Source of the DNA: an uncultured Christensenella sp. | GTDB lineage: Bacteria > Bacillota > Clostridia > Christensenellales > UBA1242 | Length of the DNA stretch: 64,000 nt | Direction of reading: 5' to 3' | Assembly (NCBI GenBank): GCA_910586385.1 | Contig: CAJUGX010000001.1 | Location: forward strand, 144,702-208,701 | In this document: piece after piece, positions 1 to 64,000 of the stretch | Position numbering within the stretch: the stretch's first letter is position 1 | Layout: every line of letters starts with the position of its first letter | Translations under genes and position numbers: made by a program | Notes under the pieces: model-generated | Seen by the model: the letters and a program-made list of their open reading frames with translations, nothing else | The model's database searches: none | What the model was told of the DNA's origin: nothing

Positions 1-58
1 AATCTTGTTATACAAGGAATTGTAAAACATAACATTCATAGTTTTTAGGAGGCTTAAA

Positions 59-247
59 ATGAAAACTATACACTACTGCCCCAATTGTGGACGCTGCATT
101 GGCGAAAGCACATCATCAGATGAAAGTTGCTTGTGCAAAGTTCTTACAAAAGAGCCAGCAAAATTAAAGAAACATCAATTCATAATGAAGAATACCTGCA
201 AAAAATGTAAAACTGTCATCTTTGTGTCATTAGAGTTTAAACCTTAA
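59..247 (+). CDS. Small zinc-ribbon protein (CPNCG...CKKC)
   Basis: Strong SD (TAGGAGG) 8 nt upstream of the ATG. Two CxxC pairs. Confidence 0.45.
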   Translation: MKTIHYCPNCGRCIGESTSSDESCLCKVLTKEPAKLKKHQFIMKNTCKKCKTVIFVSLEFKP

Positions 248-361
248 AGTTAGACCTTAATAGTGGACCGCAGAGTCCCAGACGAATGACAAAATGTCCA
301 CATGGACCTTAATTGTCCGGATAATGAAATTTTATCCTAAACATTTAAGGCCTTTTTTAAT

Positions 362-392
362 CCCGAGTGTTTAGGAACACTTGGGATTTTTT
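362..392 (+). terminator. Rho-independent terminator
   Basis: CCCGAGTGTT-tagg-AACACTTGGG hairpin followed by a T-run. Confidence 0.6.
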
Positions 393-559
393 CGTCAAAT
401 AACAAAAAAATGGCACACATCTGCTGTTTTAAGCATTTATCGTGACTATTTATTATTTAGGGATATTTAATAGACTCAAAATCGAAACCATAATCTTGCC
501 CTATTTTTCAGTTATTACTTATGAGAAAAAAATTTTGAAAATTTCTCAAAAATTTTCCC

Positions 560-584
560 CGCTGGGACAAATGGTGTCCCAGCG
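560..584. promoter_or_regulatory. Perfect 10-bp inverted repeat (CGCTGGGACA-aatgg-TGTCCCAGCG); candidate operator
   Basis: Read directly from the sequence. Lies ~50 bp upstream of the HTH regulator gene. GTCC/GGAC half-sites recur at 250-330. Confidence 0.5.
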
Positions 585-637
585 ACAATGTTAAAGTATG
601 CCCGTCAAAACAAAAATAAAAGGAGGTGAATAGCGAT

Positions 638-1018
638 ATGGATTTAAGAAAATCAAGCATAACAGCAGATATTCTTAATATTTTGTCGGATTGTGAAATC
701 CATACAATGCAAGAAATTGCAGACGAAGTTGAAGTTTCCAGAAAAACTGTTGTTAGACATATCCAATCACTTTCATATCGCTATCCAATCCAGACTTTTT
801 GTGGCGGCATAAATCGAGGCGGAGTTTGCTTGGATAAGAGTTATCTCTATCAAGGAAAAGTGTTGTCAAATGATGAGCTGCAACTTATCAATAAAGCCCT
901 CACTCTTTTGCAGAAGAATGAGGACGAAAACTTTGACAGCACCACATTAAATTCTTTACTTGCAAGATTTTCTCTGCCAATTGAAAAGGAGCAAGAAGAT
1001 GAGCGAAGAATTATCTAA
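638..1018 (+). CDS. Winged-helix/HTH transcriptional regulator (HTH_11/DeoR-like N-terminus)
   Basis: ORF track 626..1018. The ATG at 638 follows AAAGGAGG. Motif ILNILSD-x-HTMQEIADEVEVSRKTVVRHIQSL. Confidence 0.65.
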   Translation: MDLRKSSITADILNILSDCEIHTMQEIADEVEVSRKTVVRHIQSLSYRYPIQTFCGGINRGGVCLDKSYLYQGKVLSNDELQLINKALTLLQKNEDENFDSTTLNSLLARFSLPIEKEQEDERRII

Positions 1019-1514
1019 AAATGAAATTGAACAAAAAGATGACAGCAAAGAAATGGTTGTCATCAAATACCACGACAGAATCCATAATCAATGGATTGAT
1101 GTTGAAGTGACAAAAGAAGTTGCGAGATTTATGGAAAGCGATCGCAAAAATAGAAAAAGAGCGCAAGACAAGTTTGAGCACTACAATAAACAATTTGATG
1201 AAGTGTTTGTTCCAAGTAAGCCAAACAATGAACGTTTCTTATGCGATCCAAATGCTGACTACGAAACAATTAAAGAAAATGAAAGAAAAGAAAAATTTGA
1301 AGAATTTGAAATTGAGCATAATCGAGTGCTTGTTGAAAATTCTTTGGACTGCTTGACGCCTGATCAGAGAGAAGTTGTTGAACTTGTATTGCAAAACCTT
1401 TCTTACAGCGAAATAGCTGAAAGACTTGGGCTTGAAAACAAGCAGATCGTCACAAACAGAATGAGAAGGGCCAAGAAAAAATTAAGAAAATTTATAAAAG
1501 ACACAGAAAATTAA
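999..1514 (+). CDS. Sigma-70 region-4-like DNA-binding protein (ICE regulator)
   Basis: ORF track 960..1514. The ATG at 999 lies 7 nt after AAGGAG. C-terminus LTPDQREVVELVLQNLSYSEIAERLGLENKQIVTNRMRRAKKKLRK is typical of sigma region 4. Confidence 0.6.
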   Translation: MSEELSKNEIEQKDDSKEMVVIKYHDRIHNQWIDVEVTKEVARFMESDRKNRKRAQDKFEHYNKQFDEVFVPSKPNNERFLCDPNADYETIKENERKEKFEEFEIEHNRVLVENSLDCLTPDQREVVELVLQNLSYSEIAERLGLENKQIVTNRMRRAKKKLRKFIKDTEN

Positions 1515-1600
1515 AAATTTTTTCAAAAAAAGTAGGCACCGATTTCAAAAACCTGTCCCTATATAGTATGAAGGGGCAAAAAAGTTTTCATTGAGTTTTG

Positions 1601-1629
1601 ATATTGAACTAAAACTCAAAAAATTTTTA
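1601..1629. promoter_or_regulatory. 9-bp perfect inverted repeat (TTGAGTTTT...AAAACTCAA); candidate oriT or operator hairpin
   Basis: Read directly. Lies in the 125-bp gap upstream of the relaxase operon. Confidence 0.25.
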
Positions 1630-1639
1630 AGGAGACATT

Positions 1640-2080
1640 ATGAACGAACAATACACTATTCGTGTTTATGACACAAGACTTGTTTCAAAGGTTGAAGAAC
1701 TCTACAAAAATTGCAGAGACATCTACACGTCAAAAAATCCATTTATGGTTGATTGCTTGGTGAGAGGCATGGAAGTCATTGAAAAGGATTTGTTTGGAAC
1801 AAGCGAAACTGACAATGTTGATGAACTTTACAACGAAGTTAAACTCACTGTCAAAAAACTTGATAATCTCTTGAAACTTTGTGAGAAGTCAGCAAAGGAA
1901 AGCATAGCAAACATTCAAATCAATCAAAGACTTTTGTCATGCAACTACAATATGCTTCTGGGCTTGTCAGAAAATAAGCCAAAGAGAAAAGAAGAAGTTG
2001 ACGGTGGTTGGTGTGATAATCTTCCTACCCGCTTGGAAGAAGTCATGGAAGAACTCATACAACATTTTTCAAGTAAATGA
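1640..2080 (+). CDS. Hypothetical protein (position of a relaxosome accessory factor)
   Basis: SD AAGGAG. ATGA stop/start overlap with the relaxase gene. Confidence 0.55.
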   Translation: MNEQYTIRVYDTRLVSKVEELYKNCRDIYTSKNPFMVDCLVRGMEVIEKDLFGTSETDNVDELYNEVKLTVKKLDNLLKLCEKSAKESIANIQINQRLLSCNYNMLLGLSENKPKRKEEVDGGWCDNLPTRLEEVMEELIQHFSSK

Positions 2081-3267
2081 GTGTGCCAAATGTAAATCTG
2101 TTTCTTGGCTATGTTGATTGTTTGAGAGGAAAAAGCAGCAAAGACAGATATGTAAAGGAAAACTTTGAAGCACGAAGATTTTACAGCGCAGGAAAAGACT
2201 ATGACTATGTGAAATATGTGCAAAACGGAAGTAAAGAAAAAATAGATTTTGTTGACTATTCTGGAAACGAAGAAAAGAGTAAAGGCATTTTTAATGAAAA
2301 TGGACTTTTGAATGAACAACAAATAAAAGAATTGCGCACAAAACTACGAGACACTGACAGCACAATTTGGCATGGTGTTATTTCCTTTACAGAAGAATTT
2401 GGAGACAACTATTGTGACGATTATGAAAAAGCTTATAACCTTATGAAAACGCAGTTGCCAAAGTTTTTTAAATATGCAGGACTAAATCCAGACAATATGA
2501 TCTGGTTTGCAGGCTTGCATGAAAACACTGACAACAAGCATATTCATTTCTCTTTCTTCGAGAAAGCCCCTTTAAGAACGAGACAAGGTCGCAAAGGCAA
2601 ATTCTATTCACAGGGCCTTTTATATAAAACTGCCCTACGTTGCTTTAAAGTCTCAATTGAACTGCATTTGCTGAACATCTACAAAGAAATAGGCCAACAC
2701 AGAAAAGAACTGACAAACTCAATGAAAGAAGGACTAAATATAGGAGCATTTATGAAAAATATAAAATCTCTCATTTTCATTCTTCCAGATAAAGGAAGAT
2801 TAAGCTATGAAAGCGAAAACATTAAGCCATTCAAGCCACAAATTGATTTGATTGTAAATTCAATCATAAACGCAAACAAAGACTTAAAAGAAAAGTTTGA
2901 CAACCTTGAGAAGATCCTAAGCGTTAGAGATAACGAACTCTTGAAAGCATATTCCAAACTGAAAATCAATTATTCAGACAAGCTTTTGCATGATAAGTGC
3001 ATTTATGACATTTATCGCAGACTTGGAAATCTTGTTTTGCTTACGGTGAAAGAAATCCGCATGGAACAACAAAGATTGGACTATGAAACAAGAAATCGCC
3101 TTGTGCGAAAAAGGATTGACAAAATCAAAAGAAAGGCACTTATCAAAAAGTGTATGCAACTAAGCGATCTTGTCAACCGAGAGATTGTTTCTGCCTTTCA
3201 AGAATATTTGGACAAACTTGAAGAAGCAAATTTCAAAATCATGAAAGAAGAAGGACTTTTGGATTGA
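2077..3267 (+). CDS. Conjugative relaxase (MobA/VirD2-type relaxase domain)
   Basis: WHGVISFTEEF and the histidine triad LHENTDNKHIHFSF (HxDx3HxH-like). Position is immediately upstream of the T4CP. Confidence 0.7.
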   Translation: MSVPNVNLFLGYVDCLRGKSSKDRYVKENFEARRFYSAGKDYDYVKYVQNGSKEKIDFVDYSGNEEKSKGIFNENGLLNEQQIKELRTKLRDTDSTIWHGVISFTEEFGDNYCDDYEKAYNLMKTQLPKFFKYAGLNPDNMIWFAGLHENTDNKHIHFSFFEKAPLRTRQGRKGKFYSQGLLYKTALRCFKVSIELHLLNIYKEIGQHRKELTNSMKEGLNIGAFMKNIKSLIFILPDKGRLSYESENIKPFKPQIDLIVNSIINANKDLKEKFDNLEKILSVRDNELLKAYSKLKINYSDKLLHDKCIYDIYRRLGNLVLLTVKEIRMEQQRLDYETRNRLVRKRIDKIKRKALIKKCMQLSDLVNREIVSAFQEYLDKLEEANFKIMKEEGLLD

Positions 3268-5453
3268 ACATAAAGACCTGTGGATTAAAGATTTTGAAGA
3301 AAGTCATTATTGGACTTGCCATTTTCTTTGCCTGCTTTGTTTGTGGATATTTAATCAATATGTTTGTATCAAACAATTTTGTGTTTGAATTTAAACTTGA
3401 TCCTGCTTTGCTTGTGGCAGGAAAAACTTGGCTTTACACTTTGTTTCTTATGTCGATTTTCTTTGTCTTGTGGTTGTTTGCTTGGTTTAAAGGGATTGGC
3501 AAAAATCCTAAAACAATCATGCAAGCAAATGAGAAAGACAAAGATATTTACACTGGACTTGAACAAGCGCATTTTCAAACTGACAAAGAAATTCAAAAGA
3601 ATTTCCAAACAGTTGACTATACAGATTTGCCAAAAACGGATATTGAAGGTATCCCCGTAAAAGCCGAAGAAACTGCAAAAGGATATAAAATCACTTTTGC
3701 AAAGCCAGCGCACACTCTCATTATCGGAACAACTGGCTCTGGTAAAACAACAACTTTCATCAATCCCGTTGTGCAAATCTTATCCAACACACAAAATCAA
3801 CCGTCAATGTTGCTTTCAGATCCAAAGGGCGAATTGTATGCCCTACACGCCAAAAGCCTTATAAATCGTGGCTATGATGTGAAAGTGCTTGATTTGAGAA
3901 ACCCTTATTGCTCAATCCGTTGGAATCCACTTGAAAGGCCTTATATGCTTTATCAAGAAATGCTTTCCTTAGATGACAAAGTCCATTTGAACGAAGAAGA
4001 AGGATATTATGTTTTTGAAGGAAAGATCTATTACAGCGAAGAAGAAAAAAGCGCAGCAGTGCAAGTAAGAAAACAAGAAATCTTTGACGAAGTATATGAA
4101 GATTTAAACGACATTTGTTCTGTTCTCTGCCCTGTCACAAACAAGTCAGAGCCAATTTGGGAAAGTGGCGCAAAGAACTTTATTTTGGCGATCACTCTTG
4201 CCATGCTTGAAGATAGCGAAGAACCTAAGCTTGGAATGACAAAAGAGAAATTCAATTTCTACAACATTATGAAGATTGCCACGAACACGCAAAACGATTG
4301 TGAAGATCTTATGGACTATTTCAAAAATAGAAGCCCGATTTCAAAAAGTGTCAGTCTTTCAAAACAAGTGCTTGACGCCAGCGATAAAACAAGAGGATCT
4401 TATCTGTCAACAATCTTTGACAAACTTTCAATGTTTAGCGACATGAGTATTTGTTCTTTGACAAGTGCAAACGAAATCAATTTTGGCGAAATTGCAACAA
4501 AGCCAACAGCTTTATTCTTGCAAATCCCAGATGAGAAAGAAACAAGACATACACTTGCTGCCATGGTTATTTTGCAAGCCTACAAAGCACTTGTCGCAAA
4601 AGCAAACACCTACCCAGACTTGTCTTTGCCAAGAAGTGTTTACTTTCTTCTTGACGAATTTGGCAACCTGCCAAAAGTCCACAAACTTGAACAGATGATT
4701 ACTGTTGGCCGAAGTAGAAAGATTTGGCTTTCACTTGTTGTGCAATCATACGCCCAGCTTGCAAAAGTTTATGATGACAAGAGTGCTGACATTATCAAAT
4801 CAAACTGCAACATTCAAATTTTCATTGGAACAACAGATTTGAAAACTATTGAGGAATTTTCTAAAAAATGTGGAAACTTCTCACTTGTCCAACGAAATGT
4901 CAGCTTGTCAACATCAAATGACAATATTGGAAGCTCTGTTAGTGTAAAAGAAAGACCGCTCATATATCCAACGGAATTGCAACAACTCAACAGCCCAGAC
5001 AATATGGGAAATGCAATTGTCAATGTATTTGGCTTTTCGCCAATACGAAGCAAATACACGCCAAGTTATAAAAGCAAATATTTTGTTTTGGAAAAGACAA
5101 ATCAACTTTTATCTGAAGGCAAGTATTTCAATGAAAAGCAAGTCTTTTACGATATGCTTGAAAGAAACAAAAGTGTTATGCGAAGGGACAAACATGAAAC
5201 TTTCAAATTTGACATTACGCCATTCATTGAAAGTTTTAAAATTCAAATTGAAAAATTTGACTTTGAAAGTTTAGGTTGCTTTGAATATAAATTTGAACTC
5301 TTGAAAGCACTTGACAATCACGATTTTGACTTGGTTAATCAACGAGTGCAAGAAATAGCAAAGATGATTGAAAAGACTGGAACAGACGATTATGGATACG
5401 CTACAAACCTTATTATGAAAGCTGAACAATTAAAAAGGTTGGTGAAACAATGA
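3264..5453 (+). CDS. virD4: Type IV coupling protein (VirD4/TraG family)
   Basis: Two N-terminal TM segments. Walker A LIIGTTGSGKTT, Walker B VYFLLDEFGNLP. TTG start overlaps the upstream TGA (TTGA). Confidence 0.85.
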   Translation: MNIKTCGLKILKKVIIGLAIFFACFVCGYLINMFVSNNFVFEFKLDPALLVAGKTWLYTLFLMSIFFVLWLFAWFKGIGKNPKTIMQANEKDKDIYTGLEQAHFQTDKEIQKNFQTVDYTDLPKTDIEGIPVKAEETAKGYKITFAKPAHTLIIGTTGSGKTTTFINPVVQILSNTQNQPSMLLSDPKGELYALHAKSLINRGYDVKVLDLRNPYCSIRWNPLERPYMLYQEMLSLDDKVHLNEEEGYYVFEGKIYYSEEEKSAAVQVRKQEIFDEVYEDLNDICSVLCPVTNKSEPIWESGAKNFILAITLAMLEDSEEPKLGMTKEKFNFYNIMKIATNTQNDCEDLMDYFKNRSPISKSVSLSKQVLDASDKTRGSYLSTIFDKLSMFSDMSICSLTSANEINFGEIATKPTALFLQIPDEKETRHTLAAMVILQAYKALVAKANTYPDLSLPRSVYFLLDEFGNLPKVHKLEQMITVGRSRKIWLSLVVQSYAQLAKVYDDKSADIIKSNCNIQIFIGTTDLKTIEEFSKKCGNFSLVQRNVSLSTSNDNIGSSVSVKERPLIYPTELQQLNSPDNMGNAIVNVFGFSPIRSKYTPSYKSKYFVLEKTNQLLSEGKYFNEKQVFYDMLERNKSVMRRDKHETFKFDITPFIESFKIQIEKFDFESLGCFEYKFELLKALDNHDFDLVNQRVQEIAKMIEKTGTDDYGYATNLIMKAEQLKRLVKQ

Positions 5454-8400
5454 CAACAAAATTAAAACACTCTTTTATTGCCCTTTTGTGTATAATTTTT
5501 TGCATATTTCCAGCAGCTTTAATTTCAATAAACCTTTCGCCAAGCCAAACCGCTGACGCTGTTATCATTGGACCGATTGTCGATCCGGGTGGAGTTATTG
5601 CACCTATACAACCGTCAGAGCCAGATTATGGACCAACAGCAAAGGAATGGAGCAACAGCACTGGCGTCCCAACGGCAAAACCAAACGCTGACGGAAGTCT
5701 AAAATCTTACAAATCTTTATATGTGAAAAACGATAAGTTTTTCAAAGTTTACAGTCCAGACAGAAGATATGGATCTGTTGTTAAATATTTCAAAGTTGTA
5801 AGAACTGACGGACGACCAATCTATGATGATGACGGAATCCTTGACGTTTCTTGGAACACATCTGTCGCAGCAGACGAAGTTGTTGACTATGCAGCAAACT
5901 TATATATCCAAACTCAAATGGCATACTACACTTGGAATGGCTTTTGTGGAACTGTCCTTTATGACAAGTTTGAAAGCGGAAGTTTTCCACTTCGTTGGAA
6001 TACTGGAAACACTGTCAACGAGTCTGTGATTTTTGTTATGCCAGATGAAAATCTAAATAACTATGGTGCCGGTGCCTACAAAAACAATGGAATAAATCCC
6101 GGATATGATTATTTTAAACTGACAGACATACACCGCTTTGATACACCTATGTTTTCCGTAAGCCTTAAAGGAAAAGGTTATTGGGAAAATTGTTTTTGGG
6201 GTGGCTGTTTTGACTATGTCAGTTTTGATGATAACTTGACAGGATATATTTCACGCGCAAACCGAAACTGGAAAAACACACTTGAAGCAAGTGGAGTTGG
6301 CAGAGGCGGATATAATGGCGGACAAGCCTTTTACTCGCCAAAACCTTTCACTGCAATTGCAACAAACTTAAACAACTATATCAAATACAATGGAGTGCAA
6401 GCAACCCCCGCTTCCGGAACTGATATTGTGCCTTACAAAGACGGACATCATATCAGCATTTCAAAAGAAGGAATAACAAAGATTGAAATCGAAAATGGTG
6501 CAGAAGGCTTATACACCCCATATTATTGCTTTGTTGACACGAAACTGCCCGACATCAGTTATTCATACCACAACGCCAATGCTACTGAATTAAGACGCGT
6601 TGGTGCCATTACAACAACTGCAAGTGGCGCTAAACAGCAATCAATCTATGAAGGCGTTTTCCGCGATCAAGTGCAAGTGAATTTTGGAACAACCGAAGGT
6701 GAATGTCCAGAAACCGCCACCTACAAATATAATGGTAAAACTTATGACCTTAAAAGTGGAACTTGGCTTTCACAAGAAGGAAGATATGAAGTCACTGTCA
6801 CTGATTTTGCAGGAAATACAACAATAAGCACTTTTGATATTGATTGTTCTTATCCTACACTCAACAGCCAAAGACTTTCAAATGACAAAACATACAAAGT
6901 CTCTCGTTGGTGGTTGGTTGATGTTCCTTATGGCTACAAAGACTTTGGAACTTACTCTTTTGGCATATTGGATTGGGCGGAAGATTTCGCCATGCAAGCT
7001 GAAAGAAACACGCACGTCACAAATTATCACTTGGATAATATTGATGACTTTTACAACACTCATCTTGTTGCAAGTGGAAACACCATCAAAGTTGGAGATT
7101 ATTGGTATTATAAATCAATAAACAATCCAAACTTGTTTGTCTATTATTTTGACGAAAACTCATTAAATGAAGCTTTAAGATTTTATTCCAAAAATTTTGT
7201 TTCAGCTGAACAAAAATATAAAATCAATTCAACTTTCTCGCCAAATAATTATGGCAACAAATTAGACGATTCCATGTATCACAACATTATTTTCAAAAAT
7301 CTCATGTCAGCCTACTATGCCAACAATTTTATTTTCCGATCTGACGATATAAATGACAGCTACAAAATTTATTACGATTTTGCGGAAGATGATATTGAAG
7401 ATTGGAAAGAACTGCAATATGGAAAAACCTTTGGAAGTCAAGCAAACATTCATGGTTTGTATTGTATAAAAGAAGTTGACTTTGCAGGACATGAAATTTG
7501 TTATTATGTTTTCTTGGATTTACAAACACCTATTATAGATTTTGAAGCAAAAATCTATGGAAAAGAAAAAACAATAAAACAATCAATCTCTGTCAAAGAT
7601 ATTCCAGAAAATCACGAACTCATTTTCTATTATGAAACTTTCAAGATAACGAATGTTATGGAAGATGACAAGTGGTGGATTATGGAAGTCAAAGATCCAA
7701 ATGGTAAGATCGCAAGATACACCTACCTTGATGAACTGCCAGACTTTGACGGATACGATCCCGGTGAATATACAATCTCTGTCGCAGACAGATTGTCAAA
7801 TGTTTTCACTTTCAAAGTTTGTTTACTTGGCAAAGCGCCAGAAGCAATCTTCACTGATATAAACGCTAAAATGCAATTGAAAATTGACATCAAGTGCAGC
7901 GAAGATTACAACTATGTTGATGTGCTTAAAATCTATCGAAATGGTGTTTGCTTAAACTCTGAACTTGGCTATGATGAATTTCCAAATGACGACTCAAACT
8001 CTCTTATTTTTATCGACAAGAACACCCTATCCTACATCTTCAACAAAGGTGGAACTTATGTTGTTGAAATAACAGACAACTTTGGTAGGGTTGTTTCCTA
8101 CGAATATAAATTTGAGAAAGACTTGCCAATGGGCAATCTTATTGGAGTTGAACATAATGGACGCACAAATAGCGAAGTGAAATTCATTTACAACACAGAC
8201 AAGTTTTATGTTGCGATTGAAAACAACGGAAAAGTTTTCTTGCCAGAAGAAGAAATTGACAAGAACTTAAAAACTCTTACTTTCAATCCAATTGAAAACT
8301 CACAAAACAATTTTACGATCAAACTTATAGACCGATCTGATGATGAAAACTACAATATTTACTCTTTCACAATCAAATCAATCAAACCTATTCTCAATCT

Positions 8401-9895
8401 TTTTGGAGTTGAAAATGGTGGAAAAACTGGTGGCACAGTTTACGCATTATGGGAAAACACTGATGAACAATACACCGCTTCATACAGCCATAATGGCAAA
8501 ACACAAGAATACAAAAAAGGACAAATCCTTACAATTGACGGAAAGTATGAAATCACACTTTATGACGAAATAGGAAATTTCACAACAGTAAATTTTGAAA
8601 TAGACAAATCCATTGACTTTACAATCGCAGATGTCAACGGAAACACTTACTCACTTGAAGAAATTAAAATTATCAATTTTGATATAAGACTTATAGACCA
8701 AGAGCCACTTACAATTTCCATTACAAAAGACAAAAAAGATTTTGAGTATGAGTTTGGACTTATGATAACAGAAGAAGGATATTATGAAGTTAGACTTATT
8801 GATGAGTTTAACAACTCAATCTTCTTCTCTTTCACGATTGACAAAACACCACCCGTTGCGACTTTATATGGCGTTGCCGAATATGGCAAAACAAACAAAA
8901 GTGCATGGGTGACTTCAACAGAAGCAAACCTTATTTGTTGGTATCTTATCAATGACGAATACAAAGATGTTTATCGTCTTGGACAAGAGCTTACTGAAAG
9001 CGGGAAATATTTAGTTTGCATTTCAGATCAAGCAAGCAATCTCATCACATTTGAATTTGAAATTGACCGATCAATTGCCTACGATATAAACACTTATCGT
9101 GGCGGAATTTCAAATGGCGGTGTTAGACTTGTTGCTTATGAAAATTTGAAAATCTATATGACAAAAGACAATCAATATTTTGAATATGCTTTTGAGCAAA
9201 TTCTTAATGACGAAGGCGAATATTCTTACACGATTTTTGATGATTTAGGAAACAAAGAAATTGGATTTTTCACAATCATAAAAAAGAACAAACAAAACTT
9301 AAATCACATCCTACAAGAAGATATACAAATCAAAAACATTACAAAGAATGATGAAGATTTTGAATATGAACTTAAAGACGGAAACCTTTATCTTTTTGAT
9401 GAAGGCACTTACAATGTTGAAGTTGTAGACAACAAAACAAATAAAGAATATTCCTTTGTTATCACAATTGACACCACCCCACCGACACTTGAAATTACAG
9501 GCGTTGAAAATGGTGGAACAACCAAAAAGATTGTCACATTGAAAAACGTTTCCGAAACACCTTATGAACTTATCATCTTCGTTGACGGAGTAAAGTTTGA
9601 ATATAAACTTGGAGACGAAATTGAAAAGTGTGGAAGATTTCAAATAACTCTACTTGACGAAGCTGGCAATAAAACCGAATATTCTTTTGAAAGAGAATAT
9701 TCTCTCAATGCAGCAAGCGTTGGAGTTATTGCAGGATTTGGAGTTTTAATTTTATTACTCATCATCTTGCTTGTGAAATCAAGACATCACTATTACAAAG
9801 ATGAAAACATTGAAGAAGAAATCACAGAAACCACTATCGAAGAAGATATTGGATCTGAAAATGATGAAAATGCCCAAATTGATGAAAATCAATAG
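5450..9895 (+). CDS. Large surface adhesin-like protein: signal peptide, at least nine repeated modules, C-terminal TM anchor and acidic tail
   Basis: The motif G-x-Y-x-V-x-V-x-D-x-(A/L)GN-x-(T/S)-x-x-F-x-ID recurs at least 9 times. C-terminal hydrophobic stretch VIAGFGVLILLLIILLV. Confidence 0.8.
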   Translation: MTTKLKHSFIALLCIIFCIFPAALISINLSPSQTADAVIIGPIVDPGGVIAPIQPSEPDYGPTAKEWSNSTGVPTAKPNADGSLKSYKSLYVKNDKFFKVYSPDRRYGSVVKYFKVVRTDGRPIYDDDGILDVSWNTSVAADEVVDYAANLYIQTQMAYYTWNGFCGTVLYDKFESGSFPLRWNTGNTVNESVIFVMPDENLNNYGAGAYKNNGINPGYDYFKLTDIHRFDTPMFSVSLKGKGYWENCFWGGCFDYVSFDDNLTGYISRANRNWKNTLEASGVGRGGYNGGQAFYSPKPFTAIATNLNNYIKYNGVQATPASGTDIVPYKDGHHISISKEGITKIEIENGAEGLYTPYYCFVDTKLPDISYSYHNANATELRRVGAITTTASGAKQQSIYEGVFRDQVQVNFGTTEGECPETATYKYNGKTYDLKSGTWLSQEGRYEVTVTDFAGNTTISTFDIDCSYPTLNSQRLSNDKTYKVSRWWLVDVPYGYKDFGTYSFGILDWAEDFAMQAERNTHVTNYHLDNIDDFYNTHLVASGNTIKVGDYWYYKSINNPNLFVYYFDENSLNEALRFYSKNFVSAEQKYKINSTFSPNNYGNKLDDSMYHNIIFKNLMSAYYANNFIFRSDDINDSYKIYYDFAEDDIEDWKELQYGKTFGSQANIHGLYCIKEVDFAGHEICYYVFLDLQTPIIDFEAKIYGKEKTIKQSISVKDIPENHELIFYYETFKITNVMEDDKWWIMEVKDPNGKIARYTYLDELPDFDGYDPGEYTISVADRLSNVFTFKVCLLGKAPEAIFTDINAKMQLKIDIKCSEDYNYVDVLKIYRNGVCLNSELGYDEFPNDDSNSLIFIDKNTLSYIFNKGGTYVVEITDNFGRVVSYEYKFEKDLPMGNLIGVEHNGRTNSEVKFIYNTDKFYVAIENNGKVFLPEEEIDKNLKTLTFNPIENSQNNFTIKLIDRSDDENYNIYSFTIKSIKPILNLFGVENGGKTGGTVYALWENTDEQYTASYSHNGKTQEYKKGQILTIDGKYEITLYDEIGNFTTVNFEIDKSIDFTIADVNGNTYSLEEIKIINFDIRLIDQEPLTISITKDKKDFEYEFGLMITEEGYYEVRLIDEFNNSIFFSFTIDKTPPVATLYGVAEYGKTNKSAWVTSTEANLICWYLINDEYKDVYRLGQELTESGKYLVCISDQASNLITFEFEIDRSIAYDINTYRGGISNGGVRLVAYENLKIYMTKDNQYFEYAFEQILNDEGEYSYTIFDDLGNKEIGFFTIIKKNKQNLNHILQEDIQIKNITKNDEDFEYELKDGNLYLFDEGTYNVEVVDNKTNKEYSFVITIDTTPPTLEITGVENGGTTKKIVTLKNVSETPYELIIFVDGVKFEYKLGDEIEKCGRFQITLLDEAGNKTEYSFEREYSLNAASVGVIAGFGVLILLLIILLVKSRHHYYKDENIEEEITETTIEEDIGSENDENAQIDENQ

Positions 9896-9933
9896 GGATT
9901 TTATACAAATTTATAGCAAGCAGGATAAGAGCA

Positions 9934-10023
9934 GACTCAAAATCGCAAAGCCAACGCCTACAACCCCCTAAAATAAAGGGGTTTAGCTGCCTCAGCCTTA
10001 AAGGTGGGCTGATGCGATTTTGA
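9934..10023 (+). ncRNA. Candidate structured leader RNA (three-way junction); family unknown
   Basis: Perfect 11-bp closing stem (9937-9947 TCAAAATCGCA / 10013-10023 TGCGATTTTGA). It encloses two hairpins, CCCC-9nt-GGGG and CAGCC-9nt-GGCTG. A terminator-like hairpin follows. Confidence 0.3.
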
Positions 10024-10044
10024 CTCATCTCTCTTTCCGAAAGC

Positions 10045-10069
10045 AAGTGTGAAACCCACTTCTTTTTTT
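10045..10069 (+). terminator. Weak intrinsic terminator or attenuator
   Basis: AAGTG-tgaaacc-CACTT stem followed by T7. Confidence 0.4.
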
Positions 10070-10131
10070 ATTGAAATATAGGACTAAGCATAGAACGCAA
10101 AACAAATAAAAATTGGAGGAACTATTAAATT

Positions 10132-10422
10132 ATGAGTATGTTAGCAGCAATTGATTTCAACCCCGTTTTAGCACCGGTGTTGGAAGTTTTGAATGCAATC
10201 CTTTGGCCAGCAATCGGACTTGTCGGATCTATCGGAATGATTTATTGTATTATTCTTGGTGTTAAAGTTGCGAAAGCAGACGAGGCTGGATCGAGAGAAA
10301 AAGCCAAGAAAGATTTGATTGGCGCAATCATTGGATTTGTTGTCATCTTCGTTTTGATATTGGCACTCAAAATCGCTATGCCTATCTTGCAAGATTGGGT
10401 AAGCACTCAAATTCAAGCATAA
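10132..10422 (+). CDS. VirB2/TrbC-like small membrane (pilin-like) protein
   Basis: 96 aa with two long hydrophobic segments separated by a charged loop. First gene of the T4SS membrane block. Confidence 0.5.
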   Translation: MSMLAAIDFNPVLAPVLEVLNAILWPAIGLVGSIGMIYCIILGVKVAKADEAGSREKAKKDLIGAIIGFVVIFVLILALKIAMPILQDWVSTQIQA

Positions 10423-10441
10423 CAAAAAAGGAAATTGAAAT

Positions 10442-10975
10442 ATGAAAAATCTATCAACAAAAACAAAGATATTGATTGGCGCAGGTATTGTGCTTGCAAT
10501 CTTCATTATCTTTCTATTCATTTTGGCAGGAAGCTCTGGAAATGACAAAGTGCCAAATGAAGATAATTTAAAACAAAACATTACAGGCATTACTTGCGAA
10601 ACTCAAACACAGGGAAATTTTGATTATGACATTTCTCTCATCACAAATGACACTCAATTTGACGATCAAATTTCAAGCAGAAAATATACAAGAATTGTCA
10701 TCAATCACACACAAGATTTAAAGAGTTATGGACTTGGCTTTACAGTCAGATCTGACGAAAGTGCCGACCTTACTTTTACACTCATGAAAAATGATGAAGT
10801 CTTAAAATCTGACACACTGTCACTTTTAAGCAGACAAGTTGCAACAGTAAATTTGAGTTTGGAAAATCCAATTGAAATTTCAGTTTCTGACAATTTCTAT
10901 ATTGAAGTCACTCTTTCAGAAGATACAACTTTTGCAGTTGACACATTCTTATTCTTTATGGACTTGGAGGCTTAA
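10442..10975 (+). CDS. N-terminally membrane-anchored hypothetical T4SS-associated protein
   Basis: Single N-terminal TM. Tightly packed in the T4SS operon. Confidence 0.55.
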   Translation: MKNLSTKTKILIGAGIVLAIFIIFLFILAGSSGNDKVPNEDNLKQNITGITCETQTQGNFDYDISLITNDTQFDDQISSRKYTRIVINHTQDLKSYGLGFTVRSDESADLTFTLMKNDEVLKSDTLSLLSRQVATVNLSLENPIEISVSDNFYIEVTLSEDTTFAVDTFLFFMDLEA

Positions 10976-10978
10976 AAT

Positions 10979-12382
10979 ATGGATTGGATGACTAACTGGA
11001 TTTTTGAACTTTTTTATAGTTTGCAAAAATCAATTTGTTATGTCATTGATTTCATACGAGAAATTTTCTATATACTTGCGGGCCTTAAACCCGTCACAAT
11101 AGGCGGAAAACAAACTGATTTACTATCCCACTTTATCCTTTCAGATACAGTCAGAACAACTTTCTTTTATATCTTTTTAATTGCAGTCATCTTGCTTGTT
11201 GTGTTTGTCCTTATTGCGATTATACGAAGCGAATATGCCAACGGAGAAAACAAAAAATCAAAAGCATTGATTTTGGGCAAAGCCTTTCAAAGTTTTGCAA
11301 TCTTTCTCATGGTGCCATTTCTTTTGGTTGCAGGAATAACGCTGACAAATGTTGTTATGGGTGCGATCAATCAAAGCATGAATCCATTTGTTTTGGAAAC
11401 TGGTGGCACTGCAACGATTGGCGGACAAATTCTTGTCACAAGCGGACAGCACGCTTATATCGGAGACGAAAGCATAAGAAATGAAATCGAAAGAATGTTC
11501 TTGACTGGTGAACTCAACTACTTTGATATGGGAGTTGTCAGTCAGTATTACAATTTGAGAAACATTGATTTTCTCATTGGAATTTTTGGCTCTATTGTGA
11601 TTATGGTGATGTTTGTTATGAGTGCTGTCACTTTCATACAAAGAATATTTGACATTGTTCTCTTGTATATCATCTCGCCCGTAAGTGTAAGCACAATCCC
11701 CGTTGACGACGGTGCAAGATTTAAAATATGGCGTGACATGACAATATCAAAAGTCTTGGGTGCTTATGGAATTATTCTGTCAATGAATTTGTTTTTCATT
11801 ATCATTCCGCAAATCTCATCAATTGTATTTTTCGACAACGCCTTTAAAAATGGAATTGTCAAAATCTTGTTCCTTATTGGTGGTGCCTTTGCAGTCACAA
11901 AAGCAAATCTTGTTATTGCACAACTCACAGGCAATCAAGCAGGACAAAACGAAACACAACAATTGTTTAGAAATATGCAGACTGGCGGACATATCATGAA
12001 AGCAACTCTTGGCGCAGGTGCTGCTGTTGGTGGTGCTATTCTTGGCGGAAAGAAATTTACAGACACGCGAAAATCGACACGTTCTTCAATGGCAGGACTT
12101 AAACGATCATTCACAGACAACCCAAGCAAACAATATATCAACAAATCTTCCGAGCCAAGCAAACTTGCAAAATATGGTGGAATGGGAACAAGAATTGCGA
12201 CCATGCCTATTGGAATGATGAAAGACTTGGCAAGTGGCGGACTTGTTGGAATGGGCAAAAACTTTATTCCAAGAGTTAGAAATATTGCACAGGGCGACAG
12301 TTTTGTCAACCATGCACAAGGTAAATCAGTTTTAAATAAGGAGCCAAATAATGCGAATAATACCGCGAAACACGAAGGTTAA
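10979..12382 (+). CDS. Polytopic membrane protein, VirB6/TrbL-like
   Basis: At least 6 hydrophobic segments. Position between the pilin-like gene and VirB4. Gly/Ala-rich C-terminal tail. Confidence 0.55.
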   Translation: MDWMTNWIFELFYSLQKSICYVIDFIREIFYILAGLKPVTIGGKQTDLLSHFILSDTVRTTFFYIFLIAVILLVVFVLIAIIRSEYANGENKKSKALILGKAFQSFAIFLMVPFLLVAGITLTNVVMGAINQSMNPFVLETGGTATIGGQILVTSGQHAYIGDESIRNEIERMFLTGELNYFDMGVVSQYYNLRNIDFLIGIFGSIVIMVMFVMSAVTFIQRIFDIVLLYIISPVSVSTIPVDDGARFKIWRDMTISKVLGAYGIILSMNLFFIIIPQISSIVFFDNAFKNGIVKILFLIGGAFAVTKANLVIAQLTGNQAGQNETQQLFRNMQTGGHIMKATLGAGAAVGGAILGGKKFTDTRKSTRSSMAGLKRSFTDNPSKQYINKSSEPSKLAKYGGMGTRIATMPIGMMKDLASGGLVGMGKNFIPRVRNIAQGDSFVNHAQGKSVLNKEPNNANNTAKHEG

Positions 12383-14972
12383 AATGCAGTTTTATAAAGG
12401 CATTGGAATCACTGACATCATACTTGGTGTTATTGCCCTTGCCTTTATAGCTTTGGCTGCTACAAGCAACCTACCAAACAAATATTTTCTTGCAATAGGA
12501 ATTTTGGTGATCGTGGCGCCAATGTATATCCCTATTGGAGACATCAAACTTTATCAAGCACTTGGCTATGCTTTCAAGTTTGGAATTGCACAAAAGACTT
12601 TCAGCATAAAAAGAAAAGGAAATTCTCACATCAGCGCAATTGTGCCTTATGCAAGTATTAAAGATGATTTGATTTATCAAAAGGACAATGGCATTACTGG
12701 TGTTATTGAAGTGAAACCTATCGAGTTTAATATGTTGAGCGAAAGCAAACAAAATTATTTGATTGACGGAGTTATCTCAAACACATTAAAGAATGTTGGA
12801 CTTATGCAAGAATACAACTTAATCAAAATTGAAAAGCCAATCATCTTTGACGGATATTTAAGAAATGAGCTTACTCGCGTTCAAAAATTGATTGCGGAAA
12901 ATGAGAACAACAATCTTAAAGAAGAAGAATTTAGAAAACGCGTTGAAATCATTGAGGATCGAATAAATGTCATTGACAGCATAAACTCTGACGAAAAGAT
13001 TTACGCAAGTGCTTATTATATTGCAATCCACGATATTGACAAGAAAAGCTTAAACAACTCACTTGAAATCATTGAACAAACTTTAAGAAACAGCAATCTT
13101 GAAGCGAAAAGATTAAACAGCAAAGAACTTGCAATCTTTTTGAAATATTCTTATGACAAAGACTTTGACGAAAGGGATTTTGATAATATCGCAGAAAAGG
13201 ACTATATCAAAAACATCTATCCAGAGAATATTGCGTTTAAAGCACTCTCAACAAAACAGAATGATAAAACCCTAACCCACTTTGTTATCACAGACTTCCC
13301 TTTGAAAGTTGACAACGCTTGGGGACAAGATTTGTTTGACATTCCAAACACAAAAGTTGTCTTGAAAGCAAAACCTGTTGAAAAATATAAAGCCACAAAA
13401 CGAATTGACAATGCAATCAATGAACTCTTATCACAAAAGACACTTGGAAAGGCAAGCTCACAGATTGACAAGCAAACACATCTTGAAAGCCTACAAATCC
13501 TTTTGGAAGGCTTGCAAAATGACAATGAAGTGTTCTTTGACACAACTCTTATCATAACCGCCTATGATGACGGAAAAGATACAACAAACAAGAAATTTGT
13601 GCGAAGAAAACTGCGTGAACTTGGCTTCAAATATAGCGAGATGTTTGGCAGACAAATTGAAAGTTATTTTTCAAGCAACATCAACACTTGCAATAGGACC
13701 AACATCTCACGAGGATTGAACTCATCTGTTATTGCTTCATCTTTTCCATTTGTAAGCAACGCTATTCTTGATGAGAATGGCCTTTTGATTGGCGAAAACA
13801 AATTGCCAACCTTTGTTGACTTTTTCAGACGAGATGACGAAAGAGTAAACTCAAACACTGTCATCATTGGAAAATCTGGAAGTGGAAAATCTTACGCTAC
13901 AAAAATGCTATTGGCAAACTTGGCAAGCGACAACGCAAAAGTGTTTATCTTGGATCCAGAAAACGAATATTGCAATCTTGCAAATAATCTCAAAGGCAAA
14001 GTGTTAGATGTTTCATCTTCAAAGAATGGAAGAATAAATCCTTTCCACATCATTGTCAGTCTGGACGACGAAAACCAAGACGGAAGCAGCAACTCTTTCT
14101 ATTCTCACTTGCAATTCTTGGAAGAATTTTTCAGACTTATCTTACAGGGAATAAATCCCGACAGTTTGGAGCTTTTAAACAAAATCATTGTTGAAATCTA
14201 CAACAAAAAAGGAATCACAGCAAAAACAAACTTGTCGGAATTAAGACCAAAAGATTATCCAATCTTTCAAGACTTAGCAGAAGAAATTGACAAAAGGATT
14301 GAAAACGAAAAAGACGAATACAACCTATCTTGCTATAAAGTGCTTTCAAACTATATAAGCAAGTTTAGACGTGGCGGAAGAAACTCTGCGCTTTGGAACG
14401 GATTTACAACTTTCAATCCAACTGAAAACTTTGTTTGTTTCAACTTTCAAAAGTTGTTGGCAAACAAAAACAATGTGATTGGAAATGCACAAATGTTGCT
14501 TGTTTTGAAATGGCTTGACAATGAAGTCATTAAAAATAGGGACTACAACATACTCAACGGAACGGACCGAAAAATTGTTATTGCAATTGATGAGGCCCAT
14601 GTGTTTATTGACGAGAAATTTCCTATTGCGCTTGACTTTATGTATCAACTTGCAAAACGAATAAGAAAATACAACGGAATGCAAATTGTCATCACACAAA
14701 ACGTCAAAGACTTTGTTGGCAGTCCAGAACTTGCAAGAAAATCATCTGCAATTATCAATGTAAGCCAATATTCATTTATCTTTTCACTTTCGCCAAATGA
14801 TATGTCTGACCTTTGCACTCTTTATGAGAAAGCAGGACAAATCAACGAAAATGAAACGGACAATATTGTCAACTTGCCGCGCGGAAGTGCCTTTTTAATT
14901 ACAGGACCAGCAAATAGAACAAATATAAGAATTGTGGCTACACCACAAGTAAAACAAATTTTTGAAAATTAG
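12351..14972 (+). CDS. virB4: VirB4-family T4SS ATPase with VirB3-like N-terminal TM region
   Basis: Walker A VIIGKSGSGKSYATK, Walker B VIAIDEAHVF. N-terminal two-TM segment. SD AAGGAG. Confidence 0.85.
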   Translation: MRIIPRNTKVKMQFYKGIGITDIILGVIALAFIALAATSNLPNKYFLAIGILVIVAPMYIPIGDIKLYQALGYAFKFGIAQKTFSIKRKGNSHISAIVPYASIKDDLIYQKDNGITGVIEVKPIEFNMLSESKQNYLIDGVISNTLKNVGLMQEYNLIKIEKPIIFDGYLRNELTRVQKLIAENENNNLKEEEFRKRVEIIEDRINVIDSINSDEKIYASAYYIAIHDIDKKSLNNSLEIIEQTLRNSNLEAKRLNSKELAIFLKYSYDKDFDERDFDNIAEKDYIKNIYPENIAFKALSTKQNDKTLTHFVITDFPLKVDNAWGQDLFDIPNTKVVLKAKPVEKYKATKRIDNAINELLSQKTLGKASSQIDKQTHLESLQILLEGLQNDNEVFFDTTLIITAYDDGKDTTNKKFVRRKLRELGFKYSEMFGRQIESYFSSNINTCNRTNISRGLNSSVIASSFPFVSNAILDENGLLIGENKLPTFVDFFRRDDERVNSNTVIIGKSGSGKSYATKMLLANLASDNAKVFILDPENEYCNLANNLKGKVLDVSSSKNGRINPFHIIVSLDDENQDGSSNSFYSHLQFLEEFFRLILQGINPDSLELLNKIIVEIYNKKGITAKTNLSELRPKDYPIFQDLAEEIDKRIENEKDEYNLSCYKVLSNYISKFRRGGRNSALWNGFTTFNPTENFVCFNFQKLLANKNNVIGNAQMLLVLKWLDNEVIKNRDYNILNGTDRKIVIAIDEAHVFIDEKFPIALDFMYQLAKRIRKYNGMQIVITQNVKDFVGSPELARKSSAIINVSQYSFIFSLSPNDMSDLCTLYEKAGQINENETDNIVNLPRGSAFLITGPANRTNIRIVATPQVKQIFEN

Positions 14973-14982
14973 GAGTTAAAAA

Positions 14983-15915
14983 ATGGAAGATAAAAAATTC
15001 ATGACGCTTGAAGATTTGACCGCACTCTCACAAGAGAAATATATGGAAATCTTGAAGCAAAACCAAATCAAATCACTTTTGAGAGCAATTGGATTGTTTC
15101 CAGATCAAACAATCACAAATGATGTTCTTATCCTTTCACAAAATCCAGACGCTATTTGCGTGAAACGTATGAAAGAATGGAATTTCTATAAAAGAGTTGT
15201 AAAGAAAGCTGAAAAAGCAATCAAAGTTGTTTCTCATCACATTGAAAACTTTAATCAAGACTTCGTTGACGAAAAAGGCAACGAATATTCACAAGAAATG
15301 CCAAAACTGATTTGTGATGTTGGCTTTGTGTTTGACATCTCTCAAACAGAAGGCAAAGATTTTGAATATCTCAATTCAAACAAAGAAACAATCGCGTCTC
15401 ATTTTGAAACCGTTAAAAAGGCTTTGGAAAGCACTGCAAAAGAGTTTACTTTTGAATATAGAAATCAAGACAGCAACAGCGAAGTTGATTGGGAAAATAA
15501 AGTTGTCTATGTAAAAGACGGACTTTCTGTCAATGAACTCATTGAAGATGTTGCTGCTATTCTTTTGACTACCCGCCATGAAGAAGGACTTGAAAATATT
15601 GGCGAGTTTGAAAGAAATGCTGTTATCTATGCTGTCAGCTCAAAACTTGGACTTGACTTGCCAGAATATGATTTCTCAGTTGAAAGTCTCAATGACGAAG
15701 GCTTGAACAAACTTAAAGGCAATCTTCAAAAAGTGCGTTCTGTCACAAAGCAAATGCTTTCAAATGTTGAAAATTCAATTGAACGCGCAATCCGCAATCT
15801 TGACAAAAAAATGCAAGAGCAAGAAGAAAAGTTGGAACAAACAACAGAACAAGAAACACCTAAAAAGTCGAAAGCAAAAACAAAATCAAAAGACATTGAA
15901 AGAGAGGTGCAATAA
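14983..15915 (+). CDS. ArdC-like (ssDNA-binding, anti-restriction) protein; tentative
   Basis: Weak remembered resemblance to the ArdC N-domain (KRMKEWNFYKRVVKKAEKAIKVV ... FVFDISQTEG). Lys/Glu-rich tail. Confidence 0.35.
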   Translation: MEDKKFMTLEDLTALSQEKYMEILKQNQIKSLLRAIGLFPDQTITNDVLILSQNPDAICVKRMKEWNFYKRVVKKAEKAIKVVSHHIENFNQDFVDEKGNEYSQEMPKLICDVGFVFDISQTEGKDFEYLNSNKETIASHFETVKKALESTAKEFTFEYRNQDSNSEVDWENKVVYVKDGLSVNELIEDVAAILLTTRHEEGLENIGEFERNAVIYAVSSKLGLDLPEYDFSVESLNDEGLNKLKGNLQKVRSVTKQMLSNVENSIERAIRNLDKKMQEQEEKLEQTTEQETPKKSKAKTKSKDIEREVQ

Positions 15916-16181
15916 TGCTGAACATTGGTGGAGAACTTGCATTTGTGTTGCAAGACATTGACTACAATTCAAAGAAAGATCTTTTGGACAGGCTTCGCCA
16001 TATCCGAGAGGATCTTCGTGATTATCCAAAAGAAGAAAAGGACAACCTACGCCCTATCTTAGCTGTTTCTATTCAGCAAGCTTTCTATGCAAGTGAATGG
16101 GAACTCATGCGATACAAGAATTTCTGCAAATACAGGAGTGAACATGGATACGATAAAGCTGTTGGTGAAAGAGCCAAATAA
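15915..16181 (+). CDS. Hypothetical protein
   Basis: ATG preceded by GAGGTGCAATA. 88 aa. Confidence 0.5.
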   Translation: MLNIGGELAFVLQDIDYNSKKDLLDRLRHIREDLRDYPKEEKDNLRPILAVSIQQAFYASEWELMRYKNFCKYRSEHGYDKAVGERAK

Positions 16182-16566
16182 AGAGCCCTATATTAAGGAA
16201 GTTGAACACACACTTGAAAATATGCAAGCCATTGTTGGTGGATATATCGAATGTGTTGAAATGCCCGGAGCTGAAAACATTGACATTTATCTCAACGAAG
16301 AAGGCAAACTTGAACGATTGCCCGGCAATATATGGATTGCGGGAATTGATGATTGCATTGTTGGCACTTGTTATATGGTTGGCTATGATCCTAAAACCGG
16401 TGCAAATATCAGCTTGACAGAGAAACAAATTAAAACTTGTGAAAAGTATTGCAATACCTTTTCTTTGCCAGAAGATAGTGATTTATATATGGATTATTTT
16501 TGGCTTAAAGAAATTATGAAACTTAGAAGCGAGAATTATCTTAAAAAATCAATATCTGAAATGTAA
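16144..16566 (+). CDS. DUF3846-like protein
   Basis: ORF track 16087..16566. The ATG at 16144 lies 5 nt after AGGAG. Pattern LQ..VGGYIE.V......D.Y.NEEGKL..LP.N is typical of DUF3846 as remembered. Confidence 0.5.
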   Translation: MDTIKLLVKEPNKEPYIKEVEHTLENMQAIVGGYIECVEMPGAENIDIYLNEEGKLERLPGNIWIAGIDDCIVGTCYMVGYDPKTGANISLTEKQIKTCEKYCNTFSLPEDSDLYMDYFWLKEIMKLRSENYLKKSISEM

Positions 16567-16580
16567 ATAAGGAGACGCCT

Positions 16581-16832
16581 ATGACATTTGAAGAAAAACT
16601 AACAGTCACAGCTTTTACAAAGATTCTTATGGTGGACATGAACGATTTTCATGAATATGCTGAAAAACTTTTGGAAAGACCGATCATGACACATGAATTT
16701 GCGCTTGAAAGTGTGTGGAAAGAAATACAAGACAAAGTTAGACCAGACTTTGTTGCACTTTGCGAGAAACACCCCCATACAAAAACACGCAAAAATGTAA
16801 AATGCAAGAGAAATTATCATGGCGAGATGTAA
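16581..16832 (+). CDS. Hypothetical protein
   Basis: SD AAGGAG. 83 aa. Ends in EM. Confidence 0.55.
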   Translation: MTFEEKLTVTAFTKILMVDMNDFHEYAEKLLERPIMTHEFALESVWKEIQDKVRPDFVALCEKHPHTKTRKNVKCKRNYHGEM

Positions 16833-16841
16833 AGGAGCCCT

Positions 16842-17978
16842 ATGGAAGAAAATAAAATAAGCAAAGCAAAAGGCCTTTCAATTACAATGATTATTCTTGC
16901 AATTGTGGTGGGCTTTGGATTTCTCATTGGACTGGCACAAGCTGCCGACAGAGACAAACTTTTTCAAGAAACAAATCCAGAAATGGAATTTTACTTCTTT
17001 GATGAAAATGGCAGATTCCTAACCTATTGGGATAACTATGAAAATTACAATGTTGAGGTTAATATCCCAAAAACATATTCTTTGACATCAAAAAAAGTTG
17101 CAATGCACAGAGAAGCAACATCACAGAGCGACCTAACATCTTACGCTAAAAAACTTGGCATAGAAGATTACACGATAACTGACATTTCTGGCTATGTGCA
17201 AAATGGAAATTCTCAATATTATCGAACAAGATACAGAATTGATTTTGAATGGCGAAAAACAATCACAGGAACTCAATACACCACAACAATCATTGGGCGA
17301 GATTTGTTTAGGAACACTTCGCGCTATCGTTCTTTTAATATCCCAAATACAGTTAAGACAGTTGAATGGTCCGCATTTTGTGGAACACATGGGCACACAG
17401 AAATAGTTTTTCCAGAAGGCGTTGAAAGTCTTGAAGGCGGAGTTTGCTTTGGCAATTCAAACCTAAAAACAATCTCTCTGCCAAGCACTTTAAAATATAT
17501 CGGAAGTCAAGCTTTTGAACAATGTCACAAAGTTGTCGAGCTTGTTTTGCCGGACAGCGTTGAAACAATCTCTTGGAGTAGTTTTAATAGAATGACAAAA
17601 CTTGAAACTCTAACCCTTTCAGCAAATTTGCAAACAATTGCCAGCTATTCAATTTCATGGTGTTATAAACTTAAAACAGTAAATTTCAAAGAAGGAAACC
17701 GCACTATTGGTGAGAAAGCATTTGAAGATTGCACTGCTTTGGAAGAAGTCAATTTGCCAAGCACTTTGACAACAATTAAATCAAAAGCATTTGACGGTTG
17801 CACGAGCCTAAATAAAGTGATTTTAAATGCTGCTTCTGTTGTAAAGATTGATAATGACGCTTTCCCAGAAAATGTTGAAAAGTTTTATGTGAAAGACGAG
17901 ATTTATGAAGAATATTTGAACAGCGCTTATTGGACTGGATTGACAGACAAAATAGCAAAAATTTCTGAAATGAATTGA
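16842..17978 (+). CDS. Membrane-anchored BspA-type leucine-rich-repeat protein
   Basis: N-terminal TM. Repeated IP.TV..I...AF..C..L..V.LP units. Confidence 0.7.
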   Translation: MEENKISKAKGLSITMIILAIVVGFGFLIGLAQAADRDKLFQETNPEMEFYFFDENGRFLTYWDNYENYNVEVNIPKTYSLTSKKVAMHREATSQSDLTSYAKKLGIEDYTITDISGYVQNGNSQYYRTRYRIDFEWRKTITGTQYTTTIIGRDLFRNTSRYRSFNIPNTVKTVEWSAFCGTHGHTEIVFPEGVESLEGGVCFGNSNLKTISLPSTLKYIGSQAFEQCHKVVELVLPDSVETISWSSFNRMTKLETLTLSANLQTIASYSISWCYKLKTVNFKEGNRTIGEKAFEDCTALEEVNLPSTLTTIKSKAFDGCTSLNKVILNAASVVKIDNDAFPENVEKFYVKDEIYEEYLNSAYWTGLTDKIAKISEMN

Positions 17979-17987
17979 GGTGCAATA

Positions 17988-18299
17988 ATGACAGAAAAAC
18001 AATACGATAAATTTAGAAACACTATTGATAAAGAGATCGAAGAATATAAACGCGAAGTTTGCAACAATGCCCCTATCCATGTTTATGAAAGATTTTATGA
18101 AATTCATGCTTACGAAGAAATTTATGATTTTCTTTGTCATGACGCTATAAATCATGACATTAAGGGCTTCCCTGCAAAAAATATTTTAGATCACTTTTAT
18201 TGTCAATTTATGAAAACAGACTATGACTTAACGCAAGAAGATTTATATGATTTTTTGGAAGAAGAAACAAAGCTCTATAAATCTCAAAGCGAATTGTGA
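17988..18299 (+). CDS. Hypothetical protein (paralog of 18665..18994)
   Basis: SD GAGGTG. Shares the EI(E/D)(E/D)(Y/F)(K/E)RE...FP.(K/E)N(I/V)L...DL.D(F/M) pattern with 18665..18994. Confidence 0.55.
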   Translation: MTEKQYDKFRNTIDKEIEEYKREVCNNAPIHVYERFYEIHAYEEIYDFLCHDAINHDIKGFPAKNILDHFYCQFMKTDYDLTQEDLYDFLEEETKLYKSQSEL

Positions 18300-18306
18300 G
18301 GAACTT

Positions 18307-18663
18307 ATGAAACAAAAATATTTGATTAGAGGTGAACTCTATGATCCAATCCTATTTGGTGATGAAGATTCCGATTGGGTTGGAGACGGTGAAGATCCAA
18401 CTTGTGGCGACTGCGGTTGTCATGTTGGTGAACAACATTTGGACGGTTGTGATATTGAACGCTGCCCAAGATGTGGCGGACAAATGCTGTCTTGTGATTG
18501 CGGAACAAAATATATCATCAACGAAGAAGATATGAAAGATTTGCCACAAATCATTGAAGAACAAAAGATTGTCAACGAAGGACTTGAAAGAGAAATACAA
18601 GCAATCATTGAAGCTCATGAAAAGAAAAAACAAGAACAGAAAGATGATAATTCGGAGATGTGA
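18307..18663 (+). CDS. Cys-rich putative zinc-binding protein
   Basis: ORF track 18247..18663. ATG at 18307 follows GAGGAA. CGDCGCH...C..ERCPRCGG...CDC. Confidence 0.55.
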   Translation: MKQKYLIRGELYDPILFGDEDSDWVGDGEDPTCGDCGCHVGEQHLDGCDIERCPRCGGQMLSCDCGTKYIINEEDMKDLPQIIEEQKIVNEGLEREIQAIIEAHEKKKQEQKDDNSEM

Positions 18664-18664
18664 A

Positions 18665-18994
18665 ATGACTGAAAAAGAAGATTTTAAATTGACGTCTTTG
18701 ATTTTAAGAGAAATTGACGATTTTGAGAGAGAAATGCTTGGTAAAGACAGCGAATATCTTTTTGAAAATGCAAGAGAAATTTATGCAACAAAATTTATCG
18801 GTGATTGTCTGGTTGATTATAACTTTCTAAAAGATAAGGACTATAACCTTTTCCCAAAAGAAAATGTATTGCGTTCTATCACAGAATTATATTTGAGATT
18901 TCATGACGAGATTTCAGAAAGTGATTTGTCAGATATGTTTACAGAATACGAAACTCAATTGAAGAAGATTGCAAATTGTGGAAGTGAGATGTAA
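18665..18994 (+). CDS. Hypothetical protein (paralog of 17988..18299)
   Basis: ORF track 18554..18994. The ATG at 18665 lies directly after the upstream stop (GGAGATGTGAAATG). Confidence 0.55.
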   Translation: MTEKEDFKLTSLILREIDDFEREMLGKDSEYLFENAREIYATKFIGDCLVDYNFLKDKDYNLFPKENVLRSITELYLRFHDEISESDLSDMFTEYETQLKKIANCGSEM

Positions 18995-18996
18995 AC

Positions 18997-19956
18997 ATGG
19001 AACAATATGAAATTGATTATATTAAGTCCAACTTGCAATCCTATCTTGAAACAAAAGGAATTAGAACAGACAAATTTTTCACTTGCATAAATCCAGAACA
19101 TTCAGATCAACACCCGTCTATGAAATACTTTGATGACTACAAAATTCACTGTTTTGGTTGTGGCGCAACCTATGATTTGTTTGGTGCAATTGCAGCAATA
19201 GAACATTTGGATCGTAAAGAAGCATTTAAAAAAGCAATTGATTATTATGAGAGAAGGACACTGACACCAGATACAATTATTAAGCAAAAAACAGTAAAAA
19301 ATGAACAAAAACCTGCAAAAAACTATGAAAAAGCATATAAATACTGGCAAAATGCTTTAAAAGACAATTTTGAAGCACAAGAATATTTGCTTTCTCGTGG
19401 TATTGATTTGGCGACTGCAAACCGTTTTGGATTAGGCTTTAATAGCTTTTATTTTGAGAAAACAAATACAAGACTTAATGCGATCACAATCCCCCTTTCA
19501 AAAAATTGTTTTTCTGCAAGAAATATAAATCCAAATGAAGAAATGAGATATTACAAAACAAAAGACAGTGATGTTGATATTTTCAATAAGCAAGCGATGA
19601 CAAACAAGCAACCTATTTGTGCAATAACCGAAGGCGAATTTGATTGTTTAAGTTTTGAAACTTTAAATGTTAATTGTGTTGGGCTTGGAAGTGCCAACAA
19701 TGTAAATCTTTTCATTGAAAGTGAGAAAGACAAAAATAAAACTTTTATTATCGCGCTTGACAATGATGAAGCAGGACAAAAATGGGCACAGAAATTGAAA
19801 GAGTATTTCAAAGAAAACAAAATCAAATTTGCAGAGTTTGACAATTGCGGATACAAAGATCCAAACGAAGCGTTAGTCAAAGATAAAAGTGCTTTTTCAA
19901 AAAGCATTTTTTCTTTAATCAAAAAACTTGAAAAACAAAACAATGCTGAAATGTGA
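18997..19956 (+). CDS. DnaG-like primase (CHC2 zinc finger plus Toprim)
   Basis: CINPEHSDQHPSM...HCFGCGATYD zinc finger. Toprim residues ITEGEFDCLSF and ALDNDEAGQK. Confidence 0.8.
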   Translation: MEQYEIDYIKSNLQSYLETKGIRTDKFFTCINPEHSDQHPSMKYFDDYKIHCFGCGATYDLFGAIAAIEHLDRKEAFKKAIDYYERRTLTPDTIIKQKTVKNEQKPAKNYEKAYKYWQNALKDNFEAQEYLLSRGIDLATANRFGLGFNSFYFEKTNTRLNAITIPLSKNCFSARNINPNEEMRYYKTKDSDVDIFNKQAMTNKQPICAITEGEFDCLSFETLNVNCVGLGSANNVNLFIESEKDKNKTFIIALDNDEAGQKWAQKLKEYFKENKIKFAEFDNCGYKDPNEALVKDKSAFSKSIFSLIKKLEKQNNAEM

Positions 19957-19967
19957 GGAGAAATAAA

Positions 19968-20369
19968 ATGAGCAACTTAGACGAATATATTGACTATAAC
20001 TTTTATTCTTCAACAACGAGAACTCCCGAATATATCTCGTTTGAGAGAAAGTATAGAAACTATATCAAAAAACATTTGCCAGAGAACTATTCAATACACA
20101 AGTTTAATAACAACCACTTTGAATTTAGTTGTGTGATAAAGACAAACAATGAAAAATTCCTTTATATGTCAATCCCTGATGTTAGATATTTTCCTAACGA
20201 GTGGAGAAATAACATTTTGATAAGAACTATGGCACACGATCATGATTGGACTGCTGGTAGCAACAACCGCACTGATTTAGATCATTTCACAGAAGATATA
20301 AAAGAACTAAATGAAAGAGGATATGTTAGTTTTCACTCACGAAAACAAACACATGACTACGAAATGTAA
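19968..20369 (+). CDS. Hypothetical protein
   Basis: ORF track 19953..20369. ATG at 19968 lies 7 nt after GAGGAG. Confidence 0.55.
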   Translation: MSNLDEYIDYNFYSSTTRTPEYISFERKYRNYIKKHLPENYSIHKFNNNHFEFSCVIKTNNEKFLYMSIPDVRYFPNEWRNNILIRTMAHDHDWTAGSNNRTDLDHFTEDIKELNERGYVSFHSRKQTHDYEM

Positions 20370-20384
20370 AAAAGGAAGAAAACT

Positions 20385-21491
20385 ATGCAACAATCAATTT
20401 TTGATTTGTTGGGTAGCGAAGGCGAAAGATTTAAGGCAAAAGAAAGCACTGATTGGAATTGGAGTTTCAAAGATTATCCACAAAGCAACGGACTGAAAGT
20501 ATTTAGTTGTTTTGCTTGTGGTGGTGGCAGCACAATGGGATATAAACTTGCAGGCTTTGATGTTGTTGGCTGTTTGGAAATTGATAAACGCATGAATGAC
20601 CTTTATGTGAAAAATCATAATCCTAAGCATAACTTTGTCATGGATATACGAGATTTTAATAATATCCCAAACAATGAATTGCCACAAGAACTCTTTGAAC
20701 TTGACATCTTGGACGGAAGTCCACCATGCACAACATTCTCTATGGCAGGAAAACGAGAAAAAACTTGGGGAAAGAAAAAGAAATTTCGTGAAGGACAAAA
20801 AGAACAGACTCTTGACGATTTGGCTTTTGTCTTTATTGAAACAGTAAACAAACTTCGCCCCAAGTTTGTTGTCATGGAAAATGTTGAAGGGCTTATGAAC
20901 GGAAATGCTTGGAAGTATGTGCAAAACATATACAAGCACTTTCACGATATTGGCTACAAAGTAAAACACTGGCTTTTAAAAGGCGAACACATGGGGATCC
21001 CCCAGAAGCGCCACAGAGTGTTTTTTGTAGCCACCAGACTTGATTTGGACCTTGATAAGCTCAACATGACATTCAACTATAAACCAATCCCTTTCGGGCA
21101 AATAAAGGCCGATTATGGCTCAAATATGCCTTTATATGACACTTTGCAGAAACTTGTAGTCCATGCAAAATATGGTGATCGAAATTTACAGAACGCTTGC
21201 TTAAAAACACGAGGCAAGAGCTCTTTTTTTAATTACTGTTTTGTGTATGATGAACAAGTCTCCCCAACAATAACCGCCCACTGCAATAATATTCGGTGGG
21301 ATACAAAAACCTTTTTGTCAAAACAAGACATTGTTTCAATCTCAACCTTTCCACAAGACTATAATTTTTTAAGCAAAAGTTTAGACCATGTTTCCTATGT
21401 GTGCGGAATGAGTGTTCCGCCCGTCATGATTAAAAGAGTTGCTGAAAGAATTTATCAACTTTTGAGAGGTGAAAATGAGCGAACTATCTGA
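20385..21491 (+). CDS. dcm: DNA (cytosine-5) methyltransferase, orphan
   Basis: Motif I FSCFACGGGSTMGY, motif IV GSPPCTTFS, motif VI ENV, QKRHRVFF, GMSVPP. No adjacent endonuclease-like gene. Confidence 0.85.
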   Translation: MQQSIFDLLGSEGERFKAKESTDWNWSFKDYPQSNGLKVFSCFACGGGSTMGYKLAGFDVVGCLEIDKRMNDLYVKNHNPKHNFVMDIRDFNNIPNNELPQELFELDILDGSPPCTTFSMAGKREKTWGKKKKFREGQKEQTLDDLAFVFIETVNKLRPKFVVMENVEGLMNGNAWKYVQNIYKHFHDIGYKVKHWLLKGEHMGIPQKRHRVFFVATRLDLDLDKLNMTFNYKPIPFGQIKADYGSNMPLYDTLQKLVVHAKYGDRNLQNACLKTRGKSSFFNYCFVYDEQVSPTITAHCNNIRWDTKTFLSKQDIVSISTFPQDYNFLSKSLDHVSYVCGMSVPPVMIKRVAERIYQLLRGENERTI

Positions 21492-21870
21492 CAAAAGAAA
21501 CTTAATACGAAAACTAAAAGAAATAAAAGAAAATCTCTCTTACGATTATCAAAAAAACTATTCAGACATCTGGGACACTTGTGCCGACTTTGAAAACGAA
21601 TATGGTGGCATTTATTTGTGCGACCATATCCACGATTTTGGCTTACTTGATGAAGATGATACGCAATATTGGCTTGAACAAAATAACAACGATCTTGACA
21701 GACTGCGTTATTTCATTGGCGACACTTATTCGTCTGATATGTATAGGCTAAACGCCTATGGCAATTTAGAAAATATTGGCATTGAAGATTTTAAAGATTT
21801 GTGCGATGAACTGATTGATGTTGTAAGAGATGACTTAAAGAGTTTGAAATTAGCAGAAAATGTGAGGTAA
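21475..21870 (+). CDS. Acidic hypothetical protein
   Basis: ORF track 21469 (GTG). The ATG at 21475 lies 5 nt after GAGAGG. Confidence 0.55.
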   Translation: MSELSDKRNLIRKLKEIKENLSYDYQKNYSDIWDTCADFENEYGGIYLCDHIHDFGLLDEDDTQYWLEQNNNDLDRLRYFIGDTYSSDMYRLNAYGNLENIGIEDFKDLCDELIDVVRDDLKSLKLAENVR

Positions 21871-21872
21871 AT

Positions 21873-22550
21873 ATGGAAAATGAATTTGTAGAACAATATG
21901 ACGAAAATCAAATTAGACAATTTTTTAAGGCTTGCGAAGGCCACAAATATGAGTGCTTTTATAAAATGATATTTGCTTACAGACTTTCAAGATTGGAACT
22001 TATGAACATGAAATGGAGTGATATTGATTTTGTTAAAAATACAATCACTATACATCATATTTCACGAAATGGTGTAGATGATTATCATGCTTATTACACT
22101 CATTTGAAAAGAGATGAAGAATTTGCACGCACTTATCCCCTTTTGCCACACATTAAAGATTTGCTGATAAATGAGCAACAAAAACAACTCCAAAACTCTA
22201 TAAGCTGCACTGACTACGATTTCAGCAATAGAGATTATCTTTGTGTAAGAGAAAATGGCAAAATGATGAACGCCAGAACACTGAGCAGAAACATCAAATA
22301 TATCACAAGAGATCACAATCTTCCAGAGTGTTTAATTACAGGAATTAAAGACAGCGCAAGTGAATATCTTTTTGTTCGTGCTGAAAATGCCAACCTTTTC
22401 AGATGTTGGACAAGATTTGATTTCAATATTAGACGTATGAACATTTATGGAGATTATAATCTTCGCAGAAATCAAAAATGGCAAAAACTATTAAATAGCA
22501 TGATTGATCAATCCTCATCAAGACAGAGAACAGAACAAAGTGAAATGTGA
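21873..22550 (+). CDS. Degenerate tyrosine-recombinase-like protein (catalytic C-terminal motifs not recognisable)
   Basis: FAYRLSRLELMNMKWSDIDFVKNTITI matches the Arg-I box region of integrases. No HxLRH box or terminal LGH...Y motif could be found. Confidence 0.5.
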   Translation: MENEFVEQYDENQIRQFFKACEGHKYECFYKMIFAYRLSRLELMNMKWSDIDFVKNTITIHHISRNGVDDYHAYYTHLKRDEEFARTYPLLPHIKDLLINEQQKQLQNSISCTDYDFSNRDYLCVRENGKMMNARTLSRNIKYITRDHNLPECLITGIKDSASEYLFVRAENANLFRCWTRFDFNIRRMNIYGDYNLRRNQKWQKLLNSMIDQSSSRQRTEQSEM

Positions 22551-22558
22551 GGTTAGAA

Positions 22559-22771
22559 ATGAACAGACTTTTGGAACTTTCAGCAGTCATGTTTAAGGAA
22601 TATCCAGACTGCGTGAATATGAAACAATTACAAGAAATGCTTGGAATAAAACGAACGAAAACTTATGAATTACTACAAAATGGCGAAATTAAAGCAAAAA
22701 AGATAGGCAAAGACTACAAGATACCTAAGTATAATGTGCTTGCCTATCTTTTTAATGAGGAACAATTATGA
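22559..22771 (+). CDS. xis: Excisionase/HTH DNA-binding protein
   Basis: ORF track 22547 (GTG). ATG at 22559 follows GAGG. MKQLQEMLGIKRTKTYELLQNGEIKAKKIGKDYKIPK. ATGA overlap with int. Confidence 0.65.
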   Translation: MNRLLELSAVMFKEYPDCVNMKQLQEMLGIKRTKTYELLQNGEIKAKKIGKDYKIPKYNVLAYLFNEEQL

Positions 22772-24045
22772 CAGGTAAAACGGAAGTTATCAATGGAATC
22801 TACTATTTGACAATTTACTACAAAGACTCTCTCAACCGCCACAGAAGAACAAGAATTAAAACTGACTTGCCAGAACGCGGAAATAAGAAAGCTGCTGAAA
22901 AACTCTTGAAAGAAAAACTGGAAAACTTTGATATTGCAGAATACGAAAGTGTTTCAGATGAAAGAATAGTTAATAAAAATATAATCTTTATTGATTATAT
23001 TGAACAATATGTTTTAGATAAGAAGAAAGAGTTAAGTCCAGCAGCATATTATTCTTACGAAAACCGCGTGAAAACCATAAAAGAATATTTTGGAAATAAA
23101 TTGTTGTTGAAAGATGTGACCTATCATCATATTGAAGATTTCTATGATTATCTTAGAAATGAACGCGGAAACACTAACACAACAATAAAACATTATGCTG
23201 TCATTTTATCGCCAGCATTACGAAAAGCATATAGAGATGACTTGATCCCCAAAAATCCCTACGAATTTATGCCAAAACTTAAAAGAGAAAAACACAAAAC
23301 AGAGTTTTATAACAAAGAAGAGTTAGAAACTCTTTTTTCTTTTACTGATAAAACCCGATTGGGACTTATTGTCCGAGTGGCTGCTTTTTATGGATTTAGG
23401 CGAAGTGAATTGTTGGGATTAAAATGGAAGTCTATTGATTTCAAAAAGAAAATCATAACTGTTGAAAACAAAATCATAAGAATAAACGGACAACTTTATC
23501 AGTCTGAAAAACTTAAAACAGACGCAAGTTTAAGATCTTTGCCATTATTGCCCAAAATTGAAGAATTGCTTTTAAAACGCAAAGAAGAAATTGAATGCAA
23601 TAAAAAGCTCTATGGCAAATCTTATATCCACAACTTTGATGAATATGTTTTTGTTGACGATTACGGAGACATTATCTTCCCCGATTGGGTATCAAATAAT
23701 TTCAGATTGTTGTTAAAGAGAAACAATCTTAAACACATTCGCTTTCACGACTTGCGACATAGCTGCGCCAGCCTTTTGCTTGCAAATAATGTGCCGATGA
23801 AGAATATCCAAGAATGGCTTGGACACGCCAATTACAGCACAACTGCCGATGTCTATTCTCACTTGGACTTTTCATCTAAAATCAGATCTGGGGATATTAT
23901 TGGAACACAACTTTCAGAATATGATTATAAAGACGCTTTAAGCAAGAAAGATTTGGAACTTGAAATAAAGAGATTAAACCGCTTGCTTGAAGAAAAACAA
24001 GCACTTTTAAACAAGAAAAAAATTGCCGACAGCGGAATGGGATAA
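22768..24045 (+). CDS. int: Tyrosine site-specific integrase
   Basis: FYGFRRSELLGLKWKSIDF, HDLRHSCASLLL, LGHANYSTTADVYSHL. Confidence 0.9.
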   Translation: MTGKTEVINGIYYLTIYYKDSLNRHRRTRIKTDLPERGNKKAAEKLLKEKLENFDIAEYESVSDERIVNKNIIFIDYIEQYVLDKKKELSPAAYYSYENRVKTIKEYFGNKLLLKDVTYHHIEDFYDYLRNERGNTNTTIKHYAVILSPALRKAYRDDLIPKNPYEFMPKLKREKHKTEFYNKEELETLFSFTDKTRLGLIVRVAAFYGFRRSELLGLKWKSIDFKKKIITVENKIIRINGQLYQSEKLKTDASLRSLPLLPKIEELLLKRKEEIECNKKLYGKSYIHNFDEYVFVDDYGDIIFPDWVSNNFRLLLKRNNLKHIRFHDLRHSCASLLLANNVPMKNIQEWLGHANYSTTADVYSHLDFSSKIRSGDIIGTQLSEYDYKDALSKKDLELEIKRLNRLLEEKQALLNKKKIADSGMG

Positions 24046-24052
24046 CGCCAAT

Positions 24053-24073
24053 TTGCAAAAATCTTGCAAAAAT
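24053..24073. repeat. Direct repeat TTGCAAAAAT x2 (1-nt spacer)
   Basis: Read directly, just after the int stop codon. Confidence 0.7.
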
Positions 24074-24136
24074 AACACCATACGATACAATACGAAATTG
24101 TCCGAAATTAAACGGAATTAAGCCACTTTTTTGCAG

Positions 24137-24169
24137 AAATTCGTCACAAATTCGTCACAAATTCGTCAC
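24137..24169. repeat. Perfect tandem repeat AAATTCGTCAC x3; candidate integrase arm-type sites
   Basis: Three contiguous identical 11-bp units between int and the tRNA. Confidence 0.8.
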
Positions 24170-24226
24170 AAAGCCCACTTTTGCTTGCTTTTTTCAGAAA
24201 AAATCGTTAAATTTGGCTATCAAAAA

Positions 24227-24280
24227 TCGAACCCCCTCACTAAAAAATTTTGCGTTAAGGGGTTCGAGTGGGGGTTCGAG
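24227..24280. repeat. Three copies of GGGGGTTCGA (one inverted), resembling a tRNA T-stem/T-loop
   Basis: 24227-24236 TCGAACCCCC (inverted copy), 24259-24268 and 24271-24280 GGGGTTCGAG. Confidence 0.6.
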
Positions 24281-24284
24281 AGAG

Positions 24285-24318
24285 ATAAAAAATGTAGCGA
24301 TTGTCAAAATCGCTACAT
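24285..24318 (-). terminator. Rho-independent terminator downstream of the tRNA
   Basis: Perfect 11-bp stem ATGTAGCGATT-gtcaa-AATCGCTACAT. On the minus strand it is followed by a T-run. Confidence 0.7.
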
Positions 24319-24343
24319 GTCCCTAAAATAAAGGGATTTAAGG

Positions 24344-24418
24344 TGGTGCTCCCGTCAGGATTTGAACCCGAGACCTTCGTTCCGAAGACGAATGTGATAT
24401 CCATTTCACTACGGGAGC
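24344..24418 (-). tRNA. tRNA-Arg (anticodon UCG)
   Basis: Hand-folded 75-nt cloverleaf: acceptor GCTCCCG/CGGGAGC, D arm GTGA-AATGGATA-TCAC, anticodon stem TTCGT/ACGAA with loop CTTCGGA, T arm TCGGG-TTCAAAT-CCTGA, encoded CCA. Confidence 0.85.
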
Positions 24419-24448
24419 ATATTAAATTTTCGGAATTTTTGAAAAGGG

Positions 24449-24511
24449 AGCTCTCAAACCCCCGCACAGTCTCTCCGAAGACCATTGTGCTATCCATTAC
24501 ACCACGAGAGC
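24449..24511 (-). pseudogene. Truncated tRNA-like sequence (paralog of the adjacent tRNA-Arg 5' half; no T arm)
   Basis: The 5' 38 nt, including loop CTTCGGA, match tRNA-Arg at 32/38 positions. The anticodon stem cannot pair canonically. Only ~63 nt lie between the acceptor halves GCTCTCG/TGAGAGC. No CCA. Confidence 0.5.
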
Positions 24512-24672
24512 ATTTTGACTTGCTTTCATTTTAACATTGCCAAGCCTTAAAGTCAAATTGAAAGGACATGTTGTCCAAATCTCTTCCCTATTATATATAT
24601 TTGAAGAAAAAGTGTCGTTTGCTTGATTTTTTTGCGTTTTAATACTAAAATAAAGTTGATTAGGAGTTTTAT

Positions 24673-26676
24673 ATGAAGAAAAAACTTAAACCATTTCTTA
24701 TTGCACTCGTTATTTTGGTCATCATTGGCTATGCTGGCGGATCAGCTCTTGCATACTTCCTTGATGGACAATATAATGAAATAACTGAAGCGATTAGATC
24801 TGATTGGTCGTTTATTGGTGCGGCTCTTGGCGTTGTTCTTGCTATCGTGTATGCTGTTATGTCAAAACCTAAAAAGAAAGAAGCAGTAAAAGACAAGGGA
24901 AAAACTGCTGCCGGCGACGAAATGAAATTGTCTTATGACTCTAAGTGGCTCGAACCAAAAAATTTTGACAAAGAATTTGGGCTTATCCTGACAAACTGGG
25001 CAAACCTCCCTTCTGTCAAAAACACGGGTATCGTTTTCAGAAACACAATTGAGAATGGAAAATACCAAATCGCAATGAAAGACGAATATCACTGCCTGAT
25101 TATAGGAACAACCGCATCTGGTAAAACTTCTTTTTGTATCATTCCAACAATCAGAATTTTGGCACACTCTGGTGAAAAGCCACATATGGTTGTCGCAGAC
25201 CCAAAAGGAGAACTTTGGGAAAAGACGAGTAAGATTATGGAAGATGAGGGGTATCGTGTATTAACCCTTGATTTGAGAGATCCATTTTCTTCAACCAGAT
25301 GGAATCCAATGGAACATGCATTTGATGTTTATCACAAGGGTAAAAACTGCAAAAACACAGTGAAAAAATGTTCAAACGGAACAAAACCAAAGGATGCCGG
25401 ATTTAAGGAACTTCCTGGAGTCAAATATGGTGCAGAATGGTTTGGGTTTGAAGGAGTTGCTTATCCAGACGAAGAACAACTTAGAGTGGCAGTTTCAAGC
25501 GCAGAACAAGTTTATGTTGACTTGGCGCAAAACGAACTTAAAGAAGTGTGCAACACTGTTGCTCCAAAGTCTAAAAACTCAAGCGACCCAACTTGGGAAG
25601 AAGGTGCTCAGGATTATCTCTATGGATGCGCCCTTGCAATGCTTGAGGATAGTTTGAATCCAGAACTTGGCATGACAAGAGAAAGATTCAACTTCTACAA
25701 CCTTTATAAGATTGCAACATTCCGTGATCCAGATGCTGACGCACCATTTGAAACAGTAAGAAAATATCTTCTTCAAGGTCGTGACGACGCAACATCCAAT
25801 GTTCCAAATTTGACATCTGCAGTTATCAACAATGCCCCAAACACCACAAAATCATACATTGGTGTATTGAATGGTAAGATTTCATTTATGAACGATATTG
25901 GTATCTCATACTTGACCTCACAAAGTGACATAGATTTTGAAGATTTCACAAGCAAACCAACAATTCTTTATCTCGTCATCCCAGACGATAGAGAAGAACG
26001 ACACAACCTTGCAATCTTGTGTATTTCTCAACTTTATAAACGTTTGGTTGACAAAGCAAATTCATATCCTGGACAAAAGTTGCCACAACACGTATACTTC
26101 ATCTTGGATGAATTTGGTAATATTCCTCCAATTCCAAAATTTGACAGTATGATCACCGTATCTCGTGGAAGAAACATTCTTTATGAAATGGTTGTCCAAT
26201 CTTATACTCAGATTGAAACAAAATATGGTCAAGAAGCAGCAAAAACAATCATCGGAAACTGCAATGCTCAAATATTTATTGGATGTGATGACCAACCAAC
26301 TCTTGAGGCATTTTCAAAGAAGTGCGGTGATGTTCAGTTGACTCACGAAGAGACAAACACCTCTGTTTCCAAGAGTGACAAAGACAAAGACGGAAAGCAG
26401 ACCAGCACAAGCACCCAGCTTCAAAGAACAACCCGTCCACTTATCACACCTTACGAACTTGGTCAGATTCCATTTGGAACTGTCGTTGTAAAACTTTTCA
26501 GATACAACCCAATCCAGATGAAACTTACTCGAAACGACCAAGTACCAATGTTCTATGTAAAACTTGCTCGTAAGGAAATTGGACAGACTAAGAGTCTTGA
26601 CACTGCAGCAGTTTATTATGATATCAAGATGAGAAACAAAAAGATTTTGAAGCAAACAAGTCCATTCAATTTCTAA
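24673..26676 (+). CDS. virD4: Second type IV coupling protein (VirD4/TraG family), orphan
   Basis: Walker A LIIGTTASGKTS, Walker B VYFILDEFGNIP. Collinear motif similarity with 3264..5453 (DPKGEL, LDLR.P, RWNP, VVQSY.Q, FSKKCG). Confidence 0.85.
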   Translation: MKKKLKPFLIALVILVIIGYAGGSALAYFLDGQYNEITEAIRSDWSFIGAALGVVLAIVYAVMSKPKKKEAVKDKGKTAAGDEMKLSYDSKWLEPKNFDKEFGLILTNWANLPSVKNTGIVFRNTIENGKYQIAMKDEYHCLIIGTTASGKTSFCIIPTIRILAHSGEKPHMVVADPKGELWEKTSKIMEDEGYRVLTLDLRDPFSSTRWNPMEHAFDVYHKGKNCKNTVKKCSNGTKPKDAGFKELPGVKYGAEWFGFEGVAYPDEEQLRVAVSSAEQVYVDLAQNELKEVCNTVAPKSKNSSDPTWEEGAQDYLYGCALAMLEDSLNPELGMTRERFNFYNLYKIATFRDPDADAPFETVRKYLLQGRDDATSNVPNLTSAVINNAPNTTKSYIGVLNGKISFMNDIGISYLTSQSDIDFEDFTSKPTILYLVIPDDREERHNLAILCISQLYKRLVDKANSYPGQKLPQHVYFILDEFGNIPPIPKFDSMITVSRGRNILYEMVVQSYTQIETKYGQEAAKTIIGNCNAQIFIGCDDQPTLEAFSKKCGDVQLTHEETNTSVSKSDKDKDGKQTSTSTQLQRTTRPLITPYELGQIPFGTVVVKLFRYNPIQMKLTRNDQVPMFYVKLARKEIGQTKSLDTAAVYYDIKMRNKKILKQTSPFNF

Positions 26677-26707
26677 ACTTCTTGTCAGATCAATTTCAAA
26701 CTTTCAA

Positions 26708-26732
26708 AGAGGTCCTTTTGGTCCTCTTTTTT
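26708..26732 (+). terminator. Rho-independent terminator
   Basis: AGAGGtCC-tttt-GGtCCTCT hairpin followed by a T-run. Confidence 0.6.
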
Positions 26733-26786
26733 GTCTAACCTCTCTCCCAAAGTCACACACAGCATACAATTTTCATAAAAGAATAT

Positions 26787-27248
26787 ATGGAAAAATTGTA
26801 TAATGATGAACTCTTGCCAAATGATTTTGAAGAGATTGCAAAAGCATATTCAAAAAGTCTAAAGAAAAAAGGGTTTGTGTTTATCAGTCTTGAGGAGGAA
26901 GAGTTTTCTCTTCTTGTTGACGAAGTGCTTGTGCTTCTCGCAAAAATGAAAGCATGTCTCATATGCCTACGCAAAAAACTTGATTCGGAAAGGCTGATGG
27001 AGAGATTATGCTCGTTTGAAGAGCAGGTTTCCCTGAGTTTCAATAATAAAAAACCACACAACTTCAAGTGTGTGGAAAATGAAAATCAAGCATTTTTGAG
27101 TTTGATTTCAATTGAAAATATGCTCATCTTGAAACTCCTTTCTCTTTCTGTCAAAAGCGGACAAATGGAGTTGTGCAACGACATAATTGTTGGCATAACT
27201 GGCGTATTTGCAGAGAGTTTTGACATTCAAGGCTTTTGCACAAATTAA
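26787..27248 (+). CDS. Hypothetical protein
   Basis: 153-aa ORF with a weak SD. Convergent with the next gene. Confidence 0.4.
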   Translation: MEKLYNDELLPNDFEEIAKAYSKSLKKKGFVFISLEEEEFSLLVDEVLVLLAKMKACLICLRKKLDSERLMERLCSFEEQVSLSFNNKKPHNFKCVENENQAFLSLISIENMLILKLLSLSVKSGQMELCNDIIVGITGVFAESFDIQGFCTN

Positions 27249-27790
27249 CTCACCAGAAACTCAACAACTCGTGGGAGACAAGTCTCCATTGCAGCAACAA
27301 ACTTTCTGTTTATTGATGCGGAATAAGCCGCCCCCTTTTCATTGACATCCGTAAGTTTTTTTGGATCGAGTCCCAATTCGTCGACAATTCCTTCACAGAT
27401 AAGGTTGCTTATGACGACAATTGCATTGTTTTTGTTGAGATTGCCTCTCACCATCGCTCTTTTCAAAATCTCATTGTCATAGATGATTGCTGACACAGCG
27501 ACATCTAGGAAAAATTGCAACTTCTCAATAGCAAATTCATTTCCGTTTGCAGCGGCAAGCACTTCCCATGACATATAATACTCATAGTTTGGCTTGAAGT
27601 CATCAAAGCCTCTGTTGAAGAAATAAGCGATGCAATCTTGTGCAACACAATCCCCGTCGATTGCCTTGGCAGAGATATCCAAGAAAGCATCGTTAAATTC
27701 ACCATTGTCAGCATTGTCAATGATTTGTTTTCTGTATTCCAAGAATTTGTTGTAAGCAACATCCTTTGATGTGAAATCTCTATAATCCAA
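27245..27790 (-). CDS. Hypothetical protein (possible Sel1/TPR-like helical repeats)
   Basis: 181-aa ORF. Weak pattern GD.VAQ..IAYFF..G ... AAANGN.FAI.KL. Confidence 0.45.
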   Translation of the reverse strand: MDYRDFTSKDVAYNKFLEYRKQIIDNADNGEFNDAFLDISAKAIDGDCVAQDCIAYFFNRGFDDFKPNYEYYMSWEVLAAANGNEFAIEKLQFFLDVAVSAIIYDNEILKRAMVRGNLNKNNAIVVISNLICEGIVDELGLDPKKLTDVNEKGAAYSASINRKFVAAMETCLPRVVEFLVS

Positions 27791-27863
27791 GTCTTTTTCT
27801 CCTTCAGCAAAATTATATCAAAAAGAAAGAAAAATACAAACTATTTTTCCTTCTTTTGAGTGA

Positions 27864-28517
27864 TTAACATTGTTTTTCTTTTGTTTTGAGTCTTTTCTGT
27901 TTCAAATAGAAATCTTCGACATACTTCTCCCAAAGCGGGAGAATGATAAAAACAAGGGCAAAGGTCAATGTTCCAAACAACAGCGACAACTGAACCTGAT
28001 ATGATAGCGTACAACAAGATTTCAACAACACCAGGCATGCAAAGCCGATTGAAACAAAGATGGATATGAGAAATATTAAAAACAATAAAAACAAAAAAAT
28101 CTTAAGCCTGTTTCCTCGCGAAAGTTCTTTGCTCAGCAAAAGTACGCCTTTGAAATCCAGTTCTTCACACTCACTCTGAATATGTCCAACAAAAACAAAT
28201 GACAAAAACGGAATCACAAGAATCCCGCTCACCATTTTCACAACAAAAATGCAGAGGCATCTTCCATACCTTCTCGCTGAAAACCACAATCTTTTCATAA
28301 GCTTCTTCTTTTCTCTCGTCAACATGAAGTCCTTTTGAACAATGAAAATATATGGCAGCAAAAGCAGCGGAACGACAAATCCAAACGGCAAAATACAAAA
28401 AAGAAGACACATCAAAATCAACACAGAAAAGAGCAGGCTTTTTTCATACCAGCTCCCACTCCCCCTGAAACACGACAAAGTCACGTTTTTTATTTCATAT
28501 ATATCGACCAGAAACAT
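27864..28517 (-). CDS. Polytopic membrane protein, unknown function
   Basis: At least 5 hydrophobic segments. Same strand as, and adjacent to, 27245..27790. Confidence 0.55.
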   Translation of the reverse strand: MFLVDIYEIKNVTLSCFRGSGSWYEKSLLFSVLILMCLLFCILPFGFVVPLLLLPYIFIVQKDFMLTREKKKLMKRLWFSARRYGRCLCIFVVKMVSGILVIPFLSFVFVGHIQSECEELDFKGVLLLSKELSRGNRLKIFLFLLFLIFLISIFVSIGFACLVLLKSCCTLSYQVQLSLLFGTLTFALVFIILPLWEKYVEDFYLKQKRLKTKEKQC

Positions 28518-29019
28518 AACTGGATTATTTCAATTGTATTTATGTTTATTCAATTGCGACAAAAAAACAGCGAATATTAGTCAATCAATTTTGAAACTAG
28601 CGGAATAATTAAAGAAAAACATAGACAAAAAGAACCTACGTTTTCTTTTTTACCCTTACTCTCTCTTAACCAACAAAAAAACGAATATCTCTGCCGTTGT
28701 CACAGGTTGTCGTAAAAATAAATAATCATTAAATCTTATGACACTTGCATTGACCTTGACAACAAAGGATATTGGTTTACACTAGAAAAGAAATTGAGTT
28801 TGTAGTCGTGTGTTTGTATGGCGAAGCGACGCCACTTGTAAAAACCAAGCACATGCCTAAATGGCAAATTAAAAAATTTCTATAAAATTTATAAAGGGTT
28901 GCCCCCGAGAGATAAACCCGAGGCGAACACAATTGGTTGACATTCACTTTATACTTTTTTTTAATTGGCTATTGACAACGAGAAAATAATATAATAATAT
29001 ATTAGCATAGGTGGTTGAG

Positions 29020-29541
29020 ATGAAAGAAAGAACTTTTAAAAGAATCCTTAAAGCAAGTATTGCATCCATGATTTGTTCCTTTGCAATTGGGGTGGGACTT
29101 AGTGTTTCTGGGGTTATAGTACATTTTGGATATGATTCTAAGGGGTTGGATGTTGATAAGAAAAAACTTGTTTTGGTTGATAGGGTAAATGAGTTTGGAT
29201 ATGAAGATTTTAATAAAGATTACCGCCAACAGCAACTACAACAGATACAGTTAAAATACAACCAAGGATTGATTGATGACGAACAATTTATTTCAAGCAT
29301 AAGTGGAATAAAAAATTATTCCAAAAGCGAATATTTTAAAGAACATGCAAATGCAGAATTGAAAGAAGAATATGACAGTTTAACAGCTGAAAAAAGCAAG
29401 TATCAAACAAAAAGCGAAGATTGGGGCAAATGTGCATTAGCTGGTTTAGGGCCAGTTGGCGTTGGCATGGCTTCAGTTCTTTTTGAGCTTGCTTTTGTTA
29501 GCAATGCAAAAGTGACAGAGAACCTTGAAGCGGGGAAATAA
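29020..29541 (+). CDS. Membrane protein (N- and C-terminal TM), unknown function
   Basis: ORF track 29011 (GTG). ATG at 29020 follows AGGTGG. Promoter-like TTGACA-17-TAATAT at 28972-29000. Confidence 0.55.
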   Translation: MKERTFKRILKASIASMICSFAIGVGLSVSGVIVHFGYDSKGLDVDKKKLVLVDRVNEFGYEDFNKDYRQQQLQQIQLKYNQGLIDDEQFISSISGIKNYSKSEYFKEHANAELKEEYDSLTAEKSKYQTKSEDWGKCALAGLGPVGVGMASVLFELAFVSNAKVTENLEAGK

Positions 29542-29791
29542 AGGAAACAACAGCTAAAATATTTTGAAATATAGATTATTAAAAAGTTACTTTAAGAGTA
29601 GCTTTTTTAATTCGTTAATTTATACAAAATAAAAAATTTTTACATTTTTTTGAAAAACACTTGCCCCGCTATGCTACAAGAAGGTTGATTTGATGGGGAA
29701 GAAGTCTAAAAATAAACTAAAAAAATGTGTTCGCCTAAGGTTGACAAATTCCCCCCCCGTGATATACTAGGAAAAACGGAGGTATAATATT

Positions 29792-30337
29792 ATGAATAGA
29801 CAAGAATTAGATGACAAAGTTGTGAAAGCTATTGGGTATGTTCGACCAACTGCCAACTTTGCACAAATGCTTTATGTCAAAGATGGAAAATTGGGAACAA
29901 AGAAATTTTTGGGTTCTGGTTGTAAAAATTCTGGACTTTTTGCTTTTCCTGTGATTGAGGATAACGTTATTCGCTTTACAGTGATTGATGAAACAGCTGA
30001 TATTGTTTTAAGAGATGTGTTGGTGCCAAATCCAGATGAATTAGGTGATTTTTATGGAGTTTTGATTAATCATGTTGCAAAAAATCCAAGTGATGCATCA
30101 AAAATCCCTCTCGCAGTTTATGAAGGAAGAAGAACTTTGGGGGAAGAAATATTGGTAGCCTATCAGGAAATCAAATTTGATGAAAACGCAAAACTTGGGT
30201 TAGGGGTTGATAGAAAAGAATATGTTGATGGAATAAAGAGAGATGTTGAAGAGATGAACAAAGCCTTTAATAATGCAGAAAAGCAATTTCAAGTGACCAC
30301 TTCAGAAAACTTGTTTGCAAGAAACAGAGAGGTGTGA
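29792..30337 (+). CDS. Hypothetical protein
   Basis: SD GGAGG. Promoter TTGACA (29741) -16- TGaTATACT (extended -10). Confidence 0.55.
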   Translation: MNRQELDDKVVKAIGYVRPTANFAQMLYVKDGKLGTKKFLGSGCKNSGLFAFPVIEDNVIRFTVIDETADIVLRDVLVPNPDELGDFYGVLINHVAKNPSDASKIPLAVYEGRRTLGEEILVAYQEIKFDENAKLGLGVDRKEYVDGIKRDVEEMNKAFNNAEKQFQVTTSENLFARNREV

Positions 30338-30338
30338 G

Positions 30339-30437
30339 ATGAACAAGAAAGAAGCATTTGAAGAAATCAACAGAATCATTGAAGAAGCTATTCAGAATTT
30401 GAGAACAATTCAAGATAAAAACAAAAAACAAGGGTGA
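30339..30437 (+). CDS. Possible 32-aa coiled-coil peptide
   Basis: The ATG lies 1 nt after the upstream TGA (GAGGTGTGAGATG). The ORF ends inside a terminator hairpin. Confidence 0.3.
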   Translation: MNKKEAFEEINRIIEEAIQNLRTIQDKNKKQG

Positions 30438-30452
30438 CTCCTTGTTTTTTTC
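30427..30452 (+). terminator. Rho-independent terminator
   Basis: AACAAGG-gtgact-CCTTGTT followed by T6. Confidence 0.6.
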
Positions 30453-30601
30453 ATGAAAAGACAAATTAGATTTGTTACTATAAGTTTTTAATACAAAACA
30501 ATAATCGAATCGTGTTATTGCTAGTTTCAAAATTTACAGCCCTTTCGCTGTTTTTTTATTAATTAATTAATCTAGAAATTTTAACTTTTGTTTTTTAAAA
30601 T

Positions 30602-30642
30602 AACTTGTGTAACTTTCCTAATTTGAGTTGCAACTTGTGTAA
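30602..30642. repeat. Iteron-like direct repeats AACTTGTGTAA x2, 30 bp apart; candidate replication origin
   Basis: 30602-30612 and 30632-30642 are identical. AAATTTCTAAAATTT and AAATTTTCTAAATTT follow. All lie ~200 bp upstream of rep. Confidence 0.6.
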
Positions 30643-30835
30643 ATTATATAAAATTTCTAAAATTTGTAGTTTAATTTAAATTTTCTAAATTTCAGTAAAA
30701 TATTTTTATAAAAATTATTATATATTTTTTAGAACAAGCACCTAAAATCTTTATTAATATAAAGTAGTTTTAAATAATGTTCTTGCGAGGCTAAACTATA
30801 TACGAGCATTGCTCAACAAAACGGAGGAATATAAA

Positions 30836-31663
30836 ATGTACAAAATTGAATTTGCAAACGGAATGATTATTGTTTCAAAAAAATTTAATACTGAAAAGGC
30901 AGATAAAAAGTGAAATGGGTTAAGGCGTAGCGATAAGCCTAAACTAAATATGGATAGAAAAGATTATAATAGAACAATCAATCGCAAAAGATATGAACTA
31001 TATAAACTGGACTTGACAAATTATTTTGCTAAATGAATTACGCTTACCTTTGAACATTATATAGAGTTTGACAGAGTCCTAAATGCCTTTAAACAATTTA
31101 TAAAAAGCATAAGGCGGAATTATGGCGACAATATTAAATATATAAGGGCTATTGAAGTGCAAGGCACAAGCCACTTTTTCCACATACATATAATATTATT
31201 GAATGAAGAAAAATTAAAAATAGGTTATCATGATATTAAAAAGTTTTGAGGTTATGGATTCGTCAATATTAAAAATGCCTATAATATACAAGGCTTAATA
31301 AAATATATTACCAAATATAAAGATGATACAATCCAACAAGGCAATCGCTTTTATACCTATTTTCCCATAGGTGCAAGAATAATAACTTGAAGTCAAGGAA
31401 TTAAAAATATTGATGTACCAGCATTTGAGATTGACGAAAACTTATTATATAGTATTTTAGAAGAGCAATACAAAGAATATATTGGTGTACTTGACTACAA
31501 TACTTTTGAAAATGGGCATTACTTTTTAAATAATGATAATAAATTAACATATTATTTGGATAAAATATATTTACCTAGTGAAAAAGATTTTATGCAAAGG
31601 CTAGTTGAAAGGCTTAAAACATCTAATATAGCAATGGTAGATAATAAACAAAATAATACTTAA
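30836..31663 (+). CDS. rep: Rolling-circle replication initiator (HUH endonuclease, pC194/Rep_1-like); readable only with TGA=Trp (table 4)
   Basis: GGAGG lies 8 nt before the ATG. 275 codons with no TAA/TAG and four in-frame TGA (30911, 31034, 31247, 31388). Motifs ITLTF, HFFHIHIIL (HUH), GLIKYITKY (catalytic Tyr). Absent from the standard-code ORF track. Confidence 0.75.
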
Positions 31664-31853
31664 ATATGATTATATTGTTAAAACACAAATAATCTTGGCT
31701 AAAATTAATGTAGTTAGCCATAAAATAACTCAAAATAAAAGTAGGTATAACAACTTACTTTTATTTTTTATCTATTTATAGTAAACACTTATTCGTTTTG
31801 TTTGACAAAATATGTAGTTGTATGTTATGATTGAATAGATAAAAGGAGTATAT

Positions 31854-32429
31854 ATGGAGATAAAAAAGCCATGCAAAGCAGAAGTTGAAAAGTATTTAAT
31901 GCTTTGCGATACGCAATCAAACTATGTAGAACAAGAAAAGGCATTAAAAAAGTTGTTTGCCCTTTACCCTAACAATAATGATATTAGCGAAGTTTTATTA
32001 AAGGTTAATATACTCAATGACTTTTATAGCACAAATATATTTAATACATATAAGGTAGCCGAGTATATTGTTTCGCTAAACATAGATAAAAAATTAAAAG
32101 CAAAAGATTTGTCTGTTGTAAATGATATTGCTGACAAAACAAAAAACGGCATAAACAGGAATATATACTCTTTTGCAACCAAATATTGTGTTCATCATCT
32201 TGGCAATGAATTTCCTATATTTGATAGTTATGTGGCAAAAATGCTAATGCACTTAAATAAGCAAGATAAGTTTTTCAAATTCTCTTATGAAGATTGTAGA
32301 GATTACAAAAAGTTCTATTCTATTTTAAACGCATTTAGAGAATTTTATAAGTTAAACGACTTTACTTTAAGACAACTAGATATTTATTTATGGCAAGCAG
32401 GTAAAGATTATTTCACAAAGAAATATTAA
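31854..32429 (+). CDS. Hypothetical protein
   Basis: SD AAGGAG. 191 aa. A bidirectional hairpin follows. Confidence 0.55.
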   Translation: MEIKKPCKAEVEKYLMLCDTQSNYVEQEKALKKLFALYPNNNDISEVLLKVNILNDFYSTNIFNTYKVAEYIVSLNIDKKLKAKDLSVVNDIADKTKNGINRNIYSFATKYCVHHLGNEFPIFDSYVAKMLMHLNKQDKFFKFSYEDCRDYKKFYSILNAFREFYKLNDFTLRQLDIYLWQAGKDYFTKKY

Positions 32430-32466
32430 AAATAAAAGAGGGCTGAAAAGTATCAAGCCTTCTTTT

Positions 32467-32775
32467 TTATTGTTTTAATTTTAATAATGAAATGATTGCA
32501 GTTTTCTTTTCTGGGCTGGCAGTTTCTAAAAGTTGTAATATTTCCTCATCTTGTTTATAAGCTGAAATATTATAATAAAAAAATTCTTCGGTGGTAGTAT
32601 TACAAGCCTCTAAAATATCCATTAAAGTTTCAAAGGTTGGAGCAAATGTTTTGCTTGTTTCAAGTCTATGAATATAGCACTCATTTTTGCCTATTTCCAT
32701 TGATAGTTTTCTTGCCGACAAATTTGCACGATTTCTAATAAAGCCTATTCGGTTTATAAGTTCATTATTGTCCAT
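32467..32775 (-). CDS. XRE-family HTH repressor (cI-like)
   Basis: N-terminal HTH_3 pattern RIGFIRNRANLSARKLSMEIGKNECYIHRLE. SD AAGGAGG. Divergent from the downstream operon. Confidence 0.75.
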   Translation of the reverse strand: MDNNELINRIGFIRNRANLSARKLSMEIGKNECYIHRLETSKTFAPTFETLMDILEACNTTTEEFFYYNISAYKQDEEILQLLETASPEKKTAIISLLKLKQ

Positions 32776-32890
32776 AGCCTAACCTCCTTTATTACAATTA
32801 ATTATAAATGATATTGAGGTCGTGCTAATTTAGAAGATAGTTCCAAATTGACTTTAAATTAAATATTTTATTGGCTTGTAGTAAATATAT

Positions 32891-32919
32891 TTGACTTTTT
32901 ATTGAGAAATATATATAAT
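32891..32919 (+). promoter_or_regulatory. Consensus-like promoter TTGACT-17-TATAAT for the 32944 operon
   Basis: Read directly. Located in the divergent intergenic region with the XRE gene. Confidence 0.6.
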
Positions 32920-32943
32920 AAGGTTGTATCATAAGGAGTTGTA

Positions 32944-33921
32944 ATGGATAATTCTGTACAGACAATACTAAAAGAATTAAATGAATATAATGATACTTAT
33001 AATTCAATTCAAGCTAAGTATGAATATCTAGATTTACCAGATGAGGAAGAGTGGTTTGAAAAACGGCTAAAAGTAAGCTATAAGGATGCTCCGAAGTCAA
33101 GAGGAGGCAAAACAGTTGATGCTTTCATAGCAAATGCAATAGTTTTGCCAATAAGTATAATCGTTGGAATTTTCTTTTATTTAATTATGACTAATACAAA
33201 TGATTATTTGAGTAAGTTGGTTGGTCAAATAATCCTTGGAGCCGCTATAATTGTGGTTGTAGTTTGTTTAGTAATAGATATTTATAATCTTATACAAATA
33301 ATTATAGAAAAAATAAGCAACAAAAAATATAGGCAATGGAAATCAGAGTATGACGAGAGATACCAAGAAAAGTATGAACGCTTAGAAGAATTATATAAGA
33401 AAAAAGTAAATGAAATAAAACAAAAAAACAGAGAAAATATTGATAAAAAGGTATTATTATTAAAAGAAAACAGCAAAAAGTTTTCTCATTATCCTGATGT
33501 TGTTCTAGAAAACGCAAGAGAGTTTATAAATATTTTTGAGATGGGTCGAGCCGACAATATAAAAGAGGCTATAGAAATATTTATTAAAGACGAAAGAGAA
33601 AAGAAGATATTGGAAGAACAGCGAAGGCGAACTGATATGCTGGAATATGAAATTAGACAGAGAGCAATAAAAGATGAAGAAACAAATTATAGATTGCAAC
33701 AAGAGGCACAAGAACATCAACAAAATTTACAACGAGAAGCAAGAAAGCAAACTGAAATTATGCAAAAACAATTAGATGAACAAAAACGAGCAAATAGAGA
33801 GGCAGAAAGAAACGCAAGAAGAAATGATTTTGGTCCTGCTGGTTGTATTCAATGTCCACACTATGGGGCTTGTAAAACTGAGGGTTTTAAGAAGTGTAGA
33901 AAAAGCCTAGGCTATAAATAG
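32944..33921 (+). CDS. Membrane/coiled-coil protein with C-terminal Cys cluster, unknown function
   Basis: Two TM segments, a long Glu/Lys/Arg/Gln coiled-coil region, and C-terminal GCIQCPHYGACKTEGFKKC. Confidence 0.55.
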   Translation: MDNSVQTILKELNEYNDTYNSIQAKYEYLDLPDEEEWFEKRLKVSYKDAPKSRGGKTVDAFIANAIVLPISIIVGIFFYLIMTNTNDYLSKLVGQIILGAAIIVVVVCLVIDIYNLIQIIIEKISNKKYRQWKSEYDERYQEKYERLEELYKKKVNEIKQKNRENIDKKVLLLKENSKKFSHYPDVVLENAREFINIFEMGRADNIKEAIEIFIKDEREKKILEEQRRRTDMLEYEIRQRAIKDEETNYRLQQEAQEHQQNLQREARKQTEIMQKQLDEQKRANREAERNARRNDFGPAGCIQCPHYGACKTEGFKKCRKSLGYK

Positions 33922-34091
33922 ACAGCAATGTATTTTTGCTGTCTTTTACTTTAAAAAAACAAAATACTAGATATTAAAACTTAGCGTTTAAAAGCACAAA
34001 ATGTAAAAGCAATAAAATATATAAACACAATATTAAGAACGGTGTAAGACGCATTTAAACGGCTTGTACTAACCGATACAAAGGAGTTTAT

Positions 34092-34598
34092 ATGAAAAGC
34101 AATATTGAGAAGTTTAATGACTTAATAAATTTAGATAATTTTGGCATTGCAACATTGCAAAGGTTTTTTAAGTGGAGTTTTCCAAAGGCTAAATCTACCT
34201 TGGAAGATTTAATAAAATATGGTGCAGTTGAAAAGTTGGGAAATGTCTATAAGGTTATTTCAGCTGAAAAGTTTAAAAAATATGGGTTGCAGATATTTTT
34301 ATATAGCAAGTATGAGAATATATCAAAATCACTTTCAAATATGATTTTTGAAGAACTGGTTGAAGACGATAGATTTATGAAAATAGTCAACGATACTTTT
34401 AAACTAAATTTAGATATAGAAAACATTTCAAAAAAGCAAAGACAAGAAAATATTAATTTATTTCTTTCAAACACTGCAAGAAAATTTATAATTGAAAAGT
34501 TGGCTATTAAATTTTTAAGCAAATTGTATGTTGATTTTGCACCACATATTTTAGATAAATATTGGTTTGATTGGCTTGATAAGAACTGCCCTACTTGA
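34092..34598 (+). CDS. Hypothetical protein with FtsK-gamma-like winged-helix N-terminus (tentative)
   Basis: GIATLQRFFKWSFPKAKSTLEDLIKYGAVEK resembles the FtsK gamma pattern (LQR...A..L...LE..G.V). Confidence 0.45.
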   Translation: MKSNIEKFNDLINLDNFGIATLQRFFKWSFPKAKSTLEDLIKYGAVEKLGNVYKVISAEKFKKYGLQIFLYSKYENISKSLSNMIFEELVEDDRFMKIVNDTFKLNLDIENISKKQRQENINLFLSNTARKFIIEKLAIKFLSKLYVDFAPHILDKYWFDWLDKNCPT

Positions 34599-34660
34599 TA
34601 TTAATAATAACATAAACTTCCCCTTAAAAATAATAAATCCGCTTTAAATAAGGAGTTAAA

Positions 34661-35146
34661 ATGATAACGATAAATAAACTAGAAGAATTAGAAAGATATG
34701 TTAAAATAGTGCCAGCAGATAAGCACGACGGAAAGCATAAACAAATTATATTTGAGTTTATAGAAAATGGCGAGAAAGTTGATGTTTTATTTAATTGTGC
34801 TGTTGACTTAGTTTATGAATGCCAAAAAGTAAGCAAAAAAGACTATGATTGTTGCGTGTATGTAAAGGCAAAAACAATTACTTTTAACTATTCTTTTACT
34901 TGCAATAAAATATTTGCTGACGACTTAATTATAAAAGATTGGTGTGTTTGTGAAAGCATATTAATACATAAAAACATAAGTGGAAATATTTTAAAGTGCA
35001 AACAAATTACTTGCCTATCTTCTATTGATTGTAAAGAAATTTACACACAAAAAATTAACTGCAAAAACATTAAAACGCAACTACTTGATATTGATAATAA
35101 AATTAGGCTTACAAATTTATCTTGCGAGAAAGTTGAATTTGTTTAA
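34661..35146 (+). CDS. Cys-rich hypothetical protein (short repeats, beta-solenoid-like)
   Basis: SD AAGGAG. 161 aa. Confidence 0.5.
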   Translation: MITINKLEELERYVKIVPADKHDGKHKQIIFEFIENGEKVDVLFNCAVDLVYECQKVSKKDYDCCVYVKAKTITFNYSFTCNKIFADDLIIKDWCVCESILIHKNISGNILKCKQITCLSSIDCKEIYTQKINCKNIKTQLLDIDNKIRLTNLSCEKVEFV

Positions 35147-35160
35147 AGGGGGGGCAAAAA

Positions 35161-35505
35161 ATGGTTTTTGGCTATGGCTTTATTGACATAATAATAAAAA
35201 AGAGTGTTTTAACAAAAACACAAATAGACGAGATTATAAAAAATTATAAAGTTGCGGAAGGTCATTTTGATAATAACCTTATTGTAATTCGTGCTGGTAT
35301 GAGTGATTATGATGCCGAACAAACTGCAAAAGAAATTAAAAATAGTTTTAACCTTTCTCTCAATAACGATTTTGTATTTTTAAAACAACTAAATTTGATT
35401 GAGCCTTGCAAGTGGTTAAAAGTATGTAAGTTGAAAAAAGATTTACAAATAGCAAATGAAAAGTTTACAAAAGGCTTTCCATATTTTGAATTAATAGCCG
35501 ACTAA
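35161..35505 (+). CDS. Hypothetical protein
   Basis: SD GGGGG. 114 aa. Confidence 0.5.
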   Translation: MVFGYGFIDIIIKKSVLTKTQIDEIIKNYKVAEGHFDNNLIVIRAGMSDYDAEQTAKEIKNSFNLSLNNDFVFLKQLNLIEPCKWLKVCKLKKDLQIANEKFTKGFPYFELIAD

Positions 35506-35528
35506 TTAATTTAAAAGGAGTAAGCAAA

Positions 35529-35699
35529 ATGAAAGTTGAACAAGAATATGAAAAAGACTTAATAGAGATTTTATTAAGCCTTTTAGAGAAAGATTTAAAA
35601 ACATTTTTAGAAATTTCAATTCAAACATTTGATTTGAAAGGGTTGAAAGAAATTTTAAAGATTATAAAAACTGAAAGTTTAACGGACGAAATGCAATAA
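35529..35699 (+). CDS. Possible 56-aa protein
   Basis: AAGGAG lies 8 nt before the ATG. Below the ORF-track length cutoff. Confidence 0.35.
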   Translation: MKVEQEYEKDLIEILLSLLEKDLKTFLEISIQTFDLKGLKEILKIIKTESLTDEMQ

Positions 35700-35773
35700 G
35701 CAATATATTTTATTAAGTTAAATGTCGCGATTGATTGTAGACGCATTTAACAAGCTCATAGACGCATTGTAAT

Positions 35774-46300: not shown

Positions 46301-49300
46301 CCAACAAAAGCATCTCCTGTGTTAATCTTGTAGAAGGTGTTTTCCGCTCCATTTGTTTCTGATTTGAAAGTTACAATAGCACCACTTTCATTCATAACAT
46401 TTGCAGAATTTGGATTATACAATCCCAAAATTTTATTGTCTGGATCATCCGCTGTATAAGATGTTGGTTTTGTAGAAATGCCCTCAACTTTCCAGCCAAT
46501 CTCTGAGCCAAGCTTGATGTAGTTTGTACCATCAAGTTTGATTGATTTTCCATCATAGTATTCAACAATGATTCTGCTTGTAAGATTTGGAGAAACAGTG
46601 AAGAGTTCGCTGTCATCTAAAATCTTGCTTCCACTGTCGTTGTTTTGAGCCCCTTCAAGAGTTCTGAATGTTGCTGTATAATCGAAATCTGCATAACTCT
46701 TTCCAAGATCAATGTTGATTGCAACACCTCGGTTTGAAACTGTGATTGGGACAATCTTTGTTTCTGCAACGTTTGTTCTGTTTGTCAATCTTACAAAATA
46801 GTTTGCACCAGAAACAGCCGAAGACTTGAAGATAAAGTTGAGAAGTCTGCTTTCAGCAAAGAGAGTCAACTCTTCACTCTTTGCCAAGTCTTCCGCAAAA
46901 ACCGTTTCTCTGTTGAGGTTGTAATTTGGTGTATTTGTAGACACTCTTATGATTGAATCATTGATAACGGTCACAGTATATTGTGTCAAGACTTTGTTAA
47001 CTTTGACATCAAAGGTAACTGTCCCTCTAGCACCAGTGTTGAGAATTGTAAACCTGAGGTTGATTCTTCCGTCTTCTGAATCTTGCAAAATCACCTTGTC
47101 GGTTGTTTCACTTGTGATTGATTTCACATCCGCACCATCAAGTTCGCCTTCGCTGAAATCAACTCTAAGATTTGAAATGTTTGAAATTGAGATATCCCAA
47201 TGCTTTTTGATGTCTGTTGTTGTTTCAACATAATCGTCTTTTCCAACTCTGCGAGCACTTGAAACCTCAATTCTCTTCTTGTATCCATCTTCTGTCTTCA
47301 TTGCAAAGGTTGCAGAAGTATTGAAGAAATTGTTGTAGTCTTTTGAAACTCTTTGGCTTTCTGTTCCGTTTGCTGTTGTTGCAGAAATATATTCTGTTGT
47401 TGAAGAATTGTTTTCTCCCTCTGGAGTTGTTTCAATTCCATCAGGGGTTGGATAATTTGCTTTCACGATAACATTCTTTGCAACAGAGTATCTATAAGAA
47501 ACGACAAATCTTGAAATCTCTTTGCCCTTGAATCTTCCTATAACATTCAATGACTTGACAAGTCCTTGTTCTTCTTCTCCAACATTCTCTGGAGTGATTT
47601 GTACTTTTACTGCCTTTCCGGTTTCTGTAGCATCAACCAATTCGTATCCATCACCAGCCACAAACTTGTATGTTGTGTTTGTTGTTGAAGCAAGTCCAAC
47701 TGTTGTTGGTTTTGCGTTTTCTACAACATCACTTGGTGTAATCGTAGAAACAGCATCCCCCTCTTCAATCAATGCTTCAAATGAGATTTGTCCGTATCTC
47801 CAATTGAGATCCTGAACAGTCCTGTTTTCTTTTTCATTGAAAGTTGCTGTCACAGTAAGTGGGAGTGCAAATGTATAAACCGACTCTTCATCGGCATAAA
47901 GCGCAGCTCCTTCAGAATCGCTTGCCTTTTGAGTAGATCTGATGACAACATCAAAGTCAAGGTCAATATCTTCTACGAGTGGAGCGATTTCAAGTTTAAG
48001 CCCATCAAAGTTGAGATTTCCTTCATCGTTTTGAGTCACGCTTCCTGTCAATTCAAGCACATCTGAAATCTTCAAAGAAACGCATTCATAATAAGTTTTC
48101 TTGGCATCAAAACCTTGATCCTGTTCAAATTCAACCTTCTTATACTCGCCACCTTCCAAGACAAAGTATTCCTCACCAACAACTCTTTCTTTGTCGTCTG
48201 TGATGTAATAATATTCTCTATAGTTATCTGAAGCATTGTTGAGTCTCAATGAGACTTCAACAATTTCACGATTTGGATCTTTTGAAGCAAGATTTGCAAT
48301 CAAATCACCAAATGTGTAAATCTTTCCACTTTCAACTGATGTTTGTGGATCATCCCATGCAAAGTAACTTTCAACATCCAAAGAAACCTTGACAACAACA
48401 CCTTCTTTTGTGTAAACACCAAGTTCGAAACTGCTGTCTTTTGAAATATTTTCTTTTGGATTCAAAATAATTGTCTTGTATGGAACTTTTTCTTTCTCAA
48501 AATAAGTAACTCCATCTTCAAATGTTGCGCCACTTGCAAAAGTTGCTTCAACATATTTGCCATCTACAAATGTATAATATTTCTTGTTTCTGTTGACAGT
48601 TTTGTCTGTCGTCTTCTTATATTCAAGCTTTCCTTCTGCCAAGAACTCTACAATAAGATCTTCAAGTTTTACTCCGCAAGTGATGTAGCCCTCAGCCCCG
48701 TTGATTGCGCTTGCGCTGATATCTCCCCAGAGATATCCATCTTCTTTGTACTCAAGTTCTTTCAACTCTGTGCCATTGTAAACAACGAACGTCTTTCGAT
48801 TTCCAGCTTCTTCACGGATTTCAACATCAGCATAAGTCCATTCTGCTTTATCCACAAGCACTGCATCGTGGTCAAGAATTATGCTGTCTGTTGCAGAGGT
48901 TTTGATTTCTGTGCCTGCTGCAAGCCAAACTTTCTTAAATTTCAAAGCATCCAAGAGGTCAAGTTTGTTTCCTTTGAGTGAAGCACCAAAATCTTCCATC
49001 TCACCATAAACTCCACCATCATTTGTTCTGATGTTTGGAATAAAGACTTGCTCGCCACTTCCAGCGACAATTGATTCAGAATAGTTGCCATTTTCATCTG
49101 CAACAAGACTATTTGAAACTTCGTCACGATAGATTTCAATTGAGTATTGTCTTGTTTGGTTGAGCTTGAATGTATATTCCATCGCAGAACCTACAATCTC
49201 AACACCATTCACTTTCCAGCATTTTTCAATAACAACTGTTTGAGCAGAACCAACATAACTTTCATTGGCGTAAGCAATGTTGATCGTTGCGCCATCATAA

Positions 49301-52300
49301 GAAATTGTGACTGCATTTGAAGAAACATATTTTGTCCTATACTCTTCTGTGATTATTCCCTCAGGTTTGGTCATCCACTTGATTTCATCAAAACGAGTCC
49401 CATTATTTCTGCTGCTGTTTGACGAACTGAATCTCTCACCCAAATCAATTGAGTATGTCAAGTTGTCACGATTGTAGTACTCAGATTTTGTATCAAGATA
49501 TTCACCAAAGATTTCATCTGTGGTTTCATTGTAAGGATAGTTCACCTTTCCAATCTCAAAGTTTGGCAAAACTTTGATGCGATAATACCAACTGTAAGTT
49601 TCTACATTTGCACCAGTTGTTTTGATGTTGATTCTCAAAACAATGTATCCAGAAAGATCGCTCTCCATACTGTTGATTGTGAGCACCCCACCTTCGTATG
49701 TTGCAAGATTGCTGATGTATCCGTTTACGCCAGTCTCAACAATTTCAGCAGAAACTTCTTTCTTTCCGCCGCCATTGGCCGAGATAAGCACACTGTTGTA
49801 ATAGAAGCCTTGTTCTGGAGCATTCTTTTCGAAGTATGTTGAAAGTTGCTCCGCTGTTGGAGTCTCAACCGCAACATAAGAATCTGCAAGTTTTTGATAA
49901 TAGGTCTTGTTTGCATCAAGTACTTCGTCTTTTGTCAAAGAGTAGTCTGTGCTGATGTCATGCAAAATCTTGTAGCTCTTTCCTGCACCAAGGCTTTCAT
50001 AAATATTGTTTTCTTCAAGATCAGCAAAATCTGAAGAAATCAATTTGTCAAAATCCACATCGCCAAATGTGTTAAATTTTCCGTCTTCGTTTGTGTAATA
50101 AACAAATTCTTCCCCAACATTTGAAACTGTCACGCCCAATGTCAAATCAATTCTAAGAGAGTTGTTTCCATCGGTTACATCTGAGTATACGCTTACCGTG
50201 TTGTCACTGTTTACAAAAGTTGGAACTCTTGTGTTGAGTGCTTTTCCCTTTGAATCTTCTTTAACATAACTTCCGGTTGAGCCCGCAATGCTGAAAGTTG
50301 GATCGATTTGATATTCCTTGCCAGCAAGCATAAGCAAACGAAGTTCTCCATTGTAAGAGATTGATGATGCACCAGGGAAAATGTTTTCAATAAGATCATC
50401 AATTCCTGCTGAGTTGTAGCAAACAGCAAATCCAATTGCAACATGGTTTGTGCTGTTGTATTTGATGATTTCTTTGTTGTTTTCTGCGTCAACCCTCACC
50501 TTAACTGCGTCAAGTACTGCGTCATCAGAAGCATAAACTGAAAACTCTTGCGTGTAAGAATTCAAGATATCAATTGTCTTTCCTGCAACAAATGCAAACT
50601 TTCCAGCATTTGCAGCATTTGTACTTCCGTTTTGAATTGAAATAAATCCATCTTGATCTTTGTTTACGTATGTCAATGTCTTGATGTCAAGATTTGACGT
50701 TCCACTTCCAAGAGAAACAGGCACTTCCAAACCACTGTCAATATATGATGTGGCCTTGTAAATTCCATAATAATATGAGATATTTTCAGTCGATATGTTT
50801 GTCAAATCCAAACGTGGGTATTCCTTGAGGTTGTCCACTTTTTCAACGATGACAATGTTTGGATTTACATAAAGTGCAATCTGAACATTGAATGCGTATG
50901 TTGATCTTACGCCGTAATAGAGTGTGATTTCAATTGGAGTATATTGTCTTACACTTGCAATCTGGAGTCTAACTTTTCCAGACACAACAGTGTCAAGACT
51001 TGCAATGCCACTGTTTTCATAGAAGACTCCATTGATGTTTGAGCTCAAGTCGACACCCTTTCCAATAAAGGCATCTGCCCAAGAGTATTTGTCAGAATTG
51101 AATGACAAATATTCATCCAAATCATAAATCTCATCTGCAAAGACGCTGACTGGTCCACCAGTTGTTGTGGTCAAATAGTCAGCATATTTTGTTTGATACC
51201 TTTCAAATGATCTGCTGATTTGGATATCAGAAGAAAGCACCAAATCCAAAGACGCACTGTACAAGTTGTTGTTGCTGTTGATTTTGAATTGAAGTGTAAC
51301 TTTGTCATCAAATGGAGCATTGATTTTGAGTGTAGTGATAGAGAGATTGTTGTATTCAGTGATGTTTTCGTGCGATGAAGAACTATCCTCTCCGTTGATT
51401 TGAAACATCTTTTTGAGTGCCGCATCGTTGTTTCCACCTTGGAAACCTTGAAGCCATGTGCCATCAAAGACAATTGTATAATCTGTGTTTGCAGCAGTAG
51501 AATTTGTTGTATAAATTCTAAACAAATCACTGAGCGAAATCGTGTCATTTGATTTAACAGATTTTGAAACAGTCACTTTTGAGACGCCCTTTTCTGCATC
51601 AGCAAATCTGCCGTCATCAGCATTTCCAACAATGTCTGTTTTGTCAAAACTGATATAATCCAAACCTTCCGTGCTCACCTCAAAGGTTATGAGGTCAGAT
51701 TGAAGTTCGGTTGAAGAGAATGTGCCATCAGCATTTACTTCGAAAACTCTGTTGTTGTCATTCTTTCTGTCAACAACATAAACTTGAAGCCCTGTTGAAA
51801 CAACAGTTCCGTTTGTTGAAGAGAAGTCTGAGATGCTTGTAGGAAGCCCTGTTGTCTCATCAAAAACCAAAACTGTGTTTGAATCTTTTCTGATTTCTTG
51901 GAAGTATACACTATAGACCCCATTGTCTGGATTGATTTCAAAACCGAATTGGTCATACATTGTGAAAGTCAAAAGTGAGTTGAGTTGTGAAATTGTGTCA
52001 GCATAACTTGCACCAGTAAGAGGTACATTTCCCCAGTTGATTTTGAGACCAGCTGAGCCAGCGGAGATTTCAACAGAAATGCTGTTTGAAACCGAAATGT
52101 CACTTCTTGAAGAATAGTTTGCTCTGATTTCTTTTGGTTGTTGGAAATAGATGTAGAAGGCATCACCAATTTTGTCAGTTGGAGCCTTAGGCGTATCCAT
52201 GCCAACAGCCTTTTCTCTTGTTTCCTTTCCGTCATTGTAAACAATCTTGAGAGTGATCAATCTTCCTTGATCAACAGCGTTCTTTCCTGCTGAGAAAAGT

Positions 52301-54564
52301 TCCTCGTTGATTGTAATTGTCCCCTCAAATTCAGCAAGGTTTGCAGTCCTCTTGTCAACAAGTTCTCCAAAGTTTGAAAGTGACAAATATTGATCTTTGT
52401 ATTCATTTCCGTCTTTGTCACAAACCGCAAGCCTAAGAGATTTGTTTTTGTAAGCAGTTTCAAGCTTCTCAACATCTTTTGCAATGTCTTCGCTTGAGAG
52501 TTTCAAGTTGAAAGTGATTATGTTTTTGTTTTGATTGATTGCTGGAAGATAGTATTGATTGTTGTATTTCTCAACCTTGTCAGCAAATGTGAAGACTGGT
52601 GTCATGTTTGAGATTGAAAGTGTGCTGTCCACACTGACAACCTTGGCATTGCTGAAGCAAACAATTTGGTATCTTGTCTTAGCCTCGTCTTGATATTGAA
52701 TGTTTCCATTGGCATCAGTTCTTACCAAAGCAGCGACCACAACAACTGATCCAGAATAACTCTTCTTCGCCGTGAGTATGTTGCTTGCTGGCAACTCATA
52801 GAACATATACTCTGACTTGAATTGGATTCCGTTGATATTGATATCTTTGCCTTTGTAGTCTGTTTTATATTCAACACCAGCGCTGCAATCAAAGACATTT
52901 TCAATTTCAACACTTCCGCCATCTCTTGTGTTGTCGTAAAGGAAATATACAACCTTTGTGTAAACACTATCACCAATGTCTGCTGTGAGCAAAAGGTCGT
53001 CAGCGATAGGTTTGCCAGCATCGTCATAATTGATGACAAGATCAAGACTGTCTGTTGTCAAAGAAACAGAGTTGTTTCCTTCTTTGACAATTACATCAAA
53101 GGATTTCTCGCTTGCGCTGTCAAAGAATGTTGTCCACACTCCTTCTTGATTCTTGAAGAAGAAGTTTACTCCAAGAGAAAACTTTTTGCTTGTTACAGTG
53201 TCAGAAGCAAGGCTCCAATAATAATTTCCATAATCGCCAGTGGATCTTGTGCTTGGCAAAATGTAATACTCAACATTTGCAGCAGCCTTTGAATAATCAA
53301 CTGTTGGATCAAAAGCCTCTTCTTCGATTGTTACTTTGTCCCCAACTGTTGTGACTTTCATCACTCTTCCACCAACAATAGAGAAGTTTGTTTGATTCTT
53401 TGGTACTTTGACACCAACTCTTCCAAGCAAAACTGGCACTTCATGTTTTCCACTGTCAAATATGGAGATACCCAAACTCATATCATTTGGTTTATCTGCA
53501 TTGTTTGCTGAAAGTGTGAAATATTTATCAACATAGATTTCGCCAAGACTATCTTCAGGGTTCCACTTTTCACCACTTGGCTCAACCAAAACTTTATCCA
53601 CTTCAATGTCCAAAACTTTGATGAATGTCCTTGTAGATTTAACCATATACGCGTTGTCTTCATCTTGCATAAAAGCAACAATTTCGTCTGTTGTGGCATC
53701 TGGATGATCGTCAAAATAGACTTTTTCGAAATAAGAATTTGCAAATGTATAAGCGTAAACGGTTGAATATTTGTCATCGCTTACAACATCAGCAGAGAAA
53801 GTGTAACTTCCATCTGCATTTTGTGTAGCAGAGATAAAGTTTGTCCCACTGTTTCCAAAAATTGTATAATAAACTTTTTTGCTTGAGTTTTTGTTGTTAA
53901 ACAAATATTTGCTGTTTGTTGGGTTGAAGATTGCATCGATTTGGAACCTTGATCCAACAACAACATTTTGCACTTCGTCTGCATGAGCAACTTCCGCATT
54001 GCCTACAGCAAGAGAAATTGATGAAACTGGAGTGTCAACTGCGACATAGGCATGCTTTCTTGGCAAAATGATGTTTTGAGATTCTGCAGTTATGTAAGAA
54101 TATATTCTGTTTCCACTTGCATCCTCTCTGGTGCTTCCAATGATTTGCCCACCAACTCTTGCAAGTTCGACTTTGAAAGCTTTGTTAAGTTCGACTTCTG
54201 ATGGGATTATGATGACTCCATCTGTTATGTAATCAGGATTTCCATCAACGCTTCTCCCATTTCTGAGAGTAAGTTTAACCTTTGTTTCGGTGACATTCTC
54301 TGTTGTACAAGAAATTGTGACATTTGAGTCGTCAGAAAGGAAATACCAGGTGTTGTCTCCAACATTGTCGGCATACCCCTGACCGTCCACAATGTGTGTA
54401 AACGCCATATCTTCTGGCTCAATATGATCTTCATCGAATTTCCCTGTAAGGAACAACACCAAAGCAGTCGCACCAGCAATGCCGATGAGAGCCACAAAGA
54501 CCAATATCAAAACTTTCCAGAGAGCCATAGGTCCTCTTTTCTTAAAACCTTTGAAACCTTTCAT
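40345..54564 (-). CDS. Giant (4,739 aa) N-terminally membrane-anchored surface protein, unknown family
   Basis: Single uninterrupted 14.2-kb ORF. SD GAGGA lies 7 nt before the ATG. N-terminal KGFKGFKKRG plus a TM segment. Thr/Ser/Asn/Tyr/Val-rich with few Cys. No C-terminal sorting motif seen. Confidence 0.85.
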   Translation of the reverse strand: MKGFKGFKKRGPMALWKVLILVFVALIGIAGATALVLFLTGKFDEDHIEPEDMAFTHIVDGQGYADNVGDNTWYFLSDDSNVTISCTTENVTETKVKLTLRNGRSVDGNPDYITDGVIIIPSEVELNKAFKVELARVGGQIIGSTREDASGNRIYSYITAESQNIILPRKHAYVAVDTPVSSISLAVGNAEVAHADEVQNVVVGSRFQIDAIFNPTNSKYLFNNKNSSKKVYYTIFGNSGTNFISATQNADGSYTFSADVVSDDKYSTVYAYTFANSYFEKVYFDDHPDATTDEIVAFMQDEDNAYMVKSTRTFIKVLDIEVDKVLVEPSGEKWNPEDSLGEIYVDKYFTLSANNADKPNDMSLGISIFDSGKHEVPVLLGRVGVKVPKNQTNFSIVGGRVMKVTTVGDKVTIEEEAFDPTVDYSKAAANVEYYILPSTRSTGDYGNYYWSLASDTVTSKKFSLGVNFFFKNQEGVWTTFFDSASEKSFDVIVKEGNNSVSLTTDSLDLVINYDDAGKPIADDLLLTADIGDSVYTKVVYFLYDNTRDGGSVEIENVFDCSAGVEYKTDYKGKDININGIQFKSEYMFYELPASNILTAKKSYSGSVVVVAALVRTDANGNIQYQDEAKTRYQIVCFSNAKVVSVDSTLSISNMTPVFTFADKVEKYNNQYYLPAINQNKNIITFNLKLSSEDIAKDVEKLETAYKNKSLRLAVCDKDGNEYKDQYLSLSNFGELVDKRTANLAEFEGTITINEELFSAGKNAVDQGRLITLKIVYNDGKETREKAVGMDTPKAPTDKIGDAFYIYFQQPKEIRANYSSRSDISVSNSISVEISAGSAGLKINWGNVPLTGASYADTISQLNSLLTFTMYDQFGFEINPDNGVYSVYFQEIRKDSNTVLVFDETTGLPTSISDFSSTNGTVVSTGLQVYVVDRKNDNNRVFEVNADGTFSSTELQSDLITFEVSTEGLDYISFDKTDIVGNADDGRFADAEKGVSKVTVSKSVKSNDTISLSDLFRIYTTNSTAANTDYTIVFDGTWLQGFQGGNNDAALKKMFQINGEDSSSSHENITEYNNLSITTLKINAPFDDKVTLQFKINSNNNLYSASLDLVLSSDIQISRSFERYQTKYADYLTTTTGGPVSVFADEIYDLDEYLSFNSDKYSWADAFIGKGVDLSSNINGVFYENSGIASLDTVVSGKVRLQIASVRQYTPIEITLYYGVRSTYAFNVQIALYVNPNIVIVEKVDNLKEYPRLDLTNISTENISYYYGIYKATSYIDSGLEVPVSLGSGTSNLDIKTLTYVNKDQDGFISIQNGSTNAANAGKFAFVAGKTIDILNSYTQEFSVYASDDAVLDAVKVRVDAENNKEIIKYNSTNHVAIGFAVCYNSAGIDDLIENIFPGASSISYNGELRLLMLAGKEYQIDPTFSIAGSTGSYVKEDSKGKALNTRVPTFVNSDNTVSVYSDVTDGNNSLRIDLTLGVTVSNVGEEFVYYTNEDGKFNTFGDVDFDKLISSDFADLEENNIYESLGAGKSYKILHDISTDYSLTKDEVLDANKTYYQKLADSYVAVETPTAEQLSTYFEKNAPEQGFYYNSVLISANGGGKKEVSAEIVETGVNGYISNLATYEGGVLTINSMESDLSGYIVLRINIKTTGANVETYSWYYRIKVLPNFEIGKVNYPYNETTDEIFGEYLDTKSEYYNRDNLTYSIDLGERFSSSNSSRNNGTRFDEIKWMTKPEGIITEEYRTKYVSSNAVTISYDGATINIAYANESYVGSAQTVVIEKCWKVNGVEIVGSAMEYTFKLNQTRQYSIEIYRDEVSNSLVADENGNYSESIVAGSGEQVFIPNIRTNDGGVYGEMEDFGASLKGNKLDLLDALKFKKVWLAAGTEIKTSATDSIILDHDAVLVDKAEWTYADVEIREEAGNRKTFVVYNGTELKELEYKEDGYLWGDISASAINGAEGYITCGVKLEDLIVEFLAEGKLEYKKTTDKTVNRNKKYYTFVDGKYVEATFASGATFEDGVTYFEKEKVPYKTIILNPKENISKDSSFELGVYTKEGVVVKVSLDVESYFAWDDPQTSVESGKIYTFGDLIANLASKDPNREIVEVSLRLNNASDNYREYYYITDDKERVVGEEYFVLEGGEYKKVEFEQDQGFDAKKTYYECVSLKISDVLELTGSVTQNDEGNLNFDGLKLEIAPLVEDIDLDFDVVIRSTQKASDSEGAALYADEESVYTFALPLTVTATFNEKENRTVQDLNWRYGQISFEALIEEGDAVSTITPSDVVENAKPTTVGLASTTNTTYKFVAGDGYELVDATETGKAVKVQITPENVGEEEQGLVKSLNVIGRFKGKEISRFVVSYRYSVAKNVIVKANYPTPDGIETTPEGENNSSTTEYISATTANGTESQRVSKDYNNFFNTSATFAMKTEDGYKKRIEVSSARRVGKDDYVETTTDIKKHWDISISNISNLRVDFSEGELDGADVKSITSETTDKVILQDSEDGRINLRFTILNTGARGTVTFDVKVNKVLTQYTVTVINDSIIRVSTNTPNYNLNRETVFAEDLAKSEELTLFAESRLLNFIFKSSAVSGANYFVRLTNRTNVAETKIVPITVSNRGVAINIDLGKSYADFDYTATFRTLEGAQNNDSGSKILDDSELFTVSPNLTSRIIVEYYDGKSIKLDGTNYIKLGSEIGWKVEGISTKPTSYTADDPDNKILGLYNPNSANVMNESGAIVTFKSETNGAENTFYKINTGDAFVGYFSGLKNIPNGKNASTKYSGVILLSKERSAITVGINTTNITGTETGEEISIAGETWYITTCDGRNFVEGTLEDVSELGKAIKLSGETWKDCVSDLVRQSFFGYKKSDDIRLTTADYHKTRNFSITLQVGNETIYTDWQYNLYLDIEFGVSQTADSSTTYSMREIDAGDELSLFDQVDFGIYNTRTGNKYSRSGRAGTDNLKDSAGIVTLQYYGFSDLPIINNGDELQKAAWEIHRNLMDTTGKDLSKDIIYSTGLKPRAGSFTLNGDAGSSAQNYITQSGLQRDMDGNDTGKNLDFSIYAHGANNDGNHVMMRITYTVTFGDSEEPISISHNLLFKVRPNANISFLVRQSSTARTSSADLLVNGKTYASNKESPFMITNNDSSETEDLGANKFYLWKKDVLNESAVVAYLYGNTTLNNANTFTYTYSFNSSTSEYNNFYQYSTPVQIMLSDEEDGKLVSLVALKLGTRKFYIDAVDSFGFNIRFYFTLTATENPQIARIVSNDGVLKEGQAVVVGAQFLPVAPPVVTAEVEAETEVRQLLGSFTYQKKGNGSGDTIADVLSNLPSGATKIVLSAQTTTGFGTVERSVTPSNGKINIWGKADEWAGSNGACPPVVQVENEHYNDTNFDDWQNRYKEIPLEQSGDYGLEGAEISVYAVFPNGKDFTTHTNIKYEEANGKNEATGNYEDKIIEQPYSTSSGYEEPSVQVGTEANLDKAKVILRGISAYGFKASGEDSIHSLNTDVAVDFKSRVNDIKVSKIEYFKNDVLIGVSKRGTSTPSGDVSLITSDDYKFYDGKSTTPVYEQATSYDASTTYYSRSDGGVYTVVSSSSVNNSNYGNYFVATDKTQPYVNGVGYQNKAFDFLVPVIDSIYFERNDSIGQVRMDITLIESSGGRTNTCVLSEYVTISRLASYDGFEGKTNIMDNTSVANPNIVGQKLYNDTLEVVLDPGESVQFAISDKPFTEVPTSDLVNPEPNTTDYTVTRYVGISANIKNLDYNYKSLHKTGDKFYITVVSQTTSDEIEFFYNGSKVQVAVVDGNTSTVPKYVYSTDSMIVKGKTYYERSSTGTYTAYTGDEFYKQATAPYTSGKTYYEYVEDTDLYVVTTNVDANQITKYFEQNDERFYHREKADLNSGKTYYTYSAETYSYEVVANPVKDTEYFVSTDRYELSYKRTSDRELDRSKTYYTVSETGVYTAVEAKDLTVNKIAQYYEQETSTLYAEQTISLYNSNITLHINDAQELSGKKSTTETLYFLYQGQNNNIEGVSGFTNTNMYYQMSKAFSVFPQYEKMLPVTATDVDAKGNIQFSVDGYLKASRSGVNDFYYIIPREVWGEKLKLAGYSEIANSLATFRSGSSYKYVFEINNDVEGGAGSAFIDESGNIITDKNFNLQYSTISVNVYMKVSGQNGFFDVDSTRLKLGSFRMFLNAQNESNKKNISIPEGRYGRLTTKGYASGVIAVPRGYDLSIYSDNTSNSLSTITNTPFGSARQTIACEAGDTLNFAELFEEEAQGKHNLVYHIVEDEIGGVSNIIHYNNLNTYKIEGEGTHTLTILVGYRTSKTSEMTYGVVKLDVMAYNVLNRKDNVIMLYASEYKKTTDESVVEGKDYFTLTEGGDYVKVESPVDEDLGKYYDIDGSTYELGSGPWYAFDEDGAVKLITNSTSNKAYYTAPVQTGIYNESFVSLDDGVTKVNSFTFYVVSRDDSEERNVVLNQNAPYNLANLFETSGYRFYKVNGNFTHGSDHTALSDAISEISTENFSIGANTTIDVHYIVRNSNGKYFQLTVHYKFTTSNSPTSATVFIKEGEKLTDAVSRQVEADLKDDKVTIQSIELIGRNGLLSSDLQIAGKDAEGKDTTDIRIDSKDYVITYTVEGSDKPRYVRYSVAFYVYKDTAELTVETQTTTSYRLIMAGGDILKKLNLPENAAVTFWQLNDSGKLDVATEISLATLNSENVEKTYIVVIEYNTDGEGETKVKHTDYYLIDLIFTLAKNA

Positions 54565-54769
54565 AACAAAATCCTCAAATTTTATTCATCAAACTCATGC
54601 AGTCACACCGCTTTGTTTGGGCATTGCCAATCAAAACTATTGTTTACATAATTCGACATTTTAATTATATAAATTTAGTCTTCTTTTTGCAAGCAAATGG
54701 CAAAGTTTTTTATATAAAATAAAATATATATAAATATAGAGCAAACTCGCACCAAAACCAGCGTTTAAG

Positions 54770-54798
54770 TTGACATCAAAAAAAATATAGTTTATAAT
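54770..54798 (+). promoter_or_regulatory. Consensus promoter TTGACA-17-TATAAT; predicts a leaderless mRNA
   Basis: The -10 element ends 6 nt before the ATG at 54805. No SD. Confidence 0.6.
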
Positions 54799-54804
54799 CT
54801 TGAT

Positions 54805-55551
54805 ATGAACACAAATTTTGAAATTTATAACTATCTAAATCTCGTCAATCGCCGTGTTGCAAAGGCATTTCGAAACACTGGAAGATGCCCTTTTATAGGA
54901 AACTTTCGCATCACCGATGAGGCAATCAAACAAAGGCTCTATCTCAATCAGATGCAGTCTAAAATCACTTACCCTCAATTTTTGTTTGAAAACAACAGAA
55001 ATGTGAAAAAGAGATTCAAAGCGTCAGTGAAGCAAGTCAAACAACTTCAAGCAATGCTCAAAAAACCAGAATTTGCAAACACAATGTCTGACAAATTCAG
55101 AGCAAAGTTCACTTTCTATCTCAACATCAGACTCTTTGTCACAAAAGCAATTTTGAAGGAATTTAAGAGATATTATTTCAACGAATGTGACGCTTATGAA
55201 GAAATTTGTGCCATTGACACAATCTTTTTTTCGCTCTTGGACGGCACTTTTGAGCCAGACTTTGACGTAAGACTCTATGTTGATGGGCTTGAAGAGAAAT
55301 ACAACATCTTCTATCAAGAGCATGTGAACCGTCTTGAAGAAAAGGTTTCTGAAAAAACGAAAAAGAAGAGAGCCTCTCAAAACAAGCTTCAACAACAAGC
55401 CATCAACCTCAACGAGAAAGTGAAGAAAGATGAAGCAAAAAAGATAAAAATGGGTATTCAAGCGGAAATCAAAAAGGGCAAAGTCAACAAAAACAAAGAG
55501 ATTCGCTCTTTCAAACAAGAAAAAGAACACAGAGAATACGGGAAAAAATAA
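54805..55551 (+). CDS. Basic hypothetical protein with Lys-rich C-terminus
   Basis: 248-aa ORF, divergent from the giant gene, 8 nt upstream of the ABC-F gene. Confidence 0.55.
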   Translation: MNTNFEIYNYLNLVNRRVAKAFRNTGRCPFIGNFRITDEAIKQRLYLNQMQSKITYPQFLFENNRNVKKRFKASVKQVKQLQAMLKKPEFANTMSDKFRAKFTFYLNIRLFVTKAILKEFKRYYFNECDAYEEICAIDTIFFSLLDGTFEPDFDVRLYVDGLEEKYNIFYQEHVNRLEEKVSEKTKKKRASQNKLQQQAINLNEKVKKDEAKKIKMGIQAEIKKGKVNKNKEIRSFKQEKEHREYGKK

Positions 55552-55559
55552 GGAGTATC

Positions 55560-57140
55560 ATGATACAGGCAATCAATGTCTCCCTTGCTTTTGGCGGGAG
55601 AAAACTTTACAAAGACGTAAACCTTAAGTTTACAAAAGGCAACTGCTATGGGATTATCGGTGCAAATGGCGCTGGAAAATCCACCTTTTTGAAAATCATA
55701 ACTGGCGAACTCGAGCCAAACACTGGTGAAATTGTCATCACCCCTGGGGAGAGAATGTCAGTTTTGGAACAAAACCAAAACAAATATGACACAGAGACTG
55801 TGCTTGACACTGTCCTGCTTGGACACAAGCGTCTTATGGAAATCCAAAAAGAAAAGGATGCCCTCTACGCAAAACCAGATTTTTCTGATGAAGACGGAAT
55901 CCGTGCTGGCGAACTTGAAATCGAATTTGCCGAGCTTGGCGGATGGGAAGCGGACGGAGAAGCAAAGACTCTGTTGCAAAACCTCGGCGTTGGTGAAGAA
56001 TTGTTTTATGAGACAATGGCGACACTTGATGCAAAAATCAAAGTCAAAGTTTTGCTTGCACAAGCACTTTTCGGAAATCCAGATATCTTGATTTTGGACG
56101 AACCAACCAACAACCTTGACTTCAAAACAATCCGTTGGCTTGAAAACTTCCTTTTGGATTTTGAAAACATTGTCATCATCGTGTCCCACAACAGACACTT
56201 CTTAAACAAAGTTTGCACACATATCTGTGATGTTGACTTTGGCGAAATCAATATGTACCTCGGAAACTATGATTTCTGGTACGAGACAAGCCAACTTCTT
56301 GCAAGACAAGCAAAGGACCAAAACAAGAAAGCAGAGCAGAGAGCAAAAGAACTTAAAGAGTTTATCGCAAGATTCTCGGCAAACGCCTCAAAATCAAAAC
56401 AAGCAACAAGCAGAAAGAAAGAACTTGAAAAACTCACCCTCGATGACTTCAGACCTTCTTCAAGAAAATATCCTTATGTTGATTTCAAATACGAACAAGA
56501 AATTGGAAAAGAAATTTTGAAAGTTGAAGGGTTGACAAAGAAAGGTATGTTCAAAAACCTTTCATTCACGGTCGAGAAAGACCAAAAAATTGTTTTCCTT
56601 TCGCAAAACAGTATGGTGCTCACAACCCTCTTCAATATCCTTGCAGGAAAAGAGGAGCCGGATGCTGGAACAATCCGTTGGGGAAAGACAATCAAGTGCT
56701 CATATCTTCCACAAGACAACAGAGAATATTTTGATGGCTGTCACCTCTCAATCGTAGATTGGCTCAGACAATACTCAAAAGACAAAACCGAAAGTTATGT
56801 CCGTGGCTGGCTTGGAAGGATGCTCTTCTCTGGTGAAGAGAGTTTGAAAGAAGTCAACGTACTCTCCGGAGGAGAAAAAGTGAGATGTATGCTTGCAAAG
56901 ATTATGCTTGAGTCTGGAAACGCGCTTATCTTGGACGAGCCAACAAATCACCTCGACCTTGAAAGCATCACATCACTCAACAAAGGCATGACAAACTTCA
57001 AAGGTGCAATGCTCTTTGCAACTGGCGACCAAGAAATCATTGAGACTGTTGCAAACAGAATAATTGATATTGTTGACGAAAACACAATCATCGACAAACA
57101 GATGACTTATGAAGAATACATGGAAAAATTCAAAAATTAA
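55560..57140 (+). CDS. ABC-F family ATPase (two ABC domains, no TM domain)
   Basis: Walker A GIIGANGAGKST. LSGGEKVR signature in the C-terminal ABC domain. Walker B ILDEPTN in both domains. Charged interdomain linker. Confidence 0.9.
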   Translation: MIQAINVSLAFGGRKLYKDVNLKFTKGNCYGIIGANGAGKSTFLKIITGELEPNTGEIVITPGERMSVLEQNQNKYDTETVLDTVLLGHKRLMEIQKEKDALYAKPDFSDEDGIRAGELEIEFAELGGWEADGEAKTLLQNLGVGEELFYETMATLDAKIKVKVLLAQALFGNPDILILDEPTNNLDFKTIRWLENFLLDFENIVIIVSHNRHFLNKVCTHICDVDFGEINMYLGNYDFWYETSQLLARQAKDQNKKAEQRAKELKEFIARFSANASKSKQATSRKKELEKLTLDDFRPSSRKYPYVDFKYEQEIGKEILKVEGLTKKGMFKNLSFTVEKDQKIVFLSQNSMVLTTLFNILAGKEEPDAGTIRWGKTIKCSYLPQDNREYFDGCHLSIVDWLRQYSKDKTESYVRGWLGRMLFSGEESLKEVNVLSGGEKVRCMLAKIMLESGNALILDEPTNHLDLESITSLNKGMTNFKGAMLFATGDQEIIETVANRIIDIVDENTIIDKQMTYEEYMEKFKN

Positions 57141-57143
57141 AAT

Positions 57144-57170
57144 TAGCGACCAACCCGTCGCTATTTTTTT
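57144..57170 (+). terminator. Rho-independent terminator
   Basis: TAGCGAC-caaccc-GTCGCTA followed by T7. Confidence 0.75.
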
Positions 57171-57642
57171 GCCACAATTTCTTCGCCTCATCAAAAACAA
57201 TATTTGCGCTTTCTTGAAGATACTTTGGCAATCCTTTTGAAATATTTTTCATTTTCCCTCTTTTTTATCAATGTAAATTAAAAATAAATAATTTATTTTA
57301 ATTATATTTGAAATTAAAAATTAAATAAAAATGATATTATTTTATTAAAAAATTCAAAAAAATATCAAAAATCGCTACATCGCCCTATTTTAGGGGTTTC
57401 CAGAATTTATTTAATATTATTTTTTGAATTAAAATAATTATTTTCAAAATATTTTTACTTTATTTTTTTATATTTTATTTCGATTTATATTATTAAAAAT
57501 ATATTTATTTTATTCTTTTTTATTTTTATTATATTTGTTTTTTATTTTTTGTAAAATGACTATGTTTTTTCGCTTAAAAACAATTCGCTTTGTGATTGTG
57601 TGTCCTCGAATATATTTTCTTTGGAAAAATTTGAAAATAGAA

Positions 57643-57671
57643 TTGACATTTATTTTCTTTTGTCATAAAAT
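57643..57671 (+). promoter_or_regulatory. Promoter TTGACA-17-TAAAAT for the glyQS leader
   Basis: Read directly. Confidence 0.5.
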
Positions 57672-57677
57672 AAAAAC

Positions 57678-57821
57678 AGCAATGACGGAATTGGCAACTC
57701 CACCAGCAAACGCTTGTCGGCGTAAAGACATTCAATGAAGACAAGGCTTGGCCTTGTGAAATAGGGTGGAACAGCGACCTAAACAATCGCCCCTATGCTT
57801 AAAGTGGCATAGGGCTTTTTT
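57678..57821 (+). promoter_or_regulatory. T-box riboswitch leader (glycine specifier GGC), short glyQS type
   Basis: T-box sequence AAATAGGGTGGAACAGCG (57758-57775). GGC followed by A at 57693-57696. Terminator CCCTATGC-n8-GCATAGGG followed by a T-run. Immediately upstream of glyQS. Confidence 0.75.
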
Positions 57822-57898
57822 ATTAAGCCAAGTTGCCGGAATGCGTCGATGGCGCAAAAAACTAAAAGGGCGAAAATGCCTATAAAGGAGACAAAAAA

Positions 57899-59290
57899 AT
57901 GGAACAAAAAGATTTGACAATGGACAAAATCCTCAACCTCTGCAAAAACCGCGGTTTCGTTTTCCCAGGAAGTGAGATTTATGGCGGACTTGCAAACAGC
58001 TGGGATTATGGTCCAATCGGAAGTGAACTCAAGAAAAACATCAAAGAACTTTGGTGGAAAAGATTTGTTCACGAAAATGAATACAACGTTGGTATTGATG
58101 CAGCAATCATCATGAACCCAAAAGTTTGGCAAGCAAGCGGACACCTCTCAGGATTTTCTGATCCCCTCATTGACTGCAAAGAGTGCAAGACCAGACACCG
58201 CGCAGACAAGTTGATTGAAGATTATGTTGTGGCAAACAACCTCTCACTCAACGTTGGAGAACTCAGCACATCTGCAATGGAGAAGTATATCGCAGACAAC
58301 AAAATCAAATGTCCAAACTGCGGCAAGAGCAACTTCACCCCTCTGCGAAACTTCAATCTCATGTTCAAAACTTTCATGGGGGTGACAGAAGACAGCAAAA
58401 ATGAAGTTTACCTTCGTCCAGAGACAGCACAGGCAATGTTTGTTGACTACAAAAATGTTGTACGTACTCAAAGACCAAAGATGCCATTTGGTATCGCACA
58501 AATGGGAAGAAGTTTCAGAAATGAAATCACTCCAGGAAACTTCATCTTCCGTACTCGTGAATTTGAGCAAATGGAACTTGAGTTTTTCTGCAAGCCAGGG
58601 ACTGACCTTGAATGGTTTAAGTATTATAAAGAACAAATGAGAAACTGGCTCTATGATCTTGGCATCAAGAAAGAAAACCTCAGAGAAAGAGACCACTCAC
58701 AAGAAGAACTCTGTTTCTACAGCAAAGCAACTTGCGACTTCGAGTTTTTGTTTCCATTTGGTTGGGGAGAGCTTTGGGGAATCGCCGACAGAACTGACTA
58801 TGACCTCACACAACACCAATCTCACAGTGGTGAAAACATGGAGTACATTGACCCAATCACAAACGAAAAGTACATCCCATATGTTGTTGAGCCAGCCCTT
58901 GGTGTCGACAGAATGTTTTTGACAGTTCTCTGCAACGCATATGATGAAGAAGTTGTTGGTGACAATGACACCAGAGTTGTGCTCCACCTCATCCCAGCGC
59001 TTGCCCCTTACAAAGTTGCCGTGCTTCCACTTTCAAAGAAGTTGTCTGACAAGGCAAGAGAAGTATACCGCAAACTTTCAAAAGAGTTCTGTTGTGACTA
59101 TGATGAGTCTGGCTCAATCGGAAAGCGTTATCGCCGTGAAGACGAAATCGGCACTCCTTTCTGCGTAACAATTGACTTTGACACTCTTGAAAATGACACT
59201 GTGACAATCCGTGACCGTGACACAATGGAGCAAATCAGACTCCCAATAAGCGAGCTTTCTGATTACATCTCAAAAGCAATCAAGTTTTAA
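57899..59290 (+). CDS. glyQS: Glycine--tRNA ligase (homodimeric class II)
   Basis: N-terminus [57 protein letters not shown]. 463 aa. Confidence 0.92.
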
Positions 59291-59337
59291 CAGGCGAGCC
59301 TATCTCCAATTGAAAAGATGGACATCTATAGTTTTTG

Positions 59338-59370
59338 AAAAAAAGAGAGATTGAAAAACCTCTCTTTTTT
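59338..59370. terminator. Bidirectional intrinsic terminator
   Basis: A-run, AGAGAG...CTCTCT hairpin, T-run. Lies between convergent genes. Confidence 0.6.
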
Positions 59371-59435
59371 ATTTCGCCCAAATTTACAATAAAAAAACAA
59401 CTCTTTTGTTTAGGAGCTGTTTTTTGACTTTGAAA

Positions 59436-59654
59436 TTAAACGTTCAAAAGTCTGCAAATGTGTTTTTGAGTAATCATAAATACAAGGTCCAAAATCCAGA
59501 TGATCCATCCACAGAAAATTCTGAGGATTGCTGCAACGATTTTGCCATCTTGAAATCTTGTAATGATACCCAAGAGCCATGCTGTAAATGGAATGATTGC
59601 GAGAATCAAGCTTACGATATAGCTCAAGCCAAAGTAATCAGATTTCTTTGCCAT
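59436..59654 (-). CDS. Small two-TM membrane protein
   Basis: ORF track 59436..59675. The ATG at 59654 follows AGGAGAG. Confidence 0.5.
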   Translation of the reverse strand: MAKKSDYFGLSYIVSLILAIIPFTAWLLGIITRFQDGKIVAAILRIFCGWIIWILDLVFMITQKHICRLLNV

Positions 59655-59805
59655 AACACTCTCTCCTTTTTTCAAATTTGTAATTTACTTACATTTTCAT
59701 TTTAGACTATTGCTAAAAAATTGTCAACAATTTCCAGTCAATAAAATATATGATTTTGGATATTATTTAATTCGCAATTCAAAAAATTTTTCTAAAAAAC
59801 TTTTT

Positions 59806-60579
59806 CTATCTAAACATTGGGTCTTTGCTGGTGAGAAAGGTCCAACTCAGAAGCGTCTTGAAGAACACTGCCCAATATGTCAATCTCGCACTGTCCAAAA
59901 ATTCTTCACACTCTTTGCACTCACTTTTTGACAAAATCTCTGAGAGAAACTCAATCGCATATTTTGACGCCTCTTTCTCAATCTGGATTTCTTTGTACTT
60001 CAGATAAACCGCAAAGAGAAAAATCAATATCCCCGCAGCGATAAAAGAAAGACCCAAAATCAAAGCATAAAGTTGCGGCAAAACTTCAACCAAATAAAGC
60101 ACACTCAAAACAATCCCCACAATCACCGCAGGCATAAAGAAAAGTCCACATAAGCGACCGATTTGTTTTCTTCTCCAGTGCTTTTGAAGTTTGTCTCCTT
60201 CAGCATCCTGTCTTGCATGCCCAAGTTCGTGAGAGACAGTCGCAAGCGAAGCAAGGCTGTTTGAATACATCGTGTCATCGCTGAGCGCCACCACTCCCGA
60301 ACTGTAGTGGTCATCATAAACGGCACATCTTGCAAGGCGAAGCCTTCCGCCAAAATTCTGTCCATTGATTTCTCTCACATATTCAACGGTCTTTATCCCT
60401 CTTGAGTTTGCCTTCTGTTGGTTTTCTTCAAGTTTCTCATAGAAATTTTGAGATGCAAAACTTGCCACCGACAAGCAGAAGCAAAGCAAAATCCCAACCA
60501 GTGCAATCGCACCAATAATTACATAAGTTATCATAGTTTTATTATATAAATTTTCTTCTATTAAATCAACTATTCGCAA
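59806..60579 (-). CDS. Membrane-associated neutral zinc metallopeptidase (Zn_peptidase_2-like)
   Basis: HELGHARQD (HExxH) plus N- and C-terminal TM segments. Start uncertain: TTG at 60579 or ATG at 60534. Confidence 0.7.
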   Translation of the reverse strand: MRIVDLIEENLYNKTMITYVIIGAIALVGILLCFCLSVASFASQNFYEKLEENQQKANSRGIKTVEYVREINGQNFGGRLRLARCAVYDDHYSSGVVALSDDTMYSNSLASLATVSHELGHARQDAEGDKLQKHWRRKQIGRLCGLFFMPAVIVGIVLSVLYLVEVLPQLYALILGLSFIAAGILIFLFAVYLKYKEIQIEKEASKYAIEFLSEILSKSECKECEEFLDSARLTYWAVFFKTLLSWTFLTSKDPMFR

Positions 60580-60621
60580 ATATTTGTTTCTGGTTTATTT
60601 TATTTGGCAACAGACCTTTCG

Positions 60622-62514
60622 CTACGTTATCAAAAGCACAGTCTGCCCTTTGTAAAGAATTGTGCCCGCTGGAGGAAGCTGTTTTTTCACAACACTCCCA
60701 TCTCCATCAACCTCATATTCAAGACCAAGTTTCTTGAGTTCTGCCACAGCGTTTGCAAGGCTATAACCCGTCACCTCCGGCATAACCACTTCAAGCAAGA
60801 CGACATTTGCGTCATCTTTTGGAAAATTGTAAAAATCAAAAAGTGCTGAGAAAAACTGCTTTCCATACGGCGCTGCAACAATTGAGCCATAATAAGCACC
60901 TGCGCTCGGCTCATCCACCATAATCAGCATGAGATACTCTGGATTGTCAGCAGGATACGTCCCGATGAAACTTGAGATATATTTGCCCTGGGCAATCCCA
61001 CCAGTCTCGCTGTACTTTTGTGCCGTACCGGTCTTGCCACCGACATTATATCCTTCCACAAAAGAATATTCTTGAACTTTGTTTTCTGCTTTCTGTAAAA
61101 GATAATTGACCGTCTTTTGTGTCTTTTCGGATACCACTCGCTCTTTCTTGACTTGCGGACTGTAGACATTTTTCCCTCTCACATCCACAATCTTTTCAAT
61201 CACAGTTGGCGTCTTGAGAGTCCCGCTTGTCACACCTGCAACCGCTGTCAAAAGTTGGACTGGAGTGACCGCCACCGCATGGCCAAAGCCCATTCTTGCA
61301 ATATCCACATTTTTGACATTTGCTTTTGGCATCAAGATGCCTCCGCTTTCGCCTTGTATGGTGATGCCGGTTTTCTTTCCAAGACCAAACTTTTGCATAT
61401 AATGATAAAATCTGTCAACTCCCAGTCTAAGTGCCAAGTCCATGAAGCAGCAGTTGCAAGAGTTTGCAAATGCCTCAGTCAGATTTTGACTTCCATGACC
61501 AATTGTCTTCCAACACTTGATTCTTTGTCCATCAACAATCCTGAAACCTGGACAATAAAACCTGTCTTCAAGTGTGACAACTCCTTCTTCAAGTGCAGCT
61601 GCCACTGTCAAAATTTTGAAAGTTGAGCCGGGCTCATAAGTGTCTGTGACCGCTTTCATTTTCGAACATTCAAACAAGGTCGACAAGTCATCTCTTGGCA
61701 CTTCGTTGAGATCAAAACTTGGCTTTGAGGAGATTGCCAAAATCTCACTTGTCTTTGCATTCATAACAATCCCTGTCACAGCCTTTGCTTTTTGCTCGGT
61801 ATATGCTTGTGACAAAACTTGTTCCAAAAGGATTTGAATTTTGCTGTTTACAGTCAGAGTCACATCGCTTCCAGAAATCCCATTGACATAATATCTCATG
61901 GTTCCGCCAATCTCTTTACCCTGCAAATCACTCTGCACATAACTGTATCCATCTGTGCCAGTGAGATAATCGTTTAGATACGCTTCCAAGCCTGCTTGCC
62001 CAACATTGTCCACAGAAGAGAATCCCAAAAGTTGCGTGAGCAAATCCCCATATACATAATATCTGCCGACGTTTTCAGTCAGATAAATTCCATCAAGGTT
62101 TTGGTTGTAAATCTCCTCAGCAACCTCTGCTTCCACTTGCATTTTCAAAAGCACTTCTGACACATTCTTCTTGGAGACTTTTTCAAGTGTTTTTTGATAG
62201 TCAAGTCCAAGAAGTTGAGAAAGAGCACTTGCTGTGCTTTCGGCATTTTTCACTTGTCTTCCTCTCACATAGACATCATAAGTGGTATAACTCACCGCCA
62301 GTGTGTCGCCAGTTGCATCAAAAAAAGAACCTCTCGGAGCGGTCAATGCCAAATCTCTTGTCCATTGATCTGTCGCTCTCTGCTGAAGTTCTTTTCCATT
62401 CAAAACTTGCACAACAAAAAGTCTTACACCAAGTGCACAAAAGACAATCGCCATCACCAAAAAAACAACTTTGATTCTCTTTTGTAACGAATGTAACGTG
62501 TAAGGTTTTTGCAA
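60622..62514 (-). CDS. pbpB: Class B penicillin-binding protein (FtsI/PBP2B type) with C-terminal PASTA domain
   Basis: STFK, SCN and KTGT motifs. N-terminal TM. TTG start lies 6 nt after GGAGG. Confidence 0.9.
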   Translation of the reverse strand: MQKPYTLHSLQKRIKVVFLVMAIVFCALGVRLFVVQVLNGKELQQRATDQWTRDLALTAPRGSFFDATGDTLAVSYTTYDVYVRGRQVKNAESTASALSQLLGLDYQKTLEKVSKKNVSEVLLKMQVEAEVAEEIYNQNLDGIYLTENVGRYYVYGDLLTQLLGFSSVDNVGQAGLEAYLNDYLTGTDGYSYVQSDLQGKEIGGTMRYYVNGISGSDVTLTVNSKIQILLEQVLSQAYTEQKAKAVTGIVMNAKTSEILAISSKPSFDLNEVPRDDLSTLFECSKMKAVTDTYEPGSTFKILTVAAALEEGVVTLEDRFYCPGFRIVDGQRIKCWKTIGHGSQNLTEAFANSCNCCFMDLALRLGVDRFYHYMQKFGLGKKTGITIQGESGGILMPKANVKNVDIARMGFGHAVAVTPVQLLTAVAGVTSGTLKTPTVIEKIVDVRGKNVYSPQVKKERVVSEKTQKTVNYLLQKAENKVQEYSFVEGYNVGGKTGTAQKYSETGGIAQGKYISSFIGTYPADNPEYLMLIMVDEPSAGAYYGSIVAAPYGKQFFSALFDFYNFPKDDANVVLLEVVMPEVTGYSLANAVAELKKLGLEYEVDGDGSVVKKQLPPAGTILYKGQTVLLIT

Positions 62515-62516
62515 GT

Positions 62517-63215
62517 CTAACCTCCAAACAACCCACTAAAGAAATTGCACACCTTGTCAAACCAGTTTGTTTTTTGCCCAGATTCTCCTGCGTCATAAAT
62601 GTCTTCAGGATAAGTCTCGATAAATTCCATACCTTTCTTTGTTGTGTCAAGATCTGCGATGTCTTTCAAATACTTTGGCAAGTTCACCTCATAAAGGTCG
62701 TATTCCAGCCCCGCCAAGTTTGATGACATATGGTCGATTGCAATGACATTTCCTATGCAGATGATTGCAGAAATGCCAAGCGCCAACGACAAAATCAAAC
62801 TGAGTTTTTTCTTTGAGGTTTTCTTCTTTGCCTTCTCTTTCTTTGAAAGTGTGACAATTTTGTCATTTTCTTGAATAAAGTCATAGTTGGGTTTTTCAAT
62901 AATTTTTTGACTTACTTCTTGCTTTTTTTCTTTCTCTGGTTGGGGTTTTCCCTCCAACTTTTTGTATTGCTCTTCAATGAGTTGTTCTTTTTCAATTTCA
63001 AATTCTTCGAGCATTTTCTTTTCTTCTTGCTTTTTGAAATCAGCAACTGTCATGTTTTCAAAGGAGTTTAGATATTTCGAATTTTCAGTCGCCAGCTCAG
63101 CAACAGTCTCTTGAGAGACAGTTTCAACTTCTGCCACATCTTGAGTTTCAACAGCAACTTCTGTCTCGATTTTCTCTTCGGTCTTTGTTTCAACTTCAGC
63201 AACAAGCTTGTCCAT
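62517..63215 (-). CDS. Bitopic membrane protein at the FtsL position of the dcw cluster (long acidic N-terminus)
   Basis: ORF track start 63329 overlaps rsmH. The ATG at 63215 follows AAGGAGG. Single TM LSLILSLALGISAIICIGNVIAI. Confidence 0.5.
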   Translation of the reverse strand: MDKLVAEVETKTEEKIETEVAVETQDVAEVETVSQETVAELATENSKYLNSFENMTVADFKKQEEKKMLEEFEIEKEQLIEEQYKKLEGKPQPEKEKKQEVSQKIIEKPNYDFIQENDKIVTLSKKEKAKKKTSKKKLSLILSLALGISAIICIGNVIAIDHMSSNLAGLEYDLYEVNLPKYLKDIADLDTTKKGMEFIETYPEDIYDAGESGQKTNWFDKVCNFFSGLFGG

Positions 63216-63252
63216 ATATCTTACTTTCCTCCTTTGTAAATTATGATTTTCG

Positions 63253-64000
63253 CTACAACTTTTCAACAACACGCAATTTTGCACAAGTGCTTCTGCTGTT
63301 GATTTTTTGCTCCTCTTCACTTGCAACAATTGGTTTTCTATCTACAAGTCTCACACTTGCTTTGTGCCCACAAATGCAAATTGGTGTCCTTGGTGGACAA
63401 ATGCAATCTGTGCTGTCAAGTTTGAAAACGTTTTTGACAATTCTGTCTTCGAGGCTGTGAAATGTCAACACGCAACCTCTTCCGCCTTTGCCAAGAAGAC
63501 TCACCAATTCTTCCAAAACTTTGTCCAATCCATCAAGCTCTTCGTTGACATAAATTCGAAGTGCCTGAAAAACTTTCTTTGATGCACCACCTCGAGAATA
63601 AACCACTTTTTTTGGCATGCTGTTTTCTATGATTTCTCTGAGAGCAACTGTGGTCTCAATCTCTTTCTTCTCCCTTTCAGAGACAATGTTTTTTGCGATG
63701 TTTCTTGAAAACTCTTCTTCTCCATAAGTCTGAAATATTTTCACAAGTTCTTCATACGAAAACGTGTTGACGATATCCTTTGCGGTCAACACATCTTCAC
63801 TTCTGTCCATCCTCATGTCAAGTGGTCCATCATGGACAAAACTAAACCCTCTTTCTCCCTCATCAATTTGATAAGAGCTCACCCCAAGGTCAATCAAAAA
63901 TCCGTCTATCCTATCAACTCCCATCTCTTTCAAAACCTGTGGAGCGTCTTTGTAATTTGATTTTGTAAGAGTCACTTTATCTTTATATTTTTCCAAAGTT
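63253..64000 (-). CDS. rsmH: 16S rRNA (cytosine1402-N4)-methyltransferase RsmH, C-terminal part (N-terminus outside the window)
   Basis: DLGVSSYQIDEGERGFSF, GPLDMRMD, LTFHSLEDRIVK. Confidence 0.85.
   Translation of the reverse strand, partial: TLEKYKDKVTLTKSNYKDAPQVLKEMGVDRIDGFLIDLGVSSYQIDEGERGFSFVHDGPLDMRMDRSEDVLTAKDIVNTFSYEELVKIFQTYGEEEFSRNIAKNIVSEREKKEIETTVALREIIENSMPKKVVYSRGGASKKVFQALRIYVNEELDGLDKVLEELVSLLGKGGRGCVLTFHSLEDRIVKNVFKLDSTDCICPPRTPICICGHKASVRLVDRKPIVASEEEQKINSRSTCAKLRVVEKL

Follow-up and report, generated by a model that had tools for sequence, protein, structure and literature searches.

Glu-Met as the last two residues of a protein is a trait of one family of ICEs rather than a local quirk, and comparison of the coding sequences indicates that this ending very probably acts as a protein-level tag. 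In the window, a stretch of 64,000 nucleotides from an uncultured Christensenella sp., Glu-Met-stop ends seven plus-strand genes between 16144 and 22550, where about 0.02 such endings would be expected by chance, and three more genes are one mutation short of it. No published account of a Glu-Met tail was found in the literature searched.

The Glu-Met ending in the window

The first-pass annotation had listed seven C-termini (SISEM, YHGEM, DNSEM, CGSEM, NNAEM, HDYEM and EQSEM) and two near-variants (ISEMN and QSEL), all of which are present in the following genes.

16144..16566, + strand: DUF3846 protein, 140 aa, ending KKSISEM; tail GAAATGTAA at 16558-16566
16581..16832, + strand: DUF7736 protein, 83 aa, ending YHGEM; tail GAGATGTAA at 16824-16832
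16842..17978, + strand: BspA-type LRR protein, membrane-anchored, 378 aa, ending ISEMN; GAAATGAATTGA at 17967-17978
17988..18299, + strand: DUF3848-like protein, 103 aa, ending QSEL, with Leu for Met; GAATTGTGA at 18291-18299
18307..18663, + strand: Zn-ribbon-like protein, acidic and Cys-rich, 118 aa, ending DNSEM
18665..18994, + strand: DUF3848-like protein, 109 aa, ending CGSEM; GAGATGTAA at 18986-18994
18997..19956, + strand: Zn-finger/Toprim primase, 319 aa, ending NNAEM; GAAATGTGA at 19948-19956
19968..20369, + strand: 133-aa protein with no assigned function, ending HDYEM; GAAATGTAA at 20361-20369
20385..21491, + strand: C-5 cytosine methyltransferase, within the block, no EM tail
21475..21870, + strand: acidic 131-aa protein, ending AENVR; GAAAATGTGAGGTAA at 21856-21870
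21873..22550, + strand: degenerate tyrosine-recombinase-like protein, 225 aa, ending EQSEM; GAAATGTGA at 22542-22550
22559..22771, + strand: excisionase-like HTH_17 protein, no EM tail
22768..24045, + strand: tyrosine integrase, ending ADSGMG, a degenerate tail; GGAATGGGATAA at 24034-24045

Chance had been judged a very unlikely cause, and the calculation agrees: at the internal EM dipeptide rate of 0.165%, seven or more EM endings among 13 genes would arise with a probability of about 6e-17. The DNA word GARATGTRA taken by itself shows no clear over-representation: the window contains 9 matches, shuffles predict 4.55, and 4 of 100 shuffles reach 9. It is the placement of the word that is non-random, since 7 of the 9 matches coincide in frame with gene ends in a run of 13 consecutive genes. 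Two further copies of the tail are degenerate. Gene 21475-21870 ends AENVR because an extra A (+1) shifts the frame (GAAAATGTGAGGTAA versus ortholog GAAATGTGAGG), and its orthologs end SEM, EEM or SEL; integrase 22768-24045 has the end SGMG (GGA ATG GGA TAA), which is one nucleotide away from EMG.

Distribution across the element family

The family set consists of the window and 33 related elements (L001-L033) from gut Clostridia MAGs, with 530 dereplicated genes, the relaxase and left-end genes being covered in the window only. An EM end was found in 100 of the 530 genes, compared with 2 of 720 in control loci, and neighbouring host genes do not carry it; the tail is confined to one ICE lineage and, within it, to particular protein families. 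BLAST clustering resolves 16 EM-tailed families, including the primase, DUF3846, DUF3848, Zn-ribbon protein, SNF2 helicase, degenerate recombinase and integrase. The first-pass view that the tailed proteins are otherwise unrelated therefore holds, except for two DUF3848-like paralogs. Gene order is conserved across the element family and not shuffled.

Several of these families are close to saturation (17/17, 14/15, 11/13 and 4/4), the first being the Zn-ribbon-like family of 18307..18663, the third the DUF3846 family of 16144..16566 and the last the degenerate recombinase family of 21873..22550. In a second clade of DUF3846 proteins the ending is D-[MFY]-E-[M/L/I]. Among about 96 primase orthologs, with identity down to 42%, 61 end in EM and 25 in EM plus one residue (EMx), while the preceding 10 residues are variable. 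Integrases of related elements end DFEM, DMEM, SEMC or NEMN, followed by a terminator hairpin.

Across the family, no EM tail was found on VirB4, pilin, coupling protein, C5 methylase or excisionase. The C-5 methyltransferase family (0/23) serves as a negative control inside the operon, and the counts are 0/7 for the excisionase family and 0/120 for coupling protein homologs. No TM segment is predicted in the EM-tailed proteins of the window; the BspA-type LRR protein 16842..17978, which ends in EM plus one residue, has one predicted TM segment, and its family mostly lacks the tail (EM 0 and EMx 3 among 28 members).

Selection on codons or protein rather than on a nucleotide word

The ortholog comparison proposed in the first-pass annotation shows that E-M is kept while synonymous positions vary freely (GAA or GAG; TAA, TGA or TAG). 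All six synonymous E-M-stop 9-mers occur inside single families, the Zn-ribbon-like family of 18307..18663 among them, and stop-codon usage following EM equals background. Frame is strict, with GARATG counted 100 times at the canonical position, 24 times one codon earlier and about once at each out-of-frame position near the stop. Roughly one-fifth of tails have one added residue (EMC, EME, EMS, EMM or EMN). Leu or Ile can stand for Met, the E-L replacement using CTA, CTT, TTA and TTG.

The annotation had given the consensus as S-E-M, of which E-M stands and a fixed Ser proves too narrow. In a profile weighted by family, position -3 is a small residue (S/A/G/T) in 43% versus 20%, or else Glu; position -4 is D/E/N/Q in 83% versus 30%; and positions -7 and -8 are K/R in about 50% versus 9-15%. 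The upstream A-richness reflects amino-acid choice and not RNA composition, because synonymous usage of K and R is near background (AAG 28% versus 23%; CGN 27% versus 28%). Downstream of EM-ending integrases at operon ends there is either a terminator hairpin or no gene. Selection thus acts on codons or protein and not on a DNA or RNA word, and the tail is independent of the downstream gene; as Met has a single codon, codon-level (translational) and protein-level selection are only partly separable. Among the four meanings first proposed, synonymous freedom, strict frame and the operon-terminal integrases support a protein-level tag, for transfer or for a protease, and speak against a termination-reinitiation context and a cassette junction.

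In AF2 models the last residues lie just past the terminal helix, where confidence is lower. The tail of DUF3846 protein 16144..16566 sits at the end of the terminal helix, with lower pLDDT in the last block, and the terminal helix of the primase (297-316) is followed by the coil AEM.

A candidate signal for co-transfer

Being kept across the whole element family on unrelated proteins, the tail looks like a shared address tag. It can be described as a C-terminal short linear motif, approximately [KR][KR]-x-x-[DENQ]-[small]-E-M-COOH with at most one extra residue, which a defined subset of soluble proteins of the lineage would have gained independently and purifying selection would maintain. 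The best overall explanation, offered tentatively, is that the exposed tag is read by a single common receptor, most likely the VirD4-type coupling protein of the element:

3264..5453, + strand: VirD4-type coupling protein, 729 aa; domains T4SS-DNA_transf, TraG-D_C and TrwB_AAD_bind

By way of the tag, "establishment" proteins would then be recruited to the conjugation channel and could enter the recipient alongside the single-stranded DNA. As putative clients we count the primase, the recombinase-like factor, the SNF2 helicase, small acidic proteins with a possible anti-defence role, and the integrase, though not the excisionase. A full conjugation module (MobL / VirD4 / VirB4 / pilin) is present in the element. 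Relatives of the coupling protein are 74-93% identical, and several are apparently on contigs with primases only about 53% identical. That the ending is a transfer signal specifically is a possibility we would place somewhat below an even chance.

Conjugative T4SSs move many element-encoded proteins, whose signals commonly lie at the C-terminus, with enrichment of positive or hydrophobic residues (PMC11288057, PMC8406263). The tail resembles the substrate signals of such systems (the Arg-rich signals of VirB/D4; the "conjutome" of F, RP4 and pKM101; the transferred primases Sog and TraC) in several ways: proteins of a T4SS-bearing element that are otherwise unrelated share a short signal at their very C-terminus, a basic patch lies a few residues upstream, a VirD4-type coupling protein is present, and a primase and likely establishment proteins are among the clients. 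It differs in that known signals are loose patterns of charge or hydrophobicity, whereas the candidate signal here is an invariant dipeptide. Moreover, its tip is acidic (D-x-E-M) and classical VirB/D4 signals are rich in Arg, which counts against the transfer reading. The added residue in one-fifth of tails is likewise awkward for a receptor that requires the free Met carboxylate. A Pfam search of the element turned up neither TPR nor PDZ nor any adaptor-like domain, and no receptor was identified. To our knowledge, no translocation signal has so far been defined for Gram-positive conjugation, and none was found in the literature searched.

The E-block of Legionella Dot/Icm substrates, read by DotM, is a C-terminal signal that contains Glu and has a hydrophobic residue close to its end, and a coupling complex reads it on many unrelated clients. 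The E-M tail shares the C-terminal Glu, the nearby hydrophobic residue and the unrelated clients; however, the E-block is found between about -10 and -17 with its hydrophobic residue at -3 or -4, and Dot/Icm is a type IVB system whose DotL/M/N and IcmSW adaptors are all absent from this element.

Other readings of the tail

A degron or docking to another hub would predict identical sequence statistics. As a C-terminal degron, E-M would send transfer-phase proteins to a host AAA+ protease of ClpXP, ClpCP or Lon type, so the primase, integrase and accessory factors would be short-lived and the element would reset fast after induction. All evidence for a protein-level tag fits this equally, every tailed protein is soluble and cytosolic, and encoded and ssrA-type degrons likewise stand at the extreme C-terminus with a hydrophobic last residue. 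Known examples (ssrA ...LAA, MuA, SpoIIAB LCN) are also short, non-polar at the last residue and transferable in principle; they differ in sequence, and we know of no bacterial degron that E-M matches. The excisionase, likeliest to be unstable, is always tail-less, and about 20% of tails tolerate one extra residue, unlike ssrA-type recognition. Restriction of the tag to one ICE lineage and its absence from neighbouring host genes indicate an element-encoded reader over a universal host protease. The client list, in which the primase, integrase, SNF2 helicase and small acidic proteins are tailed and the excisionase, methylase and T4SS parts are not, would also seem to suit transfer better than proteolysis, and we consider a degron unlikely.

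Equally unlikely is docking without transfer, in which the tail would bind a common partner (the relaxosome, an SSB or clamp-like host factor, or an element chaperone) that assembles DNA-processing proteins on element DNA, in the manner of the clamp-binding peptides and SSB-tip contacts of replication proteins. Most clients of known function do act on DNA (primase, integrase, recombinase-like protein and SNF2 helicase), and the acidic-hydrophobic tip recalls the SSB C-terminal tip. SSB-like D-x-LPF tips are common to unrelated small proteins in other Christensenella elements, which gives a precedent for common C-terminal tips on mobile-element proteins. Known docking peptides (SSB D-D-D-I-P-F; the C-terminal clamp-binding pentapeptide of Pol IV; Hsp70/90 EEVD with its TPR clamp) share an acidic tip with a hydrophobic end, or the principle of a common peptide, but no TPR or OB-fold partner was detected in this element, no hub was identified, the sequenced part of the element holds no SSB gene, and the small acidic DUF proteins have no known DNA role.

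Less probable still is a translation signal, in which Glu-Met in the E/P sites at the stop, or a stop-adjacent in-frame AUG, would tune termination, ribosome recycling or reinitiation on a closely packed gene downstream. The motif is in frame at a fixed position relative to the stop codon, codon and residue are inseparable for Met, the next start lies within 25 nt in 82% of EM genes, and the choice of GAG clearly benefits the downstream Shine-Dalgarno sequence (SD). GAG makes up 42% of Glu codons in EM tails versus 16% in background and is preferred to GAA where the next start is 1-3 nt past the stop, since xxG-GAG gives a GGAG SD. At 18307..18663 the sequence reads tcG GAG ATG TGA a ATG, so the in-tail GGAG is the SD of the next gene; the stop of DUF7736 gene 16581..16832 overlaps the next SD (TAAAGGAG). 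The first-pass annotation was nevertheless right to say that the tail is more than the SD of the next gene; this GAG-over-GAA choice is the only SD contribution, ordinary operon packing laid over the tag. SDs inside the 3' ends of upstream genes in compact operons match the arrangement xxG-GAG-ATG-stop-N(1-3)-ATG, with the Glu codon serving as GGAG SD, but do not account for the Met codon, for tails without a downstream gene or for the GAA class, in which the SD follows the stop. Tail-to-start distance ranges from -4 to +18 nt or there is no downstream start, and the tail is retained on operon-terminal integrases ahead of terminators. The methylase, Xis, VirB4 and pilin genes are as tightly coupled, yet always without the tail; in EMx variants E-M lies off the sites of the terminating ribosome; and the Leu/Ile replacements and the 8-residue amino-acid profile are not accounted for. 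Independent "start-stop" initiation is implausible because GGAG abuts AUG without spacing.

A DNA or RNA word or cassette junction, with GARATGTRA as a recombination, processing, priming or binding site at cassette boundaries, is highly improbable and largely refuted by the frame and synonymy tests: although the nine-base word repeats at gene boundaries and the frameshifted copy at 21856-21870 preserves the nucleotides and loses the peptide, the word shows no significant excess in the window, occurs out of frame at background only and varies freely at synonymous positions among orthologs, the gene order is unshuffled, the 1-20 nt intergenic spacers are too short for attC-like repeats, and the frameshifted copy is a single event common to four close relatives.

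If the transfer reading is true, the Glu-Met ending would mark the proteins that this family of elements delivers, together with its DNA, into the recipient cell.

Genetic context of the tailed genes

From about position 600 to 24045 the plus strand is taken up by one long operon for conjugation, which belongs to an integrative conjugative element (ICE). The genes for the MobL relaxase, the VirD4-like coupling protein (T4CP), the type IV secretion system (T4SS) pilin and VirB4 all lie in this operon with the genes whose products end in Glu-Met-stop (the EM tail, DNA GARATGTRA), so the coupling protein expected for T4SS substrates is encoded alongside them. The features of this region are listed below.

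Within the conjugation operon, plus strand: sigma-70 region-4 regulator
2077-3267, plus strand: MobL relaxase
3264-5453, plus strand: VirD4-type coupling protein
After the coupling protein gene, plus strand: surface protein, 1481 aa
Between the coupling protein and VirB4 genes, plus strand: T4SS pilin
Between the coupling protein and VirB4 genes, plus strand: polytopic membrane protein
12351-14972, plus strand: VirB4
3' of VirB4, plus strand: small accessory gene block with Zn-finger/Toprim primase, C5 methyltransferase, degenerate recombinase, excisionase and tyrosine integrase
22768-24045, plus strand: tyrosine integrase, adjoining tRNA-Arg
24344-24418, minus strand: tRNA-Arg(tcg)

No att direct repeats of the tRNA-Arg side were found within the window, and the element's left end is probably outside it. 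In the gap that separates the integrase gene from tRNA-Arg, just 3' of int, an 11-nt sequence is repeated three times in tandem at 24140-24175 (AAATTCGTCAC); these copies may serve as arm-type sites for integrase binding in the attR region. A second tRNA-like sequence beside the tRNA-Arg(tcg) gene (about 24440-24520, minus strand), not called by ARAGORN, may be a degraded tRNA or att-site remnant. A second VirD4-like coupling protein of 667 aa (24673-26676) starts about 250 nt past the tRNA, indicating that another conjugative element or remnant abuts this ICE; EM endings are absent from the genes around it. Additionally, one open reading frame of 4739 aa occupies 40345-54564 on the minus strand.

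The first-pass annotation had described seven unrelated accessory proteins ending in EM between 16144 and 22550, with two near-variants, ISEMN (16842..17978) and QSEL (17988..18299), and all nine endings are present. Two further degenerate copies were recognised in the window. The gene at 21475-21870 ends GAA-AAT-GTG-AGG-TAA, which equals the ortholog junction GAAATGTGAGG plus one extra A, and at the end of the integrase gene GGA-ATG-GGA-TAA (SGMG) differs from E-M-G by a single base. The word GARATGTRA taken on its own shows no significant enrichment in the window, where 9 matches compare with an expectation of 4.55 and 4 of 100 shuffles contain at least 9; the non-random signal is its in-frame placement. 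Seven of the nine matches lie in frame at gene ends within 13 consecutive genes, for which p is ~6e-17 given an internal E-M dipeptide frequency of 0.165%.

Distribution of the tail across the element family

A primase-profile scan, limited to one genome per species, yielded 80 loci. Among these, L001-L033 are related elements from gut metagenome-assembled genomes that bear the labels Clostridia, Christensenella or Christensenellales, and Lachnospiraceae; their primase identity is at least 49% and they share the gene order of the window. EM endings were counted in 100 of the 530 dereplicated genes of the window and L001-L033, and in 2 of 720 genes of the 47 loci whose primases are more distant. 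BLAST clustering places the tailed proteins in 16 mutually unrelated families, ten of which are tabulated; the others are smaller.

EM endings by protein family (EMx, EM plus one residue; EL, Met replaced by Leu)
Zn-ribbon-like protein: EM in 17 of 17
173-aa protein: EM in 14 of 15
DUF3846: EM in 11 of 13
Degenerate recombinase: EM in 4 of 4
Primase: 11 EM and 12 EMx of 25
DUF3848: 10 EM and 5 EMx of 18
131-aa acidic protein: 8 EM, 7 EL, 4 frameshifted
Integrase: 8 EM and 2 EMx of 16
SNF2/ResIII helicase, 1923 aa: EM in 2 of 2
DUF1281_C protein: EM in 3 of 7

The tail is absent from VirB4 (0/12), the pilin (0/9), the C5 methylase (0/23), the excisionase (0/7) and coupling-protein homologs (0/120), as well as from membrane protein families; relaxase-side genes were covered in the window only. 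In the primase, about 96 orthologs reaching down to 42% identity comprise 61 that end in EM, 25 with one residue after it and 4 in EL, and the ten residues ahead of the tail are highly variable among them.

The spread of the tail to many families seems specific to the ICE lineage of the window, because a more distant DUF3846-bearing ICE (L081) carries EM on its DUF3846 protein only. L034-L037, with a more distant primase, are a different kind of element and have no EM tails. A separate DUF3846 clade of 127 aa (P0447-P0495, and L081 10001-10384), hosted by an ICE with sortase, SpaA adhesin and SSB, ends in D-[MFY]-E-[M/L/I], so an E-hydrophobic ending may go back further in DUF3846 than in the other families. 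Among PLSDB plasmids only distant matches were found (primase at most 33% identity; T4CP about 27%, 'VirD4-like, CD1115 family'), with no cultured or annotated close relative.

Other shared endings were also observed. The conserved 310-aa protein 3' of VirB4 (14983-15915 and orthologs) ends in E-V-[E/Q/A] in 11 of 15 relatives, an E-hydrophobic-x-like end that may be a diverged form of the EM tail. In Christensenella elements with distant primases, unrelated proteins of 244, 92 and 71 aa end in D-x-L-P-F (L034 16231-16965 and 17816-18094; L036 20372-20587), the signature of the SSB C-terminal tip and thus another shared C-terminal tip on mobile-element proteins.

A probable protein motif rather than a nucleotide word

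Six results point to selection at the codon or protein level, the last two of which are given in the next paragraph. First, synonymous versions all occur inside single families, with the Zn-ribbon family alone using all six E-M-stop 9-mers, and stop codons after EM (TAA 57, TGA 24, TAG 19) match the background. Second, the motif keeps strictly to the reading frame: GARATG was counted 100 times at the canonical position, 24 times one codon earlier and twice two codons earlier (both E-M-x-M), and out-of-frame GARATG near the stop gave about one match per position, none beyond background. Third, replacements are conservative; Leu takes the place of Met through the unrelated codons CTA, CTT, TTA and TTG, and the separate DUF3846 clade has Met, Leu or Ile after the Glu. 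Fourth, the operon can close with an integrase that ends in DFEM or DMEM; roughly eight operon-terminal integrases keep the tail without a nearby downstream gene, most being followed by a terminator-like hairpin. The ortholog comparison suggested in the first-pass annotation, between conserved residues and conserved nucleotides, thus came out for the codon or protein level, with E-M kept while synonymous positions vary.

A residue profile weighted by family shows that the motif is wider than two residues. Counting back from Met at -1, D/E/N/Q occupy -4 in 83% of tailed proteins versus 30% of other genes; at -3 a small residue is present in 43% and a basic one in none; about 50% of the residues at -7 and -8 are K/R, versus 9-15% elsewhere, and hydrophobic residues almost never occur there. 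The RNA of the tail region is 58% A. An A-rich RNA-level leader was ruled out, since synonymous K and R codon usage in tails equals the background; as the AAG/AAA and CGN/AGR ratios are the genomic ones, the A-rich composition follows from amino-acid choice. Placement in frame, synonymous freedom and this profile lend good support to the C-terminal recognition tag proposed in the first-pass annotation, and the EM ending is probably such a tag, acting at the protein level.

Translational and junction readings

One real nucleotide-level overlay is present, the Shine-Dalgarno (SD) sequence. Glu codons of the tail are GAG in 42% versus 16% genome-wide; GAG is used where only 1-3 nt separate the stop from the following ATG, and xxG-GAG then supplies a GGAG SD. 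Complementarity to the anti-SD is confined to this xxG-GAG class (42 of 100 tails); in the GAA class the SD follows or overlaps the stop. This overlay accounts for the R in GAR but leaves the Met codon, and the tail in its entirety, unexplained.

A purely translational role of the tail AUG is disfavoured. Met has one codon, so such a role is inseparable by synonymy alone; however, spacing to the next start varies, operon-terminal genes keep the tail, tightly coupled genes without it exist, and Leu or Ile can replace Met. Spacing from -4 to +18 nt and beyond, together with about eight tailed operon-terminal integrases, speaks against a translational coupling element, which would show fixed spacing and depend on a downstream gene, and leaves the termination-reinitiation context suggested in the first-pass annotation unsupported. 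A minimal AUG-stop 'start-stop' ORF would initiate independently at an AUG with an SD at functional spacing. This reading was also rejected, since the AUG is read in frame as a sense codon within a long ORF, and GGAG, where present, abuts it without spacing. The cassette junction suggested in the same annotation finds no support either, as spacers of 1-20 nt are too short for repeats and gene order is conserved across L001-L033, whereas integron-type cassettes have an attC between them, an imperfect inverted repeat with a GTTRRRY core, and variable order.

Proposed function and comparison with known signals

The results portray the tail as an exposed C-terminal short linear motif, acquired convergently by a particular set of soluble proteins. 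In AlphaFold2 (AF2) models of the primase (18997..19956) and the DUF3846 protein (16144..16566), the final residues lie just past the terminal helix, where confidence is lower. The DUF3846 model (pLDDT 95.8) has a beta-rich core followed by two helices with no significant Foldseek match in the PDB, and this fold appears to be structurally uncharacterised.

Restriction to one ICE lineage argues for a single reader co-evolving with the element. The natural candidate would be the coupling protein, because it serves every T4SS as substrate receptor, is present in the element and is far more conserved than the tailed clients. In elements whose coupling proteins are 74-81% identical, the primases are only about 53% identical, with an apparent pairing of the two. 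The T4CP has a helical C-terminal extension of about 120 aa, which is not basic, and no TPR, PDZ or adaptor domain turned up when every ICE protein was scanned against Pfam, PHROGs and NCBIfam. About 20% of tails have one extra residue, so a reader needing the free Met carboxylate must tolerate one.

The set of clients also matches the needs of a recipient ahead of any gene expression there. Primase transfer is known from Sog of ColIb-P9 and TraC of RP4. An integrase arriving without excisionase would favour integration over excision. Also among the clients are a helicase and several small proteins of strongly acidic character (pI 4.3-4.7), a type that often serves as anti-defence factors.

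The C-terminal signals of T4SSs occupy some part of the final ~20-50 residues of the substrate, at the free C-terminus or close to it. The EM tail is likewise C-terminal: E-M closes the protein in 100 genes and stands at -3/-2 in another 24, with only background further in. Such signals are net positive, Arg-rich or hydrophobic; the tail has K/R at -7/-8 in about half of cases and a hydrophobic last residue, but is acidic at -2 and -4. The Dot/Icm E-block differs, being a Glu-rich block at -10 to -17 with a DotM/IcmSW-type receptor, while the EM tail is acidic at -2/-4 and basic from -7 to -12; no DotM or IcmSW domains were found in the ICE proteins, and the tail falls outside the E-block class. 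F-type systems translocate many element-encoded and host proteins through C-terminal or internal signals enriched in positive and hydrophobic residues (PMC8406263, PMC11288057). Recruitment to the T4SS is the best mechanism on offer for the tail, unproven and put forward tentatively.

A degron or another docking signal would be expected to leave the same sequence footprint as a recruitment tag. An ssrA-like C-degron presents a non-polar C-terminal tripeptide with a free carboxylate to ClpX or SspB, but reads A-L-A-A rather than D-x-E-M, and tolerance of one extra residue argues weakly against it.

Significance

How conjugative systems choose protein substrates is poorly understood, especially in Gram-positive bacteria, for which we know of no consensus signal; none was found in the papers searched. 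Full-text literature searches also turned up no account of the E-M tail, and next to nothing about DUF3846, DUF3848 or DUF7736. As far as can be told, the tail is an undescribed example of a known feature class, that of C-terminal recognition tags and secretion signals. More speculatively than recruitment itself, it could be the first substrate-recruitment signal defined by sequence for a conjugative T4SS of Gram-positive bacteria, one that reads out a 'conjutome' of primase, integrase without excisionase, recombinase-like factor, SNF2 helicase and about eight small acidic proteins injected with the DNA.

If this is true, the tag appended to any protein could deliver that protein into recipient Clostridia, as a minimal delivery tag for engineering gut Clostridia. 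Should the tail instead be a degron or docking signal, it would still be an unusually clean case of convergent short-linear-motif acquisition by mobile-element proteins. With a lineage-wide two-residue tag shared by 16 unrelated families, substrate choice would become directly testable. Such a tag would allow the proteins that accompany the DNA to be predicted, together with the integrase-without-excisionase logic for directional integration, and would mark the small acidic DUF3846, DUF3848 and DUF7736 proteins as probable early-acting establishment or anti-defence factors.

Follow-up and report, generated by a model that had tools for sequence, protein, structure and literature searches.

The gene at 30836-31663 of the window (the whole 64,000-nucleotide stretch analysed here, from an uncultured Christensenella sp.) encodes a predicted rolling-circle replication initiator (Rep), in which four in-frame TGA codons stand for tryptophan although the host uses the standard genetic code. 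This recoding is specific to the gene, extends across its clade, and is old. We propose, with a probability of about 0.5, that the UGA codons of Rep are a translational lock, which would open only under efficient decoding of UGA as Trp by a decoder supplied in trans.

Sense TGA codons in a Rep gene

On the forward strand, the frame runs for 275 codons from the ATG at 30836 to the TAA at 31661-31663, with TGA at codons 26, 67, 138, and 185 and with TAA, TAG, and TGG all absent internally. The start, the GGAGG 8 nt upstream of it, the stop at 31661, and the four TGA positions were all found as the initial annotation had described them, and the product under table 11 is indeed 25 aa. The peptide contexts listed there (KK-W-NG, AK-W-ITLTFEH, KKF-W-GYGF, and IIT-W-SQG) match the translation, and the three motifs are present in the order given (ITLTF, HFFHIHIIL, GLIKYITKY), with key residues that are invariant or nearly so in the family alignment. 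The length of the frame free of TAA and TAG had also been taken as evidence of coding. This argument holds: at the base composition of the element, such a run of 275 codons has P~8e-10, and 200 shuffles of the element gave none longer than 194 codons.

The features of the gene are as follows:

30824..30828, forward strand: GGAGG Shine-Dalgarno sequence, 8 nt 5' of the Rep ATG, kept in all close lineages
30836..31663, forward strand: predicted HUH rolling-circle Rep gene, 275 codons with TGA as Trp, dN/dS 0.10-0.15
30911..30913, forward strand: sense TGA, codon 26; the nearest relatives have Trp here, and the related loci L013, L014, and L016 also use TGA for it
31034..31036, forward strand: sense TGA, codon 67, in an aromatic column immediately 5' of motif 1 (ITLTF, 31037-31051)
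31181..31189, forward strand: HUH motif (H116-I-H118), both histidines invariant
31247..31249, forward strand: sense TGA, codon 138, the family-invariant Trp, between the HUH motif and the catalytic Tyr
31304..31306, forward strand: predicted catalytic Tyr157 (motif 3, GLIKYITKY)
31388..31390, forward strand: sense TGA, codon 185, in a variable column; TTA (Leu) in L007

The table-4 translation matched PF23343 (REP_ORF2-G2P) over residues 66-162, above the curated cut-off (58 vs. 27.8 bits; E=1.2e-15), in line with the Rep assignment of the initial annotation. It also matched phrog_3584, 'replication initiation protein', over residues 4-250 (1.7e-9), and among solved structures it is closest to the SIRV1 ORF119 Rep. 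Annotated Reps of plasmids and phages all share just 24-33% identity with it, over part of the length. In an alignment of 60 family sequences, the motif residues were conserved at T69 (56/60), T71 (53/60), H116 and H118 (60/60 each), and Y157 (59/60). Taken together, motifs and profile matches support that the gene encodes an HUH rolling-circle Rep with predicted nicking and joining activity.

The same alignment was used to evaluate the four TGA sites, which had all been described as plausible aromatic positions. This was right for codon 138, where all 60 sequences have W, and for codon 67 (F39/W5/Y5). At codon 26, Trp is limited to the nearer relatives (10/60). The column of codon 185 is variable, so an aromatic position is unsupported there. 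Since codon 138 sits between the HUH motif and the catalytic Tyr, an active Rep is impossible unless this codon is decoded.

The recoding is not a peculiarity of one genome. Eleven DNA-verified Rep lineages, down to ~25% identity, have 2-5 internal TGAs each, at Trp positions, and the contrast of full-length and fragmented gene calls points to two further TGA-bearing lineages. The invariant Trp at the equivalent of codon 138 is encoded by TGA in eight of the 11 lineages and by TGG in three. Rep in the first ten lineages contains 31 TGA and 10 TGG; an outgroup Rep contains no TGA and three TGG. In eight lineages, we compared Rep with the other genes of the element: 25 TGA and 9 TGG in Rep vs. 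no internal TGA and 60 TGG in its neighbours (Fisher test, P=1e-15).

Within Rep, TGA acts like a neutral synonym of TGG. Its share of the Trp codons is 76%, compared to an 80% share of A-ending codons at the other two-fold R-ending codons (P=0.55; 41 codons, from lineages that are partly related). Among close lineages, changes between TTA/TTG and TGA occur and the invariant Trp switches between TGA and TGG. TGA alternates with TGG and TTA/TTG and never with Cys or Gly codons; UGA in Rep must mean Trp. The nucleotide that follows a sense TGA is never T (0/31, vs. a background of 23%), and T follows TGG in 3/10 cases. The lack of T after sense TGA implies that decoding competes with RF2.

Rep is a real gene under purifying selection. 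The dN/dS analysis confirmed the coding frame, with a whole-gene omega of 0.10-0.15 at dS ~1.

The host uses the standard code. In the window, 8/37 intact table-11 ORFs end in TGA (22%, a normal frequency) and Trp is TGG; the genes of the window element besides Rep contain 19 TGG and no internal TGA. A code 4 of the Mycoplasmatales type for the whole window was discarded, given the 8/37 long ORFs that end in TGA and the confinement of internal TGA to Rep. We also considered more sense-TGA genes in an adjacent element (17978-18997), and these turned out to be small same-frame genes, each ending in TGA. Genuine TGA stops in the elements have a back-up stop within 5 codons in 6/10 cases, which are not independent, and this pattern is at most suggestive.

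An integrative element around Rep

Rep lies in a small low-GC element whose boundaries were drawn by comparison to L011, a locus in a different Clostridia MAG with 97-98% identity to the window element. The flanks of the shared element differ: a host terminator in the window, and a tRNA-Val plus a terminator in L011. The element contains:

30550..38871, forward strand: low-GC (26-29%) integrative element of ~8.3 kb; identity to L011 spans ~30549 to ~38875
30602..30645, forward strand: direct repeat 5' of Rep, with two copies of AACTTGTGTAA(C/A)TT that lie 30 nt apart and may serve as an operator or iteron
31696..31720, forward strand: hairpin TGGCTAA-AATTAATGTAG-TTAGCCA, 33 nt 3' of the Rep stop
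31732..31767, forward strand: terminator-like hairpin with a T-run, 3' of Rep
31802-31831, forward strand: promoter-like site for the next gene, downstream of the terminator-like hairpin
31854..32429, forward strand: 191-aa protein in standard code (1 TGG); the orthologue in L001 and L017 carries PF27257 HI_0787_N
32467..32775, reverse strand: 102-aa XRE/Cro-type HTH regulator (PF01381, 3.6e-5; PHROG transcriptional repressor families)
32944..33921, forward strand: 325-aa membrane and coiled-coil protein, no functional assignment
34092..35505, forward strand: three small conserved genes (168, 161, and 114 aa), no functional assignment; the 168-aa gene has a real TGA stop with a back-up TAA 2 codons on
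35774..36754, reverse strand: 326-aa conserved core protein, with only 5 database homologues and no Pfam, PHROG, or PADLOC family
37183..38640, forward strand: tyrosine integrase, 8 TGG and no TGA (PF00589, 1.5e-24; phrog_1, 9e-50)

The integrase and the HTH regulator are readable in the standard code, the latter with no internal TGA. The regulator adjoins Rep in distant lineages also, and it is probably the repressor of the element, as judged from its family matches. Six conserved proteins of the element have no known family, and defence-system models (PADLOC) found no match on it. The AACTTGTGTAA(C/A)TT repeats are kept in L011, and other lineages have a 68-aa Cys-rich ORF in their place.

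The hairpin at 31696-31720 is a candidate double-strand origin or nick site. Its stem and loop are invariant in five lineages, it is also found 3' of a Rep with only 33% identity (L013, L022), and it is a mosaic breakpoint in L009 and L022. The z-scores of its DNA fold are -2.4 and -3.0. Alternatively, the hairpin may serve to regulate the gene downstream of it. We also considered a CAACTTG-like repeat upstream of Rep as a universal nick site; it is not conserved in other lineages.

The element is mobile, and its chromosomal location varies from one MAG to another. A related element is found in circular form: L002, from sample SRR34282136, is a circular contig of 9,196 bp with an attP that matches a tRNA 3' end. 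L001, with a Ser recombinase, is flanked by tRNA 3'-end sequence. For the Tyr-integrase lineage of the window, long att direct repeats were not found, only a possible short AT-rich core.

The gene set is satellite-like, with an integrase, a regulator, and its own replication module and without recognised virion genes, on an element within the 5-15 kb range of PICI-like satellites. Pfam and PHROG searches of the element gave no matches to capsid, terminase, portal, tail, or lysis genes, and no packaging or capsid-remodelling gene was recognised in it; satellite status is thus unsupported. An inovirus or microvirus prophage was rejected, with no morphogenesis ATPase, coat, or capsid genes and with a microvirus Rep of 24% identity as the sole match in the phage database. 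Three scans of IMG/VR viral contigs (two with Rep protein patterns and one with the hairpin) retrieved no relative, a result that is uninformative for elements without viral markers. A scan of JGI metagenomes retrieved nothing with the Rep protein patterns and a single locus, L022, with the hairpin pattern. The same window harbors T4SS coupling proteins of conjugative elements and a VirB4-like ATPase (3264-5453, 12351-14972, and 24673-26676), and neither an oriT nor a coupling protein was found inside the element. With the coupling proteins so close by, conjugative mobilisation would be an equally good vehicle.

Decoding of the Rep UGA codons

Under the proposed lock, RF2 would terminate translation after 25 residues in an ordinary cell and no Rep would be made. 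The integrase, the repressor, and the cargo genes, without internal TGA, would be translated normally. Full-length Rep would appear only once UGA is efficiently decoded as Trp. This Rep would nick the origin, for which the conserved hairpin 3' of the gene is the probable site, and start rolling-circle copying of the excised circle. The likeliest donor of the decoder would be a co-resident or superinfecting code-4 phage that brings an opal-suppressor tRNA-Trp, so that the code switch of the helper would be the induction signal. The lock function, the supply in trans, the phage donor, and the origin are inferred.

Searches with ARAGORN gave no tRNA, either in the window element or in the related loci L001-L016 (the circular L002 among them), and the window element matched no known RNA in a permissive Rfam scan. 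We therefore discarded a suppressor tRNA in cis, and since the element has no tRNA of its own, the decoding capacity would have to arrive in trans. TGA-recoded phages with tRNA-Sup(UCA), TrpRS, and RF1 infect standard-code Firmicutes (bioRxiv 10.1101/2021.08.26.457843). Such documented phages and prophages of standard-code hosts make a phage donor plausible. No code-4 phage linked to these hosts or samples and no source of a suppressor were identified. Moreover, in the known recoded phages the late genes are recoded and the replication genes are not (bioRxiv 10.1101/2021.08.26.457843), which counts against a phage-type reading. We only tentatively consider, as a possibility with less than even odds, that Rep-integrase elements are hitch-hikers that sense the code change, with a TGA-recoded helper phage or another opal suppressor switching the Clostridia cell to UGA as Trp and inducing excision-coupled rolling-circle replication.

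The main rival is a constitutive, leaky throttle, which we regard as rather unlikely. The host tRNA-Trp(CCA) would misread UGA at a few per cent, and serial UGAs would keep Rep very low or stochastic without an external trigger. Rolling-circle Reps are typically needed in tiny amounts, which fits this explanation, as do the lack of a suppressor in cis and the sense TGAs that shun the strongest RF2 context. The misreading could be intrinsic, as in Bacillus subtilis, with ~6% UGA-to-Trp readthrough according to the citation of Lovett et al. 1991 in PMC6316719, or raised by tRNA-Trp variants (a 4-bp anticodon stem, or G24A/A9C); UGA-reading variants of tRNA-Trp(CCA) occur in ~6.5% of standard-code genomes (PMC13092985). 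However, four UGAs at 6% each would leave ~1e-5 of the normal yield, and five less than 1e-6. Lineages differ in their UGA count (2 to 5), and between close relatives simple substitutions of the Leu<->Trp type alter it, which would change expression by orders of magnitude. A TGA share equal to the neutral expectation is unexpected if each TGA alters the yield more than 10-fold, and the TGA stop use of the host is normal.

A product of the element itself could also raise UGA decoding on induction, and we consider such a self-contained code switch unlikely. Candidates would be an undetected non-canonical suppressor RNA, an RF2 inhibitor, or a tRNA-modifying activity among its unannotated proteins, and the six conserved proteins without known family fit this reading. 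Borges et al. could detect a TGA suppressor tRNA in just 35% of the code-4 phages (bioRxiv 10.1101/2021.08.26.457843), and detection is thus imperfect. Against it stand the negative ARAGORN results in the window and related elements and the empty permissive Rfam scan of the window element. Furthermore, gene content besides Rep, the HTH regulator, and the recombinase varies among the lineages that keep the TGAs.

It is very unlikely that Rep is used only in a Mollicutes-like host with TGA as Trp, or that it is a recent import now silent in Clostridia. The PF23343 family takes its name from Reps that include Spiroplasma plectrovirus ORF2, and the TGA-ending genes with nearby back-up stops would make the element wholly translatable under table 4. 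Nevertheless, the flanks are standard-code on all long contigs (window, L009, L011, L017, and L020), and no copy of the Rep element has recoded neighbour genes. The trait is kept to ~25% Rep identity in such hosts under purifying selection. Besides, T is avoided after sense TGA, a sign that decoding competes with RF2, and code-4 organisms lack this factor.

Decay into a pseudogene by TGG-to-TGA nonsense mutations is highly improbable. The change is a single transition favoured under AT mutation pressure, and the copy in L009 has an additional TAA at codon 261. However, omega is 0.05-0.28 in every inter-TGA segment at dS near 1, which rules out a decaying pseudogene; the frame is free of frameshifts as well as of TAA and TAG, and the same state is found in 11 lineages with all catalytic residues intact.

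Hardly credible, finally, is a reading of UGA as selenocysteine or glycine (code 25): Sec machinery is common in Clostridia and a Gly reading has its precedent in code-25 phages, but the alignment columns are W, F/W/Y, or variable, the alternating codons never specify Cys or Gly, and the permissive Rfam scan of the window element matched no SECIS-like family. The code-25 phages are described in bioRxiv 10.1101/2021.08.26.457843.

Comparison to known systems and biological meaning

The element resembles the code-4 gut phages and recoded prophages of standard-code Firmicutes and Bacteroidetes (Borges et al., bioRxiv 10.1101/2021.08.26.457843; Nat Microbiol 2022) in being a mobile element of a standard-code host with in-frame TGA at Trp positions, low GC, and an integrase in standard code; recoded prophages whose integrase stays in standard code are known (bioRxiv 10.1101/2021.08.26.457843). 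In those phages, recoding has been proposed to block premature expression (bioRxiv 10.1101/2021.08.26.457843). Unlike them, it is only 8-9 kb long, and genes for virion, lysis, or packaging functions were not recognised in it. Recoding affects a single gene, the replication initiator, whereas in the phages the replication genes are the unrecoded ones. No Rep element has a suppressor tRNA, TrpRS, or RF1, and none has IMG/VR relatives.

With the PF23343 HUH initiators of small Bacillota RCR plasmids, microvirus Reps, and SIRV1 ORF119, Rep shares motif 1 (xTLT), the HUH motif, and a single catalytic Tyr in the same order, together with a hairpin adjoining the gene as a candidate origin. It differs from them by its location within an integrative element with a recombinase and by its sense UGAs in a standard-code host.

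Like the SaPI/PICI phage satellites, this is a small integrated element with an integrase, an HTH regulator, its own replication initiator, and no structural genes, and by analogy its replication trigger may come with a helper. Known satellites are triggered when a protein of the helper binds their repressor. In contrast, the trigger proposed here would be a helper suppressor tRNA acting on translation, and no packaging or capsid-redirection genes were found.

The Bacillota IMEs with relaxases of the RCR-Rep type are similar in size, in their Tyr or Ser integrase, in insertion by tRNA genes, and in their HUH Rep, as well as in cargo such as LRR surface proteins and in the conjugative elements nearby. 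Unlike them, the element has no internal oriT or coupling protein, and we know of no IME whose Rep or relaxase is recoded. In the leaky UGA decoding of Bacillota (Lovett et al. 1991, as cited in PMC6316719; PMC13092985), Trp likewise enters at UGA under the standard code while RF2 competes for the codon, according to these sources. That decoding is genome-wide and low-level, whereas the 2-5 UGAs described here cluster in a single gene family and act like neutral synonyms of UGG.

We found no earlier description of a Rep recoded in this way. The full-length Rep entries of public catalogues all stem from short contigs on which table 4 was called by accident. Since table-11 annotation misses or fragments it, these elements are annotated as lacking a replication gene.

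Previous descriptions of stop-codon recoding as a regulatory lock concern whole phage genomes with their own suppressor tRNA. In the reading that we propose, the same device is restricted to the replication initiator of tiny non-phage elements and has been kept in standard-code hosts over deep divergence. Should the lock indeed open in trans, code switching would put the cell into a state readable by other mobile elements, and a code-based, translational satellite induction would be a previously undescribed form of induction. It would reveal hidden dependencies among the mobile elements of gut Clostridia and provide a directly testable system.

Reading frame and identity of Rep

The HUH rolling-circle replication initiator gene (Rep) is delimited as follows:

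30836, + strand: Rep ATG, with GGAGG 8 nt upstream
31661-31663, + strand: Rep stop TAA, ending a 275-codon frame

The frame contains TGA at codons 26, 67, 138 and 185 and zero TAA, TAG or TGG, matching the initial annotation, which had also taken its length as evidence of coding. The base composition of the element carrying Rep bears this out: it predicts TAA or TAG in 7.3% of codons, a run of 275 codons without them has P~8e-10, and the longest such run in shuffles of the element was 194 codons.

With TGA read as Trp, the product matched Pfam PF23343 (REP_ORF2-G2P; 58 bits, E=1.2e-15, gathering score 27.8) and, over nearly its whole length, a PHROG replication-initiation family, which supported the proposed HUH Rep identity. 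Searching 1.8 billion representative proteins in full with HMMER retrieved 342 relatives. When 60 of these were aligned, conservation was complete or almost complete at the motif-1 threonines, the two HUH histidines and the catalytic Tyr. The TGA positions, four in all, had been described as Trp-like or aromatic; this held for codon 138 (Trp in 60/60), codon 67 (aromatic, F39/W5/Y5) and codon 26 (Trp confined to nearer relatives), but not for codon 185, which was variable. Thus, profile matches, conserved motifs and TGA columns support the first interpretation of Rep, with codon 185 as a caveat. The nearest solved structure by sequence was SIRV1 ORF119 Rep, and annotated phages and plasmids held remote relatives only: a microvirus Rep (24% identity) was the only phage match, and plasmid matches (~30%) were small RCR plasmids of Staphylococcus, Lactobacillus, Brevibacillus and Caldicellulosiruptor.

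A search of 5.8 billion proteins yielded only three close homologues (95, 82 and 76% identity). Their DNA presented the same four TGAs with lineage-specific changes: in one lineage, codon 241 was a fifth TGA and codon 203 was TGG, and another had TTA at codon 185. The Rep copies of two named MAGs –one 'uncultured Eubacteriales' and one 'uncultured Clostridia' with two copies– kept all four. Against the 76-82% relatives, dN/dS was 0.10-0.15 at dS ~1 (Nei-Gojobori), and selection was purifying in each inter-TGA segment, including those past the last TGA (0.05-0.28). Thus, the whole frame is translated as one protein, and these values, together with the kept TGAs, rule out a pseudogene.

Two side observations concern single sequences. 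In the MGBC127298 MAG (L009, 10781-10783), an additional TAA at Rep codon 261 would cut the last 15 residues, and this copy may be decaying. P0004, a protein from a 934-bp ENA contig, fuses a CYTH-domain N-terminus in frame to a Rep C-terminus right after the codon-185 position, and arose either by recombination or as an artefact of chimeric assembly.

Genetic code and TGA codons in the Rep clade

The window reads cleanly in the standard code (table 11) with TGG for Trp throughout, and its 37 long ORFs end in TAA (23), TGA (8) or TAG (6). Besides Rep, the genes of the element contain zero internal TGA and 19 TGG in total, and one has a genuine TGA stop. The genome is not code 4 (TGA as Trp). 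A second candidate for sense TGA, 17978-18997, was rejected, as it consists of small same-frame genes, each ending in TGA. On the minus strand, 40345-54564 encodes an ORF of 4,739 aa that matches no Pfam family at E≤1e-5; the frame antisense to it (46621-54651, +) stays free of TAA/TAG for 2,676 codons with 76 TGA, presumably a codon-bias artefact.

We sampled distant Rep relatives through their encoding contigs. Every sampled lineage to E~1e-11 (~21-34% identity) presented 2-4 internal TGAs at Trp positions (loci L012, L013/L022, L014, L015, L016, L017, L020 and L023), several of them on contigs of 59-70 kb with ordinary standard-code flanks. Two more TGA-bearing lineages are implied by protein-cluster composition (full length vs. 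fragments). In the clusters of the catalogue proteins P0018, P0022 and P0026, full-length Rep was restricted to short contigs, for which gene callers had chosen table 4, and long contigs and NCBI genomes gave fragments of 85-163 aa; thus, table-11 annotation systematically misses the gene. An outgroup Rep (E~1e-7), from a different kind of integrative element, had zero TGA and three TGG.

Over eight lineages, Rep contained 25 TGA and 9 TGG vs. 60 TGG in neighbour genes, where TGA appeared only when a table-4 caller overran the true stop (Fisher P=1e-15, or 4e-9 counting every overrun TGA as sense). Eight lineages encode the invariant Trp by TGA and three by TGG. The TGA trait of Rep is clade-wide and gene-specific.

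TGA represented 31/41 (76%) of the Rep Trp codons from ten lineages. In these genes, 639/801 (80%) of the Lys, Glu, Gln, Leu-TTR and Arg-AGR codons end in A, a proportion indistinguishable from that of TGA (P=0.55). Thus, with AT pressure, TGA drifts in Rep as a neutral TGG synonym, much as it would in a code-4 genome, and is fully excluded from neighbouring genes. Each recoded Rep carries 2 to 5 TGAs, and close relatives differ in number through TTA/TTG<->TGA substitutions. T never followed a sense TGA (0/31 vs. 23% background, P~7e-4) and followed three of ten Rep TGG codons. In E. coli, UGA-U is reportedly the context on which RF2 acts most strongly (attributed to Poole and Tate). This pattern suggests that, in a standard-code cell, decoding of the sense UGAs competes with RF2.

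As to genuine TGA stops of element genes (34596-34604 and homologues in L001, L014 and L016), 6/10 had a TAA/TAG 2-5 codons on. Such back-up stops would limit damage under UGA suppression; the ten cases are not independent, so this is suggestive only.

Element anatomy and mobility

The island that carries Rep has 26-29% GC vs. 33-43% elsewhere, and comparison with L011, a different Clostridia MAG (97-98% identical), delimited it as an insertion from ~30550 to ~38871. Its upstream neighbour is a host terminator in the window, and tRNA-Val plus a terminator in L011. It contains:

Rep
191-aa protein
Divergent XRE-type HTH regulator
Membrane and coiled-coil protein
Three small proteins
326-aa core protein, minus strand
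Tyrosine integrase
31696-31720: hairpin TGGCTAA-AATTAATGTAG-TTAGCCA, 33 nt after the Rep stop

The hairpin was unchanged in five lineages and recurred after a Rep just 33% identical. L009 has a window-type Rep and hairpin with unrelated DNA behind them, and L022 has a distant Rep and the hairpin ahead of near-identical copies of the window's downstream genes. Thus, the hairpin is the mosaic junction common to both. Its position fits what would be expected of an RCR nick site, although it could be a regulatory site instead. Downstream of it come a terminator-like hairpin and, for the next gene, a strong promoter-like site. In L022 (1506-3122, reverse-complement coordinates), the Rep is L013-type, shares 33% identity with the window Rep and has TGA as codons 28 and 135; at the hairpin it is joined to close homologues of the 191-aa and HTH genes.

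Directly upstream of Rep, L001 (~20-225), L003 (~750-955), L007, L009 and L010 carry a 68-aa Cys-rich ORF (Trp as TGG). The window, L011 and L008 have AT-rich non-coding DNA in its place, which includes two AACTTGTGTAA repeats. Recombination in this region broke at the Rep ribosome-binding site.

In the serine-recombinase lineage, L002 (1-9226; sample SRR34282136) has a 30-nt terminal overlap that closes a 9,196 bp circle with attP TTTGGCTCCCCA. The integrated copy L001 ends (9190-9228) in what reads by eye as a tRNA gene 3' end, where ARAGORN called no tRNA, and has the GGCTCCCCA core in common with attP. Thus, Rep elements excise and circularise.

The layout –recombinase, HTH regulator, Rep and cargo– is that of a small integrative element, and gene-family searches recognised no virion, packaging or conjugation genes in it. 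The element may represent either a satellite or an integrative mobilizable element. Less than 30 kb away, the same window contains conjugative-element genes for T4SS coupling proteins and a VirB4-like ATPase. A separate integrated conjugative element (2077-24418) and a nearby gene, all standard code, comprise:

3264-5453: T4SS coupling protein
12351-14972: VirB4/TraG-like ATPase
18997-19956: primase
20385-21491: DNA methyltransferase
22768-24045: integrase, adjoining tRNA-Arg(tcg) 24344-24418
24673-26676: second coupling-protein gene, outside the element

Cargo of related elements includes large LRR_5/Big_2 surface-protein genes (L016 1905-4373, L020 11496-13157, L021 6307-7707), and L020 and L021 carry an M23 peptidase too.

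Source of UGA decoding

No tRNA was found in the element, related elements or the complete circular copy (ARAGORN; loci L001-L016), and Rfam models, run permissively on the window element, gave no match. TGA-recoded phages infect standard-code Firmicutes of animal and human guts and carry tRNA-Sup(UCA), TrpRS and RF1, and recoding was proposed as a lysis-lysogeny lock in recoded prophages with a standard-code integrase (10.1101/2021.08.26.457843).

We propose, with a probability of roughly 0.5, that the Rep TGAs would act as a binary lock on translation, opened by efficient UGA=Trp decoding supplied in trans. Among candidate donors, a code-4 phage is the most concrete, an attribution that we regard as tentative. 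The main rival, a constitutive leaky throttle, appears less likely to us. It would draw on UGA being read as Trp at ~6% in B. subtilis, a value that PMC6316719 cites from Lovett 1991, and on UGA-reading tRNA-Trp(CCA) variants in ~6.5% of standard-code genomes (PMC13092985). However, four UGAs at 6% each would leave ~1e-5 of normal output, and 2 vs. 5 UGAs would shift the yield by orders of magnitude. We favour the binary lock opened in trans because such yields are hard to reconcile with a neutral TGA share.

Among the papers searched, none described a code-dependent satellite, or a non-phage integrative element whose replication gene is recoded. Rep is a single, deeply conserved replication gene of a mobile-element family of standard-code Clostridia and, at the even odds given to the lock, an opal-locked one. 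It would represent a new form of stop-codon recoding as a regulatory device.
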